Shown: piece by piece, positions 1 through 63,369 of the stretch
Layout: every line of letters starts with the position of its first letter
Numbering within the stretch: position 1 is the first letter of the stretch
Source: Macrostomum lignano
Taxonomy: Eukaryota
Reading direction: 5' to 3'
Assembly (NCBI GenBank): GCA_002269645.1
Contig: NIVC01004038.1
Location: forward strand, 1 to 63,369
DNA length: 63,369 bases
Notes under the pieces: model-generated
Databases searched by the model: none
The model's input: the letters and a program-made list of their open reading frames with translations, nothing else
Told to the model about the DNA's origin: nothing
Position numbers and translations under genes: made by a program

Positions 1-527
1 TGATAGCGAATGCTTTTTGAATGACTTCAAAAGTAACATCTGGATCAATGAAGCAGTGACATTGACTACTCTTATGTTTGTATCTTGCCTTTCTCGTTCG
101 TTTGTTACAGTTTGCCTTTTAGATGACCGTGTTACCAAAATTCGTCGCTTTTGCCAAAGTTAAATGTCGAATTTTTTTAAACTTAAATCTGAAGAAATTT
201 AAACTTACCCATTTATCCAACACATTGCCTGGCTTGCACAAGTTCGTCACTTCGACTAGACATGCCAATAGTGGGTTATGATCTATGAGTATTAAAACTT
301 CAAGACATTCAGTGAGTTTCACGAGTTCTCTGGCATCGGGGATTGTTTAAACCGGGTTTGCTTTGGATCAAGTCGCTGCGCAAAACGTGAAAAAATTGCG
401 CCATATTCGCAGGAAGAGCTCGTTTTACGACCGGTGGCGGGGCCGACAGCTGAGAATTCCGCCGGCGGGTCCACCGGCCGCGCCGCCTGATCAGTTTTCG
501 ACTAAAAGAGGACGGAAATCAGAAACA

Positions 528-868
528 ATATTTAATTGTTTTAGTGTGAATTCTGCTATATTTAATTGTTTTAGTGTGAACTCTGCGATACTTAATTGTT
601 TTAGTGTGAACTCTGCGATACTTAATTGTTTTAGTGAGAACTCTTCAATATTTAATTGTTTTAGTGTGAACTCTGCGATACTTAATTGTTTTAGTGTGAA
701 CTCTGCGATATTTAATTGTTTTAGTGTGAACTCTGCGATATTTAATTGTCTTAGTGTGAACTCTGCGATATTTAATTGTTTTAGTGTGAACTCTGCGATA
801 TTTAATTGTTTTAGTGTGAACTCTGCGATATTTAATTGTTTTAGTGTGAACTCTGCGATATTTAATTT
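528..868. repeat. Minisatellite, 30-bp unit (TTTAATTGTTTTAGTGTGAACTCTGCGATA), about 11 copies
   Basis: Direct tandem periodicity; it explains the repetitive ORFs 363..872 and 645..887. Confidence 0.95.
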
Positions 869-1737
869 CTAACAAAATTTGTATCACTGATTCTCTTTAA
901 CCTCTGCCTACGAACTCAGTAAGGAAGTAGTATTGTTTATTGAATTTCTCTATACCTAACCGAAAGACTTTATTAATAAAATTACACAATACATGTGTAT
1001 CTTGCAAGCCTTGCACTCCCCGACTGACGCTCCTCCCGCATGCCTGATGCACCCAAATTGGTGGACTCATTCTAGAAAACTTTGCCAAAATCTGCAACAT
1101 TCGAGTTCAAAGGCGAGTGAAGCTGTATTCTCAGTTCAGGTAAATATCAGATGGTGAAAAAATTATGGCAAGCAAATAAAAAACTTAGCGAATCCGCTAA
1201 TCACGTTAAATTAGCTAAAAATATTATTTTCCAAGCCTAACACTTCTCGAGTGAATTTCTATCATGTTATATAAGTTCCTTCCAGTTATTCTTTTTATCT
1301 GTTTTTACTGCACTTAGAGGTAAATATAATTAGCTGGCTCGTAGATTGAAAAAAGTTTCAAGCAAAATGTTTTTTCTCAGTTTAGATTTTTCACGCTGTT
1401 ATATTAGATTATACCGACTAATCTAAAAAGTGCACTGTATTGCCGCTTCTGTGTGTGCCGCTTCCTCTGCAAAATGTCAAACTGTCTTGCTTGAAAGTTG
1501 AAAAAAATTCTTTTTCTACAGATTATTAGATCACGTACATGCAAGTGTTGCATACACTCTCATGATGAGGACTCACTCAAGTCTTAGGGCTCTGTTAGGG
1601 TTAATGTTAGGATTAATTTTAAGTATCCCGTAGCTCGAACACAATAGAATCTATTGAGGGACTCTCGCTTTACATGTAGCCATGGATATTGTAAGACAAA
1701 TGACACTAATTGTACATATTGGATATTGTGCTGTAAC

Positions 1738-2904
1738 CAGGCGCGTCACCACCGGGGGGACGGGGGGACATGTCCCCCCCCCCCAGTAAAAGCGCCTCTT
1801 TTTTACTGGGGGGGACATGCTAATGCTTTGTCTCCCCCCACCTTGTGAGTCGTTGTGGTAATCAATAATTTTTCTTCAGGGCGCCAAAATACAGCGACTT
1901 CGGCGCCAAAATGAGTGCCTGCGGCGCTAAAGTGAGTGCCTTAAGGCGTTAAAATGAGTGCCTGCGCCGCTAAAATGAGTGCCTTAAGGCGCTAAAATGA
2001 GTGCCTGCGGCGCTAAAATGAGTGCCTGCGGCGCTAAAATGAGTGCCTGCGGCGCTAAAATGAGTGCCTGCGGCGCTAAAATGAGTGCCTGAGGCGCTAA
2101 AATGAGTGCCTGAGGCGCCAAAATGAGTGCCTGTGGCGCCAAAATGAGTGCCTGCGGCGCTAAAATGAGTCCTGTGGCGCCAAAATGAGTGCCTTGAGGC
2201 GCTAAAATGAGTGCCTGTGGCGCCAAAATGAGTGCCTGTGGCGCCAAAATGAGTGCCTGCGGCGCTAAAATTAGTGTCTGCGACGCTAAAGTGAGTGCCT
2301 TAAGGCGCTATAATGAGTGCCTGCGGCGCTAAAATGAGTGCCTGCGGCGCTAAAATGAGTGCCTGCGGCGCTAAAATGAGTGCCTGCGGCGCTAAAATGA
2401 GTGCCTGAGGCGCTAAAATGAGTGCCTGTGGCGCCAAAATGAGTGCCTGCGGCGCTAAAATGAGTCCTGTGGCGCCAAAATGAGTGCCTGCGGCGCTAAA
2501 ATGAGTGACTTAAGGCGCCAAAATGAGTGCCTACGGCGCTAAAATGAGTGCCTGCGGCGCTAAAATGAGTGCCTTGAGGCGCTAAAATGAGTGCCTGTGG
2601 CGCCAAAATGAGTGCCTGTGGCGCCAAAATGAGTGCCTGTGGCGCCAAAATGAGTGCCTGCGGCGCTAAAATGAGTGCCTGTGGCGCCAAAATGAGTGCC
2701 TGAGGCGCTAAAATGAGTGCCTTGAGGCGCTAAAACGAGTGCCTGCGGCGCTAAAAGGAATGCTTGCGGTGCCAAAATGAGTGCCTGCGGCGCCAAAAGG
2801 AGTCCCTGCGACGCCAAAATGAGTGCCAAAATTTAGTCATGTACATGAACATGTTGAATTCTTGGCTTTGTCCCCCCCACCATAAAATCCATGGCGACGC
2901 CATG
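1738..2904. mobile_element. Probable non-autonomous TIR element (MITE-like) carrying an internal minisatellite
   Basis: Imperfect inverted termini CAGGCGCGTCACCA..GGGGGGAC and (reverse complement) CATGGCGTCGCCA..GGGGGGAC. The 8-bp flanks GCTGTAAC and ACTGCAAT differ only by three transitions, consistent with a decayed TSD. Confidence 0.45.
1878..2830. repeat. Minisatellite, about 21-bp unit (GGCGCTAAAATGAGTGCCTGC)
   Basis: Direct tandem periodicity; source of the ALILAPQ ORFs. Confidence 0.95.
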
Positions 2905-3358
2905 ACTGCAATACATGTACATGTACATGTGCATAATTCTATAACTTTTATAGACAACGTGTTGGTGACTCGACTCGGGTGGGTGATGTAACCGTTACTT
3001 ATTTCCCATGCAATTTGCTGAAAATGCAATTCACCTAAAACTTTCGGACCCCCGGCTGCTCTTGCTGGCCGCTGTAGCTAGGAAGGATGCCACCACCACT
3101 TTAACTTGGCGGATTCTGATGATCGGGAGTGTTTGAGCTAGCCGAAGACGGGACTCTGCTTTGCCCTCGGGCATTCATGGGGAGTCTCCTACACCAAGCA
3201 GCTGAAGGACTTTTTAGCAGGGGTCGGGGATCCTTGTGCATGGCTAGCTGTGACTGACAAAGCAGCTCACGTTGGACTGCTGGCTAATGAACGTTTTTTA
3301 ATTTGACGTGCACGAATTGGCTTAGCTATTTTTAATCATCCTTGAAGGAAGCGATTAC

Positions 3359-4664
3359 CAGTGTTGGGCAAAGTTCCGGCACTTCGTCACTTCCGGCACT
3401 CTTAGTACCGGAAGTTACTTTTTTTAAACGGCAGTTTTTTCCGGTTCTTTTTTTTCAGAATGCCGGACTTAAGTAACAGAAGTTACTTTTTGATAAGTGC
3501 GGTCCCCCGGTACTTGAAAATAAATTTTAGGTGCCAAACAGCCAATTTAGCACTAAATATTTCCCAAAAGCGCAAAACTTCACCAAAAAATCGTAGCACA
3601 ATTATAAAAAAGGTAAAAAAGAGATGATTCTAGTTCGTGTCGTTTTTACTTTTTAAGTTAAAGCACGTTTTAAGAATCATATAATCATAGAATTAAAGAA
3701 ATTATTGGTAACTACTAATGCTGAAACAAGACACTTTCAAAACAATAAACATCCTTTACCAACTCCTTGCAAGTTTTCTAACAAGGATAACACCAGGACA
3801 CTACACTCCTGATTCGTGGAAAATATTTTGAAGGCCGATTTCTTAATTTCGATGTTCGTGCAGGACGACACGAGTGATGCATTCTAAAAGTGTTTTGACT
3901 TCAACTCTTTTGAGGCAATTATTATAATTTTCTAATTGCAGCTAGCGCATGGCACTAATCAAGTTATTTAGTCTTGTGCATTGATTCAGCTATCAAATAC
4001 CATCCATTTGTTGTCCTGGTATCTTTTTTCTTAATTGTTAACTGGTATTAACTGTGGTTAACTGTTAACTGGCAAGGCTGCCAGAAGATTATCATTGATT
4101 CTAAATAAGTCAGCTGTACAAAAGTATACTTACACTACTGTAAAATAGCTGCTGTAAAATTACAGCACAATACTAGTAAGGGCGACGGGAATGACCCGCA
4201 AAAACTAAAAGTCGTCTGAAGTATTCTACTCATTGTGACACAAATATTGGACAAAATTATCTCCAAACATAGAGTACTTCTGAAGAGTCAGAATCAACAT
4301 TTGAAAATCGGCCTCCAAAATCTTTTCTATGAATCGCGAGTGTAGCCTCCTGATATATCAGATAGTGCAATCCTTGTTTTGTAAAGGTTTTGTTTATTCA
4401 CTCAAATTTTGGATGCGATAATAATAAAAAATATCATGTAGCATCTTTATTTGAGGAATAACAGCATGTTAACTCTAGACCAACAAACCAACTTTTTGTT
4501 TTTTCATAAAGACATGTTTGAGCACTTTTTAATTGGCGGTTCTTTATAATTAACATTTTATAAAAAGTACTGGTACTCCAACAAGTGCCGGAAGTTAATT
4601 TCCTTGGAACCGGAAGTTACTTAACTGGAAGTTACTACTTTTCAAAGTAACTTGCACAACACTG
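3359..4664. mobile_element. Non-autonomous hAT-type DNA transposon (1.3 kb)
   Basis: TIRs CAGTGTTGGGCAAAGTT / AACTTGCACAACACTG; perfect 8-bp TSD GCGATTAC (3351-3358, 4665-4672); clustered subterminal CGGAAGT motifs at both ends; no transposase ORF. Confidence 0.85.
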
Positions 4665-4952
4665 GCGATTACAGAAAGAATATATAAAATTCAAATATTC
4701 AACCCATGGTGAAAAATGCCTACTATGGAGATAAAACGCAATTTCCCGTGAATAACTCGTACAAGGCTTTAATCTAGAGTGCAGATTTTCGACTAGTCAA
4801 CACATGTCGCGTGCGTCAAGAGAATTAAGCTAGCTTCATACAAGTATAGCTCTGCATATATACTGTATATATTTTAACACCTGCTAAAAGATCGGAGTGG
4901 GCATCTAATAGTACTACGATGAAACATTAAACATCCATCCTTGGCTTACTAA

Positions 4953-5694
4953 TGTCACGTGTTTTGTCGTGACGAAGAAATACTAGTTGAGACAACACGG
5001 CGGTTTGTAGCGGTAGCACTGGCAATATCGTGGCAACAAGTTGGCCGTAGGCTTGTTTATTTGAGTAGTAGTCAGATTTACACAAAGGTTAACAGTTTCA
5101 ATATAGTGGACTACTGTACTGGGCACTGGCGGCAGCGCAACAATAAGTTGAGTTAAGTTGAAGGCGGTTGAGCACGATGAAGGTGATCCCGAGTGGCGAA
5201 TGATGGCAGTGAGCAAACAGTGCAGTGGCACTAGGAGAATAGACTGGCAGTGGAAAGGCGTAAACAGGTCTGGCTGGCGAGACGGGCCCAGACAGGGTGG
5301 GCCGTGGCGAGAGATAAGGCAGGCACGAAGAGAAGGCAAGAGAGAGAAAACGCAAGGAAGGAAAGGAGAGCAAGAAGGAACGGAACGAAAAGTGAAAAAC
5401 CCAGCCCGCCGCCAGACGGGGGGTTAATAAGGAGCGCAAAAGGGGGTAGCATAAACACGGAGAGCCTTCATTGGCTGGCGAGAGAATTTGGCGAAATTAT
5501 CGATCGTGCCAAAATTCACAGACGAGCGCAAGGCCTACCAAATACACAGTGAATTAGCAGTTGATACAGATTATTTGCACGCTACTACAAGTAAACGTTA
5601 AAATAAACTATTGGAGAAATTAAAATGAGAAATAGCAAGGGAAACTATAGTCCAACGGCCCTTTTGCGGGACCACTTAAACTAGCAACGTCACA
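4953..5694 (-). mobile_element. Solo LTR (family B, copy 1)
   Basis: TGT...ACA termini; 4-bp TSD CTAA (4949-4952, 5695-5698); AATAAA on minus strand at 5056-5061; about 300 bp highly similar in inverted orientation to 6622-6915. Confidence 0.85.
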
Positions 5695-6117
5695 CTAATA
5701 CATACAATACAAATACCATAATTTGCAAAGGATGATCTATAAATTAGTCTTATAATCTGCATAAGTAATTTTATAATAAGCAGGTTAAAATAATAACAAA
5801 TTTTATAATAACTAGGGCCTAATAAACTATGTATAGAGAGCGCGCGCGCACCCACCAGGTTTAGGGCTTGCTGTAAGGTTTTGAAAAACTCTAGTCAGCC
5901 ATTTTTATTTTTTGCAGCTATAACAAAGTGCACGTAAAGAATATTTTTAAGCCCTTACTGTAAACTACAAAACAAAAAAGTCTTTACTTATGTTTTTTGA
6001 AACAGCATAACATTAATATGTACATATTGATTTTACATTTTTATACAATTTAAAAAATAATACAGGTAGGTAGCGAACTTACGCCACCCATTCGCGACTA
6101 AATCTAAATGCTACTAA

Positions 6118-7956
6118 TGAAATAGTTTGGGGTTTTCTCGGGGTGGCCTAGTAGGTCTTTGAATCCCACCGCTGCCACCAGTGAAGTACAGTGGGTTTTC
6201 TTCCCGGTTTAGGCCCTTGCGGATTACCTTATGACTCGAGCCTCTTCAGTGGGAAGTTCTCTCAACTCTCAGTAGCGTAGGTAGTGCTGCCACCAGTTCC
6301 TTCAGGTCTCGGCCTTCGATGAGGTGAGCTTCCCGTCGGAACGAAATAAACAAGTCAACGAACTCAGCACAGCGTGCAGATTTGCAGATTAATGAACAAG
6401 GCGTCCTGATCAGCAGATCCCCGCCGGGCTCAGGGGTGGCTGGGAAGGCAGTGTTAGCCTCCCTTAGGCTTGGGCTTTAGTGGGGTCTCAGTCAGACCAG
6501 TACAAACGGATTCAGTACGCAAAGGGCACTTAGTTAGACACTGACGCACACGGGATCTTAGTGAATTCTCCGCAGTTAAGAAGCCAACTCCTTGACGGAA
6601 ACAAGGGGAGAGGGGTCCTATTGTGACGTTGCTAGTTTGAGTGGTCCCGCAAAAGGGCCGTTGGACTATAGTTTCCCTTGTAATTTCTCATTTTAATTTC
6701 TCCAATAGTTTATTTTAACGTTTACTTATAGTAGCGTGCAAATAATCTGTATCAACTGCTAATTCACTGTGTATTTGGTAGGCCTTGCACCCGTCTGTGA
6801 ATTTTGGCACGATCGATAATTTCAAGTTCTCTCGCCAGCCAATGAAGGCTCTCCGTGTTTACGCTACCCCCCTTTTGCGCTCTTTATTAGCACCCCCCCG
6901 CCTGGCGGCGGGCCCCTCGCTCGCTTCTTCTGCCCCGTCTCCTCCGGCCTTCTGTCTGCCTCCTTATCTCTCGCCACGGCTCCTCTGTTGGGGCCAGCCT
7001 GTTTACACTGCCTGCCACTGTCTGCCACGGCTAACGCCAATCTCACCACTACGCATCTGCCACTGCTGTGCTCATCGCCGTTACTGACCACGTTGCATCG
7101 CCTTGCATCACTCGCCTACTACTCGACTACAATTTCTAATTCACCTTCAATTCAAAACCATTGTTGCAGCCGCCAGTGTCCCAAAAGCACAATAAGTTCT
7201 GTATTAACATTAACCAAATTTGAATATTGATCTCAACAATAAAACAACTACGGCAGTTACCTGCCTTGTATGCCAAGTGCTCCGCTACACAATCCGCTTA
7301 TCAAGACTTGACTCGATTCATTTTGGGACTACGACTTACGACAACTCTCGTAAAACGGCCCTTCTAAGGGTCATAGCCTCTACGCCAAAAACGTGACACT
7401 ATTTATAGCCGGGAAACGCCCACGCACAAGACCTCGTGACTTGTTCTATTTTTAGAACTGACGTCACTTGAGATCTCGAGGCAGGGTCTCAGTGCGCGCA
7501 AGACCTCGTGACTCGTTCTATTTTTAGAACTGACGTCACTTGAGGTCTCCGGCCAGAGTACACGCGGCTGTGACTCAGTTGCTATTTTTAGCAACATGAG
7601 TCACTCCTCTCCTTAGAGAAGGGAGGGGTCCGAAAGCACGTGATTCTCCCGGTAAACAGGGCCAACGAGTGCAGTAAACATGTTTACTGCACTTTAGGAC
7701 TCGAAGAACGCAGAGTCTGTCATGTGACTTGCTCACATGACAGAGGAAAACGGGACGGGAACGAAACAGAGACAGCCCACAGCAGAGAAGCTGAGGGCTG
7801 AGAACAGAGACGCAGAAGGGCAGAACAGGCCAAGGGCAGCAACAGACGGGCCAAGGGGGGTGGGAAGCTGACCAGCGGCAGACAGCAACCCAGGGCGAGG
7901 GCGAGGGAGACTGCTGACAAAGTGGGACGCCTAACATCAACTAGCGGATCACTACA
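6118..7956 (-). repeat. 3' LTR of the Gypsy element, interrupted by a solo LTR at 6622-7398
   Basis: In element orientation it starts TGTAGT directly after the PPT and ends TTTCA; it matches 14923-15965 once the insert is removed. Confidence 0.92.
6622..7398 (+). mobile_element. Solo LTR (family B, copy 2) nested in the Gypsy 3' LTR
   Basis: TGT...ACA termini; TSD CTAT (6618-6621, 7399-7402); the empty site GGTCCTATTTATAGCC is intact in the other LTR near 15418-15433; AATAAA at 7238-7243. Confidence 0.93.
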
Positions 7957-7968
7957 CTCTCCCCGTTC
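7957..7968 (-). promoter_or_regulatory. Polypurine tract (GAACGGGGAGAG)
   Basis: Purine run directly abutting the TGT start of the 3' LTR on the minus strand. Confidence 0.8.
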
Positions 7969-8527
7969 AAATGAAGAGGCGGAGTGAAAGCGAAGCGCGC
8001 TTTATTTAATAAACAAAATAGTGTTTATTAAACACTGCTGTGCTCAATAAAATTATTGCTGCTGTGTAAATAAAATTATTACAAATGCCTGGCAAAAGGA
8101 TGACAGTGTCACAAGGCATACCAATTATTACACGGCTGGGCCAAGGTCAGGATTGTGGCCCGAAATGGCAAAGCGCGAATAGCACCATGCAGTGGGTTGC
8201 CCACGCCAAGGCAGAGCCCTAGAAAATGATAAAATCGGAGGGGCTGGCAAGTCCCTCGGGCGTACGCAGAATCAGGACCTCAGTCCAACAGCGGTTCGGG
8301 GGCGCCGGCCCGGAAAATGGGCGCCTAAATATACGGGATACTATAGACAGCCGGCAGAGCCCGTCACTGGGGAGAAGGAGGATGCAGAACTGCATCAGAG
8401 CAACAGCTCACGGGAAGATAAAAGAGTACGCATTGCGGGGGCGCTGGCCCGCTATTGAGGGGCCACATAAAGTAGAGCAGGGAAAAATCAGAGGGTGCCT
8501 GTCAGCACCAAGTCCACAGAGTCAGAG

Positions 8528-10852
8528 TTAATCGCTGCGTTGGGTTGATCGGTGCACGCAGATGCGGGCAGTGCGACTAACATACGTCTTGGCCCTAGGA
8601 TTAATAATTAGCCTCTCAGGCTGTCTACGATTCCTAGCCGGCCTACCGGCATCTACAGTTCCTACTGACGCTTCCACCGGAGTGGTGCATAGCGACGGCC
8701 CAGGGGTCTGGACCACACAAAAAGCAGCACTGGGGGCGGGAGCAGAAACGGGCGGAAAAGAAACAGCAGGCATAGACGCATCAAGAACAGGCTCATGCAA
8801 ATGACATTCACCATACGGCACTGGCTCACGCCGAAGTGCACTTGCCTGGTTCGCTGGTGTCGTGACCGGTCCACCTCCTGGCTGCACCTCCGGGATCGCT
8901 AAAGGCCGGAAGCGCCATCGGAAGGCCGGCCTTGCGTCGTAGCCGTCATCATCGTCAGCATCGGCGTCGCCCGGGTCGTTCTCGGGGATCGGCGTCAGGG
9001 TCGCGGGTCCTGCGCCGTCGGGAACGTCAGGCGGTCGCCGACGCGTCCTTGGCTTGTCGACTTCAGGATCGGAAGTCCTCGTGTAGTCAGCGTCAGGCAC
9101 GAGCAGAAGGTTCCGGCGATGGACGACTAGTTCGTCTCGTCTAGCTCTCGGGTTTGGCAGTCTCCGTCGAATCTTGTAGACGACCTCGCCCTTGGGCTCG
9201 ACGACTTCGTACAGCGCTTTGCGAGGTCGATGAAATTTCGCCGCCTCGTCCGGTTCAAGCACCGGATTGTTGAGGAAGACCAGATCACCGGGTTGAAGCT
9301 TCTTGGCGGCGGGCAGGTTCGAATAGTGCTCGTCTCGCAGTTGCTGGTGCAGATGCAGGCGCTCCTTGGCTAGCTCAGTCGCCTCGTCCAGGCGACGTTG
9401 GAAGTCCTTGACGTAGTCGGGCAGGTCGGCGTACTCGGGCAGCTTCTTCAGCGCGTTGTCGATCTGGAGTCGGAAGTCACGGCCGAACACCAGGTAGTGA
9501 GGCGTGAAGCCGGTCACCGGGTGCACGCTGGAGCGGAGAGCCATCAGACAGGCTGGGAGGAAGGTGTCCCAGTCGTTGTGGTTGCGCTCGAGCAGGCAGG
9601 TGAGGACACTCTTTAGCTGCTTGTTGAGGTTCTCGACTTGTCCATTGGAAGCTGGATTGTACGGTGTTGTTGTCGTATGCCGAAGGCCAAACAGGTCGCA
9701 GAACTTCTTGAAGGCCGAGCAGGTGAAGTTGGTGCCTTGGTCGGTGTGGATCCAGCATGGTACACCGAACTCAGGGATGAAGCGCTCCTGCAGAAGCTTG
9801 ATGACTGTTTTGGCTTTCTGGTTTCTCATCGGGTAGGCGAATGGATACTTCGACGTCGCATCGCACAAGGTCAGGATGTAGCGGTTGCCGCTCTTGCTCT
9901 TCTGCGCGATTGGTCCTACTACATCACAGTGGATTCTACCCAGAACTTCGCAGACTGGGAAGCTCTGGACCGGAACTCTCTCTCGCCGTCGCGACTTACT
10001 TTCAAGGCATGTGCGGCACTTACTGATGAAGGTCTTGGTAGCACGGGCTAATCCGGGTCTCCAGAACCGTTCTCGTAGCTGCAGTAACGTCTTCGTCTCG
10101 CCGAGGTGTCCACACAGTGGCGAACTGTGGAGCTCCTGGAGCACCTGGGCGTCAAGGACCTCAGGCAGAACAACCTTTGGCGGCTGCTGGCCATCGGACA
10201 GGTCAATCAGCAGCAGGCCGTTGTCCTCCTGCAGGTTCTCGTAGTATCCGAGCAGATTCCGCTGCTCCTTCGTCAGGCGCAACCGGGAGTCGAACTCAGG
10301 CTTCGGGGCTTCGTCCTTGACCAGGTTGAGCACGTAGCTGATGGCTCGGTCAGCGCGCTGGGCTTCAACGAACTGTTGGCGAGTCATCGGCAGCTTCAGA
10401 AAATCAGTGAGCACGGCGCGGCATGGCTGAGGGGTCATGACTCCCGCAGTCTCCGCTTTAGTGGCTCCAGGTCGATCACACGGCACCGCCTTGTCGGCGT
10501 CAGGATTAGGTCGCTCCGAGGGACTTTGTCTCACAACGTCGGCGTACGTCCGTTGATCTCGTCTTGAAGTTCTCTTCGTCGCTCTCTTGACAGAAAATTC
10601 CGCAGATAGAGCAGTGCACATGCCTCCACTGCCTAGCCCAGGCGACTCTTGGCTGTAGGGCGGGACGCAACACGTGAAGCACGCCTCGTCGCTGGCAGCC
10701 GTAGCCGTCGGCTCAGTCGTCGTCAAATTTGGGTGAGTCTTCTCCTGCACTGGGCGGTGTCGCAAAGGGGGACTCGACTTTCCGCACAGGCGATGAGCAG
10801 CTGTCTGTCGGCCCGGGGGCCAGAGCTTCGACCTTGCAGCTGGCGCGAGATT
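8528..10852 (-). CDS. Gypsy integrase region, in frame with pol but behind a TAG stop
   Basis: HHCC zinc finger (LHSSPLCGHLG...CRTC); DDE core (HCDVVGP, HTDQG, VENLN); GPY/F-like module; C-terminal RPxRxRRxPxRL. Same frame as ORF 10853..13825, with no further stop from 10852 to 10765. Confidence 0.92.
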   Translation of the reverse strand, partial: NLAPAARSKLWPPGRQTAAHRLCGKSSPPLRHRPVQEKTHPNLTTTEPTATAASDEACFTCCVPPYSQESPGLGSGGMCTALSAEFSVKRATKRTSRRDQRTYADVVRQSPSERPNPDADKAVPCDRPGATKAETAGVMTPQPCRAVLTDFLKLPMTRQQFVEAQRADRAISYVLNLVKDEAPKPEFDSRLRLTKEQRNLLGYYENLQEDNGLLLIDLSDGQQPPKVVLPEVLDAQVLQELHSSPLCGHLGETKTLLQLRERFWRPGLARATKTFISKCRTCLESKSRRRERVPVQSFPVCEVLGRIHCDVVGPIAQKSKSGNRYILTLCDATSKYPFAYPMRNQKAKTVIKLLQERFIPEFGVPCWIHTDQGTNFTCSAFKKFCDLFGLRHTTTTPYNPASNGQVENLNKQLKSVLTCLLERNHNDWDTFLPACLMALRSSVHPVTGFTPHYLVFGRDFRLQIDNALKKLPEYADLPDYVKDFQRRLDEATELAKERLHLHQQLRDEHYSNLPAAKKLQPGDLVFLNNPVLEPDEAAKFHRPRKALYEVVEPKGEVVYKIRRRLPNPRARRDELVVHRRNLLLVPDADYTRTSDPEVDKPRTRRRPPDVPDGAGPATLTPIPENDPGDADADDDDGYDARPAFRWRFRPLAIPEVQPGGGPVTTPANQASALRREPVPYGECHLHEPVLDASMPAVSFPPVSAPAPSAAFCVVQTPGPSLCTTPVEASVGTVDAGRPARNRRQPERLIINPRAKTYVSRTARICVHRSTQRSD

Positions 10853-13825
10853 CTAGCCCCTGTCAACATGGCGAGAGATCTCAGCGAAAGGCTCAGAGGG
10901 GTTGTACTTAAGTTGCTGTCCTGGAGTTGCGTGGCGGGCCGTCATCGGAAGGGCTGCTGGTGCGGTGGCCTTTGAATCTTGGTCCGTGGGCGTCTCCAGA
11001 TTCCGAGACCGGAAGTCTTGGGCGTCGTCAAGGAGGTCTGCTTCAGCGGTGGCCTCGGGGACTTCGTCCAGATTGGTCTCCAGATAGCGGCAGGCGGCGT
11101 GGGCGTCGCGGCAGAGGGCTGTTGTCGCAGCGGCCTCTGGGTTGTCTTCCAGGCCGATCTCCAGGCGTTGACTGCATCGGTGGGCGTCGTGCTGGAAGGC
11201 TGCTGGTGCGGTGGCTTCCAGGTCTTCGTCCAGGTCAGTCTCGGCCTCCAAGTTGCGAGAATGGACAGTTTTCGGGAGGGCTGCTCCGGCAGTGGCCTCG
11301 GGAATCGCGTCCAAGTCCGGTTCCAGGTCATGGTCGTCACCGGGTCGGGCTGCAGAACCGGGTTGCTCTAGCAGTCGGCCATGGTCGAAGAAGATCGGCG
11401 GGCCCTCCGGTCTTCTTGACAGGGCATCAGCGTTGGCGTGGTCCTTGCCTTTGCGGTGGTTGAGCTTGAAGCGGAACTCGCTTAGGCGTTCGATCCAGCG
11501 GCCTAAAATACCTGTGGCCTGAGTTTGGTTCAGTAACCACACTAAGGCCCGATGATCGGATCGAACTTCAAACTTCTTGCCGATTAAGTAATGACGGAAA
11601 TGTCGCATAGCGTCCACAATTGCAAGCAGCTCTTTCTTCGTGACCGTGTAGCGCTTCTCAGGATCGCGAAGTTTACGGCTAAAGAATGCAATTGGACGTT
11701 CGACGCCGTCGGATTGCAGTTGTCCAAGACAAGCGCCTATTCGAATATCAGAGGCATCCGTGTCGAGGACAAACTTCACTGCAGGATCAGAATTAAACTC
11801 AGGCAGAGCGAGAACTTCAGTAGAACATAATTTCTTCTTCAGAGTGTCGAACGCGTGCTGATGCTCGGGAGTCCAGTGCTGCCGCAGGCTGCCAATGTCC
11901 TTTCGCGTCAGGGCATGCAGCGGCGCAGCTACTCCAGCGTAGCCGTCGACAAACTTGTGGTAGTAATTGGCGAGGCCTAGAAATTGTCTCAGTTGAGTAA
12001 CGGACTGTGGCACGGGCCAATCATGGATCTGCGCAATCTTGTCCTCACAGGTCTTCAGGCCGTCGGGAGTCACGACGTGACCTAAATAATGCAGCTCCTT
12101 GAGGAACAAATGACACTTCTTCGGTTTCACTTTGAGGTTGGCTGCGATGATGCGCTGGAGTACAGTTCGCAAGTTATCCAGCTGTTCCTCGAAAGTCACT
12201 GAGTGCACCACAATGTCGTCCATGTAGCCAAGCGCAGTCTTTGGCGTCAGGCCGTTCAGGAGCTTATTGATGCAACGCTGAAAGCTGCCGGGACTATCGT
12301 GGAGACCCATCGGTAGAACGTTAAAACAGAATTGGCCGCGATCGATTACTGAGAACGCCGTCAAGTGCTGGTCGCAGTCACGCAGCGGGATCTGCCAGAA
12401 TTCTTGAGCAAGGTCCAAGCTGGAATACCACTGAGCACCACGAAGCTTCGCGAAGGTTTCCTGGATGTGCGGCAGTGGATACGGGTGATACACACACCTG
12501 TCGTTGAGAGCTCTGAAGTCGTGGACTAGTCGGATGTTGCCGTCCTTCTTGGGCACGATGAGCATTGGCGAATTGTAGCTCGAGTAGGCAGGGCGAATGA
12601 TGTGCTTCGCCAGCATCTCGTCTAGCAGGGCGTCGAGCTTGTCCTTCAGATGAGGCGGGATTCGGCGCGGTGGAAGCGCAACTGGTGTCCGGTCCTTCAG
12701 GATGATCTCATGGGTCACCAGATGAGTCAGGCCGGCGTCTAGCGAGTGCTTGGAGAAGGCCGCTTGACATTCGACTAGTAGATCTCGCACTCTTTGATGT
12801 TGTTCTTTGGACAATTCGCTGTTGATCTCGACTTCATCTAGCCATGCTGAGCTGGACTTTTCAGAGTTCTTCGGGAGATGTCGCACTTCAGGTTCTGGCG
12901 TCTCGCTCAAGTACATCAGGTCGGCAGTTCGGAGTGGCGTCGCAACACCAACACGGATACCGGCTTGCAGAAACACTTCGCTGTCGGCGGTGTTGACGAC
13001 CTCAATGTAGCCGCGACCTTCAGGCATCGTCATCAGAGCAGGTGCTGCTTCCAGAGCGTTGCAGCTGGGATGCAGCCTCGACTTAACCAGCTCGACAATT
13101 GATGGCGATCCTCGATTCTCAGGGTGGCTGTCATCCAGTCTGACGGCAAGCAGCGCTGAACTTCTAGGCGGCAGGGTGCACTTCTCGGAGGTGTACACTC
13201 GGCAGTTCTGAAGCTCACGACGCGAATAGCGAACAGGGATGCACGTGCCATTGTTGAACTTCAACATTCCTTCAGCGAAGTCCAAGTTCTGGCAGTGCTC
13301 TCGCATAAACGATACGCCAAGCAAATTTTCACAATCGGAGACCGTGACGAGGAATTCGGTGTCCGCGACGACATCACCGAACTCCACCGGGATGGTCACC
13401 TTACAAGCAAGAGAGAGCTGCGTCCAATCATACATAGTTACGCAATCGGGAATAGCATGCGATATAATACAACGAGGCATCCGACGTCTAATAGCGGCCC
13501 AGGTTGACGAACCGAGGAAGTTTTTCCGGCTGCCGCTGTCTAGCAAGAAAGGGACCTCTCGACTCGCAACTCGACCTGTGACGTACGGATCGGCCTCACG
13601 CGCATGGATTTTTTGATTCGGGGAGGTGTCCACGAAACCTCCGCACTCAGCGTCGCTTACTGACGAGCGACTGTCGGACTGGGCATTGGCGCCTGCGCAG
13701 CCGACATCCTCTTCTTCTCGCGACCGTTCTGAATCTGCCAAGTAGCCTGGGCTTGGACCTCGTGGAGGGCGGTGCCGTTGTCGCTCTCCGCCTGGCCGCT
13801 TCCCTGGTTCTGGCGCATGGGGCAC
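10853..13825 (-). CDS. pol: Gypsy pol: aspartic protease, reverse transcriptase, RNase H, then a repetitive linker
   Basis: LLDSGS protease motif; RT motifs LDL and YMDD; RNase H LDTDASD...ELLAIV...SDH...HANADALSR; lies in the -1 frame relative to gag. Confidence 0.96.
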   Translation of the reverse strand: MPHAPEPGKRPGGERQRHRPPRGPSPGYLADSERSREEEDVGCAGANAQSDSRSSVSDAECGGFVDTSPNQKIHAREADPYVTGRVASREVPFLLDSGSRKNFLGSSTWAAIRRRMPRCIISHAIPDCVTMYDWTQLSLACKVTIPVEFGDVVADTEFLVTVSDCENLLGVSFMREHCQNLDFAEGMLKFNNGTCIPVRYSRRELQNCRVYTSEKCTLPPRSSALLAVRLDDSHPENRGSPSIVELVKSRLHPSCNALEAAPALMTMPEGRGYIEVVNTADSEVFLQAGIRVGVATPLRTADLMYLSETPEPEVRHLPKNSEKSSSAWLDEVEINSELSKEQHQRVRDLLVECQAAFSKHSLDAGLTHLVTHEIILKDRTPVALPPRRIPPHLKDKLDALLDEMLAKHIIRPAYSSYNSPMLIVPKKDGNIRLVHDFRALNDRCVYHPYPLPHIQETFAKLRGAQWYSSLDLAQEFWQIPLRDCDQHLTAFSVIDRGQFCFNVLPMGLHDSPGSFQRCINKLLNGLTPKTALGYMDDIVVHSVTFEEQLDNLRTVLQRIIAANLKVKPKKCHLFLKELHYLGHVVTPDGLKTCEDKIAQIHDWPVPQSVTQLRQFLGLANYYHKFVDGYAGVAAPLHALTRKDIGSLRQHWTPEHQHAFDTLKKKLCSTEVLALPEFNSDPAVKFVLDTDASDIRIGACLGQLQSDGVERPIAFFSRKLRDPEKRYTVTKKELLAIVDAMRHFRHYLIGKKFEVRSDHRALVWLLNQTQATGILGRWIERLSEFRFKLNHRKGKDHANADALSRRPEGPPIFFDHGRLLEQPGSAARPGDDHDLEPDLDAIPEATAGAALPKTVHSRNLEAETDLDEDLEATAPAAFQHDAHRCSQRLEIGLEDNPEAAATTALCRDAHAACRYLETNLDEVPEATAEADLLDDAQDFRSRNLETPTDQDSKATAPAALPMTARHATPGQQLKYNPSEPFAEISRHVDRG

Positions 13826-14829
13826 TGGGTGTTGCGATGACCGGGCTGTCCGCAGCTATAGCAGATTATAGCTCTCTTTGGCGGGCTGGCTACCTGCTGT
13901 TGGTCACGTTGCACCAGGTGATCCAGCATTCGCTGCTGCTTCTCAATCAAGTCGGTTAGAGTCAGCAAGGCTTGGGCGGTGACGTCGGGTTTCGGGTCGC
14001 CGTCCTCCTCCCCGTCCAACATCCTAACCGGGGGTTGAGCGGATCGCTGTGCCAATTCTTTAGCGCCTTCTAGTCGTCGTAGTTCTCGAATCGCAGCTAG
14101 AAGATTGTTCGGGCGAACCCAGTACAGCCGTTCTCGCAAGTCTGGCGTTGTCCGGATACCAGCGAGAAATTGATCCGCAATCTCCTTCTCGCGGTCTTCA
14201 GGGTGCATCCGAGGATACGCACGTTCACCCAGAGTTCTCAGGGCGTCAGCAAACTCTTCTGCTGACTCATTCTTGCCTTGTTGACGACGCCTCAACAGCT
14301 CTCTGTACTCATCAGCACCACCATGACGGGCAAATCGCTTAATCAGACGCTGCTTGACCTCCTCGTAGCTGGCGAAACGCGGAAGATTCATACTAAGCAA
14401 AGAAGGATATGCAGTAGCCAAATCAAGACTCGCGATGAGGTGTTGCTTCATCTCGAACGGGTCGACGATGCGCTCCATCTCGCAACGCTGCTCGAACGCG
14501 GCAAGCCAGACATGAATGTCCTGACTTGGAGTAAATTTCACAATTTTAACTTGTTTACTCACGGGCCGCTCCATCTGCTGCTGCAGAGCTGCCATCATGG
14601 TCCTCACGTCCTGGTGCATGATGTTCCGGCCGATGTTGTCCAGGCCTTGCAGAAGCTCGTCTGGCGGGTCATCGGACACGTCGCTTCTGGCACCTCGCCT
14701 CGGCGTCGGCTGCTGACCAAAGTCGTTGATCGCTGCTGCTGCTGCGGCGTCCGCTGCCGCAGGCCTCGAACTGCTGATGTGCTGATCCAGCCTGCTGCTG
14801 CACCGGCTCTCGTCTCGTTCGTTGAACAT
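13657..14829 (-). CDS. gag: Gypsy Gag (390 aa) with CCHC zinc knuckle
   Basis: CYSCGQPGHRNTQC knuckle; capsid-like QGKNESAEEFADALR segment; located immediately downstream of the PBS. Confidence 0.93.
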   Translation of the reverse strand: MFNERDESRCSSRLDQHISSSRPAAADAAAAAAINDFGQQPTPRRGARSDVSDDPPDELLQGLDNIGRNIMHQDVRTMMAALQQQMERPVSKQVKIVKFTPSQDIHVWLAAFEQRCEMERIVDPFEMKQHLIASLDLATAYPSLLSMNLPRFASYEEVKQRLIKRFARHGGADEYRELLRRRQQGKNESAEEFADALRTLGERAYPRMHPEDREKEIADQFLAGIRTTPDLRERLYWVRPNNLLAAIRELRRLEGAKELAQRSAQPPVRMLDGEEDGDPKPDVTAQALLTLTDLIEKQQRMLDHLVQRDQQQVASPPKRAIICYSCGQPGHRNTQCPMRQNQGSGQAESDNGTALHEVQAQATWQIQNGREKKRMSAAQAPMPSPTVARQ

Positions 14830-14903
14830 GTTGAACTCGTCGTAGTCGCTGGCCGATGTCGTTCTTGAAAGAGCGGGTTGGCTTGGGTGTGTCGTAGTCG
14901 GAT

Positions 14904-14921
14904 CTCACCGCTGCGTCACCA
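14904..14921 (-). promoter_or_regulatory. Primer-binding site TGGTGACGCAGCGGTGAG (tRNA-Leu-like, with a 2-nt bulge)
   Basis: Begins TGG one nt after the CA end of the 5' LTR; matches the recalled metazoan tRNA-Leu 3' end apart from a 2-nt insertion and one mismatch. Confidence 0.75.
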
Positions 14922-14922
14922 G

Positions 14923-15965
14923 TGAAATAGTTTGGGTTTTCTCGGGGTGGCCTGGTAGGTCTTTGAATCCCACCGCTGCCACCAGTGAAGTACAGTGGGT
15001 TTTCTTCCCGGTTTAGGCCCTTGCGGATTACCTTATGACTCGAGCCTCTTCAGTGGGAAGTTCTCTCAACTCTCAGTAGCGTAGGTAGTGCTGCCACCAG
15101 TTCCTTCAGGTCTCGGCCTTCGATGAGGTGAGCTTCCCGTCGGAACGAAATAAACAAGTCAACGAACTCAGCACAGCGTGCAGATTTGCAGATTAATGAA
15201 CAAGGCGTCCTGATCAGCAGATCCCCGCCGGGCTCAGGGGTTGCTGGGAAGGCAGTGTTAGCCTCCCTTAGGCTTGGGCTTTAGTGGGGTCTCAGCCAGA
15301 CCAGTACAAACGGATTCAGTACGCAAAGGGCACTTAGTTAGACACTGACGCACACGGGATCTTAGTGAATTCTCCGCAGATAAGAAGCCAACTCCTTGAC
15401 GGAAACAAGGGGAGAGGGGTCCTATTTATAGCCGGGAAACACCCACGCACAAGACCTCGTGACTTGTTCTATTTTTAGAACTGACGTCACTTGAGATCTC
15501 GAGGCAGGGTCTCAGTGCGCGCAAGACCTCGTGACTCGTTCTATTTTTAGAACTGACGTCACTTGAGGTCTCCGGCAAGAGTACACGCGGCTGTGACTCA
15601 GTTGCTATTTTTAGCAACATGAGTCACTCCTCTCCTTAGAGAAGGGAGGGGTCCGAAAGCACGTGATTCTCCCGGTAAACAGGGCCAACGAGTGCAGTAA
15701 ACATGTTTACTGCACTTTAGGACTCGAAGAACGCAGAGTCTGTCATGTGACTTGCTCACATGACAGAGGAAAACGGGACGGGAACGAAACAGAGACAGCC
15801 CACAGCAGAGAAGCTGAGGGCTGAGAACAGAGACGCAGAAGGGCAGAACAGGCCAAGGGCAGCAACAGACGGGCCAAGGGGGGTGGGAAGCTGACCAGCG
15901 GCAGACAGTAACCCAGGGCGAGGGCGAGGGAGACTGCTGACAAAGTGGGACGCCTAACATCAACT
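14923..15965 (-). repeat. 5' LTR of the Gypsy element (outer 14 bp missing)
   Basis: About 99 percent match to the 3' LTR; TATAAATA at 15423-15430 on the minus strand; lacks the terminal TGTAGTGATCCGCT present in the 3' LTR. Confidence 0.92.
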
Positions 15966-16889
15966 GCAAATTCATTTTTTAATCATTTAATATGCAAAAC
16001 AAAAATTTTCTTGTAAAAAAAATCGCTAGCGATTCGATGGCTATTCGCCAGCGATTATTCGCTGGCGATCACTCGTCACCAAATCGCCACTGAATCGCCA
16101 ACAGTTTTAAAGCAAGAAAAAATGAAATGACCAATTTTTTTTCGTGAACCACATTTGTTTGAAATCCCCAGAGGCAATATTTTGCCAAGAAAAAAAATCG
16201 CCACTAAATCGCGTCCTCGCCGGCGATTCGCCTGCGATTCGCTGGCGCCGTTCCCAGAGGGAAGGAATATAAATTAAATATGAATTGTTTCTACTGGCTT
16301 TTTTTGAACTTTAATCATAAAGACTAGAACTCGTATACCATCTTCTCTTCGGACGCGTAAATTTCAAGCGCAGTAAATCATTTTAAGCTGTTTAGTTGTC
16401 AAGCTTTTGTGACCTCGGAAAGCATTAATCGACCCCTTGCAGTCTATAATCAAAGAGAAGTGCTTAGGTTATTTCAAGCTAATTACGTCTTAAAGCTTTT
16501 CTACGTGAATTACTGCGGTGGTGGCAGCGACCTACTACTTCTGGTACTATATTTAGCGAATTCGTTTATTTTATTAAGTTCTCCGCGGTAGCGACTAATC
16601 TGCAATTGGCATTGAAAGAGACAGCATCAACAAGACAAGACCGCCCGGCTACGACCACAGCTACCCTCTCCCTGAGCCTGAGGAACTTAGCAGCCTGAGC
16701 TCCAATCTGCACCCCGAGTTTGTTTAACTTGTCGAACCGCCGGAAATCCAGCACCGATTTGAACGCGGCAAGAAACAACCCCCGATCCAAATACATAGCT
16801 CTATAATATATTGGCCAAACAGGCTAATTGCCTGAGCCAAATTCTCTTACTACTACTTACTACAATTCTCCGATCGGTCTCCCTAAAAC

Positions 16890-16914
16890 CAAGGACGACT
16901 TAAGTAGAAGGACG
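16890..16914 (+). mobile_element. Lone transposon terminus related to the P-element TIR at 41371
   Basis: CAAGGACGACTTAAGTAGAAGGACG matches CACGGACAACTAGAGTAGAAGGACG at about 20 of 25 positions; no partner end found. Confidence 0.45.
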
Positions 16915-18504
16915 GGAAACCTCGTTTCTTAGAAAAGTTTTGAAGGCACTTTTTCCCGAAAAAATACACTACGGAGATAGGAAGTTTTCATTTTTTCAGC
17001 ACAAAAATTGTTATTGCGTTTGATAGGAGGCAGATCCAGTGTTCATCTTTTGATATGTTGTGCCTTTTTTATTGCTCTATCGATATTTATAAAGCTTTTC
17101 GTTCAGAAAATTAGGATTCTATGTTAATCCTAAGCCATTGCTTACTTTTCTGCTTTTAGACCCCTACTCTCTGGATGGCTAGACAACCAATAATCTCAAG
17201 TTGGATTATGCCATTTGTGGAAGTACAACTAGTTTTAAAGTGGCAATTGACTATAACAAAGAACTTTGCTACTAGTACATATTAACAATAGGATTACCAA
17301 GCCATTTTTCTGCCTGTCAAACTACCAAAAAGTGGAAAAATTTCTCCCTTCCTTGACAATATTTGCTGCACCATACTGGAGCAATGTAGGCACACAAAGA
17401 ACTTAAGCTAACTTTTTGTTGTATACCTTCTCAAACAAGAATCAAGTTGGCGCATTCCATATAAGATGGACATATTTAGAAAATAAAAGTCAATATTTTT
17501 GCTTGTCATTGCCTTATCAGCCAATTTTTTTACTAAATCTTTTTGTATGTAATGTATACAATCTAAGAATAAATAAATGATAAAATGTTGGATTAGTATA
17601 TCATCAATTGGCAAAAAGTTATTTTTGTAAAAAATTGGACATTTTCTAAGCAAAAGACATCATTAAGTTTATGTACCTTTTAAAAACAAATAGAAAGCTT
17701 TAAAAGGTTAAAACAAACTATATATACCTAAAATTATAGTACTTGCATCATCAGATAAAAACATTAGCAACCATATAATCTATTATATTTTTAATATATC
17801 AGTACTTCAAAGTTACTGAATTGACAGAAAAAAATGTTACGACCATAATATTACAACCATAAGGCTGCCTTTTCTTTTGTATCTTTGTTGCCTTTTTGAG
17901 TTTATATATTCTAATAAAAGAGTATGACTTCTAAAGATATTCTTAATCAAATTTAAAAAAACTATTGCAAAATATAAAAAAATGAAAAATGTTATAAGAC
18001 TTTTACCTTTTAGTTTCTATATGTCAAAAATCCTGTTGTTACAACCATAAGTGCCATTCAAGGTTTAATAGCATCTATAAGTAATGATAATATCTATATG
18101 AAACTTTATAAACATATTCTTGACAAAATAATCTTTCATTTAAAATATTGGTTTAGTATATTCTATTTTTAGATTTCATTTTATAAGTAAAAATAGTCTG
18201 TTATATTACAACCATAATTATATGGAATGGCCCAGTTGCCAGCCATCCAGACTGTTAAGATATTCAACAATTCTGCCAAGTCAGATTTTCCTATAAACAT
18301 TAGTACAGTCAATCAATATACCCCAGTGTGCCAATCAGTACTATGCCTCAGTATAGCCTTGCCAAGCCTCCAAATTTTATCAGCACATTGATAATGTGTC
18401 TGCATCAGCATTGACTTTGTTGGTCAGTAGCCTTTAACTAGGTAGAGCTTCTAGACCTTTATAAGATGGTACCAAGTGCCTATAGATACCCTAATTCGAA
18501 TTTC

Positions 18505-19200
18505 TTTAGTTTTGCCAATCAAGCCTTGATAGTGGGCAAACCTCAATTGCTAAGTATCCTCAGCTAGTCTCTTGAGCATGAGCATTCTATCAGTATCCTG
18601 ACACTGTTGGTTCCTTTAATAGATGACACTGGGTGACTATGGACACTGGTAGGAATTTTTCTAGTTTAGCCAATCAAGCCTCAATAGTGGGCAAACATCA
18701 ACTACTAGGTATCCTTAGCTAGTCTTTTGAGCATGAGCATTCCATCATTACCCCAACACTGTTGGTTCCTTTAACAGATAACACCAGGTGACTATGAGTA
18801 CCCTGATACAAATTTCTATAGTTTTGCCAATCAAGCCTTGACAGTGGGCAAGCTTTAACTGTTGGACATCCTCAGCTACAGTGTAGTCTTTCAAGTATTC
18901 TGTCATTACCCCGACATTGTTGGCTCCTTCAACAGATGACACCACGTGACTATGGATACTAGTACAAATTTCTCTAGTTTAGCCAATCAAGTCTCAATAA
19001 TGGGCAAGCCTCAACTGCTGGGTATCCTCAGCTAATCTTTCAAGCATTCCATCATTACCCTGACACTGTTGGCTCCTTCAGCAAATGACATCAGATGACT
19101 ATAAGCACCCTGATGCAAATTTCTATAGTTTTGCCAATCAAGCCTTGACAATAGGCAAGCTTCAACTGTTGGACATCCTTAGCTAGTGTCAAAGCATTCT
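18505..19200. repeat. Degenerate tandem repeat, about 155-bp unit, about 4.5 copies
   Basis: The anchor TTTRGCCAATCAAG/TTTTGCCAATCAAG recurs near 18511, 18665, 18822, 18977 and 19130. Confidence 0.75.
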
Positions 19201-21103
19201 GTCATTAGCCTGATGCTTCCATACCTTCAAGAAGACAAAATTGCATGTTTCTAGCCTTTTTCTTTTATATTTAAAAAAAACAATCAAGCATTTGTTAAGT
19301 GTTGATTTTCAAGTTTTGTTTTATTATTTTTTAAACTGCTTTCCTGTGGCTTTTTTCAATAAGCAAAATGAAGGCCTATAAAATTCATATTATGGTATAG
19401 CTTTAATAAGTTGAAATTTCTGACTTTATAATATTTTTATTGCTATATACAAGTAGAAAAATGAGGCCAACTCCTCTGCTAGAGGAGAAAAGGGAAGAAC
19501 TCCTGTCACTGGAATTCCATTCCTTGAAATCCATCAGCTGAATCCCTTGACTCAAATCCCCTCATTCAATTAATCTCCAAAGAATCTCCAAAAAATCCTT
19601 TCCATAAAATTGAACATCATCAAAATCCTCTCCACAAAATAGAAATCTTTTCCATGAAACTGAAAACCATCAAAAGCCTCACCATCAAATAAAAAACAAC
19701 TCTCTGGACTTGGTGGCTAGGGTTAAGGTTAGAGCTGCTTAGAGCTATGTGTTCAAAGGTGCTGATACTATAAAAATTGAACCAAGTAAAACAATTGGTT
19801 GCACAATCAATTTCTCTGTCTGTCAGTATCAGTCTCAATTAAAGTTAACAAAATGATTGTGCAGTCTAAATCAACCCTCCAATACACAGCAACCAACCCC
19901 CTTCCACTACAGTGGCAATTAAAAATTGAAACCCCCCAACTGGTAGGGGTCAGTTGAAACCCCATTCAATCCCAAAATGTGTACAATCTTTGCAGAAAGT
20001 TAAAAGAATAGAAATTGTTTCTTTGAATGCTGTGCTTTTATTTTTCATACTTAAAGCAAAAAACTTATATTCCCAAACTCACCATTGAAAGATCTTTCTA
20101 GCAATATAAGTCTTTTCTTTGAAAGTTTAAAACTTAAGGAACAGTTTGCATTTGAACTTCCCAGTTTAAAGCATTGAATTTTTTAGTGTATATTCACTGC
20201 TTGCTACAGTGAGAGGCTTGCAAGTTTATGCATTGAATTTTACTGTTCGCCAGTTAGCAAGGGTCCAAGTGTACAAATGCAGCCACTTAAAACTCCCCAA
20301 AACCCATATTGGAGAGAAAATGCACTGCCAAGATAGGAAAAAGTTGTGGTGCAATTGCTCAAAATTGATGCAAATTTTCAGTTCAGAGCAGGAAAAGTGG
20401 CCAAAGAAGGTTAACAAACCAGTTTTCTGCTTTTTAACAGACTTAATTTAAAAAAATTCAACATTAAAATAGCCTATTTGTTGCATAGAAAAATTCTGCA
20501 TTGATATATATAAGTCCCGCATTTGAGTTGGCAGCCGTCTAAGAGGACATATGCGTTAAACCTGGTCAATCGACCAGTCTACTCAGCTTTAGATATAAAG
20601 AGAAAAACTCAATTAATATAGCATGATCACAGCTATATTGCTCATTTCAAGACTTTAAACTTTCACTTTGTCTATTTTTTACTCAAATAATATCAAAAAT
20701 AAGTCTAGATATTTTGTCTTTAAAGTGGAACAGTTTATTGAATCCCTTGTGTTATTTTTGTTTTGGGCCAAAGCTCTTGCCAATGTATGAATTTGTATAA
20801 ACACTAATTTCATTTTTCAACTGGTAGTATTGCCTAGTTTTGAATTTTTAAATCTCAGTTGGGATGCCATTTGTTTAGTTTTAAGGACTTATTGATGAGT
20901 AAAATGAAAAATATAAAAATCTGTATCAGATCTTTAAACTTATAAAATAAAAAATAGACTAATAATCTTCATAATAGTTTTTTTAAATGTTGAGTTGAGT
21001 GTTCCTTTTTCTTTGCCAATATGTTCTAATAGCCTTCCTCAAAATTGCTGGGGTGGGCTATTACTCGTACATTTGAATTCTGACTTTTCTGTTACCTAGA
21101 GCT

Positions 21104-24100
21104 ATGAGCGAAGACCACACGACAGTTGCTGAGATGCAGCCGCAGACTTCCATCTGTGCAGATGGCGATGAGGCAGCACCAGAGGGCTCATCAGCGACTC
21201 AAGAGGCAGCAGAAGAAGCGGCCGCAGAACCGGAAGTGGAAGCGGATGCAGACTCCCCACCAGTGTCGCTAAAGGTCATCTTCAATAAGCGCAAGATTGA
21301 CCTGACCTTGCCGGTCTCGGCTAAGGTCATCTCTCTGAAACGGCAGCTTCAGGAATTGACTGGCGTTCCGGTTGACATGCAGAAGCTCATGTTCAGAGGC
21401 CTCTGCCATGACGATCGGCGACTCAGTGAGCTCGGGGTCGGCGACGGTGCCAAGCTGATGCTCGTGGGCAGCACGCCGGACAGCTTGGCGTCGGTACGGC
21501 GTCAGGACGCGGCTGGCGAAGCGGCTGATGTCAGGTAGGCGATTCAGCTCGTGTGTGAGGTGGTGTGTCTGATTGTGGTCTGGCCGAGATTGGATGTGTC
21601 TGTCCGCTTGTGTCTGGTTGTGGCCTGGCCGAGATTGGATGTGTCTGTCCGCTTGTGTCCGCTTGTGTCTGGTTGTGGCCTGGCCGAAATTGGATGTGTC
21701 TGTCCGCTTGTGTCCGCTTGTGTCTGGTTGTGGCCTGGCCGATATATGATGTGTCCGTGTCTGCTTGTGGCCTGGCCGAGATTGGATGTGTCCGTCCGCT
21801 TGTGTCTGCTTGTGGCCTGGCCGAGATTGGATGTGTCCGTCCGCTTGTGTCTGCTTGTGGCCTGGCCGAGATTGGATGTGTCTGAGTCTACTTGTGTCTG
21901 GTTGTGGCCTGGCCGAGATTGGATGTGTCTGAGTCCACTTGTGTCTGGTTGTGGTCTGGCCGAGATTTGATGTGTCTGAGTCCACTTGTGTCTGCTTGTG
22001 GCCTGGCCGAGATGGGATGTGTCTGTGTCCACTTGTGTCTGGTTGTGGCCTGGCCGAGATTGGATGTGTCCGTCCGCTTGTGTCTGCTTGTGGCCTGGCC
22101 GAGATTGGATGTGTCTGAGTCTACTTGTGTCTGGTTGTGGTCTGGCCGAGATTGGATGTGTCTGAGTCCACTTGTGTCTGCTTGTGGCCTGGCCGAGATG
22201 GGATGTGTCTGTGTCCGCTTGTGTCTGGTTGTGGTCTGGCCGAGATTGGATGTGTCTGAGTCCACTTGTGTCTGGTTGTGGTCTGGCCGAGATTGGATGT
22301 GTCTGAGTCCACTTGTGTCTGCTTGTGGCCTGGCCGAGATGGGATGTGTCTGTGTCCGCTTGTGTCTGGTTGTGGTCTGGCCGAGATTGAATGTGTCTGA
22401 GTCCACTTGTGTCTGCTTGTGGTCTGGCCGAGATTGGATGTGTCTGAGTCCACTTGTGTCTGCTTGTGGCCTGGCCGAGATGGGATGTGTCTGTGTCCAC
22501 TTGTGTCTGGTTGTGGCCTGGCCGAGATTGGATGTGTCCGTCCGCTTGTGTCTGCTTGTGGCATGGCCGAGATTGGATGTGTCTGAGTCCACTTGTGTCT
22601 GGTTGTGGCCTGGCCGAGATTGGATGTGTCTGAGTCCACTTGTGTCTGCTTGTGGCCTGGCCGAGATGGGATGTGTCTGTGTCCACTTGTGTCTGGTTGT
22701 GGCCTGGCCGAGATGGGATGTGTCCGTCCGCTTGTGTCTGCTTGTGACCTGGCCGAGATTGGATGTGTCTGAGTCCACTTGTGTCTGGTTGTGGTCTGGC
22801 CGAGATTGGATGTGTCTGAGTCCACTTGTGTCTGGTTGTGGCCTGGCCGAGATTGGATGTGTCTGAGTCCACTTGTGTCTGCTTGTGGCCTGGCCGAGAT
22901 GGGATGTGTCTGTGTCCACTTGTGTCTGGTTGTGGCCTGGCCGAGATGGGATGTGTCCGTCCGCTTGTGTCTGCTTGTGACCTGGCCGAGATTGGATGTG
23001 TCTGAGTCCACTTGTGTCTGGTTGTGGTCTGGCCGAGATTTGATGTGTCTGAGTCCACTTGTGTCTGCTTGTGGCCTGGCCGAGATGGGATGTGTCTGTG
23101 TCCACTTGTGTCTGGTTGTGGCCTGGCCGAGATGGGATGTGTCTGTGTCCACTTGTGTCTGCTTGTGGCCTGGCCGAGATGGGATGTCTGTGTCCGGGTG
23201 AGCAATTTCGCTCAAACGTTGGTCCGCAGGTCGAAAGCGAACAATCCAGGCAACTCAGATGGCGCTGGCGCGGTTCGTCTGTCGCAGCGCGACCTGCACC
23301 GCCGAGTGCTGGACAAGTACGGCCGGCCGGACGACCTGACGCCCGGAATTCTCAATGCCAACTTGCCGCTGCCCCCGGCCCCGCTTAGTGGCATGTACAA
23401 TCGGCAGGGTGCCAAGGTATTTGGGGCCGTTTGACCTGAACTGCAACTAAGACTGGAGTTGTCCCACCGGCATGATAATTGCCCCTACAAAATGAGAATC
23501 ACACCCCCCCCCCAAACATAAGAATCGCCTCCCAAACATAAAAATCCCCCCAAACATGAGAATCGCCCCCCAAACATGAGAATTCCCCCCCAAAATGAAT
23601 ATGCCCCCCATGCTGAGAATGCCCTCCCCCAAACATGAGAATCGCCCCCCCCCCAACATGAGAATCGCCCCCACCAACACGAGAATCGCCCCCACCAACA
23701 CGAGAATCGCCTACACCAACACGAGAATCGCCCCCACCAACACGAGAATCGCCCCCCCCAAACACGAGAATCGCCCCCACCAAGACGAGAATCGCCACCC
23801 CAAACATGAGAATCGCCCCCACCAACACGAGAATCGCCCCCCCCAAACATGAGAATCGCCCCCACCAACACGAGAATCGCCCCCACCAACACGAGAATCG
23901 CCCCCACCAACACGAGAATCGCCCCATCAAACATGAGAATCGCCCCCACCAACACGAGAACCGCCAGCATCCGCCTGCCTGCCCGCAGGTTCGATTGACA
24001 TTCAAGCTGGAAATCGACCAGCTGTGGATCGGAACTAAGGAGCGCACCAACAAGATCCCGATGTCGTCAATCAAGCGGATAGTCAGCGAGCCCATCGAAG

Positions 24101-24219
24101 GCCAGGAGGCGCACCACATTGTCGGACTGCAGCTGGGCACCACAGAGCAGTCCATGTACTGGCTGTACTGGGTGCCCTGCCAGTACGTACGAGCTATTCA
24201 AACCACTATTGGTACTTGA
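21104..24219 (+). CDS. UBFD1: Ubiquitin domain-containing protein UBFD1 (about 282 aa); exons 21104-21534, 23230-23416, 23989-24219
   Basis: UBL domain (LKVIFNK...QKLMFRGL...LMLVGS) followed by PLSGMYN..G.KVRLTFKLE.DQLWIGTKERT...YWLYWVP, the conserved UBFD1 C-terminus; GT-AG junctions are phase-compatible. Confidence 0.93.
21560..23197. repeat. Intronic composite minisatellite (about 40-47-bp variants of CTTGTGTCTGGTTGTGGCCTGGCCGAGATTGGATGTGT)
   Basis: Tandem array filling UBFD1 intron 1; source of the 553-, 405- and 364-aa spurious ORFs. Confidence 0.95.
23480..23965. repeat. Intronic minisatellite, 21-bp unit (CACGAGAATCGCCCCCACCAA)
   Basis: Tandem array in UBFD1 intron 2. Confidence 0.93.
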
Positions 24220-24554
24220 TTTGCAGAGCTGCAAAGGTTCAACTGCATGCGCGAATGAAGGCTTTCTACTTGTTACATAGTTATGTTCCTTAGATCTACT
24301 TTCAGTTGCGTAATCATTCTGTTCCGTTCGCTCGGTAAATTATTTTTTTCTCTAATAGCGTACGCGCCCTCTGCTGTAAAACACTGCCCGAGATAAACTC
24401 TGGTCTCTATTCGCTAGGCATAATTTTTGCGGCAAGGTTTTTGCACTTTGACTGGCTGCCGCTACCCTTTGCCTACTTCAGGGGCCAAACAGTAACGATT
24501 TAAGCGCTCTGGCGAATGCTGCCTGCTGCGCTTGTGACAGAACCGCTTTCTGCT

Positions 24555-25325
24555 CAAATTCCCACATCACGGAGATCGCCCCAGTTACTCCAGAATCCTC
24601 TCCGCCACATCACGTAGATCGCCCCAGTTACTCCAGAATCCTCTCTGCTACATCACGTAGATCGCCCCAGTTACTCCAGAATCCTCTCCGCCACATCACG
24701 TAGATCGCCCCAGTTACTCCAGAATCCTCTCCGCCACATCACGTAGATCGCCCCAGTTACACCAGAATCCTCTCTGCTACATCATTGAGGTCGCCCCAGT
24801 TACTCCAGAATCCTCCTCGCCACATCACGTAGATCGCCCCAGTTACTCCAGAATCCTCTGTCTCACCGTGGAGATCTCCCCAGTTACACCAGAATCCTCT
24901 CTGCTACATCATTGAGGTCGCCCCAGTTACTCCAGAATCCTCTCTGCTACATCATTGAGGTCGCCCCAGTTACTCCAGAATCCTCTCTGCTACATCATTG
25001 AGGTCGCCCCAGTTACTCCAGAATCCTCTCTGCTAAATCATTGAGGTCGCCCCAGTTACTCCAGAATCCTCTCTGCTACATAATTGAGGTCGCCCCAGTT
25101 ACTCCAGAATCCTCTCTGCTACATCATTGAGGTCGCCCCAGTTACTCCAGAATTCTCTCTGCTACATCATTGAGGTCGCCCCAGTTACTCCAGAATCCTC
25201 TCTGCTACATCATTGAGGTCGCCCCAGTTACACCAGAATCCTCTCTGCTACATCATTGAGGTCGCCCCAGTTACTCCAGAATCCTCTCTGCTACATCATT
25301 GAGGTCGCCCCAGTTACTCCAAAAT
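24555..25325. repeat. Intergenic minisatellite, 43-bp unit (TCGCCCCAGTTACTCCAGAATCCTCTCTGCTACATCATTGAGG)
   Basis: Direct periodicity of 43 nt. Confidence 0.95.
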
Positions 25326-26321
25326 CCTTTGTCACACCGTGGACTTTATACAAAGTTAAATTTTCTGAGCACAAAAGTGTCCCAGACCACCTGTGTTCAT
25401 TGTTTAATGCGCTCTCATTTGTAACTCGCCTGTCCACTATCCATTGCAGTCCTTCTAATGCTTACGTTTCGCCAATTTTATTCAAGGGCTAACTTCGAAG
25501 CTCCTCAGTTGAAATTGTTGGTTCTGGTGCAACCGCTTTCTCATTTCAATTTCCCAACTTGGGAACTGAAGTACGCGAATTTATTTTCTTGATTTGGTAG
25601 TTTTCGGAGCTCTAGTGAGTTTGCTTTAGTGCGTTACTACTATTTTGTGCAGGCTTGTCAGTAGTATGCTCAACTTAATCAAGCCCAGGTGCGCCCAGAC
25701 AAGTGTAATATTGAGCGGCCAGTGCGGTTGGCACCTGCTAGCTGGCGGTGATTTTCATATGCATTCTCGCCGATTATGGTCAGTTTACTGTTTCTTTAAT
25801 AAAAGCAGACATTGCTTGTTCTTGTGGTTTTGCCAATTCTTTCGTATTTTTTGTTTTACTTTTGGCTCCCATCTCTAGTCTGTGCATACAATTCTAGGGG
25901 TCCTAGGCTCGAACTCTTATGTTGTCAATTGAATTGTCAAAGGTCAAAGCTCGATACTATAGCTACTAATACTAGTTTTAGGAGGTCATTGGTTCGATGT
26001 CTATTCTGGCCATACAATATTTAAAGGTCCTTCCCTCTTTCTCTCTCGAGTCGAGTCCTGCGGATTCTCGAGGCCTTTTTGCCCGGTCTCCAGCTTTGTC
26101 TTGGCTCATAGTTGCCCCATATCTTGCCTCAAGATTCACCTGCCGAAGTCCTGGGCTCTTTATTAGAGGCAGGGGGGTTGTGTGCACCCTGGCGCACTTT
26201 AAGCGACATAGGCACACAACCGGCGAGAGGCATTACTGCCCATTCCGCCGACTCCCCTGAGCAGGCATACAAGCGCGCGGATACGTACGCAGGCACACAC
26301 TCTCACAGGAGAGCGGCCCTA

Positions 26322-26512
26322 ACTTTATATTATCGTTAGGCATGTACACTTCACTGCGCCTTGGGGGGTTGGCTCTCAAGGCCGTTAATTGCACGAGCAA
26401 AGCCAAGCCGAGATTCCAATTCACCCCCAAATTAATGTGACTGCACTTGGAATTGAGCCTGGGTTGCTGGCACACCAGAGCAGCTGCGCTAGACCGCTGG
26501 GCTACGGCCCCC
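26322..26512 (-). mobile_element. tRNA-derived SINE, family A copy 1
   Basis: Minus strand starts GGGGCCGTAGCCCAGCGG (A box) and contains CAGGCTCAATTCC (B-box-like); related copies at 50228-50415 and 51631-51679. Confidence 0.75.
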
Positions 26513-26574
26513 TCGAGATCCTGGCCTCGATCTCATCGAATATTCTGGCACGCGATTTTCAGCAGTCCATCCTC

Positions 26575-28003
26575 ATGCGAAGTCGAGATCGGCGCCCAGC
26601 TTTACAGGTGGCCTCCATACAGCAGTCTGGCCATGATGCGGCTGAGGAGGCTACGCCCGCCTGCCCGCTGCACGGCCCCATGCTCGCCCTGGTGTTGCGC
26701 GACGGCGCCGGTCGATTCACCCGGCGCCACTGCTGCTCCTTCACCAGGCGGCCTGGCGCCTGCTCGGCCGAGTCCGGCGCGGCCTCCGCCTTGTCAGCGC
26801 CGAACTGCTGCCGCTTGGACGAAGCCCTCGCCACGCCGCGCCGGCTGCGCGCCTACTGCCTGGACTGCGGCCGGCTGGCACTCGGCAGCTCCGAGCTGGC
26901 GGCCTGCGCCACCCACCGGCTGCTGCCGCGGCTACCGAGGCGGCGCCTGCTGGCCCCCACCGGCTTCCTGCCGGCGCTCACCGCCCGGCAGTCCTCGCAG
27001 TACTTCTTCTCCCCGCCCAGCCTGGCCTACCTGCTCCGCCTGGTGCGCCGCCTCCGCTGCCGGCAGCTCGTCTGCGTCGGCTGCCCCCGCCTGCACGAGG
27101 CCGCCCGCTACGCCATCGGCGGCCGGCGCTGCCGCAGCCTCCTGCTTGACGCCGACCTGCGGTTAACCGAATTCTTCCCCGACTCTCTGGCCTTCAACAT
27201 GTTCAACGCCGCGTTCCTGCGACCGGGTGGGCGAGACAGATTCGTCAGCTGGCTGGCGGCCAAGCGGGGCTTGGACTCCGTCTGCCTCATTGTGGCTGAC
27301 CCGCCCTTTGGCGGCCTGCTGACCCCCTTGATGGACTGCCTGCAGCACCTGGCAGATCTCGCCGCGGCTGCCGGCCACTGCGAGGTGGGAAACTCTTGTT
27401 TTCACCTGACCTATCAGATCTGTCTCACCTGTCCTATCAGATCTGTCTCACCTGTCCTATCAGATCTGTCTCACCTGTCCTATCAGATCTGTCTCACCTC
27501 TCCTATCAGATCTGTCTCACCTGTCCTATCAGATCTGTCTCACCTGTCCTATCAGATCTGTCTCACCTGTCCTATCAGATCTGTCTCACCTGTCCTATTC
27601 ACAGCAACCGAGCGCCAACCCCTCCCCGCATTCCCGGCAGGTGTTCACAGCCGTGGCGGCGCCCTACTACCTGGGCAAGCGGTGGCTGCGGCCCCGGCTT
27701 AGCCTGCACGACTGCCAGCTGAGTTACGCCAATCACGCCAAGCTGCGCAGCGCCTCGGTCTCTGCCGTCCGCCTGTTCTCCAACGTGCCCGAGTCCCGCC
27801 TGCCGCCGCCTCCCGGCACCAGCTGGTGCCCCGTCTGCGCCCGCCACTCGGCCCACTGGAATCCGCATTGTGCAGCCTGCGGCACGTGCGCCACGGTGCA
27901 CCCGCCTGCCCGGCTGCACTGCCAGAGCTGCAACAGATGCGTCAAGGCCAAGTATATCGACTCCCACGACTGCCGGTCTGGCTTGTCGGCGAAGGAGAAC
28001 TGA
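26575..28003 (+). CDS. ZCCHC4: rRNA N6-adenosine methyltransferase ZCCHC4 (about 390 aa); exons 26575-27384, 27641-28003
   Basis: N-terminal CPLHGP zinc finger; QYFF..; VCVGCPRLHE; LLLDAD; FNMFN; catalytic DPPFGG; VRLFSN; Cys-rich C-terminus (C..C...N.HC..CG.C); phase-0 intron. Confidence 0.9.
27404..27598. repeat. Intronic minisatellite, 23-bp unit (TGTCTCACCTGTCCTATCAGATC)
   Basis: Tandem array in the ZCCHC4 intron. Confidence 0.93.
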
Positions 28004-28159
28004 GCTGCTTACAGAGATGCATTTGCTTGCGATGAAGAAATCTGCTCTGTACATTTCTGATGCACTTGAAACTGCCAGAATGCACCGTGCTCAATCTTCT
28101 TGAAGTCTAAACATCTTCGTTTTCTGTTTTGCTTTCTTTGTTACTTCCCAAGTTCGTAG

Positions 28160-28682
28160 GAAACTGCTGCTACCCCTCCATGTCACCTGAGTAGGCTGCT
28201 GCTACCGCTCCATGTCACCTGAGTAGGCTGCTGCTACCCCTCCATGTCACTTGTTTAGGATGCTGCTTCCCTTCCCTGACACTTGAGTAGGCTGCTGCTT
28301 CCCTTCCCTGACACTTGAGTAGGCTGCTGCTTCCCTGACACTTGAGTAGGCTGCTGCTTCCCTGACACTTGAGTAGGCTGCTGCTTCCCTGTCACTTGAG
28401 TAGGCTGCTGCTTCCCTTCCCTGTCACTTGAGTAGGCTGCTGCTTCCCTTCCCTGACACTTGAGTAGGCTACTGCTTCCCTGTCACTTGAGTAGGCTGCT
28501 GCTTCCCTTCCCTGACACTTGAGTAGGCTGCTGCTTCCCTTCCCTGACACTTGAGTAGGCTGCTGCTTCCCTTACACTTGAGTAGGCTGCTGCTTCCCTG
28601 ACACTTGAGTAGGCTGCTGCTTCCCTTCCCTGACACTTGAGTAGGCTGCTGCTTCCCTGTCACTTGAGTAGGCTGCTGCTTC
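28160..28682. repeat. Intergenic minisatellite, 27-32-bp unit (CACTTGAGTAGGCTGCTGCTTCCC[TTCCC]TGA)
   Basis: Tandem array between ZCCHC4 and CSTF2. Confidence 0.93.
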
Positions 28683-28737
28683 CGAAGTCCTTGAGCTGGC
28701 CTTATCTCACAAGCTCACCTAATCACGGATCGCTATA

Positions 28738-28754
28738 ACTCAATTTATTGCATG
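28738..28754 (+). other. Genomically encoded 3' end of a flatworm spliced leader (ACTCAATTTATTGCATG), ending on the CSTF2 ATG
   Basis: The 17-mer is seen directly. Its identity to the Macrostomum lignano SL 3' end (...GCGAAGACTCAATTTATTGCATG) is from memory and needs verification. Confidence 0.75.
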
Positions 28755-30581
28755 CAATCCAAAATGGCAGCCCCAGGCCCCCAGCAACTGCAGCAGCAGC
28801 AGCAGCAAATGCTTCAGCAGCAGCAAGCCGCGGCTGACAGGCAAAGCCAAGGCCAGCGCGAGCGCGAGGCCCTGGAGCGGACCGCCCGCTCCATATTCGT
28901 TGGCAACATCCCCTACGAAGCGTCTGAGGACCGGCTGAAGGAGATGTTCGAGCAGGCCGGGCCCGTCATCGGCTTCCGCCTCGTGTATGACAGGGAGACC
29001 GGCAAGCCCAAGGGCTACGGCTTCTGCGAGTACAAGGACCTGCCTACCGCCCAGGCTGCCCTGCGCAATCTGCAGAATATCGAGTTCTGCGGCAGGCCGC
29101 TGCGCATCGGCCCGGCCGCTGGCGAGCAGAACCAGCAGCAGCAGCAGCAACAGCAGGACGGCCAGGGCCATGGCCCCGGCGTCTCCGGCCCGCCAGTGGA
29201 CTCGCCTTATGGGGAGAAGGTGGGAGCGGGAGCTCTTGGGATTCTGTATGCTGTAGGGAGGGATAAGCGGCAGTGGATGTGGACACAGGGAAGGGGGTAA
29301 GGGACAAAAAAGGATAAGGGTCAGGGAAGGGGGTAAAGGACAAAAAAGGGATAAGGGTCAGGGAAGGGGATAAGGGATGAAAAAGGGATAAGGATCAGGG
29401 AAGGGGAAAAGGGACAAAAAAGGATAAGGGTCAGGGAAGGGGATAAGGGACAAAAAAGGGATAAGGGTCAGGGAAGGGGATAAGGGATGAAAAAGGGATA
29501 AGGATCAGGGAAGGGGATAAGGGACAAAAAAGGGATAAGGGTCAGGGAAGGGGATAAGGGACAAAAAAGGGATAAGGATCAGGGAAGGGGATAAGGGATG
29601 AAAAAGGGATAAGGATCAGGGAAGGGGATAAGGGATGAAAAAGGGATAAGGATCAGGGAAGGGGATAAGGGATAAAAAAGGGATAAGGATCAGGGAAGGG
29701 GATAAGGGATGAAAAAGGGATAAGGATCAGGGAAGAGGATAAGGGACAGGGAAGGGAATAAGGGACAGGGAAGGAGATTAGGGAGAAGGAAGGGGATAAA
29801 GGACAAGGAAGGGTACATGTTAAGCAAGAGGGAGGTGATAAGCGAGATGAGTGAAAAGCTGGGATAAGAAACAACAATGTAAATTCAGGTAAAAAGCCAA
29901 CCCCAAATCGCCCAGGTGGACCCAAAGAACGCGCCGGAGGAGATCAGCCGGGCGGTTGCCAGCCTGCCGCCCGAGCAGATGTTCGAGCTGATGCGTCAGA
30001 TGAAGCAGTGCATTCAGAACAACCCGCACGAGGCCCGCAACATGCTGCTGCAGAACCCACAGCTGGCCTACGCCCTGCTGCAGGCTCAGATTGTGATGAA
30101 GCTGGTTGACCCCAAGGTGGCCATCGCTATGCTGAGCAGAACCACTGAGCAGATTCCGCCCGTAATGCCAGTCGATCAGCCAATGCAGCAGCAGCAGCAG
30201 CACTACCAGCACCAGCCGCCTCAGCCTCCGCAGCCTCCGATGCAGCAGCAGATGTACCACCATCACCAACCGCCGCCGCCTCCGCCACCACAACATCAGC
30301 AGCAGATGTACCCGCAGCAGCAGCAGCAGCAGCCGTACCGCCAGCCGCCACCGCCGCCGCCGCCCCAGGCGCAGCCGCAGCAACCGCAGCAGCCGCAGTC
30401 TTCGCAGGGCAGCGGCGCTCAGCTGTCGATGGGCGCCATCGCCGGCGGAGATCAGGAGAAGGCGGCGCTCATCATGCAGGTGCTGCAGCTGTCAGATGAG
30501 CAAATCCACATGCTGCCTGAGGACCAGCGCCGGTCCATTATGATTCTTAAAGAGCAGCTGGCCAAGGCTGGTCACATCTGA
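28752..30581 (+). CDS. CSTF2: Cleavage stimulation factor 64-kDa subunit (about 377 aa); exons 28752-29219, 29916-30581
   Basis: RRM (SIFVGNIPYE...KPKGYGFCEY); hinge (ISRAVASLPPEQMFELMRQMK...QNPQLAYALLQAQ); C-terminal EKAALIMQVLQLSDEQI.MLP..QR.SI.ILKEQ; phase-0 intron. Confidence 0.96.
29297..29790. repeat. Intronic purine-rich minisatellite (about 34-35 bp; GGGATAAGGGACAAAAAAGGGATAAGGGTCAGGGAAG)
   Basis: Tandem GGG-rich array in the CSTF2 intron. Confidence 0.92.
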
Positions 30582-30892
30582 CTCAATGTGTGCTCATTGC
30601 CGCTGTCATTTATTCACTCTGGTTTAGTGCCGGCTTAGGCATCAGGCATTGTTCCTGCTGATCTCTGCTGGTGTTCCGGTACTGGCTGGCTACTAGTAAA
30701 CTGTTGATAGGACAATGCAAAAGCTAATCAACTCTGCTGTCATTCTGTAATGTTTGCTACTCAATGACTGTTCAATATGATCAATTAAAATGTTCCTGTG
30801 CAAAATATTTTTGGCTTCTGGGTTTCAGTGTTCGTTTTTTACCGAGTGTGCATATCAGAAGCTGTTTGCATCAGGTTGCCGCCTTGTCCTTG

Positions 30893-31067
30893 TCCTTCAG
30901 TGAGCTGCTGCACCCCTCTCTCGATCCTTCAGTGAGCTGCTGCACCCCTCTCTCAATCATTCAGTGAGCTGCTGCACCCCTCTCTCAATCATTCAGTGAG
31001 CTGCTGCACCCCTCTCTCAATCCTTCAGTGAGCTGCTGCACCCCTCTCTCAATCATTCAGTGAGCTG
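30893..31067. repeat. Intergenic minisatellite, 32-bp unit (TCAGTGAGCTGCTGCACCCCTCTCTCAATCAT)
   Basis: About 5 tandem copies between CSTF2 and RBM7. Confidence 0.9.
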
Positions 31068-31168
31068 TTACCTGTTACATCCTGATCCTAGTCCTTCAGA
31101 AAGCAGTCCCCAAGTATCTCAAAGCATTCACAATGGTGCATTTTACTTTTGCAGCGTTTCTGGACTTC

Positions 31169-32498
31169 ATGGACGACAATAGCCGCGAGAGAACCCTGTG
31201 GGTTGGCAACCTGGGCCCCGATGTGACTGCGGACCTGCTCACCGAGCTCTTCCTGCAGTCCGGCCCGCTCGAGTGTCCCGTGAAACTCGTGGCCGGCAAG
31301 GATGGCAAAAATGGCTACGCGTTCGTCACCTTCAAACACGAGGAGTCGGTGCTCTATGCCTGCCGCCTGTTTAGGGTGAGTGGCGTCTGCCAGATGCCGT
31401 GGCACAGGCAGTGATGCAAGTAGTGTCACTGGCAGTGATGCAAGTAGTGTCACAGACTGATGCAAGTAGTGTCACAGACAGTGATGCAAGTAGTGTCACA
31501 GACAGTGATGCAAGTAGTGTCACAGGCAGTGATGCAAGTGTCACAGACAGTGATGCAAGTGTCACAGACAGTGATGCAAGTGTCACAGACAGTGATGCAA
31601 GTGTCACAGACAGTGATGCAAGTGTCACTGGCAGTGATGCAAGTAGTGTCACAGACAGTGATGCAAGTAGTGTCACAGACAGTGATGCAAGTAGTGTCAC
31701 AGACAGTGATGCAAGTAGTGTCACAGGCAGTGATGCAAGTGTCACAGGCAGTGATGCAAGTAGTGTCACAAGTAGTGAGTATTGTATAGAGAGACTGTCA
31801 CAGGTAGTGAGTATTATTACAGATACTGTCACAGGTAGTGAGTATTATTACAGATACTGTCACAAGTAGTGAGTATTATTACAGATACTGTCACAGGTAG
31901 TGGGTATTATTACAGATACTGTCACAGGTAGTGGGTATTATTACAGATACTGTCACAGGTTAGTTGAGCTCACCCACCATCCTGTCATCTTGTTGCGCAG
32001 AGTTTGCGCCTGTGCGGCGCCGAACTCCTCGTGAAGCCGCGCCAGGGCAGCGGCCACGAGCGCCAGTGGCAGGAGATTCTGCCGACAGAGCGGCTGGCCG
32101 ACCGGGAACGGGCCGACAGAGCCGCTCGGGAGGCCCGCAGCGACCACCGGCGGCAGCATCAGCGCCACCGCCAGCTTCCGCAGCCTCCGATGCCGCCGCC
32201 GCCCCCGCCAAGCTTCCCTCTCCTGCCTCCGCCGCAGCTGCCGCAACATCAGCGCCAGCATCAGCAAGCTGGCAACTTTCTGCTGCCGCCGCCACCGCCG
32301 CTCCCTCCGCCAGTTGTTCACCACCAGCAGCACCATCATCAGCAGCATCATCAGCACCACCAGCATCAGCAGCACCAGCAACATCACCAGCAGCATCATC
32401 AGAATCAGCGCCACCATCAGCAGCACGGCATTAAGCGATCAACCAGCGACAGCGGATTCAACAGCCACTATGGCCGAAATAAGCAGGCCCGATTTTAA
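31169..32498 (+). CDS. RBM7: RBM7/RBM11-family RRM protein (about 234 aa); exons 31169-31375, 32001-32498
   Basis: RTLWVGNL...VT..LL.ELFLQSGP...YAFVTFKHEESV.YA..LF..LRL.G..L.VKPRQGSGH matches the RBM7 RRM; Q/H/P-rich tail; strong upstream acceptor TTTTACTTTTGCAG at 31141-31154. Confidence 0.85.
31405..31960. repeat. Two adjacent intronic minisatellites (21/24-bp GCAGTGATGCAAGT[AGT]GTCACAG; 31-bp CTGTCACAGGTAGTGAGTATTATTACAGATA)
   Basis: Tandem arrays in the RBM7 intron. Confidence 0.92.
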
Positions 32499-32844
32499 AC
32501 AATACGGTTGCCCATACGAGCTAACGACAGATGAAAAATATATTCGCGTCGGGGTTCCTGGATCGATCAATATTGATTTTTCTCAGTCTGCGATGCATTT
32601 GAGCAGCTTTTTTTGTTTCTTAATTTTAGTTTCAGCTTTGAATAGCTCGTAAATAATGTGCATCAATTTGCTTGTAAACAGTTTTTCACTGGGCACTGTA
32701 AGCAGTGCGCTCCTTCTGTCTACTATAAGTACTGTACTAAGTGATTGTTTCTCTCTTGTAAAAATTCCGGTGCTTTTATGAAGCTAAATTGATGACGGTG
32801 CTGGCTTGTATTTTTATATGCATATGCTTACTAGATTATACTCA

Positions 32845-33128
32845 ACCTGAGGCTAGATAAACACTCCCTCTCAAGTCTCAGGTAAACATTCTGTCTCAGG
32901 CTAGGTAAACACTATCTGAGGCTAGGTAAACACTCAATCTCAGGCTTGGTAAACACTATCTGAGGCTAGGTAAACACTCAATCTCAGGCTTGGTAACCAC
33001 TTTATCTCAGGCTTGGTAAACACTATCTGAAGCTAGGCAAACACTTCATCTCAGGCTTGGTAAACTCTATCTGAAGCTAGGTAAACACTATCTGAAGCTA
33101 GGCAAACTTTTTATCCGGCTAGGTAAGT
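32845..33128. repeat. Minisatellite upstream of NUBP2 (about 21-23-bp alternating units with CTAGGTAAAC)
   Basis: Tandem array ending in CTAGGTAAGT. Confidence 0.88.
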
Positions 33129-33172
33129 GCCTCATATTTTTGCAAGACAGACAGCCAACCTCGCTGCAATTG

Positions 33173-34164
33173 ATGATGTCCGAAGGCAGCAGCGGTCCCC
33201 GGATCGACACGGCTCTTCTGGTCCTGTCCGGTAAAGGCGGCGTCGGAAAGTCGACAGTCAGCGTGCAGCTGGCGCTGGCCCTGGCACAGGCGGGCCACAG
33301 GGTCGGCCTGCTTGACATCGACCTGTGCGGGCCCAGTGTGCCGCGAATGCTGGGTCTGGAGGGCCAGCGGGTTCACCAGTGCCCGGAGGGCTGGGTGCCG
33401 GTGCACCTGAGGCTGCCCGGAGCTGCCTCAGACGGCGCCGAACTCCTAGTCATGTCGATCGGCTTCCTGTTGGAAGGTCGAGACGATCCAGTGATTTGGC
33501 GGGGCCCGAAGAAGACCAGCATGGTGGGCCAGTTTGTGCGGGATGTGCACTGGCAGCGGCTGGACTACCTGGTGGTAAGTGGCAGCACTGCAGTAGTGTG
33601 GGGTTCAGCAGTGTCAGATTGAGCAGTCAGCAGTGTCAGATCGAGCAGTCGGCAGTGTCAGATCGAGCAGTCGGCAGTGTCAGCCTCCACCCTATTCCCG
33701 GCCCATCCCAGGTGGACACACCTCCGGGAACCACGGACGAGCACCTGGCAGTGCTGGAGGCGCTACCAGTCGGCTCGGCCTGCCGCAGGCGCGGCGCGGT
33801 GGCCGTCACGACGCCGCAAATCGTGGCCGTCGGCGACGTCCGCCGCGAGCTGGACTTCTGCGCCAAGACGGGCCTCGCCGTGCTGGGCATCGTGGAGAAC
33901 ATGAGCGGCTTCGCCTGCCCGCACTGCGCCGGCTGCAGCAACCCGTTCTCCAGTGGCGGCGGCCGCGAGCTCGCCAGGGCCAAGGCGCTGCCCTTCCTCG
34001 GCTGCCTGCCGATCGACCCCAGCCTGGCGGCCTGTCTGGACGAAGGCCAGGCGGCCGGCGCCAAGGCGCTGTCGTCGCCAGCTCAGCTACTGGCGCAGGA
34101 GGTGGCAACCAGACTGAGGGAGCAGCTGGATAGGGAGGCGGCTGCTGGTGGGGACCAGGCCTAG
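33173..34164 (+). CDS. NUBP2: Cytosolic Fe-S cluster assembly factor NUBP2/Cfd1 (about 284 aa); exons 33173-33574, 33712-34164
   Basis: Deviant Walker [11 protein letters not shown]; DIDLCGPS; VIWRGPKK; VDTPPGT.DEH; VTTPQ; ENMSGF.CPHC; lacks the N-terminal Cys cluster of NUBP1. Confidence 0.95.
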
Positions 34165-34194
34165 CTAATCTGCGACTCTGTGCGACTGTAGACA

Positions 34195-34320
34195 GATCCT
34201 CAAGTGCTGGGCCAGCCTCCCAGATCCTCAGTTGCTGGTCTCAAGCCTCCCAGATCCTCAGTTGCTGGTCTCAAGCCTCCCAGATCCTCAGTTGCTGGGC
34301 CCTAACCTCTCAGATCCTCA
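34195..34320. repeat. Short minisatellite (about 30-bp CCCAGATCCTCAGTTGCTGGTCTCAAGCCT)
   Basis: About 4 tandem copies downstream of NUBP2. Confidence 0.85.
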
Positions 34321-34883
34321 TTCACACCAATGGTTGCCCATCAGTGAGATCTGTTTTTTTGTAACGCAGCCGCACAGCTGAGCTAATTTAAACTCGTAGT
34401 TTTGGCTTTGGAACCCACAGCACTTGCAGTTGGCGCACTTTGATAACATTGCTTCGGTGCATTTGAGGAGACTGAAAACCCAGCTCCTAGCTGGAGATCG
34501 ACTTGGTTTCAATACTTATTCTGAATTATCCTTGGCATCTGTAGTTTATTCTGCTTGTTGATTGATTTCGCTCGCAGATTCTATTGCCATCATTTCATTG
34601 ATTGCTATCCATGCCGACTGCTTCTGCCTTCAGGCATCAAGTTTCTTTGATTGTTTAATTTTAACATTTCGTTAATTAATAAAATATCTTCAACTTTCTG
34701 ATTTACATGTACGCATTACGCCACTTATGACGTCATTTTTTGATAAGTAGTATGCAACTAGTTCAAAAGAATCTGCCTTTTATGGAGTCAAATTCATTGT
34801 TAAATAAGCTGATCAGAGATGCAGTAAAGACTACTTTATCGGCTGCGTACATGCATATGGTGTAAATACTAGCATATTGGTTG

Positions 34884-36706
34884 TCATAGCAACACAGTAT
34901 CTGCTGCCAGCCAAGCAGTTGCCAGGGCGGCTGCTATCCAGTAGTAGACTGCTGCAGCACTGGTGCCGCCGGCTGCGGGCTCTGCGGCCAGCATGAGGCC
35001 GGCCTGCAGCTTGGGGGCCGCCTGGCCAGAGTTGCAGCCGGGGTGCCGGCACACTCGCTCGTACTCGAACATCGGGTAGTTGCGGCCGTACACCGAGCTG
35101 GCGTGCGGCATGCAGTCGGCGAGGTACATCGCCGACTCGAACGCCCGACCGTTGTACTTGATCTGCCGAGTCAGCTGCTGAAGGGGAGAATCGGGAGGGG
35201 CAATTAGCACTGTTGTTCGATGATCTTCCATGCAGCCATCCGCTTCCACGCTGAATCTTTAATATCGGAGTACTTTGAACTATGGCATATTGGCACTCTG
35301 GTCAATGTTGGTTTTAGCTACTAATAGTAGTTCAAACAGTAGCGAGCCTTTTACCACTTCCTTATCACCACTGCCCGCTGCTATCAGCGCTGGAAGCCGC
35401 TTGATTCGCATTGCGGTGATTTATGCCAGCTGATAAAGGCTGGCACACTGCATGTACAGCTGACTGCCGCTGAGTTCCAGTCATGTGCGTGTGGCTGCCA
35501 AGCCACTGCTAATGAATGCTGGCCCTATTAAGGATTTTTTTCGCCTTCATCGCGCGGACTTGTTTTAGTTCCAGCTCGAAGTTTTTTGAAAAACATTCTG
35601 GGCGGCGCCGTTGCGCAGTTTTTGCCGGCTTTTCCAGAGCTGACAGCGCCAGCGAATAGTTGAACTGCAGTGGTGGGTTGCGGGGGAGCCCGCCTGCTGT
35701 CTTCACTGTTGGGGCCTTCCTCGACCGCTAATGGCGATGGCGCATGCACTTCAGTTTGTTTGAAATTCAGCGTTTTTTATTATTAGTTTTGGGAGCCGTT
35801 AGCGCTGCGTTGGTTCGTTAGCGCGTCTTTAACTGCTGAACTGGGCCGGGTTGCTTCACAAGACGGAATTCGAGTTGCGGTGGGGTTGGAGCTTCGAAAT
35901 TGAGTTTAGGTTTAATGAGACCCTTGAAACGCACCTTGATGTGACTCGACAGCCAGACGAATGGACGGACACACAGACAGACCCACGGACAGATCGACAG
36001 ACACTAAGACAGACAGACAGACAGACCGACAGATGCAAACAGAGACAGGTGACAGGCAGTTGCAGACAAGATAGGATGAGAAAGTACATGTACTCAATGA
36101 GGCGCCTGGAAGCTTGCGCAGGCAGTTCATGCACATCATACTGTTAGAGCCAAGCAGCCACTCCGCAAGTGCAAACCTCTCTTCTAAAGCGGCTTTTAAA
36201 ACGCATCGCGATTCGCGAAAGCAAACTTTTAAAGAAGTTGGGTTTATCGTACAGCCTGTTGACATCCTCTCGACATCAAAGAGCAACAGGATGAACAAAG
36301 CTTCTGGCCACTAGGAATGTGAAAGCGGCAGAAGAGCTGCTCCTAAAAGTGACCGAAGGAGACAAGCCTAGCCTACACGTCCAGCACAGCTTTCCTTTTT
36401 GCTTCCTGACAATGCAGATTTACATGACTACTCTGGCTTTCACGTCTCTGACCGCGGCTCTGCGTACTATGCGTTCTACCAGATGTAACTAGGCAGCGAC
36501 TGAAGCATGCGTTGGGTGGCCTGGGGGCTGCCGTGACGGGAGACAGCAGTTGGCGCTGGGCTGTCAGCAGTGCGTAGGCGAGGGTGAGGGAGACGCCAGG
36601 AGGACATGAGAGAGAGAGCAGTGTGCAGTGAGACTATATCTATCTATCTGACGTCTGTCTGTCTATCTATCTATCTATCAATCTATCTATCTATCTATCT
36701 ATCTAA

Positions 36707-36778
<72 letters not shown>

Positions 36779-38920
36779 TCATCCACCCCAACTGCAGCCC
36801 AGCTCACAGCTAGCAGGCACACCGGTGTCTGCACCAGTTTCCCGCCTGCCCTGCTGTCATTGACTGCGTTTGTCAGCTCCAGGACTCTGTCGCTGCACGG
36901 CTGCAGCTGGAACTGGTCGATGCGGCGGCCGTGGCCAACCCAGCAGTGCAGCCGGCGCCGCGCCCCCGTCTCGCCGCTGCCCAGCCAGTTGTTGTTGCAG
37001 CCGCTGCTGTTGCAGTACATGGTAGTGCGGGCGTTGAACATCAGCGAGGCAAAGTCTGGCAGCTGCGAGCCGCCGCCGGAGGAGCGCTGGCAGCTCCGGG
37101 CCGCGTGCACGATTGTGCTGCTGGCGTCCTGGAGGAACGCCACCTGCCATTTGGATGATTCAGTTTGCAACGTAGTGGAAATTATGGCCGATCACGAAAC
37201 GCAACCCAATTCAAGAGCCGTGACCGAAGCCTGCCCAAAAGCATAATCTTTCCTCTGATTCCTAAAGTTAAAGTCTGTAGACTTACATTAAAGCCCAAAA
37301 ACCATCAACTCTGAAACAACTATGGACCCAAGCCCCTGAACCCAAGCCCCTGAACCCAAGCCCCTAAACCCAAGCCCCTGAACCCAAGCCCCTAAACCCA
37401 AGCCCCTGAACCCAAGCCCCTAAACCCAAGCCCCTAAACCCAAGCCCCTAAACCCAAGCCCCTGGACCCAAGCCCCTAAACCCAAGCCCCTGAACCCAAG
37501 CCCCTGGACCCAAGCCCCTGAACCCAAGCCCCTGAACCCAAGCCCCTGAACCCAAGCCCCTGAACCCAAGCCCCTAAACCCAAGCCCCAAACCCAAGCCC
37601 CTGAACCCAAGCCCCTAAACCCAAGCCCCAAACCCAAGCCCCTGAACCCAAGCCCCTAAACCCAAGCCCCTGAACCCAAGCCCCTGAACCCAAGCCCCTA
37701 AACCCAAGCCCCTGAACCCAAGCCCATGAACCCAAGCCCCTGAACCCAAGCCCATGAACCCAAGCCCCTAAACCCAAGCCCCTAAACCCAAGCCCATGAA
37801 CCCAAGCCCCTAAACCCAAGCCCCTAAACCCAAGCCCCAAACCCAAGCCCCTGAACCCAAGCCCCTGAACCCCCCTGAGCCCAAGCCCCTAAACCCAAGC
37901 CCCTAAACCCCCCTGAGCCCAAGCCCCTAAACCCAAGCCCCTAAACCCAAGCCCCCAAACCCAAGCCCCTGGACCCAAGCCCCTAAACCCAAGCCCCTGA
38001 ACCCAAGCCCCTAAACCCAAGCCCCAAACCCAAGCCCCTGAACCCAAGCCCCTGAACCCAAGCCCCTGAACCCAAGCCCCTAAACCCAAGCCCCTGAACC
38101 CAAGCCCATGAACCCAAGCCCCTGAACCCAAGCCCATGAACCCAAGCCCCTAAACCCAAGCCCCTAAACCCAAGCCCATGAACCCAAGCCCCTAAACCCA
38201 AGCCCCTAAACCCAAGCCCCAAACCCAAGCCCCTGAACCAAAGCCCCTGAACCCCCCTGAGCCCAAGCCCCTAAACCCAAGCCCCTAAACCCCCCTGAGC
38301 CCAAGCCCCTAAACCCAAGCCCCTAAACCCAAGCCCCTGAACCCAAGCCCTTGAACCCGAATTGCCGCAATCCAGCAGGCCTCACCTTGCAGGCGTGGCC
38401 GTCACCGCAGGGCTCCAGGCGCACGCGCCGGCCAGAGGCGCAGTCCGGGTTGTTCAGCGGCATGGCCATGTGCTTGTAGAACACGCAGGAGAGGCAGCTC
38501 AGAGGATCGTTCGATGCCGAAGCAGCTGCTGGTTGGAGAAGCCACTCAGTTTGATTAATTGATAAATAATAAATGGAAGATATACCCTGTAGCTATACAA
38601 TTCAAGCCAAAGAAATATTTTAGCAAAAAATAACAAAGCTCTTGAAACTCTAGAAGCGAATTTTCGTTTCTTAGAAATTAGGTGCCTCTTTTCTAACACT
38701 GAAATTTCGAGTTTGAGACAGTGTCCCAGAATCAAGAGTAAGAATTCTCAATGGCTACTAAACAAAATTATCAATGCACTGGAAGTATTGAGTCACAGAG
38801 ATATGCAGCCTCAAGCTTCATAGCCTGATGAAGATTCTGAGGCACAGCCTCACCTGAACACGAGCTGCAGAGGAAGACCAGCAGAAGCAGAAGCACAAGC
38901 AGACTCCGCCGACTCTTCAT
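34884..38920 (-). CDS. Secreted, putatively GPI-anchored protein with two Ly6/uPAR (three-finger)-like domains (about 279 aa); exons 38920-38854, 38528-38386, 37143-36808, 35177-34884
   Basis: Signal-peptide exon MKSRRSLLVLLLLLVFLCSSCS; LSCLSC...CNSSGCN and LHC...VCRHPGCN domains; hydrophobic C-terminal tail; all four exons join with GT-AG in compatible phases. Confidence 0.8.
36640..36777. repeat. (ATCT)n microsatellite
   Basis: Direct. Confidence 0.97.
37326..38357. repeat. Intronic minisatellite, about 14-bp unit (AACCCAAGCCCCT[A/G]), telomere-like C/G skew
   Basis: Tandem array in intron 2 of the Ly6-like gene. Confidence 0.95.
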
Positions 38921-39499
38921 CGTGACCGGCCTGCCAAGGGAAATCAAAAATGCTCAAGCTTTGATCTGCATGGGTCTGCGGTTCAGGCTTGAATGAGACA
39001 GGCTCACTGAATAGCCGCCAGCTCGCGACAGTCAAAGACCTGAGAGGCATGCATTAGGCAGTCAGATGCCAAACTGCAGGGCTGGGGCGGGTGGAGACGG
39101 GCAGACAGAGGTTAGATAGCTAGGCCAAGTTTGAGTTTCTTGAGCACTTCAAGCGGGTGGAGACGAGGTGGCTTAAGGTTTTCTAGCGTTAGAATGCTGC
39201 GCCGCTCCGCCTGCACCTGGGCCGCCTTCTCTCTGCCCCTGACTTGCTCAGCTGACCGGGCCACAATTGCGTCTGGAGTTTCTGGCCCGGCAAGTGCGCG
39301 CTTATTATGTGCTCGACCTGAGCTGCCTTCTCTGAGCAGAGCAGGCACTCCGGTATCAGAGCGAAAATTTAAATAAAATACTCAGCGCTTTCTTCTGGTG
39401 TACACTTGGAGCATTTGGGATTGTAGGGCGCTCGTGCACTGATTGCTGGGGCACCTAGCTCTGACCAGCGATAATTCTACGAGTATATATCCATGCCGC

Positions 39500-40115
39500 T
39501 CACACCGGCACTCCTGACACCTCACATTGGCACTCCTGACACCTCACACCGGCACTCCTGACACTTCACCTCGGCGTTCCTGACACCTCACATAGGAACT
39601 CTTGACACCTCACATCTCTGACACAGTATAGGCATATCTGACACAGTATAGGCATATCTGACACAGTATAGGCATATCTGACACAGTATAGGCATATCTG
39701 ACACAGTATAGGCATATCTGACACAGTATAGGCATATCTGACACAGTATAGGCATATCTGACACAGTATAGGCATATCTGACACAGTATAGGCATATCTG
39801 ACACAGTATAGGCATATCTGACACAGTATAGGCATATCTGACACAGTATAGGCATATCTGACACAGTATAGGCATATCTGACACAGTAAAGGCATATCTG
39901 ACACAGTATAGGCATATCTGACACAGTAAAGGCATATCTGACACAGTATAGGCATATCTGACACAGTATAGGCAAATCTGACACAGTAAAGGCATATCTG
40001 ACACAGTATAGGCAAATCTGACACAGTATAGGCATATCTGACACAGTATAGGCATATCTGACACAGTATAGGCATATCTGACACAGTATAGGCTTATCTG
40101 ACACAGTATAGGCAT
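39500..40115. repeat. Minisatellites: short CTCCTGACACCTCACA array followed by a 20-bp unit (ACACAGTATAGGCATATCTG) x about 25
   Basis: Direct periodicity. Confidence 0.95.
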
Positions 40116-42316
40116 CTGTGAAACAGTTTAAATAGAAATTGAAATACCTTGTGAAGAAAGCTTTTTAGAAAAGTGTTCAACTTGCTGAATTTACACGTGG
40201 CTTCTTCAGCACCTTGACATTTGCTGCTAGGGCTCGGGGAGAATTGTGTGAGCAGTAAAAAGCTTAATCGGCCCTGAAAGGATATGCGTGGGGATTTTTT
40301 TGGATTTACTCATTACATGCACTCCGCTATGCATGGCGCTCTCTCATTCGCTGACGGTCCGCGGACCAAACGGAAGCAGCCGTATAATTGGCGGCTATTT
40401 TGCCCTGCTTCTTCTAGCAGCAACTGTTTGCCATGCATGCTTGCTTTGTACTTGACTTGTTGCCGTGGCCCGATCTCGTAGCGTTGACGAGCTTCGGGTG
40501 CGGGGGCTGCCCTCTATCGCCATTCGCAGCACTCGTGCTGCAACTGCAGTTTCTGTTATTCTTCTATTTGCCTAATACATTAATCGCCCAGCAGCCTTGC
40601 GCAGCCGACTGCCGTGCGGCGGTAGCCAGAAGCGGCGTGGATTCCACCAGATAAGGGAATTCGAGAATGCTTTCTGCGCATAGAAGCTGCGTCTACCATA
40701 TTTATGCGGCTGGAAAGAGATTTGCAGATACATCCTGAACAATATTGTAAAATTTTGCAGACGCGTCAGCATGCATAATAAATCCTACATACATGTACGA
40801 GCGTACTTGTACCAGAGCAGATATTATGTAGATGATCTTTAATGATCTGCCGCTGAACGCATGTGTAGTGAAATTGATTATGTTAGCTTTTTATTTCTGG
40901 TACTTTATTATATTGAAATAGCATTTATTGCACGCCAGCAGACGGACGCTTTAATTTAGGCTGTATTAATATAGTCCACTGGAAATAAGATACGTCACGT
41001 ACATGCACAGCAAACTAAAGTACAATTTAATCTGAGACCGTAGCAATCGGGGCAGTGGGCCCTCCCTATAGCCCCCACAAATATTGCGTTCAACAAAAAG
41101 CTAAATGAAAGAGATGATAACCAAGCTCGACGAAAGACAGAAGCTCAATTTTGCCGTTTCTGGGAATTGGCATCCTACCCGGCATAAGAGACGGGGGTAG
41201 TGGCGCCCACTAAGAGCCAGGAACGTCCACCAAGACATATTGGCTCCCCTAAGGGTTGCAGCACCTCTAATAAGCTCCCGCGTACATCTATGCCACATTA
41301 CGTCAAGGCACAAATACCAGGCCGGATATCTATTGATCACGCAAACATTGGTACATGCACATGTACATGTCACGGACAACTAGAGTAGAAGGACGCTACA
41401 CTCGCGAATGGAGGCCAAAATTCAAAAATCAATATCTCTTGATTCGCTGCATGAAAACTAAAAATTATTTCACTAGGTTGCTCAGAAATTTGTTGTCTCG
41501 AGTAAAAACGATTAATTCTCCGCTTTGCTATTAATCGGCACTGAGCATGTACAGAAAACTAATCAGTCAGAAAATAACGCAGTTGAAAGTCAAAGCAGAC
41601 CCATTCGGGCATACAAGCCACAGCCCCCTTCTAGTAGATTATTTTATTTTGTGCCATCAGTGAAATATCTGATGCATAATCAGCTTATAAAAGCCGTATG
41701 AAAACAAGTGCGAATGTGTATACTATATAGGCTTTTATATAGATTTAAAGCCGAAAGTTTTCGGATATATCAGAGTTGGAAGCAATTGAGATAAATATAA
41801 CGTTACTGTACATGAATTGTAGTAGAACTTTATCAACAACGAAACAAACAATACTATAATAATAAAGCAATAAGGCAATAAAGATGAATGATTTATAAAT
41901 GTTGTAAATGATAAGGTAATATTTGATGTAAACCTGGGAAAAACCAGTAAATAAAAACTGTAGGTGGCACCTAATGGGAACAGGTGGGACACTTTCTTTT
42001 GCGATGCTAGGAAACTTTTGTGACGCAGTGGGGATAATTGTGGATACTGAGGGTACAGTAGGGCTCCGGATAGCTACTATACCACGTAAGGACGGTAGGG
42101 ACTGGGGGAGGCATTATTCATTTACTGAACGTATGAGCATATTAAATCTGGTGCAATTATAATACTAAGAATAATAATGATAAGCAAATAATGATAATTA
42201 ACGAACTGTAATTTTGAACACCGACAAACAGCAGCAAATTAGAACAATACTATCTACTTCTCGTCTACTTGTTGTCTACTTCTCGAATTCAGTGCGCCAC
42301 GACAAATCGACGCCTC

Positions 42317-43425
42317 TCACCGAATCAGTCCCTTTAGAAGGACGTTCGCCAAACGCCAAGATATTCTACGATGTTCTTTCGTCGTATGTACAACGTCGCT
42401 AGGAACCTCAACGTCAACAAAAGCTATAAATGCTTTGTCGAACAATTTGGTCAACCGAATTGAACGCTGTAAACGCACTGTAGAGAACAGATGATAGCAT
42501 AGTACAGCAAAAACGACTAACCACTCTGGGGGATGACGCAACTTGCCCCGCGATAGCAAAGAGGTGAACTCACACTCGGCTGACACATAAACTGGATGGA
42601 TATCTGATTCGTCTTGGAGCCTCTTCATATCGCCGGTTCGAAAAACGGAACCGGTTCCGAACCGGTTTGACGCTCTTCATATCGATGGTTCGAAAAACAG
42701 AATCAGTTCCGGAACATGGTTCTGGTTCTGGAATATGCTTTGTTGTCATGTCATGTTTACACTTTAACAGTAAAATATATTTGAAATCGTCAATTTTTTA
42801 TTATTGTTAAATAATTATTCCGTTTTTTGTCATATCCAAGAGGAAACAAAGTCAAAGAACGACAAAATTAAATTGTAAAGACTGTCAAACATAGAATGGG
42901 TTCGAAGCTCTTCATTTCACACTGGTTCTGGTTCTAGAACTCGAATTTATTCTGGTTCTAGAACCGATTGCCGTGAAGAGGCTCTTGGTTTGCTGCGACG
43001 TCCACCTTGTGCGCTACATATCCGCAAACATAATAGATAGCTGATCATTCGCTGTCGTACCTTTCAATGTCTGCCAAAGGGAACTTGGTGGACACAAAAA
43101 AATCGATGGTGGGTCAACTGGTTGGAAACAATTGTTTACTTTAATAAGTGGTGCACCATCTGGCCAATGCTTTGACCAAATGCCCACATGCTTAGTGATA
43201 GTCTGAAAAGAGATACTATGGTGTATTAGAGATACTATGGTGTACTACTAATATAGAAAAATATTGAGAAATGCTTTGAATTCCAGCTCTCACCTTTATT
43301 GTACTAGGCAATGCTTGATGCCAATGATTGAATTCTTTAGTGTCAGAAGGAAAGCGATATACTGGAACCTTGTTTCCAGACTTATAGTTTGGACAAAATT
43401 GTCGAAGGCAACATTTTCTTGACAT
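42317..43425 (-). pseudogene. P-element transposase remnant: THAP domain fused by deletion to the C-terminal region
   Basis: MSRKCC..FCPNY...VYRFP...W.QALP and SKHWPDGAP...PPSIF (THAP); YYVCGYVAHK and EFTSLLSRGKLRHPP (C-terminal P-transposase motifs); stops, frameshift, missing catalytic core. Confidence 0.75.
42617..42984. mobile_element. PIF/Harbinger-type MITE nested in the P-element
   Basis: TIRs GAGCCTCTTCA..; 3-bp TSD TTG (42614-42616, 42985-42987); removing it restores the reading frame ...VAANQDESDIH... Confidence 0.78.
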
Positions 43426-45753
43426 TAATTAACGACAGACATTGATAATAATAAAGCAAAGGAATAACATTTTATTATTATTTTTTATTACTCAGTTTCT
43501 TTCAGAAAGACAAAATGAATAGGATACTAAGCATAATTAATATGTTGTAATTTCTTTATATTCAAATTGACAAAAAAGAAATATACTAATAAATATATAC
43601 ATAAACATATACATACCTAAGACAAAAACAAAAAATGACATACAGTAGGCAGATTATACAATTTTTAAGTATTAAAGAGCAAAACAATCAATGACAATTA
43701 GCCATTAAGACTTTAAATAGTATCATATAAATATGATATTATCATAAATCAGTTATAATTCTAAGTAAATCAAACTTTGAGGTAATGATTGTGTTTGGGA
43801 TGTCTGACATCTGAGTTCGAGTCTACAGATGGCATAGACACAAATCAATAACAGTTTTCTGTTACAAAACAACCATTTCAAATCAAAGTAAACAAAAACT
43901 AAAGCTACCCTATAATATACTAAGTATATTGATCATAGGCATGAGATTTGAGATCTACTACAGATAGTACACAGGCTGGATGTATAGACTGGCTTGGTCA
44001 TTGTCCATTACTGAATACAGTAGACATGCATAGCCTAATATTAATAATAGTAGGGAATACTGTACTACTAGATAGGCCACAGGACTACTAGAGTAGAGTA
44101 TGCCTTATAATTATAATTATAATGTAAATGAAAAAAGTAGAATGCTACACTTTCGCGTTGAAAGCCTTATAAAATTCAACAAAGCAATAATGCTTTCAAC
44201 TTATATCAAAATAAGAACGTCACAGCTTCTTCGACTCAAATTTAGCTGCCTATCTCGCATGAAAAATTTTATATTCCTCCATCTCGCTAGTGTATTTACG
44301 CAAAAATTTGGCCTCCAGCCCGATTTCCACGAAAGCCGAGTGTAACGTCCTTCTACTCTAGTTGTCCATGGTACATGTACATGTACAGAAGTTACGGGTG
44401 TGTATTAATATTCAGCTGTTCATTTCATTTTGTATAAACATGCATGTAGAAGGTACCGCACCTTATTCGTTTTAGTGGAATTTCACATTTGTTTCCGTCA
44501 ATTTTTTCTCGCGGAAACAAAATAATTCTATGCAATAGCTGCAATTTTATGGAGTGACAAATACAAGAAATAGCACAGTTTTAATTATGATTTCCGTATT
44601 TTATAAGGTAGAGGATCACGGACTAATGAGTACTTTTATCAACTTATTTACCTAATTAGTCCGTGGGTGGAATATTACCAATATTAGGCTTAATTTGGGT
44701 CGATCCCGTGGGCCCGACCATGGCTCAACCGGATATTTCGAACCGCGCTGGGGTCAGTTTAAAAAAGTACATTTTTAGTTATCGGCAGCAGTTAAAAAAC
44801 AATTTGTTAGTGGTACAAAACATATTTTTTATTATTTTAGTGTGGGCATAAATGTGCTTTAAAAAGAAGCAATAATAACTATCTTAACAAGGCTTGTAGT
44901 CCACAAAGACAATAGATTCCTTAAGTGTATATTCACTTTTCTTCGAAAGGTCACCATATCATATTTTTTGGCCTAGCTTAGCTTTGCAAAAAAAGTTAAA
45001 TGTAGGCATATAGGCCTACTTGAATATTAAGAGGTTTCAACTGAAGTAACTATCTAGGTATGCGATTGATTATAGGAAAGTTGCTCAACCAATTTTCTTC
45101 AAAATTTCAATTTTTGATTAGAAATTTTCTGATGATAGTAGGCACAATAATACGAATTCAAATGTCAAAATAATTTACTGAACGGAAGTGTAGGATTGCC
45201 GAGATTTTAATTTAATACTTATGCATTTTTGCTAAGCCAAGGTCAAGCATATTTTTTACTTAAAAGACATAAAAATATTAGAAAAAAAAACTGATTGACT
45301 GAATTGAGTTCTAATCCTGATTTAAAAATGTTTTGTGCCAGTGCCAGAATCTCTTTAACTATAGTCAATGTCCCATCCACAGAATACTGTGGTCCCATCT
45401 ATATTCTACTGTTTTTAAGCATAAAATATGTCAAAATTATACCTAAAATATTACGAGCGTACTAAGATTCAAGTTAAGCCTACTATTGTTTTTATTTTTA
45501 AGCCTAATAGAAGATATAGGGGCCTACTATAATTATTATGTTAAACTATTGTTTAAGATAGCAAAATGTACTTTTTCTAAGCAATACCTATTGTTTTAAG
45601 ATTGGCTTTGGTCTTGAAATACTCGTAGAAATTTCTATCTCTAAAATTTGGACTATTGAGTTTAAAATGTGTTAGATACAAGTTAGACATATGAAAGTAA
45701 TTTAACTGAATTTATGAGGCTGCCAGCTCAACAGAGATCCTACATAATTATAA

Positions 45754-48424
<2,671 letters not shown>

Positions 48425-49149
48425 ATCCTGAGCTGTTGGAACCAGTCACTTGTTTGTGGATGTGCTGTTATTTAATACAGTTTGTATTAACTTTATTTGT
48501 TGCCGTGCACCCCCTATGCTAATTGACTTCCCTAGCTGGTTTACCTGTGTTTGAACTCTTCACTCACTTTGGCTTAATCCTCATTTGTCTAGTCTGAGTC
48601 AGATGCTCCAGCCACCTGATGGATTTTCTGTCTATTAACTGCGAATGCGGGGTCTGTGCTCTGTGTTTTATTGCCCTTTTTACAAAGTACTTTATGCACT
48701 TTACTAGTTTTTTGCAGTGCGCTCTTTTATACAAGTATTTATTGATTGATTGCGCGACCTGCACTTTCTGGGCCACTTTATTGTATATTTGCACTTTTCA
48801 TGCTTTTGGGACTTATGAATGCCCTAAAATGTCCTTTGTTTTGTGATAGCTAAGTTTTATTTTTTATGCATACTCAGGCTGGTTGGCAGAGAGATTGTTT
48901 TTAGTTCAGTAACGCCTCTGTCATCGCTAAGTTTTTATATGCTCGCATTGTTTGTGATCAAATCGTTTAGTTCAAATTGCATATGATGTTTCACTTGTTA
49001 ATCTCGAATTATAGGCTTAGCTTTAATTGTTTGTAATTGCTACTTTATTTTTCTGCTCTCAGTCACTATTAACCAGAATATATTTTATAAATTTTATTCA
49101 ATTCAGTGTCCCGTGCCCCCTTTAATCGGTTCATACTTTTATTGTTCCA

Positions 49150-49530
49150 AACCCACTCCGTCGACAGAGAATCACCACCCACCCCACTCCCGGGACAGAG
49201 GATCGTCACCCACCCCACTCCCGGGACAGAGGATCGTCACCCACCCCACTCCGGGGACAGAGAATCGTCACCCACCCCACTCCGGGGACAGAGAATCGTC
49301 ACCCACCCCACTCCCGGGACAGAGAATCGCTACCCACCCCACTCCCGGGACAGAGGATCGTCACCCACCCCACTCCAGGGACAGAAGAATCGCCACCCAC
49401 CTCACTCCGGGGACAGAGAATCGCCACCCACCTCACTCCAGGGACAGAGAATCGCCACCCACCTCACTCCGGGGACAGAGAATCGCCACCCACCCCTTTC
49501 CGGGGTCAGAGACTCGCCAGCCACCTCACT
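49150..49530. repeat. Minisatellite, about 31-bp unit (CACCCACCCCACTCCGGGGACAGAGAATCGT)
   Basis: Direct periodicity. Confidence 0.92.
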
Positions 49531-50227
49531 CCACACAAAAACTGAACTTTATGCATATGTGCTCGTAAGGAAAAGTGCAGCTTTAAATTATATGCTAGCT
49601 TTATTGAATTTCAATTGTTTGTGCAGGCTAAAAGCCCAAACCGCGCCCAACCAACTCCATTCGCTTCTCTGTGTTAAACCTTCAAAGCCCTTAAATGTAG
49701 CGCCCTATCAGTTTTTGTACTTGCTAAGCAGTGCAGCTGCATGCCGTGCGCTTTGCTGGCTACTGAACTGTGAGTAGCAGCCAGTGCACTTTTATATAGC
49801 TACCAATTTTAGCTGGATTTTTACCTGCACTTTTGTCTACACGGGCCTATCAGGAGTGTGCGGTGCTCGCCAACCGCTGCCTGCAGGCCAACTCCACCGC
49901 TTGCCACAGCCCCTCAGCTGCTGTTGAATCTCTTACTGAGACAAATAATTGCATATGAATATATGCTGTTCTATTCAGTTCGCTCTGACTGCTGTACAAT
50001 TTGGCTAACAAATATACCACACAGTTTCTCGCTTAGGCTTTGCTTCTCCTCCAATGTTTTTAGCCCAAATTGCGTCTATATGTATTGTTATTATATTGTA
50101 ACCCCTGCAGCACTGTTCAATGGTCTCAGTGATTGCAGTTTTAATAAAATTACTGTTGTCATGCTCAGCTGGAAAACGCACCTCTTTTAAATTGAGAGCC
50201 TACAGCATAGAGACAAGTTGGGCACAG

Positions 50228-50415
50228 ACTTTATTTATCGCTAGACATGCGCACTTCACTGTGCCTTGGTGGTTGGCCCTGAAGGGTGTTGATTGCACGA
50301 GCAGAGCCAAGCCGAGATTCCAATTTAGCCCCAAATTAATGCGACTGCACTTGGAATCGAGCCTGGGCCGCTGGCACATAAGAGCGCCTCGCTAGAGCAC
50401 TAGGCTACGGCTTCC
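50228..50415 (-). mobile_element. tRNA-derived SINE, family A copy 2
   Basis: Related to 26322-26512; B box GGCTCGATTCC on the minus strand. Confidence 0.75.
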
Positions 50416-50504
50416 ATCAGATTGGGCCATAGACAAAATGCTAATTTCTGATTGACTGAGAAACAGTTAAACCCCTGAGAATGGGATATGAAAACTTGCG
50501 AAGT

Positions 50505-51160
50505 ATCAACTATTGCTTTTGTCAGCCTAACTGAGAATAAAGCCATCCAAAGTGAGAATCCTGCCTACGCTGACTGCGAAGGGCCTGGCTGCGTGCAGCC
50601 TTAGTCTATGGGCCATAGACTATAAAGGACAAGCAAAGTGATAAAAAGCCATCCAATGTGAGAATCGATTGGTCTATGCGTCGTATTCTTTTATTTTTAT
50701 ACCTTCTGAGCCATATGACTAGCCAATAGCTTGAACGGAATAACGGAAACAGGAACATGCTGTTCGAGAGGGAGGCGCGCGAAGCGATTGACGACACAGT
50801 CACTGCTGGGAAGGCTGCCGCGTGGGACCTGCATTGCAGACGAATCTTTGGCCAGTGCATTGAGGGACGGCTATTTTAACTCTTTACTTTACTGTACTGT
50901 ATCATCCAGTGTGTTCCTGGTTCCGTTATTCCGTTCAAGCTATTGGCTAGTCATATGGCTCAGAAGGTATAAAAATAAAAGAATACGACGCATAGACCAA
51001 TCGATTCTCACATTGGATGGCTTTTTATCACTTTGCTTGTCCTTTATAGTCTATGGCCCATAGACTAAGGCTGCACGCAGCCAGGCCCTTCGCAGTCAGC
51101 GTAGGCAGGATTCTCACTTTGGATGGCTTTATTCTCAGGCTGACAAAACCAATACTTGAT
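50505..51160. mobile_element. Long inverted-repeat (foldback/MITE-like) element, about 250-bp arms and about 150-bp spacer
   Basis: About 50505-50757 is the near-perfect reverse complement of about 50911-51160; no TSD identified. Confidence 0.8.
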
Positions 51161-51630
51161 CAACACCAGTGCTACAAGTCTGACATGTGATCCGCGAGGC
51201 ATCGCATGACAGAATTCAGGCCATATATTGGTTGAGCCACTGCTAGTGCAGATTTTTCAAAATAGAAAGTAAAAAGGTGTAGCTGGTAAGCTTTGTCAAA
51301 TCGGCCCCAGCAGTCACCTGAAGGCTAACAATTGTATCCGTGAAAATTCGCTTTCGTGAATTATGCCTCAGTCTTGGACTTAACTCATCCGTCGAAAGTA
51401 CATGTACCTGGTTCCAGCATCCCCTTGTATTCTTCATCTTCAATATTGTCTTCTTCCTGCTGGGAGCCGCCAGCCGTAATTGCTGAACTAATTACTCAGG
51501 CGATTTGCTGTCGCAAAAGCCCTGTCGATGCAGTGAATTTAGCTTGTATTGAAGTTAAATAACTTCGAGAGACATTTTCAATTTACATCTACTGGCCAGA
51601 ATTTCGCTAATAAATTTTAAACTGAGCCTT

Positions 51631-51679
51631 GCCGAGATTCCAATTTAGCCCCAAATTAATGCGACTGCACTTGGAATCG
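51631..51679 (-). mobile_element. SINE family A fragment
   Basis: GCCGAGATTCCAATTTAGCCCCAAATTAATGCGACTGCACTTGGAATCG is identical to part of copy 2. Confidence 0.8.
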
Positions 51680-51990
51680 TGCAGATGTGAAGGCAAGAGG
51701 GTGAGACGTGATGAGGAGAGGGTGAGATGTGAGGGAAAGAAGGTGAGGCGTCAGAGGAGAGGGTGAGACGTGAAGGCAAGGGTGAGACGTTATGGGGAGA
51801 GAGAGAGACGTAAGGGTGAGACGTGAGTAGTGAAGCACCAGAACTCAACGCCCAAACCCACAGACAGCAGCGCACCAGGTTCTGCACGAGCTTAATAACT
51901 CCAATTCTATAGCACTGTGTGAACAAGTGTGCTTCACTGCAGCACGCTCTTCAGAGTGTATATTTCGAAGTTAAATAAGAAAATAAGTGT

Positions 51991-54900
51991 TTAAGGCTGC
52001 CGCCTCCGAACTCCATGGGGGCCATGCTGATGGCTCTGCAGATCACGCAGGTTGCAGAAGATCATCATTGACAGAACCATCCCTAGCAGCTGGAATGGAG
52101 TGAAAGTGTAGCTTCTCAGTTTGATTTTTTGCTCATTTTATTGAAAAAATGCTAGTCGAACTACTTATTGCAGTAAGCTAGTACGAGCCAGCGCAAATTG
52201 CTAGCTTTTTTAGCTTGAGCAAATAAAAACTTGCGTCTCTCACAACTACAAACGCAATGCTAACGCCGGTGCCCGTGACGCGGGCCAGGTTGGCCACAAG
52301 CGAGTCGCTGATTCTGTGGTAACAACCGTCTTTGCTGCGGAACCGCCTGGCGCAGCTGCTGGGCACCTCGAGGCCCCGGCGCTGATAGTCCGAGCCGCCG
52401 TGCTGGGCGCCGCAGCACTCGAACTGGCGAGGGGAGCCGCGTATTGTAACGGAGGGTGAAATTCAAAGAACCCGGGACTGAGAACAAGAAACTGGAGAGT
52501 GAGAAGAGGGGATCGGGAGAGTTTGGAGAAAGCTGAAAGAGTGATGTAATGGTGCTGTCTTGTGACTTAGACTTTAAAGTTAATACGTTAACGGTGAAAC
52601 TACCAATGGGGGAATTCCCCCTCCCCTCCTTGGTAGTTCCACGAGCGGGAAAAGGGCTTGGTATTCCTACTGTTAAACGACCTTTCTAAGGGCCACCATT
52701 ATCAATGAGTTTTATACTCTGCATTTTTATGTATTAAATGCATGGACATGTCTTAATACATACATGTATGTTACCTCTTACAGTATGTCGTCACACTCGA
52801 ATACATGTAAACAATGTGCCTTCTACATGTACATTCACCTCACAGTGGGGTGGTGGGACGTGAGGGCAAGAGGGGAGACGTAAAGGAAGAGGGTGGGATG
52901 TGAGGAAAAGAATGTGAGACATGAAGGCAAGAGGGTGAGACGTGATGGGGAGAGAGAGAGACGTAAGGGTGAGACGTGATGGGGAGAGAGAGAGACGTAA
53001 GGGTGAGACGTGATGGTGAGAGGGTGAGATGTGAGGGAAAGAAGGTGAGACGTCAGAGGAGAGGGTGAGACGTGAAGGCAAGAGGGTGAGACGTGATGGG
53101 GAGAGGGTGAGACGTGAGGGTGAGACGTGAGTAGTGAAGCACCAGAACCGGAAACCCAACGCCCAAACCCACAGCAGCGCACCAGGTTCTGCACGGTGTC
53201 CATGATGTCCCTGCTGGCCAGGTCGGTGCTGTAAGTTGCCACCCGCCTCTCCAGCTCGCCAGACAGCAGGGCGGACAGCTGGTCCTTGGATGCGGCGGCC
53301 CAGATTCCCGCTCCGATGAGCATCGTGAACACGGCCGAGAGGATGACGAAAAACTGCGATGGGAAGATTCGGGACTCCGGGGTGACTTGAGGCGTCAGCT
53401 GATTTTACACTACATGTATGTATATTGCACCTTGCGTACCTGATACTGCATGTTTTATTGCTATCAATAAAGCAATACTAATCCCATACAGTTCTGTAAC
53501 ATTCTATTCATGCTTCAGAGCCGCTGCAAAGATTGCAATAATTATTGCAGGAATAAGTGGCAAGCAATTTTTTATTCCCCCAGAGGCAAAATACGCTCGT
53601 ATCTGTCAATCAATGCGTGCAGCGCTTCATCAGACCGCCCGGTCCCAGCATCAGGCAGCACCGGCAGCCAGGGCTGCACTTTTCGATAAAAATGGAAGTT
53701 TGTTTAATTGCTTTGCTTTGTTTTAAATAATTATTCTAATCATTTTTGTCTCTTTAGCCTAAATTTTGTTAAATCCAAGCTCAAAATGGGGGACCGGCAT
53801 TATAAACCCGAAAAATCAAAACTCCAAAAAGCGCTTTCCATCACAAACCCGAAACATCACAAACCCGAAACATCACAAACCCGAAACATCACAAACCCGA
53901 AACATCACAAACCCGAAATATCATAACCCCGAAATATCGTAACTCCGAAAACCAAAATAGTGCTAGGCATTGCTACAACTATATATAGGAGTTGTGATAT
54001 TTCGGGTTTGTGATGTTTCGGTTTTGTGATGTTTCGGGTTGTGATGTTTCGGGTTTGTGATATTTCAGGTTTGTGTTATTTCGGGTTTGTGATGTTTCGG
54101 GTTTGTGATGTTTCGGGTTTGTGATGCTTCGGGTTTGTGATATTTCAGGTTTGTGATGTTTCGGGTTTGTGATATTTCAGGTTTGTGATGTTTCGGGTTT
54201 GTGATATTTCAGGTTTGTGATGTTTCGGGTTTGTGATGTTTCGGGTTTGTGATAGCGACCCCTCAAAATCAGTGGTAGTGCGAATTTTGACTGTCAGCTG
54301 CTTACAAGTAAACAGCAAATTTTATCTGTCAAAAGCTGTCAGGGTTCGGGTTCGGCTTTTTACTCAGTGCTCCCAGTCCCCTGTAAAGCTCTACCCGGAT
54401 CCCACCCGCCTCTCTCACCGACAGCAGCATGCACTGGCTCTCTCGGATCGCGCCGCAGCAGCCAAGAAATCCTGTGGTAACCATGGCAACGCCGACAACT
54501 ATGAAGATGCTGGCTCCGGTGCCCGCGCCGGGAACGTAGCCGGCCACCGCCACACGGAACTCGCGGTCGGTGTGGATGGCGATGCCCACGCTGAAGGTGG
54601 CCACGCCCAGCAGCTGAAGTCAGGCGGTGCACAACAAAGTGGAGTCTGGTGACTGGGAGAGAGGCAGAAAAAGCAGGGAGCGAGAGGTAGGGAGGAGAGG
54701 TAGTGAGGGAGAGGTAGGGTGGGAGAGGCAGGGAGGGAGAGGCAGGGAGGGAGGGAGGTAGGGAGGAGAGGCAGGGAGGGAGAGGTAGGAAGGGAGAGGT
54801 AGGGAGGGAAAAATAGGGGGGAGAGGCAGTCAGGGAGAGGCTGGGAGGGAAGAGGCAGTCAGGGAGAGGCAGGGAGGGAAGAGGCAGGGAGAGAGAGGAG

Positions 54901-55165
54901 AGGCAGGGAGAGACTGATAAAGAGACTGATCGAATGGCAGTTTGAAGCTCACCCAGAAGATGCCATTAAAAAAGAACATGATGGACTTCAGCACGCTGTA
55001 GCAGCCGTCCGAGGAGCCTTCGGCATCGATGCCTCCGCCGCCGTCTGCGCCGTCTCCGCCGCCGCGGCGACCGTCTGGAAGGTTGACGAGGCGGTCCATG
55101 GTCTGGCTGCCATTGACCAGCATCACCTTCGGGCTGGCGGCTCTCATGCTTTGTGCACTGAGCAT
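51991..55165 (-). CDS. Tetraspanin (4-Cys EC2 type); exons 55165(or 55099)-54953, 54613-54419, 53353-53183, 52423-52244, 52089-51991
   Basis: TM1 (LKSIMFFFNGIFWLLG); GFLGCCGAIRESQCML; EC2 FECCG...VPSSC...GC; TM4 LLGMVLSMMIFC; all phase-0 GT-AG joins; start codon uncertain. Confidence 0.92.
52850..53140. repeat. Intronic purine-rich minisatellite (GAGGGTGAGACGTGA variants)
   Basis: Array in tetraspanin intron 3; a related copy is at 51684-51830. Confidence 0.85.
53788..54261. mobile_element. Foldback-type non-autonomous element with inverted 17-bp repeat arrays (possibly Merlin-like)
   Basis: G-run termini; (CATCACAAACCCGAAA)n on the left and its reverse complement on the right around a short core; TSD CTCAAAAT (53780-53787, 54262-54269; 7 or 8 bp depending on the boundary). 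Confidence 0.7.
54660..54915. repeat. Purine-rich low-complexity array (GGGAGGGAGAGGCA variants)
   Basis: Tetraspanin intron 1. Confidence 0.85.
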
Positions 55166-55534
55166 TCCTAGAAAGCCCCAGAATAAAGTTTCCTGACTTG
55201 ATTTAAATTTTCCTAGAAAGAAGGCCGGAAGAAACCCTTGAAGCTGGTTGGAATTTCCTGCCATGCGAGGTGCGGCCGCGAAGTCGAGTATCAAGTTTCA
55301 CCCGCACTTCAGCTTCATCTTGTTTTCCGGGATTCGTTCTGCATGCAGGCGATGTTCCTTGTGTTTTTTGTAAACCTGGTGATTCGCGATGTTCCTTGTG
55401 TTTTTTGTAAACCTGGCGATTCGCGATGTTCCTTGTGTTTTTTTGTAAACCTGGCGATTCGCGAAGATGCGACTCATGCGATTACAGCGGGTTCGGCTTG
55501 CGGCCAAGGTTTGCATCAAGTTAAATTAAACTCA

Positions 55535-55810
55535 GGGGGTTGTAGCCCAGTGGTCAGAGCGTCAGGCTCACGACTTGAAGGCCGGGGGTTCGATCCCCGA
55601 TCCCACCGGATCACATTGTGTCCTTGAGCAAGACACTTAACTCTGCATCGCTTCAGTTCATCCAGCTGTAAAATGGGTGCCAGCATTAGCTGGGGTAATT
55701 GAGGGTGAGTGTGGCGACCCCCCAGTCCTTGGACTGAACAGCCGTACGCAGCCTTCAGATGCGCAACGCAATAGCTGCGGCTGAGCTGTCGGTTGCAAAA
55801 CTAGCCCAAT
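55535..55810 (+). mobile_element. tRNA-derived SINE with a CORE (MIR-core)-like central domain
   Basis: A box TAGCCCAGTGG; B box GGTTCGATCCC; then TGTGTCCTTGAGCAAGACACTTAACTC...CTTCAGTTCATCCAGCTGTAAAATGGG resembling the recalled MIR core; 3' end approximate. Confidence 0.72.
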
Positions 55811-56519
55811 ATTATTATATCCAATTGAAGCATTGAGTTGCATTTAAATATCAATAAAGAAATCATTCAGTAAAAAATCATATAAAATTGACAAATTCAT
55901 TTTAAGTTATTCAAATAGACCCAAAAATTGTTCAAAAGTATTCGAATAATTATTTGGCATTGACTAGAAATAACTTTTTTATGAAATCGTGACCAAAACC
56001 ATGACCTATTTTCCACTGCAAGCCAAGCAAGCTGTTTCAAGGCTCTGTTCTCTGGTTAAAAGACAATCAAGTAGAAAATTTTAAAGCAAGTATTCGCCAC
56101 TATGCCCACCGCAACGGCTAGAAAGTCCATCTCTTTTGATTTTAAGGCGTCGACTGGAAAATCGCTGCTGACAGAAGTCTGGCACTGTACATGTATAAAT
56201 CTTCCTACGCGAGCTAGCTCGTAGATTAAGCAACAACCCTTCCATCAAGCCACAGCTTACGTTGGTTATGTCTATGGCCACAGGCTATAAAAGAGTGTGG
56301 ATTAACGTCAATAATTTATTCTTCTGCATTCTGAGTGCGTGGTACGAAGCAGGCATCTGAACTTTAAATTAAACTTTTCTCAATGTTTTCTTGTGTGTGT
56401 CTGCTGTGTTCTCGCCTCACTTCAGGCTCAATGTAAAATAAAGCATGTGGCTGAGAGTGGATGCTCGTGGCTGAGTTTGTGCATCACGAAAACAGGGGGT
56501 TTCGTATCTCCCGACACTT

Positions 56520-56770
56520 CATAACACCAAAGTTTCATATCTCTGACACTTCATGTCTCTGACACTTCATATCTCTGACTTTTCATATCTCTGACACTTC
56601 GTATCTCTGACATTTCATATCTCTGACACTTCATATCTCTGACTTTTCATATCTCTGACACTTCATATCTCTGACATTTCATATCTCTGACACTTCATGT
56701 CTCTGACACTTCATGTCTCTGACACTTCATGTCTCTGACACTTCATATCTCTGACACTTCATATCTCTGA
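56520..56770. repeat. Minisatellite, 16-bp unit (CTCTGACACTTCATAT)
   Basis: Direct periodicity. Confidence 0.93.
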
Positions 56771-56869
56771 TATTGAATACTTCATAACTCGGAAACATGA
56801 AAACACCCCAGGAAAACACTGTCTATGGTCAAAACATCACCTTTGCTCCAATTGATTTTCACGAGTAGC

Positions 56870-57335
56870 TAAGATTGAATGCGCATTTGCTGAGCTGGGA
56901 TGCTCATAGGCTGAGATTGGATGCTCATAGACTGAGATTGGATCCTCATAAGCTGAGATTGGATGCTCATAGGCTGAGATTGGATGCTCATAGACTGAGA
57001 TTGGATCCTCATAAGCTGAGATTGGATGCTCATAGGCTGAGATTGGATGCTCATAGACTGAGATTGGATCCTCATAAGCTGAGATTGGATGTTCATAGGC
57101 TGAGATTGGATCCTCATAAACTGAGATTGGATGCTCATAGACTGAGATTGGATCCTCATAAGCTGATATTGGATGCTCATAGGCTGAGATTGGATCCTCA
57201 TAAGCTGAGATTGGATGCTCATATACTGAGATTGGATCCTCATAAGCTGAGATTGGATCTTCATAAACTGAGATTGGATGCTCATAGGCTGAGATTGGAT
57301 GCTCATAGGCTGAGATTGGATGCTCATAGGTTGAG
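56870..57335. repeat. Minisatellite, 21-bp unit (GCTGAGATTGGATGCTCATAG)
   Basis: Direct periodicity. Confidence 0.93.
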
Positions 57336-58009
57336 GATGCATTACTCAGATGATCAAATTTCAGTGAAAGTTCTGCTCACAGAACGAACGCAGGGAAGCC
57401 CACCTGTTTTTGCAGTCACCATGCGGAGCCAATCGGGTCAAAAAATCTTGACGGGAGAATCGCTGAGCCGTGCTGAAAGCAGCAGATTCTGTCAGCAATT
57501 CGTCTTCTTCTTTCGCAGCGGCTGGTGGCCCTGCAGGCTTATATATATAAGGTCTGTGGGCTGACCTCGACTATAGAATTCTCTTCAGTGCTGCACATTG
57601 CCAGCGCACTTTTAACTGCCACCTCCCTGATTTGGGCTGCCCCGCCTCTCGTAAGCCCAAGTTCTCCCAGTAGTGAACTGCGCTGCGGCCAAGGAGACCT
57701 TCAAGCAAGATCCTGCAGTCGCGGAGACTGTAAAGAACTAAACATTCGTGGAAGCGTTGGCAGTCCGAAATTCTAGTTCAAGGTGTCCTTGGCAGCAGAT
57801 AAATCTTATTGGCGAGGAAATGTGTCGATTTATAACTGTTGTTAATATTCAGAAGGGCCACCACTTAATCCAGCAAAGACGCACAAGAAAAAATATAACC
57901 ACTACTGGCAGCTTCACACTACTCACTGAGTAGCGCATCGACACCGCGAAATTTTTCAACCGAATTTCATAAAATTCATACGAGTTGCTTTTCGCTGTTG
58001 CAAGCGCAT

Positions 58010-58135
58010 TCACTGCAATCAGATCACTGCAATCAGATCATTGCAATCAGATCATTGCAATCAGATCATTACAGTCAGATCATTGCAATCAGATTATTGC
58101 AATCAGATCATTGCAATCAGATCATTGCAACCAGA
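58010..58135. repeat. Minisatellite, 14-bp unit (CATTGCAATCAGAT)
   Basis: Direct periodicity. Confidence 0.9.
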
Positions 58136-58731
58136 TGATCGAGAGCAGCTCAGTACAGAGGCACCCGAGCAGCCAGGTGACCGCTGGCATAAATTTACAC
58201 GTTGCTCCCAGCTCTGGCCCGACCGGTAATGAAAGCTGCGACTCGCATGATTTATTAATGAATTCTTGCGCCCAACTCGGTACAGTCGGGGCGTGTGAAG
58301 GCCTTCAAATTTCAAGTGTACAAGCTGCATCCCGGCTTGTTGCAGACTTGGCTTCCTGCGCGCGCTTCCATGCAAGGACGAACCAATAATCGCTGTGATG
58401 GATTTAACCGGCTGCTGCCTTCCCTGCACCCTCTGCCCCCTCTGCCCCTCTATTTAGCTCTTGGCAGAGGCCAAGTCCTATCAACAGGCTGATCCATACA
58501 AGCTAAAAGACCTTAAGCCAGTCTACTGCTTTCAGCAGCAATTCGGTCACGTGACGCGCACAATTGCCGCCGCATTTCCAGCACTCCGGCAACAGCAATG
58601 CAGAGCAGACAGCTAAGGAGGTGCGCAGCGGTTCTCATTCTCAGTGCCGCCTTCTGCTTGGTAAGCTGAGCCTGACTGTGTCAATACGGAGTCTGCGCCC
58701 CGATGTAGCTGCACTGCTCTCTCCCTTTCAG

Positions 58732-61810
<3,079 letters not shown>

Positions 61811-62154
61811 GTGAGAATGCGCAGGCGGGGCCGATGGGCAATGCGCAGATCTCGTCAGCGGAAGTTGGCAGGCGGTTCCAATGTCACAGGATTTCAGCAA
61901 TTACTGCGTGCAACAACTCTCTCTAATTGCTCTTTTGCAACAAGCGATGCTTGGCAACTTTTTCCAGTCGGCAGTTTAAACAAAAAATCGCTTTTCCGGT
62001 CCTACCGACCGGAGAGGCTTCGCTGTGCGCTGCTGCATGCAGTTTTGAAAAATGAATGGCGAGGGGCCAGTAAAGTGGCGCCGAACTGAACTCAAACCAG
62101 GGATCGGCCGGGACATTGCAGTGACTACGAGCCTGCTGCCTGAGCAAGGGCGTT

Positions 62155-63300
62155 GGTTTTAGGAAGGGAGAAGCTGCTGGTATATGGAAAGGGAAGCTGT
62201 GGGTTTAGGAAATGGGAAGCTGTGGGTTTAGGAAATGGGAAGCTGTGGGTTTAGGGAAGGGAAGCTGTGGGTTTAGGGAAGGGAAGCTGTGGGTTTAGGG
62301 AAGAGAGAAGCTGTGGGTTTAGGAAGGGGAAGCTGTGGGTTTAGGGAAGAGAGAAGCTGTGGGTTTAGGGAAGGGAGAAGCTGTGGGTTTAGGGAGAGGA
62401 GGTGGGTTTAGGGAGAGGCGGTGGGCTTAGGGAGAGGAGGTGGGCTTAGGGAGAGGAGGTGGGTTTAGGGAGAGGAGTTGGGTTTAGGGAGAGGCGGTGG
62501 GTTTAGGGAGAGGCGGTGGGTTTAGGGAGAGGCGGTGGGTTTAGAGAGAGGAGGTGGGTTTAGGGAGAGGCGGTGGGTTTAGGGAGAGGCGTTGGGTTTA
62601 GGGAGAGGCGGTGGGTTTAGGGAGAGGCGGTGGGTTTAGGGAGAGGAGGTGGGTTTAGGGAGAGGCGGTGGGCTTAGGGAGAGGAGGTGGGTTTAGGGAG
62701 AGGAGGTGGGTTTAGGGAGAGGCGGTGGGCTTAGGGAGAGGAGGTGGGTTTAGGGAGAGGCGGTGGGTTTAGGGAGAGGCGGTGGGTTTAGGGAGAGGAG
62801 GTGGGCTTAGGGAGAGGAGGTGGGTTTAGGGAGAGGAGGTGGGTTTAGGGAGAGGCGGTGGGTTTAGGGAGAGGCGGTGGGTTTAGGGAGAGGAGGTGGG
62901 CTTAGGGAGAGGAGGTGGGTTTAGGGAGAGGCGGTGGGTTTAGGGAGAGGCGGTGGGTTTAGGGAGAGGCGGTGGGTTTAGGGAGAGGCGGTGGGTTTAG
63001 GGAGAGGAGGTGGGTTTAGGGAGAGGCGGTGGGCTTAGGGAGAGGAGGTGGGTTTAGGGAGAGGAAGTGGGTTTAGGGAGAGGCGGTGGGCTTAGGGAGA
63101 GGAGGTGGGTTTAGGGAGAGGAGGTGGGTTTAGGGAGAGGCGGTGGGTTTAGGGAGAGCGGTGGGTTTAGGGAGAGGCGGTGGGTTTAGGGAGAGGAGGT
63201 GGGTTTAGGGAGAGGCGGTGGGCTTAGGGAGAGGAGGTGGGTTTAGGGAGACGAGGTGGGTTTAGGGAGAGGCGGTGGGTTTAGGGAGAGGCGGTGGGGA
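62155..63300. repeat. G-rich minisatellite, 19-bp unit (GGGTTTAGGGAGAGGMGGT), preceded by a 20-22-bp variant
   Basis: Direct periodicity; contains TTTAGGG. Confidence 0.95.
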
Positions 63301-63369
63301 ACAAGGTGGAGGTCAACGAGTGACCTGGCAGGCTAGGGAGTGAGGTGGCCGATTCGGGGTGTCTGCAGA

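Follow-up and report, generated by a model that had tools for sequence, protein, structure and literature searches.

Operons resolved by spliced-leader (SL) trans-splicing are best known from C. elegans, in which the SL2-type operons are same-strand gene clusters with one promoter, 3'-end formation coupled to SL trans-splicing and a content rich in RNA-processing and housekeeping genes. The link between CstF-64 and the SL2 snRNP also comes from C. elegans. For the flatworm Macrostomum lignano, genes were assigned to an operon when the intergenic distance was <1 kb after repeat subtraction; 75% of the operons contain two genes and 18% three, with a maximum of nine (Ustyantsev & Berezikov 2021, PMC8629364). 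Parasitic flatworms also have operons, for example a trematode operon with enolase as the second gene, and the median intercistronic distance is 99 bp where the UTRs are known (PMC12582326).

The DNA analyzed here (the window, 63,369 nt) is the whole of scaffold NIVC01004038.1 of M. lignano (assembly Mlig_3_7). Splicing of the open reading frames at canonical GT..AG sites yielded five complete coding sequences (CDSs) on the plus strand, in the order UBFD1, ZCCHC4, CSTF2, RBM7-like gene and NUBP2 (21104–34164):

21104..24219, plus strand, gene 1, UBFD1 homologue, 282 aa (exons 21104–21534, 23230–23416, 23989–24219)
26575..28003, plus strand, gene 2, ZCCHC4 homologue, 390 aa (exons 26575–27384, 27641–28003)
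28755..30581, plus strand, gene 3, CSTF2 (CstF-64) homologue (exons 28755–29219, 29916–30581; ORF-based CDS from 28752)
31169..32498, plus strand, gene 4, RBM7-like, 234 aa, Mlig030697.g1 (exons 31169–31375, 32001–32498)
33173..34164, plus strand, gene 5, NUBP2/CFD1 homologue, 284 aa, Mlig030697.g2 (exons 33173–33574, 33712–34164)
34678..34683, plus strand, AATAAA 3' of NUBP2, putatively used and probably the 3' limit of the cluster
34884..38920, minus strand, convergent gene of 279 aa with no Pfam domain, bounding the cluster downstream

An earlier sequence-only reading had proposed five co-oriented housekeeping genes with largely minisatellite gaps; the spliced CDSs and gene identities bore out the gene set, order and strand, and the stop-to-start distances of gaps 1–4 were reproduced exactly (2355, 748, 587, and 674 nt). 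The deposited annotation places no minus-strand gene between 21104 and 34164, and the locus thus shows the same-strand adjacency of M. lignano SL operons. Upstream, the cluster is limited by 4–5 kb of DNA with 23–41% GC and a retrotransposon.

Compared with the described M. lignano SL operons (PMC5730564, PMC8629364), the locus has in common the species, the assembly, the conserved housekeeping genes, the spacers inflated by repeats and transposons, the YTNCAG acceptors and the single 35-nt SL with AUG at its 3' end, and the published example unit, Mlig030697.1, consists of genes 4 and 5. There is no difference in kind; five genes fall in the upper tail of operon size, and the deposited annotation has three units. 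The likeness to the SL2-type operons of C. elegans lies in the same-strand cluster, the RNA-processing and housekeeping content and the proposed SL-coupled resolution, whereas M. lignano lacks a specialized SL2 for downstream genes and has a single SL (PMC8629364), and the spacers here are minisatellite-rich and 0.57–2.3 kb in raw length, compared with ~100 nt in C. elegans. Membership in the SL2 type was rejected on the single SL and the raw spacers of 573–2343 nt. With parasitic flatworm operons (PMC12582326), the locus shares SL trans-splicing of the downstream gene, an SL ending in AUG and short spacers, but not gene content.

The gene names UBFD1, ZCCHC4, CSTF2 and NUBP2 were confirmed by Pfam and PDB matches, and gene 4 is here termed RBM7-like; the ZCCHC8 binding and NEXT complex function of RBM7 are putative for this gene. 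The UBFD1 homologue contains ubiquitin (PF00240) and PH_UBFD1_C (PF25343) domains (E 5e-50). Gene 2 has the N6-adenine methyltransferase domain PF10237 with a DPPF motif and, C-terminal to it, a Cys-rich CCHC region, as in ZCCHC4, and 28S rRNA m6A methyltransferase activity is predicted for it; its sole PDB match was ZCCHC4 (6uca, E 4e-35), aligned over residues 73–381, including DPPFGG and the C-terminal cysteines. Gene 3 has the domain composition of CSTF2/CstF-64, an N-terminal RRM (PF00076), hinge (PF14327) and conserved C-terminal domain (PF14304), all above cut-offs, and its best matches were named orthologues across animals. The RRM of gene 4 matched RBM7 PDB chains best (E 5e-16) and RBM11 second (E 4.5e-12), and the best matches of the gene outside Macrostomum were named RBM7 homologues; the C-terminal half of the protein is low-complexity and composed of His, Gln and Pro. 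Gene 5 has the features of NUBP2/CFD1, a Mrp/NBP35-type P-loop ATPase (NUBP/ParA domain PF10609, E 5e-87; top PDB match CFD1 6g2g, E 1e-83) with a CPxC motif (CPHC) and without the N-terminal Fe-S cysteine cluster, and its paralogue is called NUBP2 homologue in UniProt.

The spacers contain the following features:

24564..25328, 43-bp minisatellite, gap 1
25798..25803, plus strand, AATAAA, sole canonical poly(A) signal of gap 1, ~760 nt 5' of the ZCCHC4 acceptor (putative use)
26161..26529, window-specific insertion of ~369 bp with a target-site duplication of ~15 nt (CGARRTCCTGGSCTC)
28164..28683, minisatellite with a 27–32-bp unit, 70% of gap 2
30784..30789, plus strand, ATTAAA, candidate poly(A) signal of CSTF2
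30896..31067, 32-bp minisatellite, gap 3
32840..33107, minisatellite with a 21–23-bp unit, gap 4

Tandem arrays made up 29–70% of the stop-to-acceptor distances (765 of 2343, 520 of 751, 172 of 573, and 268 of 677 nt for gaps 1–4), in line with the minisatellite content first proposed. After repeat subtraction, gaps 2–4 measured 231, 401, and 409 nt, and gap 1 measured 1578 nt, or ~1210 nt without the window-specific insertion (3' UTRs included throughout); measured from the AATAAA at 25798, gap 1 was ~760 nt, or ~390 nt without the insertion. Gaps 2–4 therefore lie below the published 1-kb repeat-adjusted threshold, and gap 1 does so only if this AATAAA is used. The insertion, 33 nt 5' of the ZCCHC4 acceptor, is missing in both paralogous copies of the cluster, and the gap-1 minisatellite extends over ~5.1 kb in the third copy. 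No canonical poly(A) hexamers were found in gaps 2 and 4, which contain variant hexamers only.

Co-transcription is documented at both ends of the cluster. Genes 4 and 5 correspond to PAA48845.1 (BOX15_Mlig030697g1) and PAA48846.1 (BOX15_Mlig030697g2), deposited from the same contig, and transcriptional unit Mlig030697.1 in Supplementary Fig. 5a of Wudarski et al. 2017 (PMC5730564) consists of exactly these two trans-spliced genes (RBM7-like and NUBP2), with gene boundaries defined from SL reads and 3' T-fill reads. An alternative splice site connects genes 1 and 2:

24183..24188, plus strand, 5' splice site GTACGT in the last UBFD1 exon, cis-joined to 26562 in PAA48843.1

The rebuilt sequence (21092–21534, 23230–23416, 23989–24182, and 26563–27166) encodes 475 aa, residue for residue PAA48843.1 from the 63369-bp contig; since joining the donor at 24183 in UBFD1 exon 3 to 26562 reproduces this deposited product, RNA crosses gap 1. 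The deposited gene names indicate three units that were assembled separately (Mlig023456, Mlig006421, and Mlig030697), so continuity over gap 2 (ZCCHC4–CSTF2) and gap 3 (CSTF2–RBM7) is putative. The proposed polycistronic unit thus stood for genes 4–5 (published unit) and 1–2 (read-through PAA48843.1), with all gaps compatible with the distance threshold, but not as a single transcript over gaps 2 and 3. Gene order and strand were constant in three paralogous copies with array lengths differing by kilobases, which says little on selection because the copies are recent duplicates.

The junctions at the 5' ends of the genes carry the following features:

21085..21091, plus strand, TTTTCTG abutting the annotated UBFD1 5' end, possibly a TTTTCAG acceptor with position -2 overwritten by an SL letter
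26556..26562, plus strand, TTTTCAG acceptor of ZCCHC4, cis acceptor in PAA48843.1 and probable SL acceptor
28738..28754, plus strand, exact match to the 17-nt tail of the M. lignano SL (ACTCAATTTATTGCATG); paralogous copy L001 has ACTCTGTTGAATTTCAG there
31147..31154, plus strand, TTTTGCAG, acceptor of the RBM7-like gene, whose annotated 5'-partial CDS begins at 31157
33167..33175, plus strand, CAATTGATG directly 5' of ATGTCC; the probable true NUBP2 acceptor is CAATTGCAG, with its last letters SL-overwritten (junction 33175/33176)

All four acceptor strings quoted in the sequence-only reading exist, and those at 26562 and 31154 fit annotated 5' ends; the other two do not, CCTAG at 21099 lying inside the annotated UBFD1 transcript (CDS start 21092) and the annotated NUBP2 5' end lying at 33177–33179 instead of 33146. 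The description of 26562 as unpaired was also incorrect, as this site is used in cis with the donor at 24183. The ZCCHC4 acceptor is unaltered in three of three copies, and in copy L003 a separate ZCCHC4 CDS is 5'-partial and begins 10 nt past the AG of TTTTCAG. Acceptor strings by themselves are weak evidence because YTNCAG has a plus-strand frequency of 0.003 per nt and is contained in ~8.6% of 30-nt stretches; YTNCAG acceptors in at least four genes, with paralogue and ML2 (older assembly) evidence, have a chance probability of ~2.5e-4 (arithmetic from the 0.003-per-nt rate). Four gene models were deposited with 5'-partial CDSs, which start at 21092, 28758, 31157, and 33179, 0–3 nt past the proposed junctions, as expected from a TBONE cut at peaks of SL reads. 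Among the downstream genes, SL trans-splicing is supported by published SL signals for gene 4 (Mlig030697.g1; Wudarski et al. 2017, PMC5730564) and gene 5, and is putative for genes 2 and 3, from the 5'-partial CDS in L003 and from the SL letters and the L001 TTTCAG, respectively. At the UBFD1 5' end, the window and copies L004 and L005 read ttttcTG/ttacc and L001 reads ttttATG/ttacc, changes toward the SL tail ..GCATG; none of these four copies bears CAG, and an SL-altered acceptor at 21085–21091 is suggestive only.

We consider that the five genes probably form one SL operon of the ordinary M. lignano type, in which continuity over gaps 2 and 3 and a single promoter are inferred. RNA polymerase II would initiate in or near the AT-rich DNA 5' of UBFD1 and transcribe all five genes, cleavage and polyadenylation would free each upstream mRNA, and the single 35-nt SL would be trans-spliced to a YTNCAG acceptor 0–14 nt 5' of the start codon to become the 5' end of each downstream mRNA, with junctions at 26562/26563, 28754/28755, 31154/31155, and 33175/33176, and perhaps at 21091/21092 for UBFD1. 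Minisatellites and one transposon insertion would have enlarged the spacers and left the unit intact. Against a single operon stand the length of gap 1, which exceeds 1 kb after removal of tandem repeats alone, the lack of canonical poly(A) hexamers in gaps 2 and 4, and the different neighbor order of CSTF2 in other flatworms, the neighbor being a convergent cullin gene in Schistosoma spindalis, and an RRM protein, an unknown protein and VPS11 in Echinococcus granulosus.

A possible but doubtful alternative is that two or three independent same-strand units (UBFD1+ZCCHC4, CSTF2, and RBM7+NUBP2) have their own promoters in or beside the minisatellite gaps, and that trans-splicing of CSTF2 and RBM7 trims a short outron. 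The three clusters of deposited names agree with this arrangement, and trans-splicing by itself is no proof of polycistrony because in M. lignano ~60% of the genes with trans-splicing lie outside operons (PMC8629364). The space available differs between the two gaps: the ~400 nt of non-repeat DNA in gap 3 would leave room for a compact promoter, whereas gap 2 has just 231 nt, including the ZCCHC4 3' UTR, and both gaps flanking CSTF2 are under the published 1-kb threshold, as expected of a single operon.

CSTF2 was not among the genes for which an acceptor had been recognized. The 17-nt match at 28738–28754 (SL sequence from PMC8629364) occurs once in the window, against a chance expectation of 0.01, and L001 retains TTTCAG at the junction, which was placed at 28754/28755 because L001 has ACTCTGTTGAATTTCAG at the position of the SL tail. 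The acceptor thus exists, and its apparent absence from Mlig_3_7 is due to the replacement of 13 nt by SL letters; the genomic ATG is at 28764, and the SL AUG would prepend MQSK in frame. Alignment of three copies revealed an equal-length replacement consisting of substitutions only, with the identical 13-nt change in two copies. The NUBP2 junction shows a nested series of 1, 2, and 4 SL-ward substitutions (L001 caattgcTG, window caattgATG, and L003 caatGCATG, respectively), and two ML2-derived gene models read LQLQMSEGS, that is, an unaltered TTG CAR ATG; the series and the unaltered ML2 reading together indicate a systematic artefact. Pilon polishing of the assembly with RNA-seq is documented and is the sole documented entry route for RNA-derived letters. 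The SL letters at CSTF2 are therefore most likely a polishing artefact lying over the acceptor and marking the trans-splice site, and the same effect at NUBP2 most likely accounts for its odd ATGATG start.

It is very improbable that the SL tail at 28738–28754 is instead true germline DNA, cDNA of a trans-spliced mRNA having overwritten the acceptor in two of three paralogues. The shared 13-nt replacement, an adjacent upstream ACTC as possible microhomology, and another gene with SL sequence at its 5' end in two assemblies (PMC8629364) are consistent with such an event, but the exactly equal length of the substitution-only replacement, the RNA-seq used in polishing, and the graded NUBP2 copies beside two unaltered ML2 copies argue against it. 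If true, the acceptor would be destroyed, the SL-donated AUG would be a genome-encoded start codon, and this copy would be freed from trans-splicing inside an operon.

That the five genes are monocistronic neighbors with their own promoters and chance acceptor-like strings is scarcely credible. Finding one YTNCAG close to a start codon is not unusual (8.6% per 30 nt), but the published unit of genes 4–5 and the deposited read-through transcript of genes 1–2 already contradict it, as do the SL letters imprinted at two junctions and the coincidence of 5'-partial CDS starts with the junctions.

The reading of the locus as an operon is thus largely right yet already known: SL operons with repeat-inflated spacers are documented genome-wide in M. 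lignano, genes 4–5 are a published example, and an ordinary operon at this locus adds nothing new. That CstF-64 is located here because of operon resolution is speculation; operons of the SL-resolved kind are generally enriched in conserved housekeeping genes. The practical value lies in a by-product, namely that Mlig_3_7 seems to carry SL letters over the acceptors of some genes. Such letters can hide true acceptors, produce false genomic ATG start codons, and lower acceptor-motif counts, the motif having been reported at just 9551 of 21754 SL sites, and they are relevant to the design of transgenes, guide RNAs, and motif analyses on this assembly.

Five complete coding sequences (CDSs) lie in tandem on the forward strand, as the sequence-only reading had claimed, and with ORFs joined at canonical GT..AG sites their stop-to-start gaps (gaps 1-4) are 2355, 748, 587, and 674 nt. 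The five gene names were borne out by domain content and PDB matches. UBFD1 contains ubiquitin and PH_UBFD1_C domains, ZCCHC4 an N6-adenine methyltransferase domain (sole PDB match ZCCHC4, 6uca, 4e-35), and CSTF2 (CstF-64) RRM, hinge, and C-terminal domains; the RRM of the fourth gene has RBM7, then RBM11, as closest solved structures, and the fifth gene encodes a NUBP-type ATPase nearest to CFD1, the yeast NUBP2. Searching for homologs of the spliced CSTF2 protein returned a set of M. lignano proteins, among them PAA48844.1 on NIVC01004038.1 of the Mlig_3_7 assembly (GCA_002269645.1), and deposited CDS ranges were retrieved for window positions 18758-40581. Exact protein look-ups with the complete UBFD1, ZCCHC4, and CSTF2 (MQSK...) models and two guessed RBM7 isoforms gave no match; the models on deposit either lack their 5' ends or have an 18-nt gap in the His/Gln repeat.

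We compared the window with its whole-cluster paralogues, L001 on NIVC01003158.1 and L003/L005 on NIVC01000741.1. Gene order and strand are identical across the three copies, which are duplicates of recent origin (the window and L001 share 98.9% identity over 6 kb). A fourth copy, L004, comprises UBFD1 only; its contig stops 2 kb past the gene and offers no more junctions. Synteny around CSTF2 was absent across flatworms, the neighbors in Schistosoma spindalis and Echinococcus granulosus being unrelated. The cluster is flanked upstream by 4-5 kb of DNA with 23-41% GC and an LTR retrotransposon, the ORFs of which lie between two repeats with a common ORF (7575-7940 and 15598-15975), and downstream by a convergent gene. 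Rfam and tRNA scans found nothing in the cluster, and one unrelated tRNA-Val at 55.5 kb.

Tandem arrays account for 29-70% of each gap, in agreement with the initial description of much of the gaps as minisatellite, and for ~40% of 21104-34164. The five genes have six introns, all likewise mostly minisatellite, with units of 21-47 bp. The repeat features are:
~7500-16000, minus strand: Ty3/gypsy-type LTR retrotransposon with gag, protease/RT/RNase H, and integrase ORFs of 390, 990, and 745 aa
21535-23229, 23417-23988, 27385-27640, 29220-29915, 31376-32000, and 33575-33711: introns consisting mostly of minisatellite

Array lengths vary strongly among the copies: the 43-bp array of gap 1 occupies 0.77 kb in the window and ~5.1 kb in L005, and the array in UBFD1 intron 1 occupies 1.6 kb in the window and is nearly absent in L005. 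Such differences amount to kilobases between paralogues, with exons and splice sites unchanged.

M. lignano has one 35-nt spliced leader (SL), CGGTCTCTTACTGCGAAGACTCAATTTATTGCATG, received by 30% of genes at the acceptor motif [T/C]TNCAG; ~15% of genes lie in operons of two to nine genes, the spacers of which are inflated by repeats, and the working criterion is <1 kb once repeats are subtracted (PMC8629364). SL-spliced and operonic genes are mostly conserved housekeeping genes, and several SL sites occur in ~7% of transcriptional units, which the annotation pipeline divides at T-fill poly(A) sites and wherever SL-trimmed reads peak. Without its tandem arrays, the stretch from stop codon to acceptor measures 1578 nt in gap 1 of the window and 231, 401, and 409 nt in gaps 2, 3, and 4, respectively. 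Gap 1 holds a single AATAAA, at 25798, and a ~369-bp insertion; thus all gaps are compatible with the published criterion. The insertion (26161-26529) carries a ~15-nt target-site duplication, is located 33 nt 5' of the ZCCHC4 acceptor, and is specific to the window, being found in neither other cluster copy. By eye it suggested a tRNA-derived or SINE-like origin, which we set aside, ARAGORN and Rfam calling no tRNA-related part.

The first deposited gene extends over 21092-27166 and encodes 475 aa. The rebuilt CDS 21092-21534 + 23230-23416 + 23989-24182 + 26563-27166 matched PAA48843.1 in an exact look-up; therefore, cis-splicing joins a GTACGT donor at 24183, located 12 codons ahead of the UBFD1 stop, to the acceptor TTTTCAG at 26562, and the proposal that this acceptor is unpaired was wrong. 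In this fusion the last 12 UBFD1 codons are lost and ~200 codons of ZCCHC4 exon 1 are read out of frame. The same fusion is annotated in L001 (525 aa), and in L003 ZCCHC4 is a separate 5'-partial CDS starting 10 nt past the same AG, so that RNA must span gap 1. Acceptor 26562 is used in cis and, we infer, in trans, and the fusion mRNA probably arises as a side product when cis- and trans-splicing compete for an operon acceptor.

At the other end of the cluster, PAA48846.1 (BOX15_Mlig030697g2) is identical to the NUBP2 product from residue 3 onward, and PAA48845.1 (BOX15_Mlig030697g1), also encoded on this contig, corresponds to the RBM7-like gene. Supplementary Figure 5a of Wudarski et al. shows these two genes, delimited by SL and T-fill signals, to exemplify a unit that has multiple trans-splice sites (PMC5730564); genes 4 and 5 therefore constitute an already published bicistronic unit. 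PAA48845.1 lacks six His/Gln-repeat residues encoded by the genome (window 32325-32426), an 18-nt difference within a CAG/CAC repeat that reflects either an annotation micro-gap or a transcript/assembly difference in repeat length. In L003, the RBM7-like gene is annotated merely as a 96-aa fragment (13905-14195). Gene models based on ML2, an older M. lignano assembly, merge CSTF2-RBM7-NUBP2 or RBM7-NUBP2 into one protein (UniProt A0A1I8J2N3; a 334-aa NUBP2 model; P0135, P0138), a typical operon mis-annotation.

The published unit, the RNA over gap 1, and the gap lengths speak for the candidate five-gene trans-spliced operon at 21104-34164; the deposited names, however, divide the genes into three units, Mlig023456 (UBFD1-ZCCHC4), Mlig006421 (CSTF2), and Mlig030697 (RBM7-NUBP2). 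Two or three adjacent units, as this naming would have it, are less likely, and a single five-gene operon, which would have to continue across gaps 2 and 3, is the probable arrangement, because assembled units split in repeat-rich operon spacers, as the annotators themselves describe (PMC8629364). The idea that CstF-64 resides in the operon because CstF resolves operons receives no support here. The operon interpretation is partly supported and describes a known kind of system, part of it already published for this same locus; the one unexpected feature is an SL tail in the genomic sequence.

All four acceptor strings originally quoted are present in the window. YTNCAG occurs at 0.003 per nt, such that ~8.6% of 30-nt stretches contain one, and the strings on their own are weak evidence. 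In the deposited annotation, 5'-partial CDSs begin at 21092, 28758, 31157, and 33179, 0-3 nt past the inferred junctions; CCTAG at 21099, the suggested UBFD1 acceptor, falls within the annotated transcript. When the paralogues and ML2 are taken into account, a YTNCAG acceptor precedes the ATG by 0-14 nt in at least four genes (chance probability ~2.5e-4, computed from the 0.003 per nt rate). If the SL is joined at 21092, 26563, 28755, 31155, and 33176, four of the five genes would have its terminal AUG in the reading frame of the main ORF, uninterrupted by a stop (chance of at least four, ~0.045), which would add MLPRA, MQSIL, MQSK, and M; only in the RBM7-like gene would it be out of frame, opening a 24-codon upstream ORF. 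Initiation at the SL AUG has been considered for flatworms before. The convergent downstream gene has TTGGCAG 10 nt before its ATG (38921-38935, minus strand), kept in L003, and is probably also trans-spliced; the SL AUG would not be in its frame.

SL letters stand over outron positions, the RNA upstream of the junction, at three sites in the window, and in L001 and L003 at matching sites:
21089-21091: possible SL letters before UBFD1
28738-28754: SL letters before CSTF2
33171-33175: SL letters before NUBP2

At CSTF2, 28738-28754 is an exact match to the 17 3'-terminal nt of the SL and immediately precedes CAATCCAAAATGG; the window contains no second such match, and 0.01 would be expected by chance. 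L003 shares these letters, and L001 has a canonical acceptor of exactly equal length, ACTCTGTTGAATTTCAG/CAATCC, so SL letters stand for outron at 13 positions (8 of them differing), with no indel. Elsewhere in the window and the paralogous loci, a scan for SL tails gave just 6-8-nt matches, about the chance level. For CSTF2, no M. lignano Logan contigs (transcript or DNA) were found, and two unspliced ORFs crossing the junction matched no record.

Ahead of the NUBP2 ATGTCC, L001 reads caattgcTG, the window caattgATG, and L003 caatGCATG. They carry one, two, and four substitutions, respectively, each to the SL letter, in a nested series that extends leftwards from the junction. From sequence comparison, this series predicts an original TTGCAG/ATG. 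Two chimeric ML2-based gene models, from two different copies, both read PTSLQLQMSEGS, i.e., TTG CA(G/A) ATG. Independent cDNA conversion in three copies is therefore implausible, and the real junction is probably 33175/33176, not the acceptor at 33146 that had been proposed. The UBFD1 5' end reads ttttcTG/ttacc in three copies and ttttATG/ttacc in one, the partial CDS beginning at ttacc; the letters are suggestive of an overwritten TTTTCAG, with CAG in none of the copies.

In Mlig_3_7, SL letters appear to replace the last 1-13 outron nt at some trans-splice sites, to an extent that differs per paralogue. This probably results from polishing with Pilon on RNA-seq data. Reads that bear the SL, when aligned over the junction despite their mismatches, would yield exactly the replacement seen at CSTF2, and its eight mismatches fall within the STAR default limit of ten. 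We found no published account of SL letters in Mlig_3_7. The genomic SL tail is best explained as an assembly-polishing artefact that happens to mark real trans-splice sites. If so, the original DNA letters would be TTTTCAG (21085-21091), TTGAATTTCAG (28742-28754), and TTGCAG (33167-33175), and such overwriting could mask acceptors, introduce spurious genomic ATGs, and reduce the number of acceptor motifs counted genome-wide.

Follow-up and report, generated by a model that had tools for sequence, protein, structure and literature searches.

Spliced-leader sequence over a trans-splice acceptor in the Macrostomum lignano assembly is probably a polishing artefact

Introduction

How does the 3' end of the spliced leader (SL) of the flatworm Macrostomum lignano come to stand, base for base, against the first exon of a protein-coding gene in the genome assembly? 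The initial annotation of this locus, at the start of CSTF2, saw a relic leader left by an SL-capped mRNA that had been reverse-transcribed and then retroposed or gene-converted back into the genome. By aligning the gene with two paralogous copies in the same assembly and weighing each route by which leader sequence could have arrived, we find that the SL tail is probably an artefact of consensus polishing of Mlig_3_7 rather than worm DNA.

Results

An SL tail abuts the first exon of CSTF2

The window, the whole 63,369-nucleotide stretch of DNA analysed here, is the contig that carries PAA48844.1, BOX15_Mlig006421g2 (gene Mlig006421.g2, hereafter g2), in assembly GCA_002269645.1 (Mlig_3_7). 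The gene encodes CSTF2, a protein comprising RRM, hinge and C-terminal domains, whose nearest database entry is BOX15_Mlig006421 of M. lignano. On the forward strand, exon 1 runs from the trans-splice junction (28755-29219) and includes the native ATG at 28764 and the RRM domain; the sole GT..AG intron (29220-29915), which contains a 37-nt satellite at 29286-29813, lies at the same position in g2 and in the paralogs g1 and g3; and exon 2 (29916-30581) encodes the hinge and C-terminal domains up to a TGA stop. Upstream of the gene, a satellite with 27/32/59-nt units (28164-28683, forward strand) recurs at the corresponding position of each of the three paralogous contigs and is separated from the SL tail by 54 nt of unique sequence.

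The SL tail itself is the 17-mer ACTCAATTTATTGCATG at 28738-28754 on the forward strand. Aligned to the published 35-nt SL of M. lignano, CGGTCTCTTACTGCGAAGACTCAATTTATTGCATG (PMC8629364), it matches the 3' end at 17 of 17 positions and ends at the SL/exon junction, confirming that the leader had been correctly recognized from sequence alone. No other site in the window matches, even with up to three mismatches tolerated, and the chance expectation of an exact 17-mer in a window of this length is about 7e-6. The ATG that closes the tail (28752-28754) is, as first reported, in frame with the CAA TCC AAA ATG GCA of CSTF2.

Neither chance nor a piece broken from an SL RNA gene is a tenable origin, since either would account for the 17-mer itself and for nothing more. 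The sequence following the ATG is CAATCC instead of a GTAAG donor, and the lack of any GT donor there refutes an SL RNA gene fragment, judged by the published features of SL RNA genes (PMC8629364). The 5' half of the SL (18 nt) was not found in the window, and neither an SL RNA family nor an Sm-site structure was called in it, the sole Rfam match being a tRNA. This tRNA-Val (CAC) gene lies at 55535-55607 on the forward strand.

Shorter SL-suffix matches of 6-8 nt occur at chance frequency in the window and both paralogous loci. Those at 19247 and 40923 were rejected as non-coding AT-rich sequence, and one at 39048 on the reverse strand because it amounts to two non-nested transitions relative to the g3 locus. 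The string GAAGACAAAATTGCATG at 19225-19247 (forward strand) is similar to the SL (GAAGAC...ATTGCATG) but for an internal deletion; surrounded by AT-rich non-coding sequence and flanked by neither a donor site nor a gene start, it is probably due to chance. At the protein level, a padded profile of the SL-encoded peptide VSYCEDSIYCM returned no database protein sharing three 5-residue words, so that annotated proteins show no sign of a complete SL in frame. This negative carries little weight, since gene models are cut at the trans-splice site during annotation. A search with the exon-1 open reading frame, with and without the SL-derived Met, found no independent DNA or RNA contigs, and its protein matches were only UniRef fragments of ML2 gene models, all without the 5' end. 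One member of an ENA cluster, P0125, proved to be an unrelated metagenome contig.

A paralog retains the acceptor where the SL tail stops

The paralogs g1 and g3 lie on NIVC01003158.1 (locus L001) and NIVC01000741.1 (locus L002), both in Mlig_3_7, and the neighbouring genes are the same in all three copies: a ubiquitin-domain gene, an N6-adenine methylase-like gene, CSTF2, an RRM gene and a NUBP/ParA-like gene. In the gap-free three-copy alignment, the g1 start of CSTF2 reads ...GCGCTATAACTC TGTTGAATTTCAG/CAATCCAAAATGG, with the stroke marking the splice junction, whereas g2 and g3 both read ...GCTATAACTC AATTTATTGCATG CAATCCAAAATGG. The g1 acceptor, TTTCAG/CAATCC, falls exactly where the SL tail stops in g2 and g3 and conforms to the published trans-splice acceptor motif [T/C]TNCAG. 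It also supplies the parental-type paralog with AG/CAATCCAAAATG that the initial annotation had predicted. Only 13 of the 17 nucleotides distinguish g2 from g1: the block AATTTATTGCATG (28742-28754, forward strand) stands in place of the g1 outron end TGTTGAATTTCAG, 13 nt for 13 nt and gap-free, with eight of 13 positions mismatched, the AG acceptor lost and the difference starting exactly at the splice junction. The remaining four, ACTC (28738-28741, forward strand), form the 5' border of the overlay and are common to the outron of g1, g2 and g3 and, in the same register, to the SL.

Because g1 has its acceptor at the junction, the g2 and g3 state is the derived one, and it carries the exact splice junction of the mRNA. 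Judged from sequence, the final 13 nt of the outron have been overwritten, whether in vivo or in silico, with spliced-mRNA sequence that includes the SL/exon junction. In the alignment behind this comparison, one paralog or both can be matched to about 18.7 kb of the window, and both to about 12 kb; across those 18.7 kb the 13-nt block is the sole dense gap-free block of mismatches outside satellites and indel-ambiguous stretches. Beyond the block, the three CSTF2 loci differ by scattered SNPs and repeat-copy number; G at 28698 and T at 28731 are copy-specific, and C at 28886 and T at 28901 are specific to g2/g3. The g2 and g3 coding sequences differ at ten synonymous and no non-synonymous codons, and both are therefore functional genes. 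If the tail were DNA of the worm, neither would have a [T/C]TNCAG acceptor. The earlier statement that CSTF2 has no acceptor just upstream thus holds for the consensus motif and fails for weak AGs, which are present at 28695, 28707 and 28713.

The same alignment disposes of retroposition, in which a 5'-truncated cDNA of an SL-capped CSTF2 mRNA would have landed at a new locus and gained its intron later. An SL fragment abutting the first exon base is what such a processed copy would show. However, the upstream satellite, the unique outron, the intron in its content and its position at the same codon, the 3' untranslated region, the downstream satellite and the downstream genes are all colinear with the acceptor-bearing g1, and at the CSTF2 copies we found neither a poly(A) tract after the 3' untranslated region nor a target-site duplication. 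The three-way alignment therefore refutes a retroposed CSTF2 copy, to which we assign next to no probability. Two further supports of that reading fall with it. The near intron-less structure had been linked to retroposition, with a parental paralog expected to have more introns, and g1 has the same single intron. In addition, CACGGATCGCTATA, once taken for a decayed 5' part of the leader, belongs to the unique outron at 28684-28737 (forward strand), which g1 and g3 share with 1-2 SNPs in the three-copy alignment; g1 carries CACGGAGCGCTATA upstream of its intact acceptor, which makes the element ordinary outron (CACGGA[T/G]CGCTATA). Of the original interpretation, the SL origin of the block and the existence of a parental-type paralog stand; retroposition is refuted, together with the argument from introns and the supposed remnant of a decayed leader.

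Several features of the surrounding region can be recorded here. Compared with L001 and L002, positions 20000-39600 form a block of 5-6 genes present in three copies on separate contigs; unique sequence in the aligned blocks is about 97-99% identical, and whole blocks with satellites and indels are 91-99% identical. A block in three copies is in keeping with what is known of the DV1 line, namely hidden polyploidy and duplication of the large chromosome. Four different satellites of 24-59 nt (28164-28683, 29286-29813, 30896-31067 and 31399-31960) lie between and inside the cluster genes at the same positions in the three contigs, with varying copy number, and one of them fills the CSTF2 intron. 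The likely CSTF2 poly(A) signal (window 30784-30790; L001 about 12031) is AATTAAA in g2 and g3 versus AATAAA in g1. Deposited coding-sequence starts of the three CSTF2 copies and of the NUBP-like gene of L002 (window 28758; L001 10001; L002 10001 and 15141) lie 3-9 nt 3' of the trans-splice junctions placed here, so annotated 5' ends in Mlig_3_7 are not base-exact. Two of the CSTF2 entries are titled 'partial', and the NUBP-like coding sequence of L002 begins at a non-ATG codon.

Forced alignment of SL-bearing reads would produce the block

The way in which Mlig_3_7 was built offers a route by which mRNA sequence could enter the consensus. Canu contigs from PacBio reads went through Pilon polishing that drew on Illumina DNA reads as well as on RNA-seq reads mapped with STAR (the passage ends '2.5.2b'; PMC5730564), so the consensus is RNA-seq-corrected. 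The same authors ran STAR with --alignEndsType EndToEnd for transcriptome mapping (PMC5730564). Trans-splicing affects about 30-39% of the genes of M. lignano (PMC8629364, PMC5730564), so untrimmed RNA-seq libraries are rich in reads that start inside the SL. At CSTF2, forced alignment of such reads over the junction would stack SL bases as in-register mismatches on the end of the outron, where they would outvote the DNA reads, and Pilon, voting per base, would then swap each differing base. The overlay would halt where SL-bearing reads no longer align, with eight mismatches in 17 nt followed by further mismatches at -18 and -19. In that case an AG acceptor would persist in the true g2 and g3 loci, and CSTF2 would simply be trans-spliced there.

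Forced end-to-end reads combined with a per-base vote predict substitutions only, equal length, a start at the junction, an extent that is upstream only and a locus otherwise unchanged. The block at CSTF2 is an equal-length, in-register, substitution-only block that starts at the junction, and it lacks the hallmarks of reverse-transcription-mediated insertion. The position of its far end can be examined through the mismatch cost of laying k SL bases over the g1 outron, which is 8 at k = 13-17, 9 at 18, 10 at 19-20 and 11 at 21; the cost stays flat at 8 over k = 13-17 as the ACTC match is free. Costs of 8-10 fit the usual STAR mismatch caps, the settings of the polishing run being unpublished. 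Moreover, the in-register likeness of the g1 outron end to the SL is unusually high, with 9 of 17 positions matching (P = 0.012). This likeness would make the site more prone to overwriting than a typical acceptor and, together with the mismatch costs, would explain why the site is affected and where the overlay ends.

Several considerations restrict this explanation. In the default local mode of STAR, the SL would be soft-clipped at the CSTF2 site, where the cumulative score never exceeds +1, and the artefact therefore needs an end-to-end setting in the polishing run. That EndToEnd was set in the polishing run itself is plausible; the paper states the mode for transcriptome mapping only. Against an artefact, the acceptor of the RRM gene, TTTTACTTYTGCAG/CGTTTC, is intact in the three copies and CSTF2 is untouched in g1, which means that the artefact is not universal and needs copy- and gene-specific ratios of RNA to DNA reads. 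Also on that side, no A-run was seen hard-wired after the likely CSTF2 poly(A) site, and g2 and g3 share the block and yet differ at nearby SNPs, a pattern equally expected from one ancestral event; with three copies and no outgroup, phylogeny cannot separate a shared ancestral event from parallel polishing.

Overwriting in the animal is less likely

The rival that deserves most weight is a real conversion in place, in which a cDNA of the CSTF2 mRNA, or the trans-spliced mRNA itself, served as template in the ancestor of g2 and g3 and overwrote the acceptor with 13-17 nt of SL. On its 5' side the tract would have been joined at the ACTC microhomology, and on its 3' side it would have ended within exon 1, hence the retained intron. 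We consider this unlikely, although several observations are in its favour: the exact mRNA junction is carried; a parental-type paralog with AG/CAATCC exists in g1; the tract is bordered by a 4-nt microhomology (ACTC) on the 5' side and by exon 1 on the 3' side; and a block common to two contigs whose nearby SNPs differ fits a single ancestral event. The machinery may also be at hand, given that the window contains an apparently intact Ty3/gypsy element with reverse transcriptase (8528-14829) and that partial leaders have been reported at LTR and LINE loci of flatworm genomes (PMC12582326). On the reverse strand, this LTR retrotransposon of the Ty3/gypsy type comprises a gag open reading frame with a zinc knuckle (13657-14829), one with reverse transcriptase and RNase H (10853-13825) and one with integrase (8528-10765).

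On the other side, equal length and perfect register are unexpected from a microhomology join, the tract must be confined to a very short stretch at the far 5' end, and two gene copies under purifying selection would each have lost their only consensus acceptor. The assembly pipeline is the simpler, documented route. We therefore judge an origin in vivo to be less likely than one in silico, and prefer the polishing artefact as the explanation of the SL tail.

A candidate second overlay at the NUBP/ParA-like gene

A second start codon in the cluster bears on the choice between the two. Immediately before the ATG of the NUBP/ParA-like gene (33176), positions 33170-33175 on the forward strand hold a possible further SL overlay, reading TTGATG in the window, TGCATG in L002 and TTGCTG in L001. 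The longer sequence at this start is GCAATTGATG in the window, GCAATGCATG in L002 and GCAATTGCTG in L001, and the adjacent variable columns are TGA in the window (33170-33178), GCA in L002 (15126-15134) and TGC in L001 (15838-15846). On these sequences, the site is suggestive of the SL suffix TGCATG written over TTGCAG/ATG, which would likewise conform to the acceptor consensus, to a depth of 3 nt in the window, 6 nt in L002 and 2 nt in L001. Such an overlay yields a doubled ATG ATG in the window and L002. The order of the copies by depth is that seen at CSTF2, with L001 shallowest (0 at CSTF2) and the window and L002 deeper (13-17 there).

We scanned both strands of the aligned region for nested overlays with at least three variable columns per site; a looser scan was uninformative, as sites with only two variable columns match by chance. 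The true SL gave two sites, both at gene 5' ends (CSTF2 and the NUBP-like gene). Among 2000 random or shuffled 17-mers, the mean was 0.14 sites, about 12% gave at least one site and 2.7% gave at least two. With a control 17-mer yielding a site as often as this (about 12%), the NUBP-like site taken alone is only suggestive. Recurrence at other trans-splice sites is limited to this nested case, the RRM acceptor being untouched, among about five comparable gene starts. Depths that differ by copy would come naturally from per-base voting; in vivo, the 2/3/6-nt grading at the NUBP-like start would require several further independent events, which counts against conversion in place.

Discussion

The two surviving explanations differ in what they would mean. 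If the SL tail is an artefact, it is a practical warning, since Mlig_3_7 is the reference assembly of a widely used flatworm model and may hold SL tails over trans-splice acceptors at expressed genes. Acceptor-motif statistics would be blurred, false upstream ATGs would appear, and the design of promoters and 5' untranslated regions for transgenes would be misled. The [T/C]TNCAG motif is present at only 9,551 of 21,754 annotated trans-splice sites (PMC8629364). If the tail is real, an animal gene bears an 'SL scar' formed in situ, and the AUG supplied by the SL has become fixed as an in-frame start upstream. CSTF2 would then be the first host gene of an animal in which RNA-to-DNA overwriting had struck a trans-splice site in situ, and the tail would be direct evidence of RNA-templated repair in a flatworm germ line.

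Among known systems, the relict DinoSL retrogenes of dinoflagellates (Slamovits & Keeling 2008; PMC5585692, PMC6050394) resemble the CSTF2 copies in that the genomic SL abuts the first transcribed base and is often 5'-truncated. DinoSL retrogenes are retroposed and intron-poor, sit at new sites, often carry stacked relict SLs and have been confirmed in genomic reads. At CSTF2, by contrast, the locus, intron and flanks are unchanged, 13 nt differ, and the tail is known from the assembly alone. Measured against what marks a relict-SL retrogene, the SL abuts the first exon base, but the intron has not been lost and a new genomic site, with unrelated flanks, a poly(A) remnant and a target-site duplication, is absent. 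Within M. lignano, the ML2 assembly contains a mis-assigned 'SL RNA' at the 5' end of Mlig013257.g1 (PMC8629364), which, compared by its description, is likewise an SL adjoining a trans-spliced protein-coding gene.

In parasitic flatworms, partial SLs outside SL RNA genes have been reported at LTR and LINE loci and read as traces of trans-spliced transcripts (PMC12582326); relic leaders are thus not without precedent in flatworms, where the initial annotation knew of none, and the SL here is likewise partial. Those leaders, however, lie in mobile elements that integrate via reverse transcription, whereas CSTF2 is a single-copy-type host gene at its resident locus.

In yeast, cDNA-mediated gene conversion and break repair templated by transcript RNA replace the sequence of a resident locus with that of a processed RNA. 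These conversions usually remove introns and are 3'-biased, whereas CSTF2 keeps an intron 465 nt downstream and has its tract at the extreme 5' end. To our knowledge, SL tails introduced into an assembly by polishing, of which CSTF2 would be an instance, have not been described in print. The behaviour this would draw on is familiar: Pilon, given forced end-to-end alignments, overwrites by substitution only and in register where many reads share a non-genomic end.
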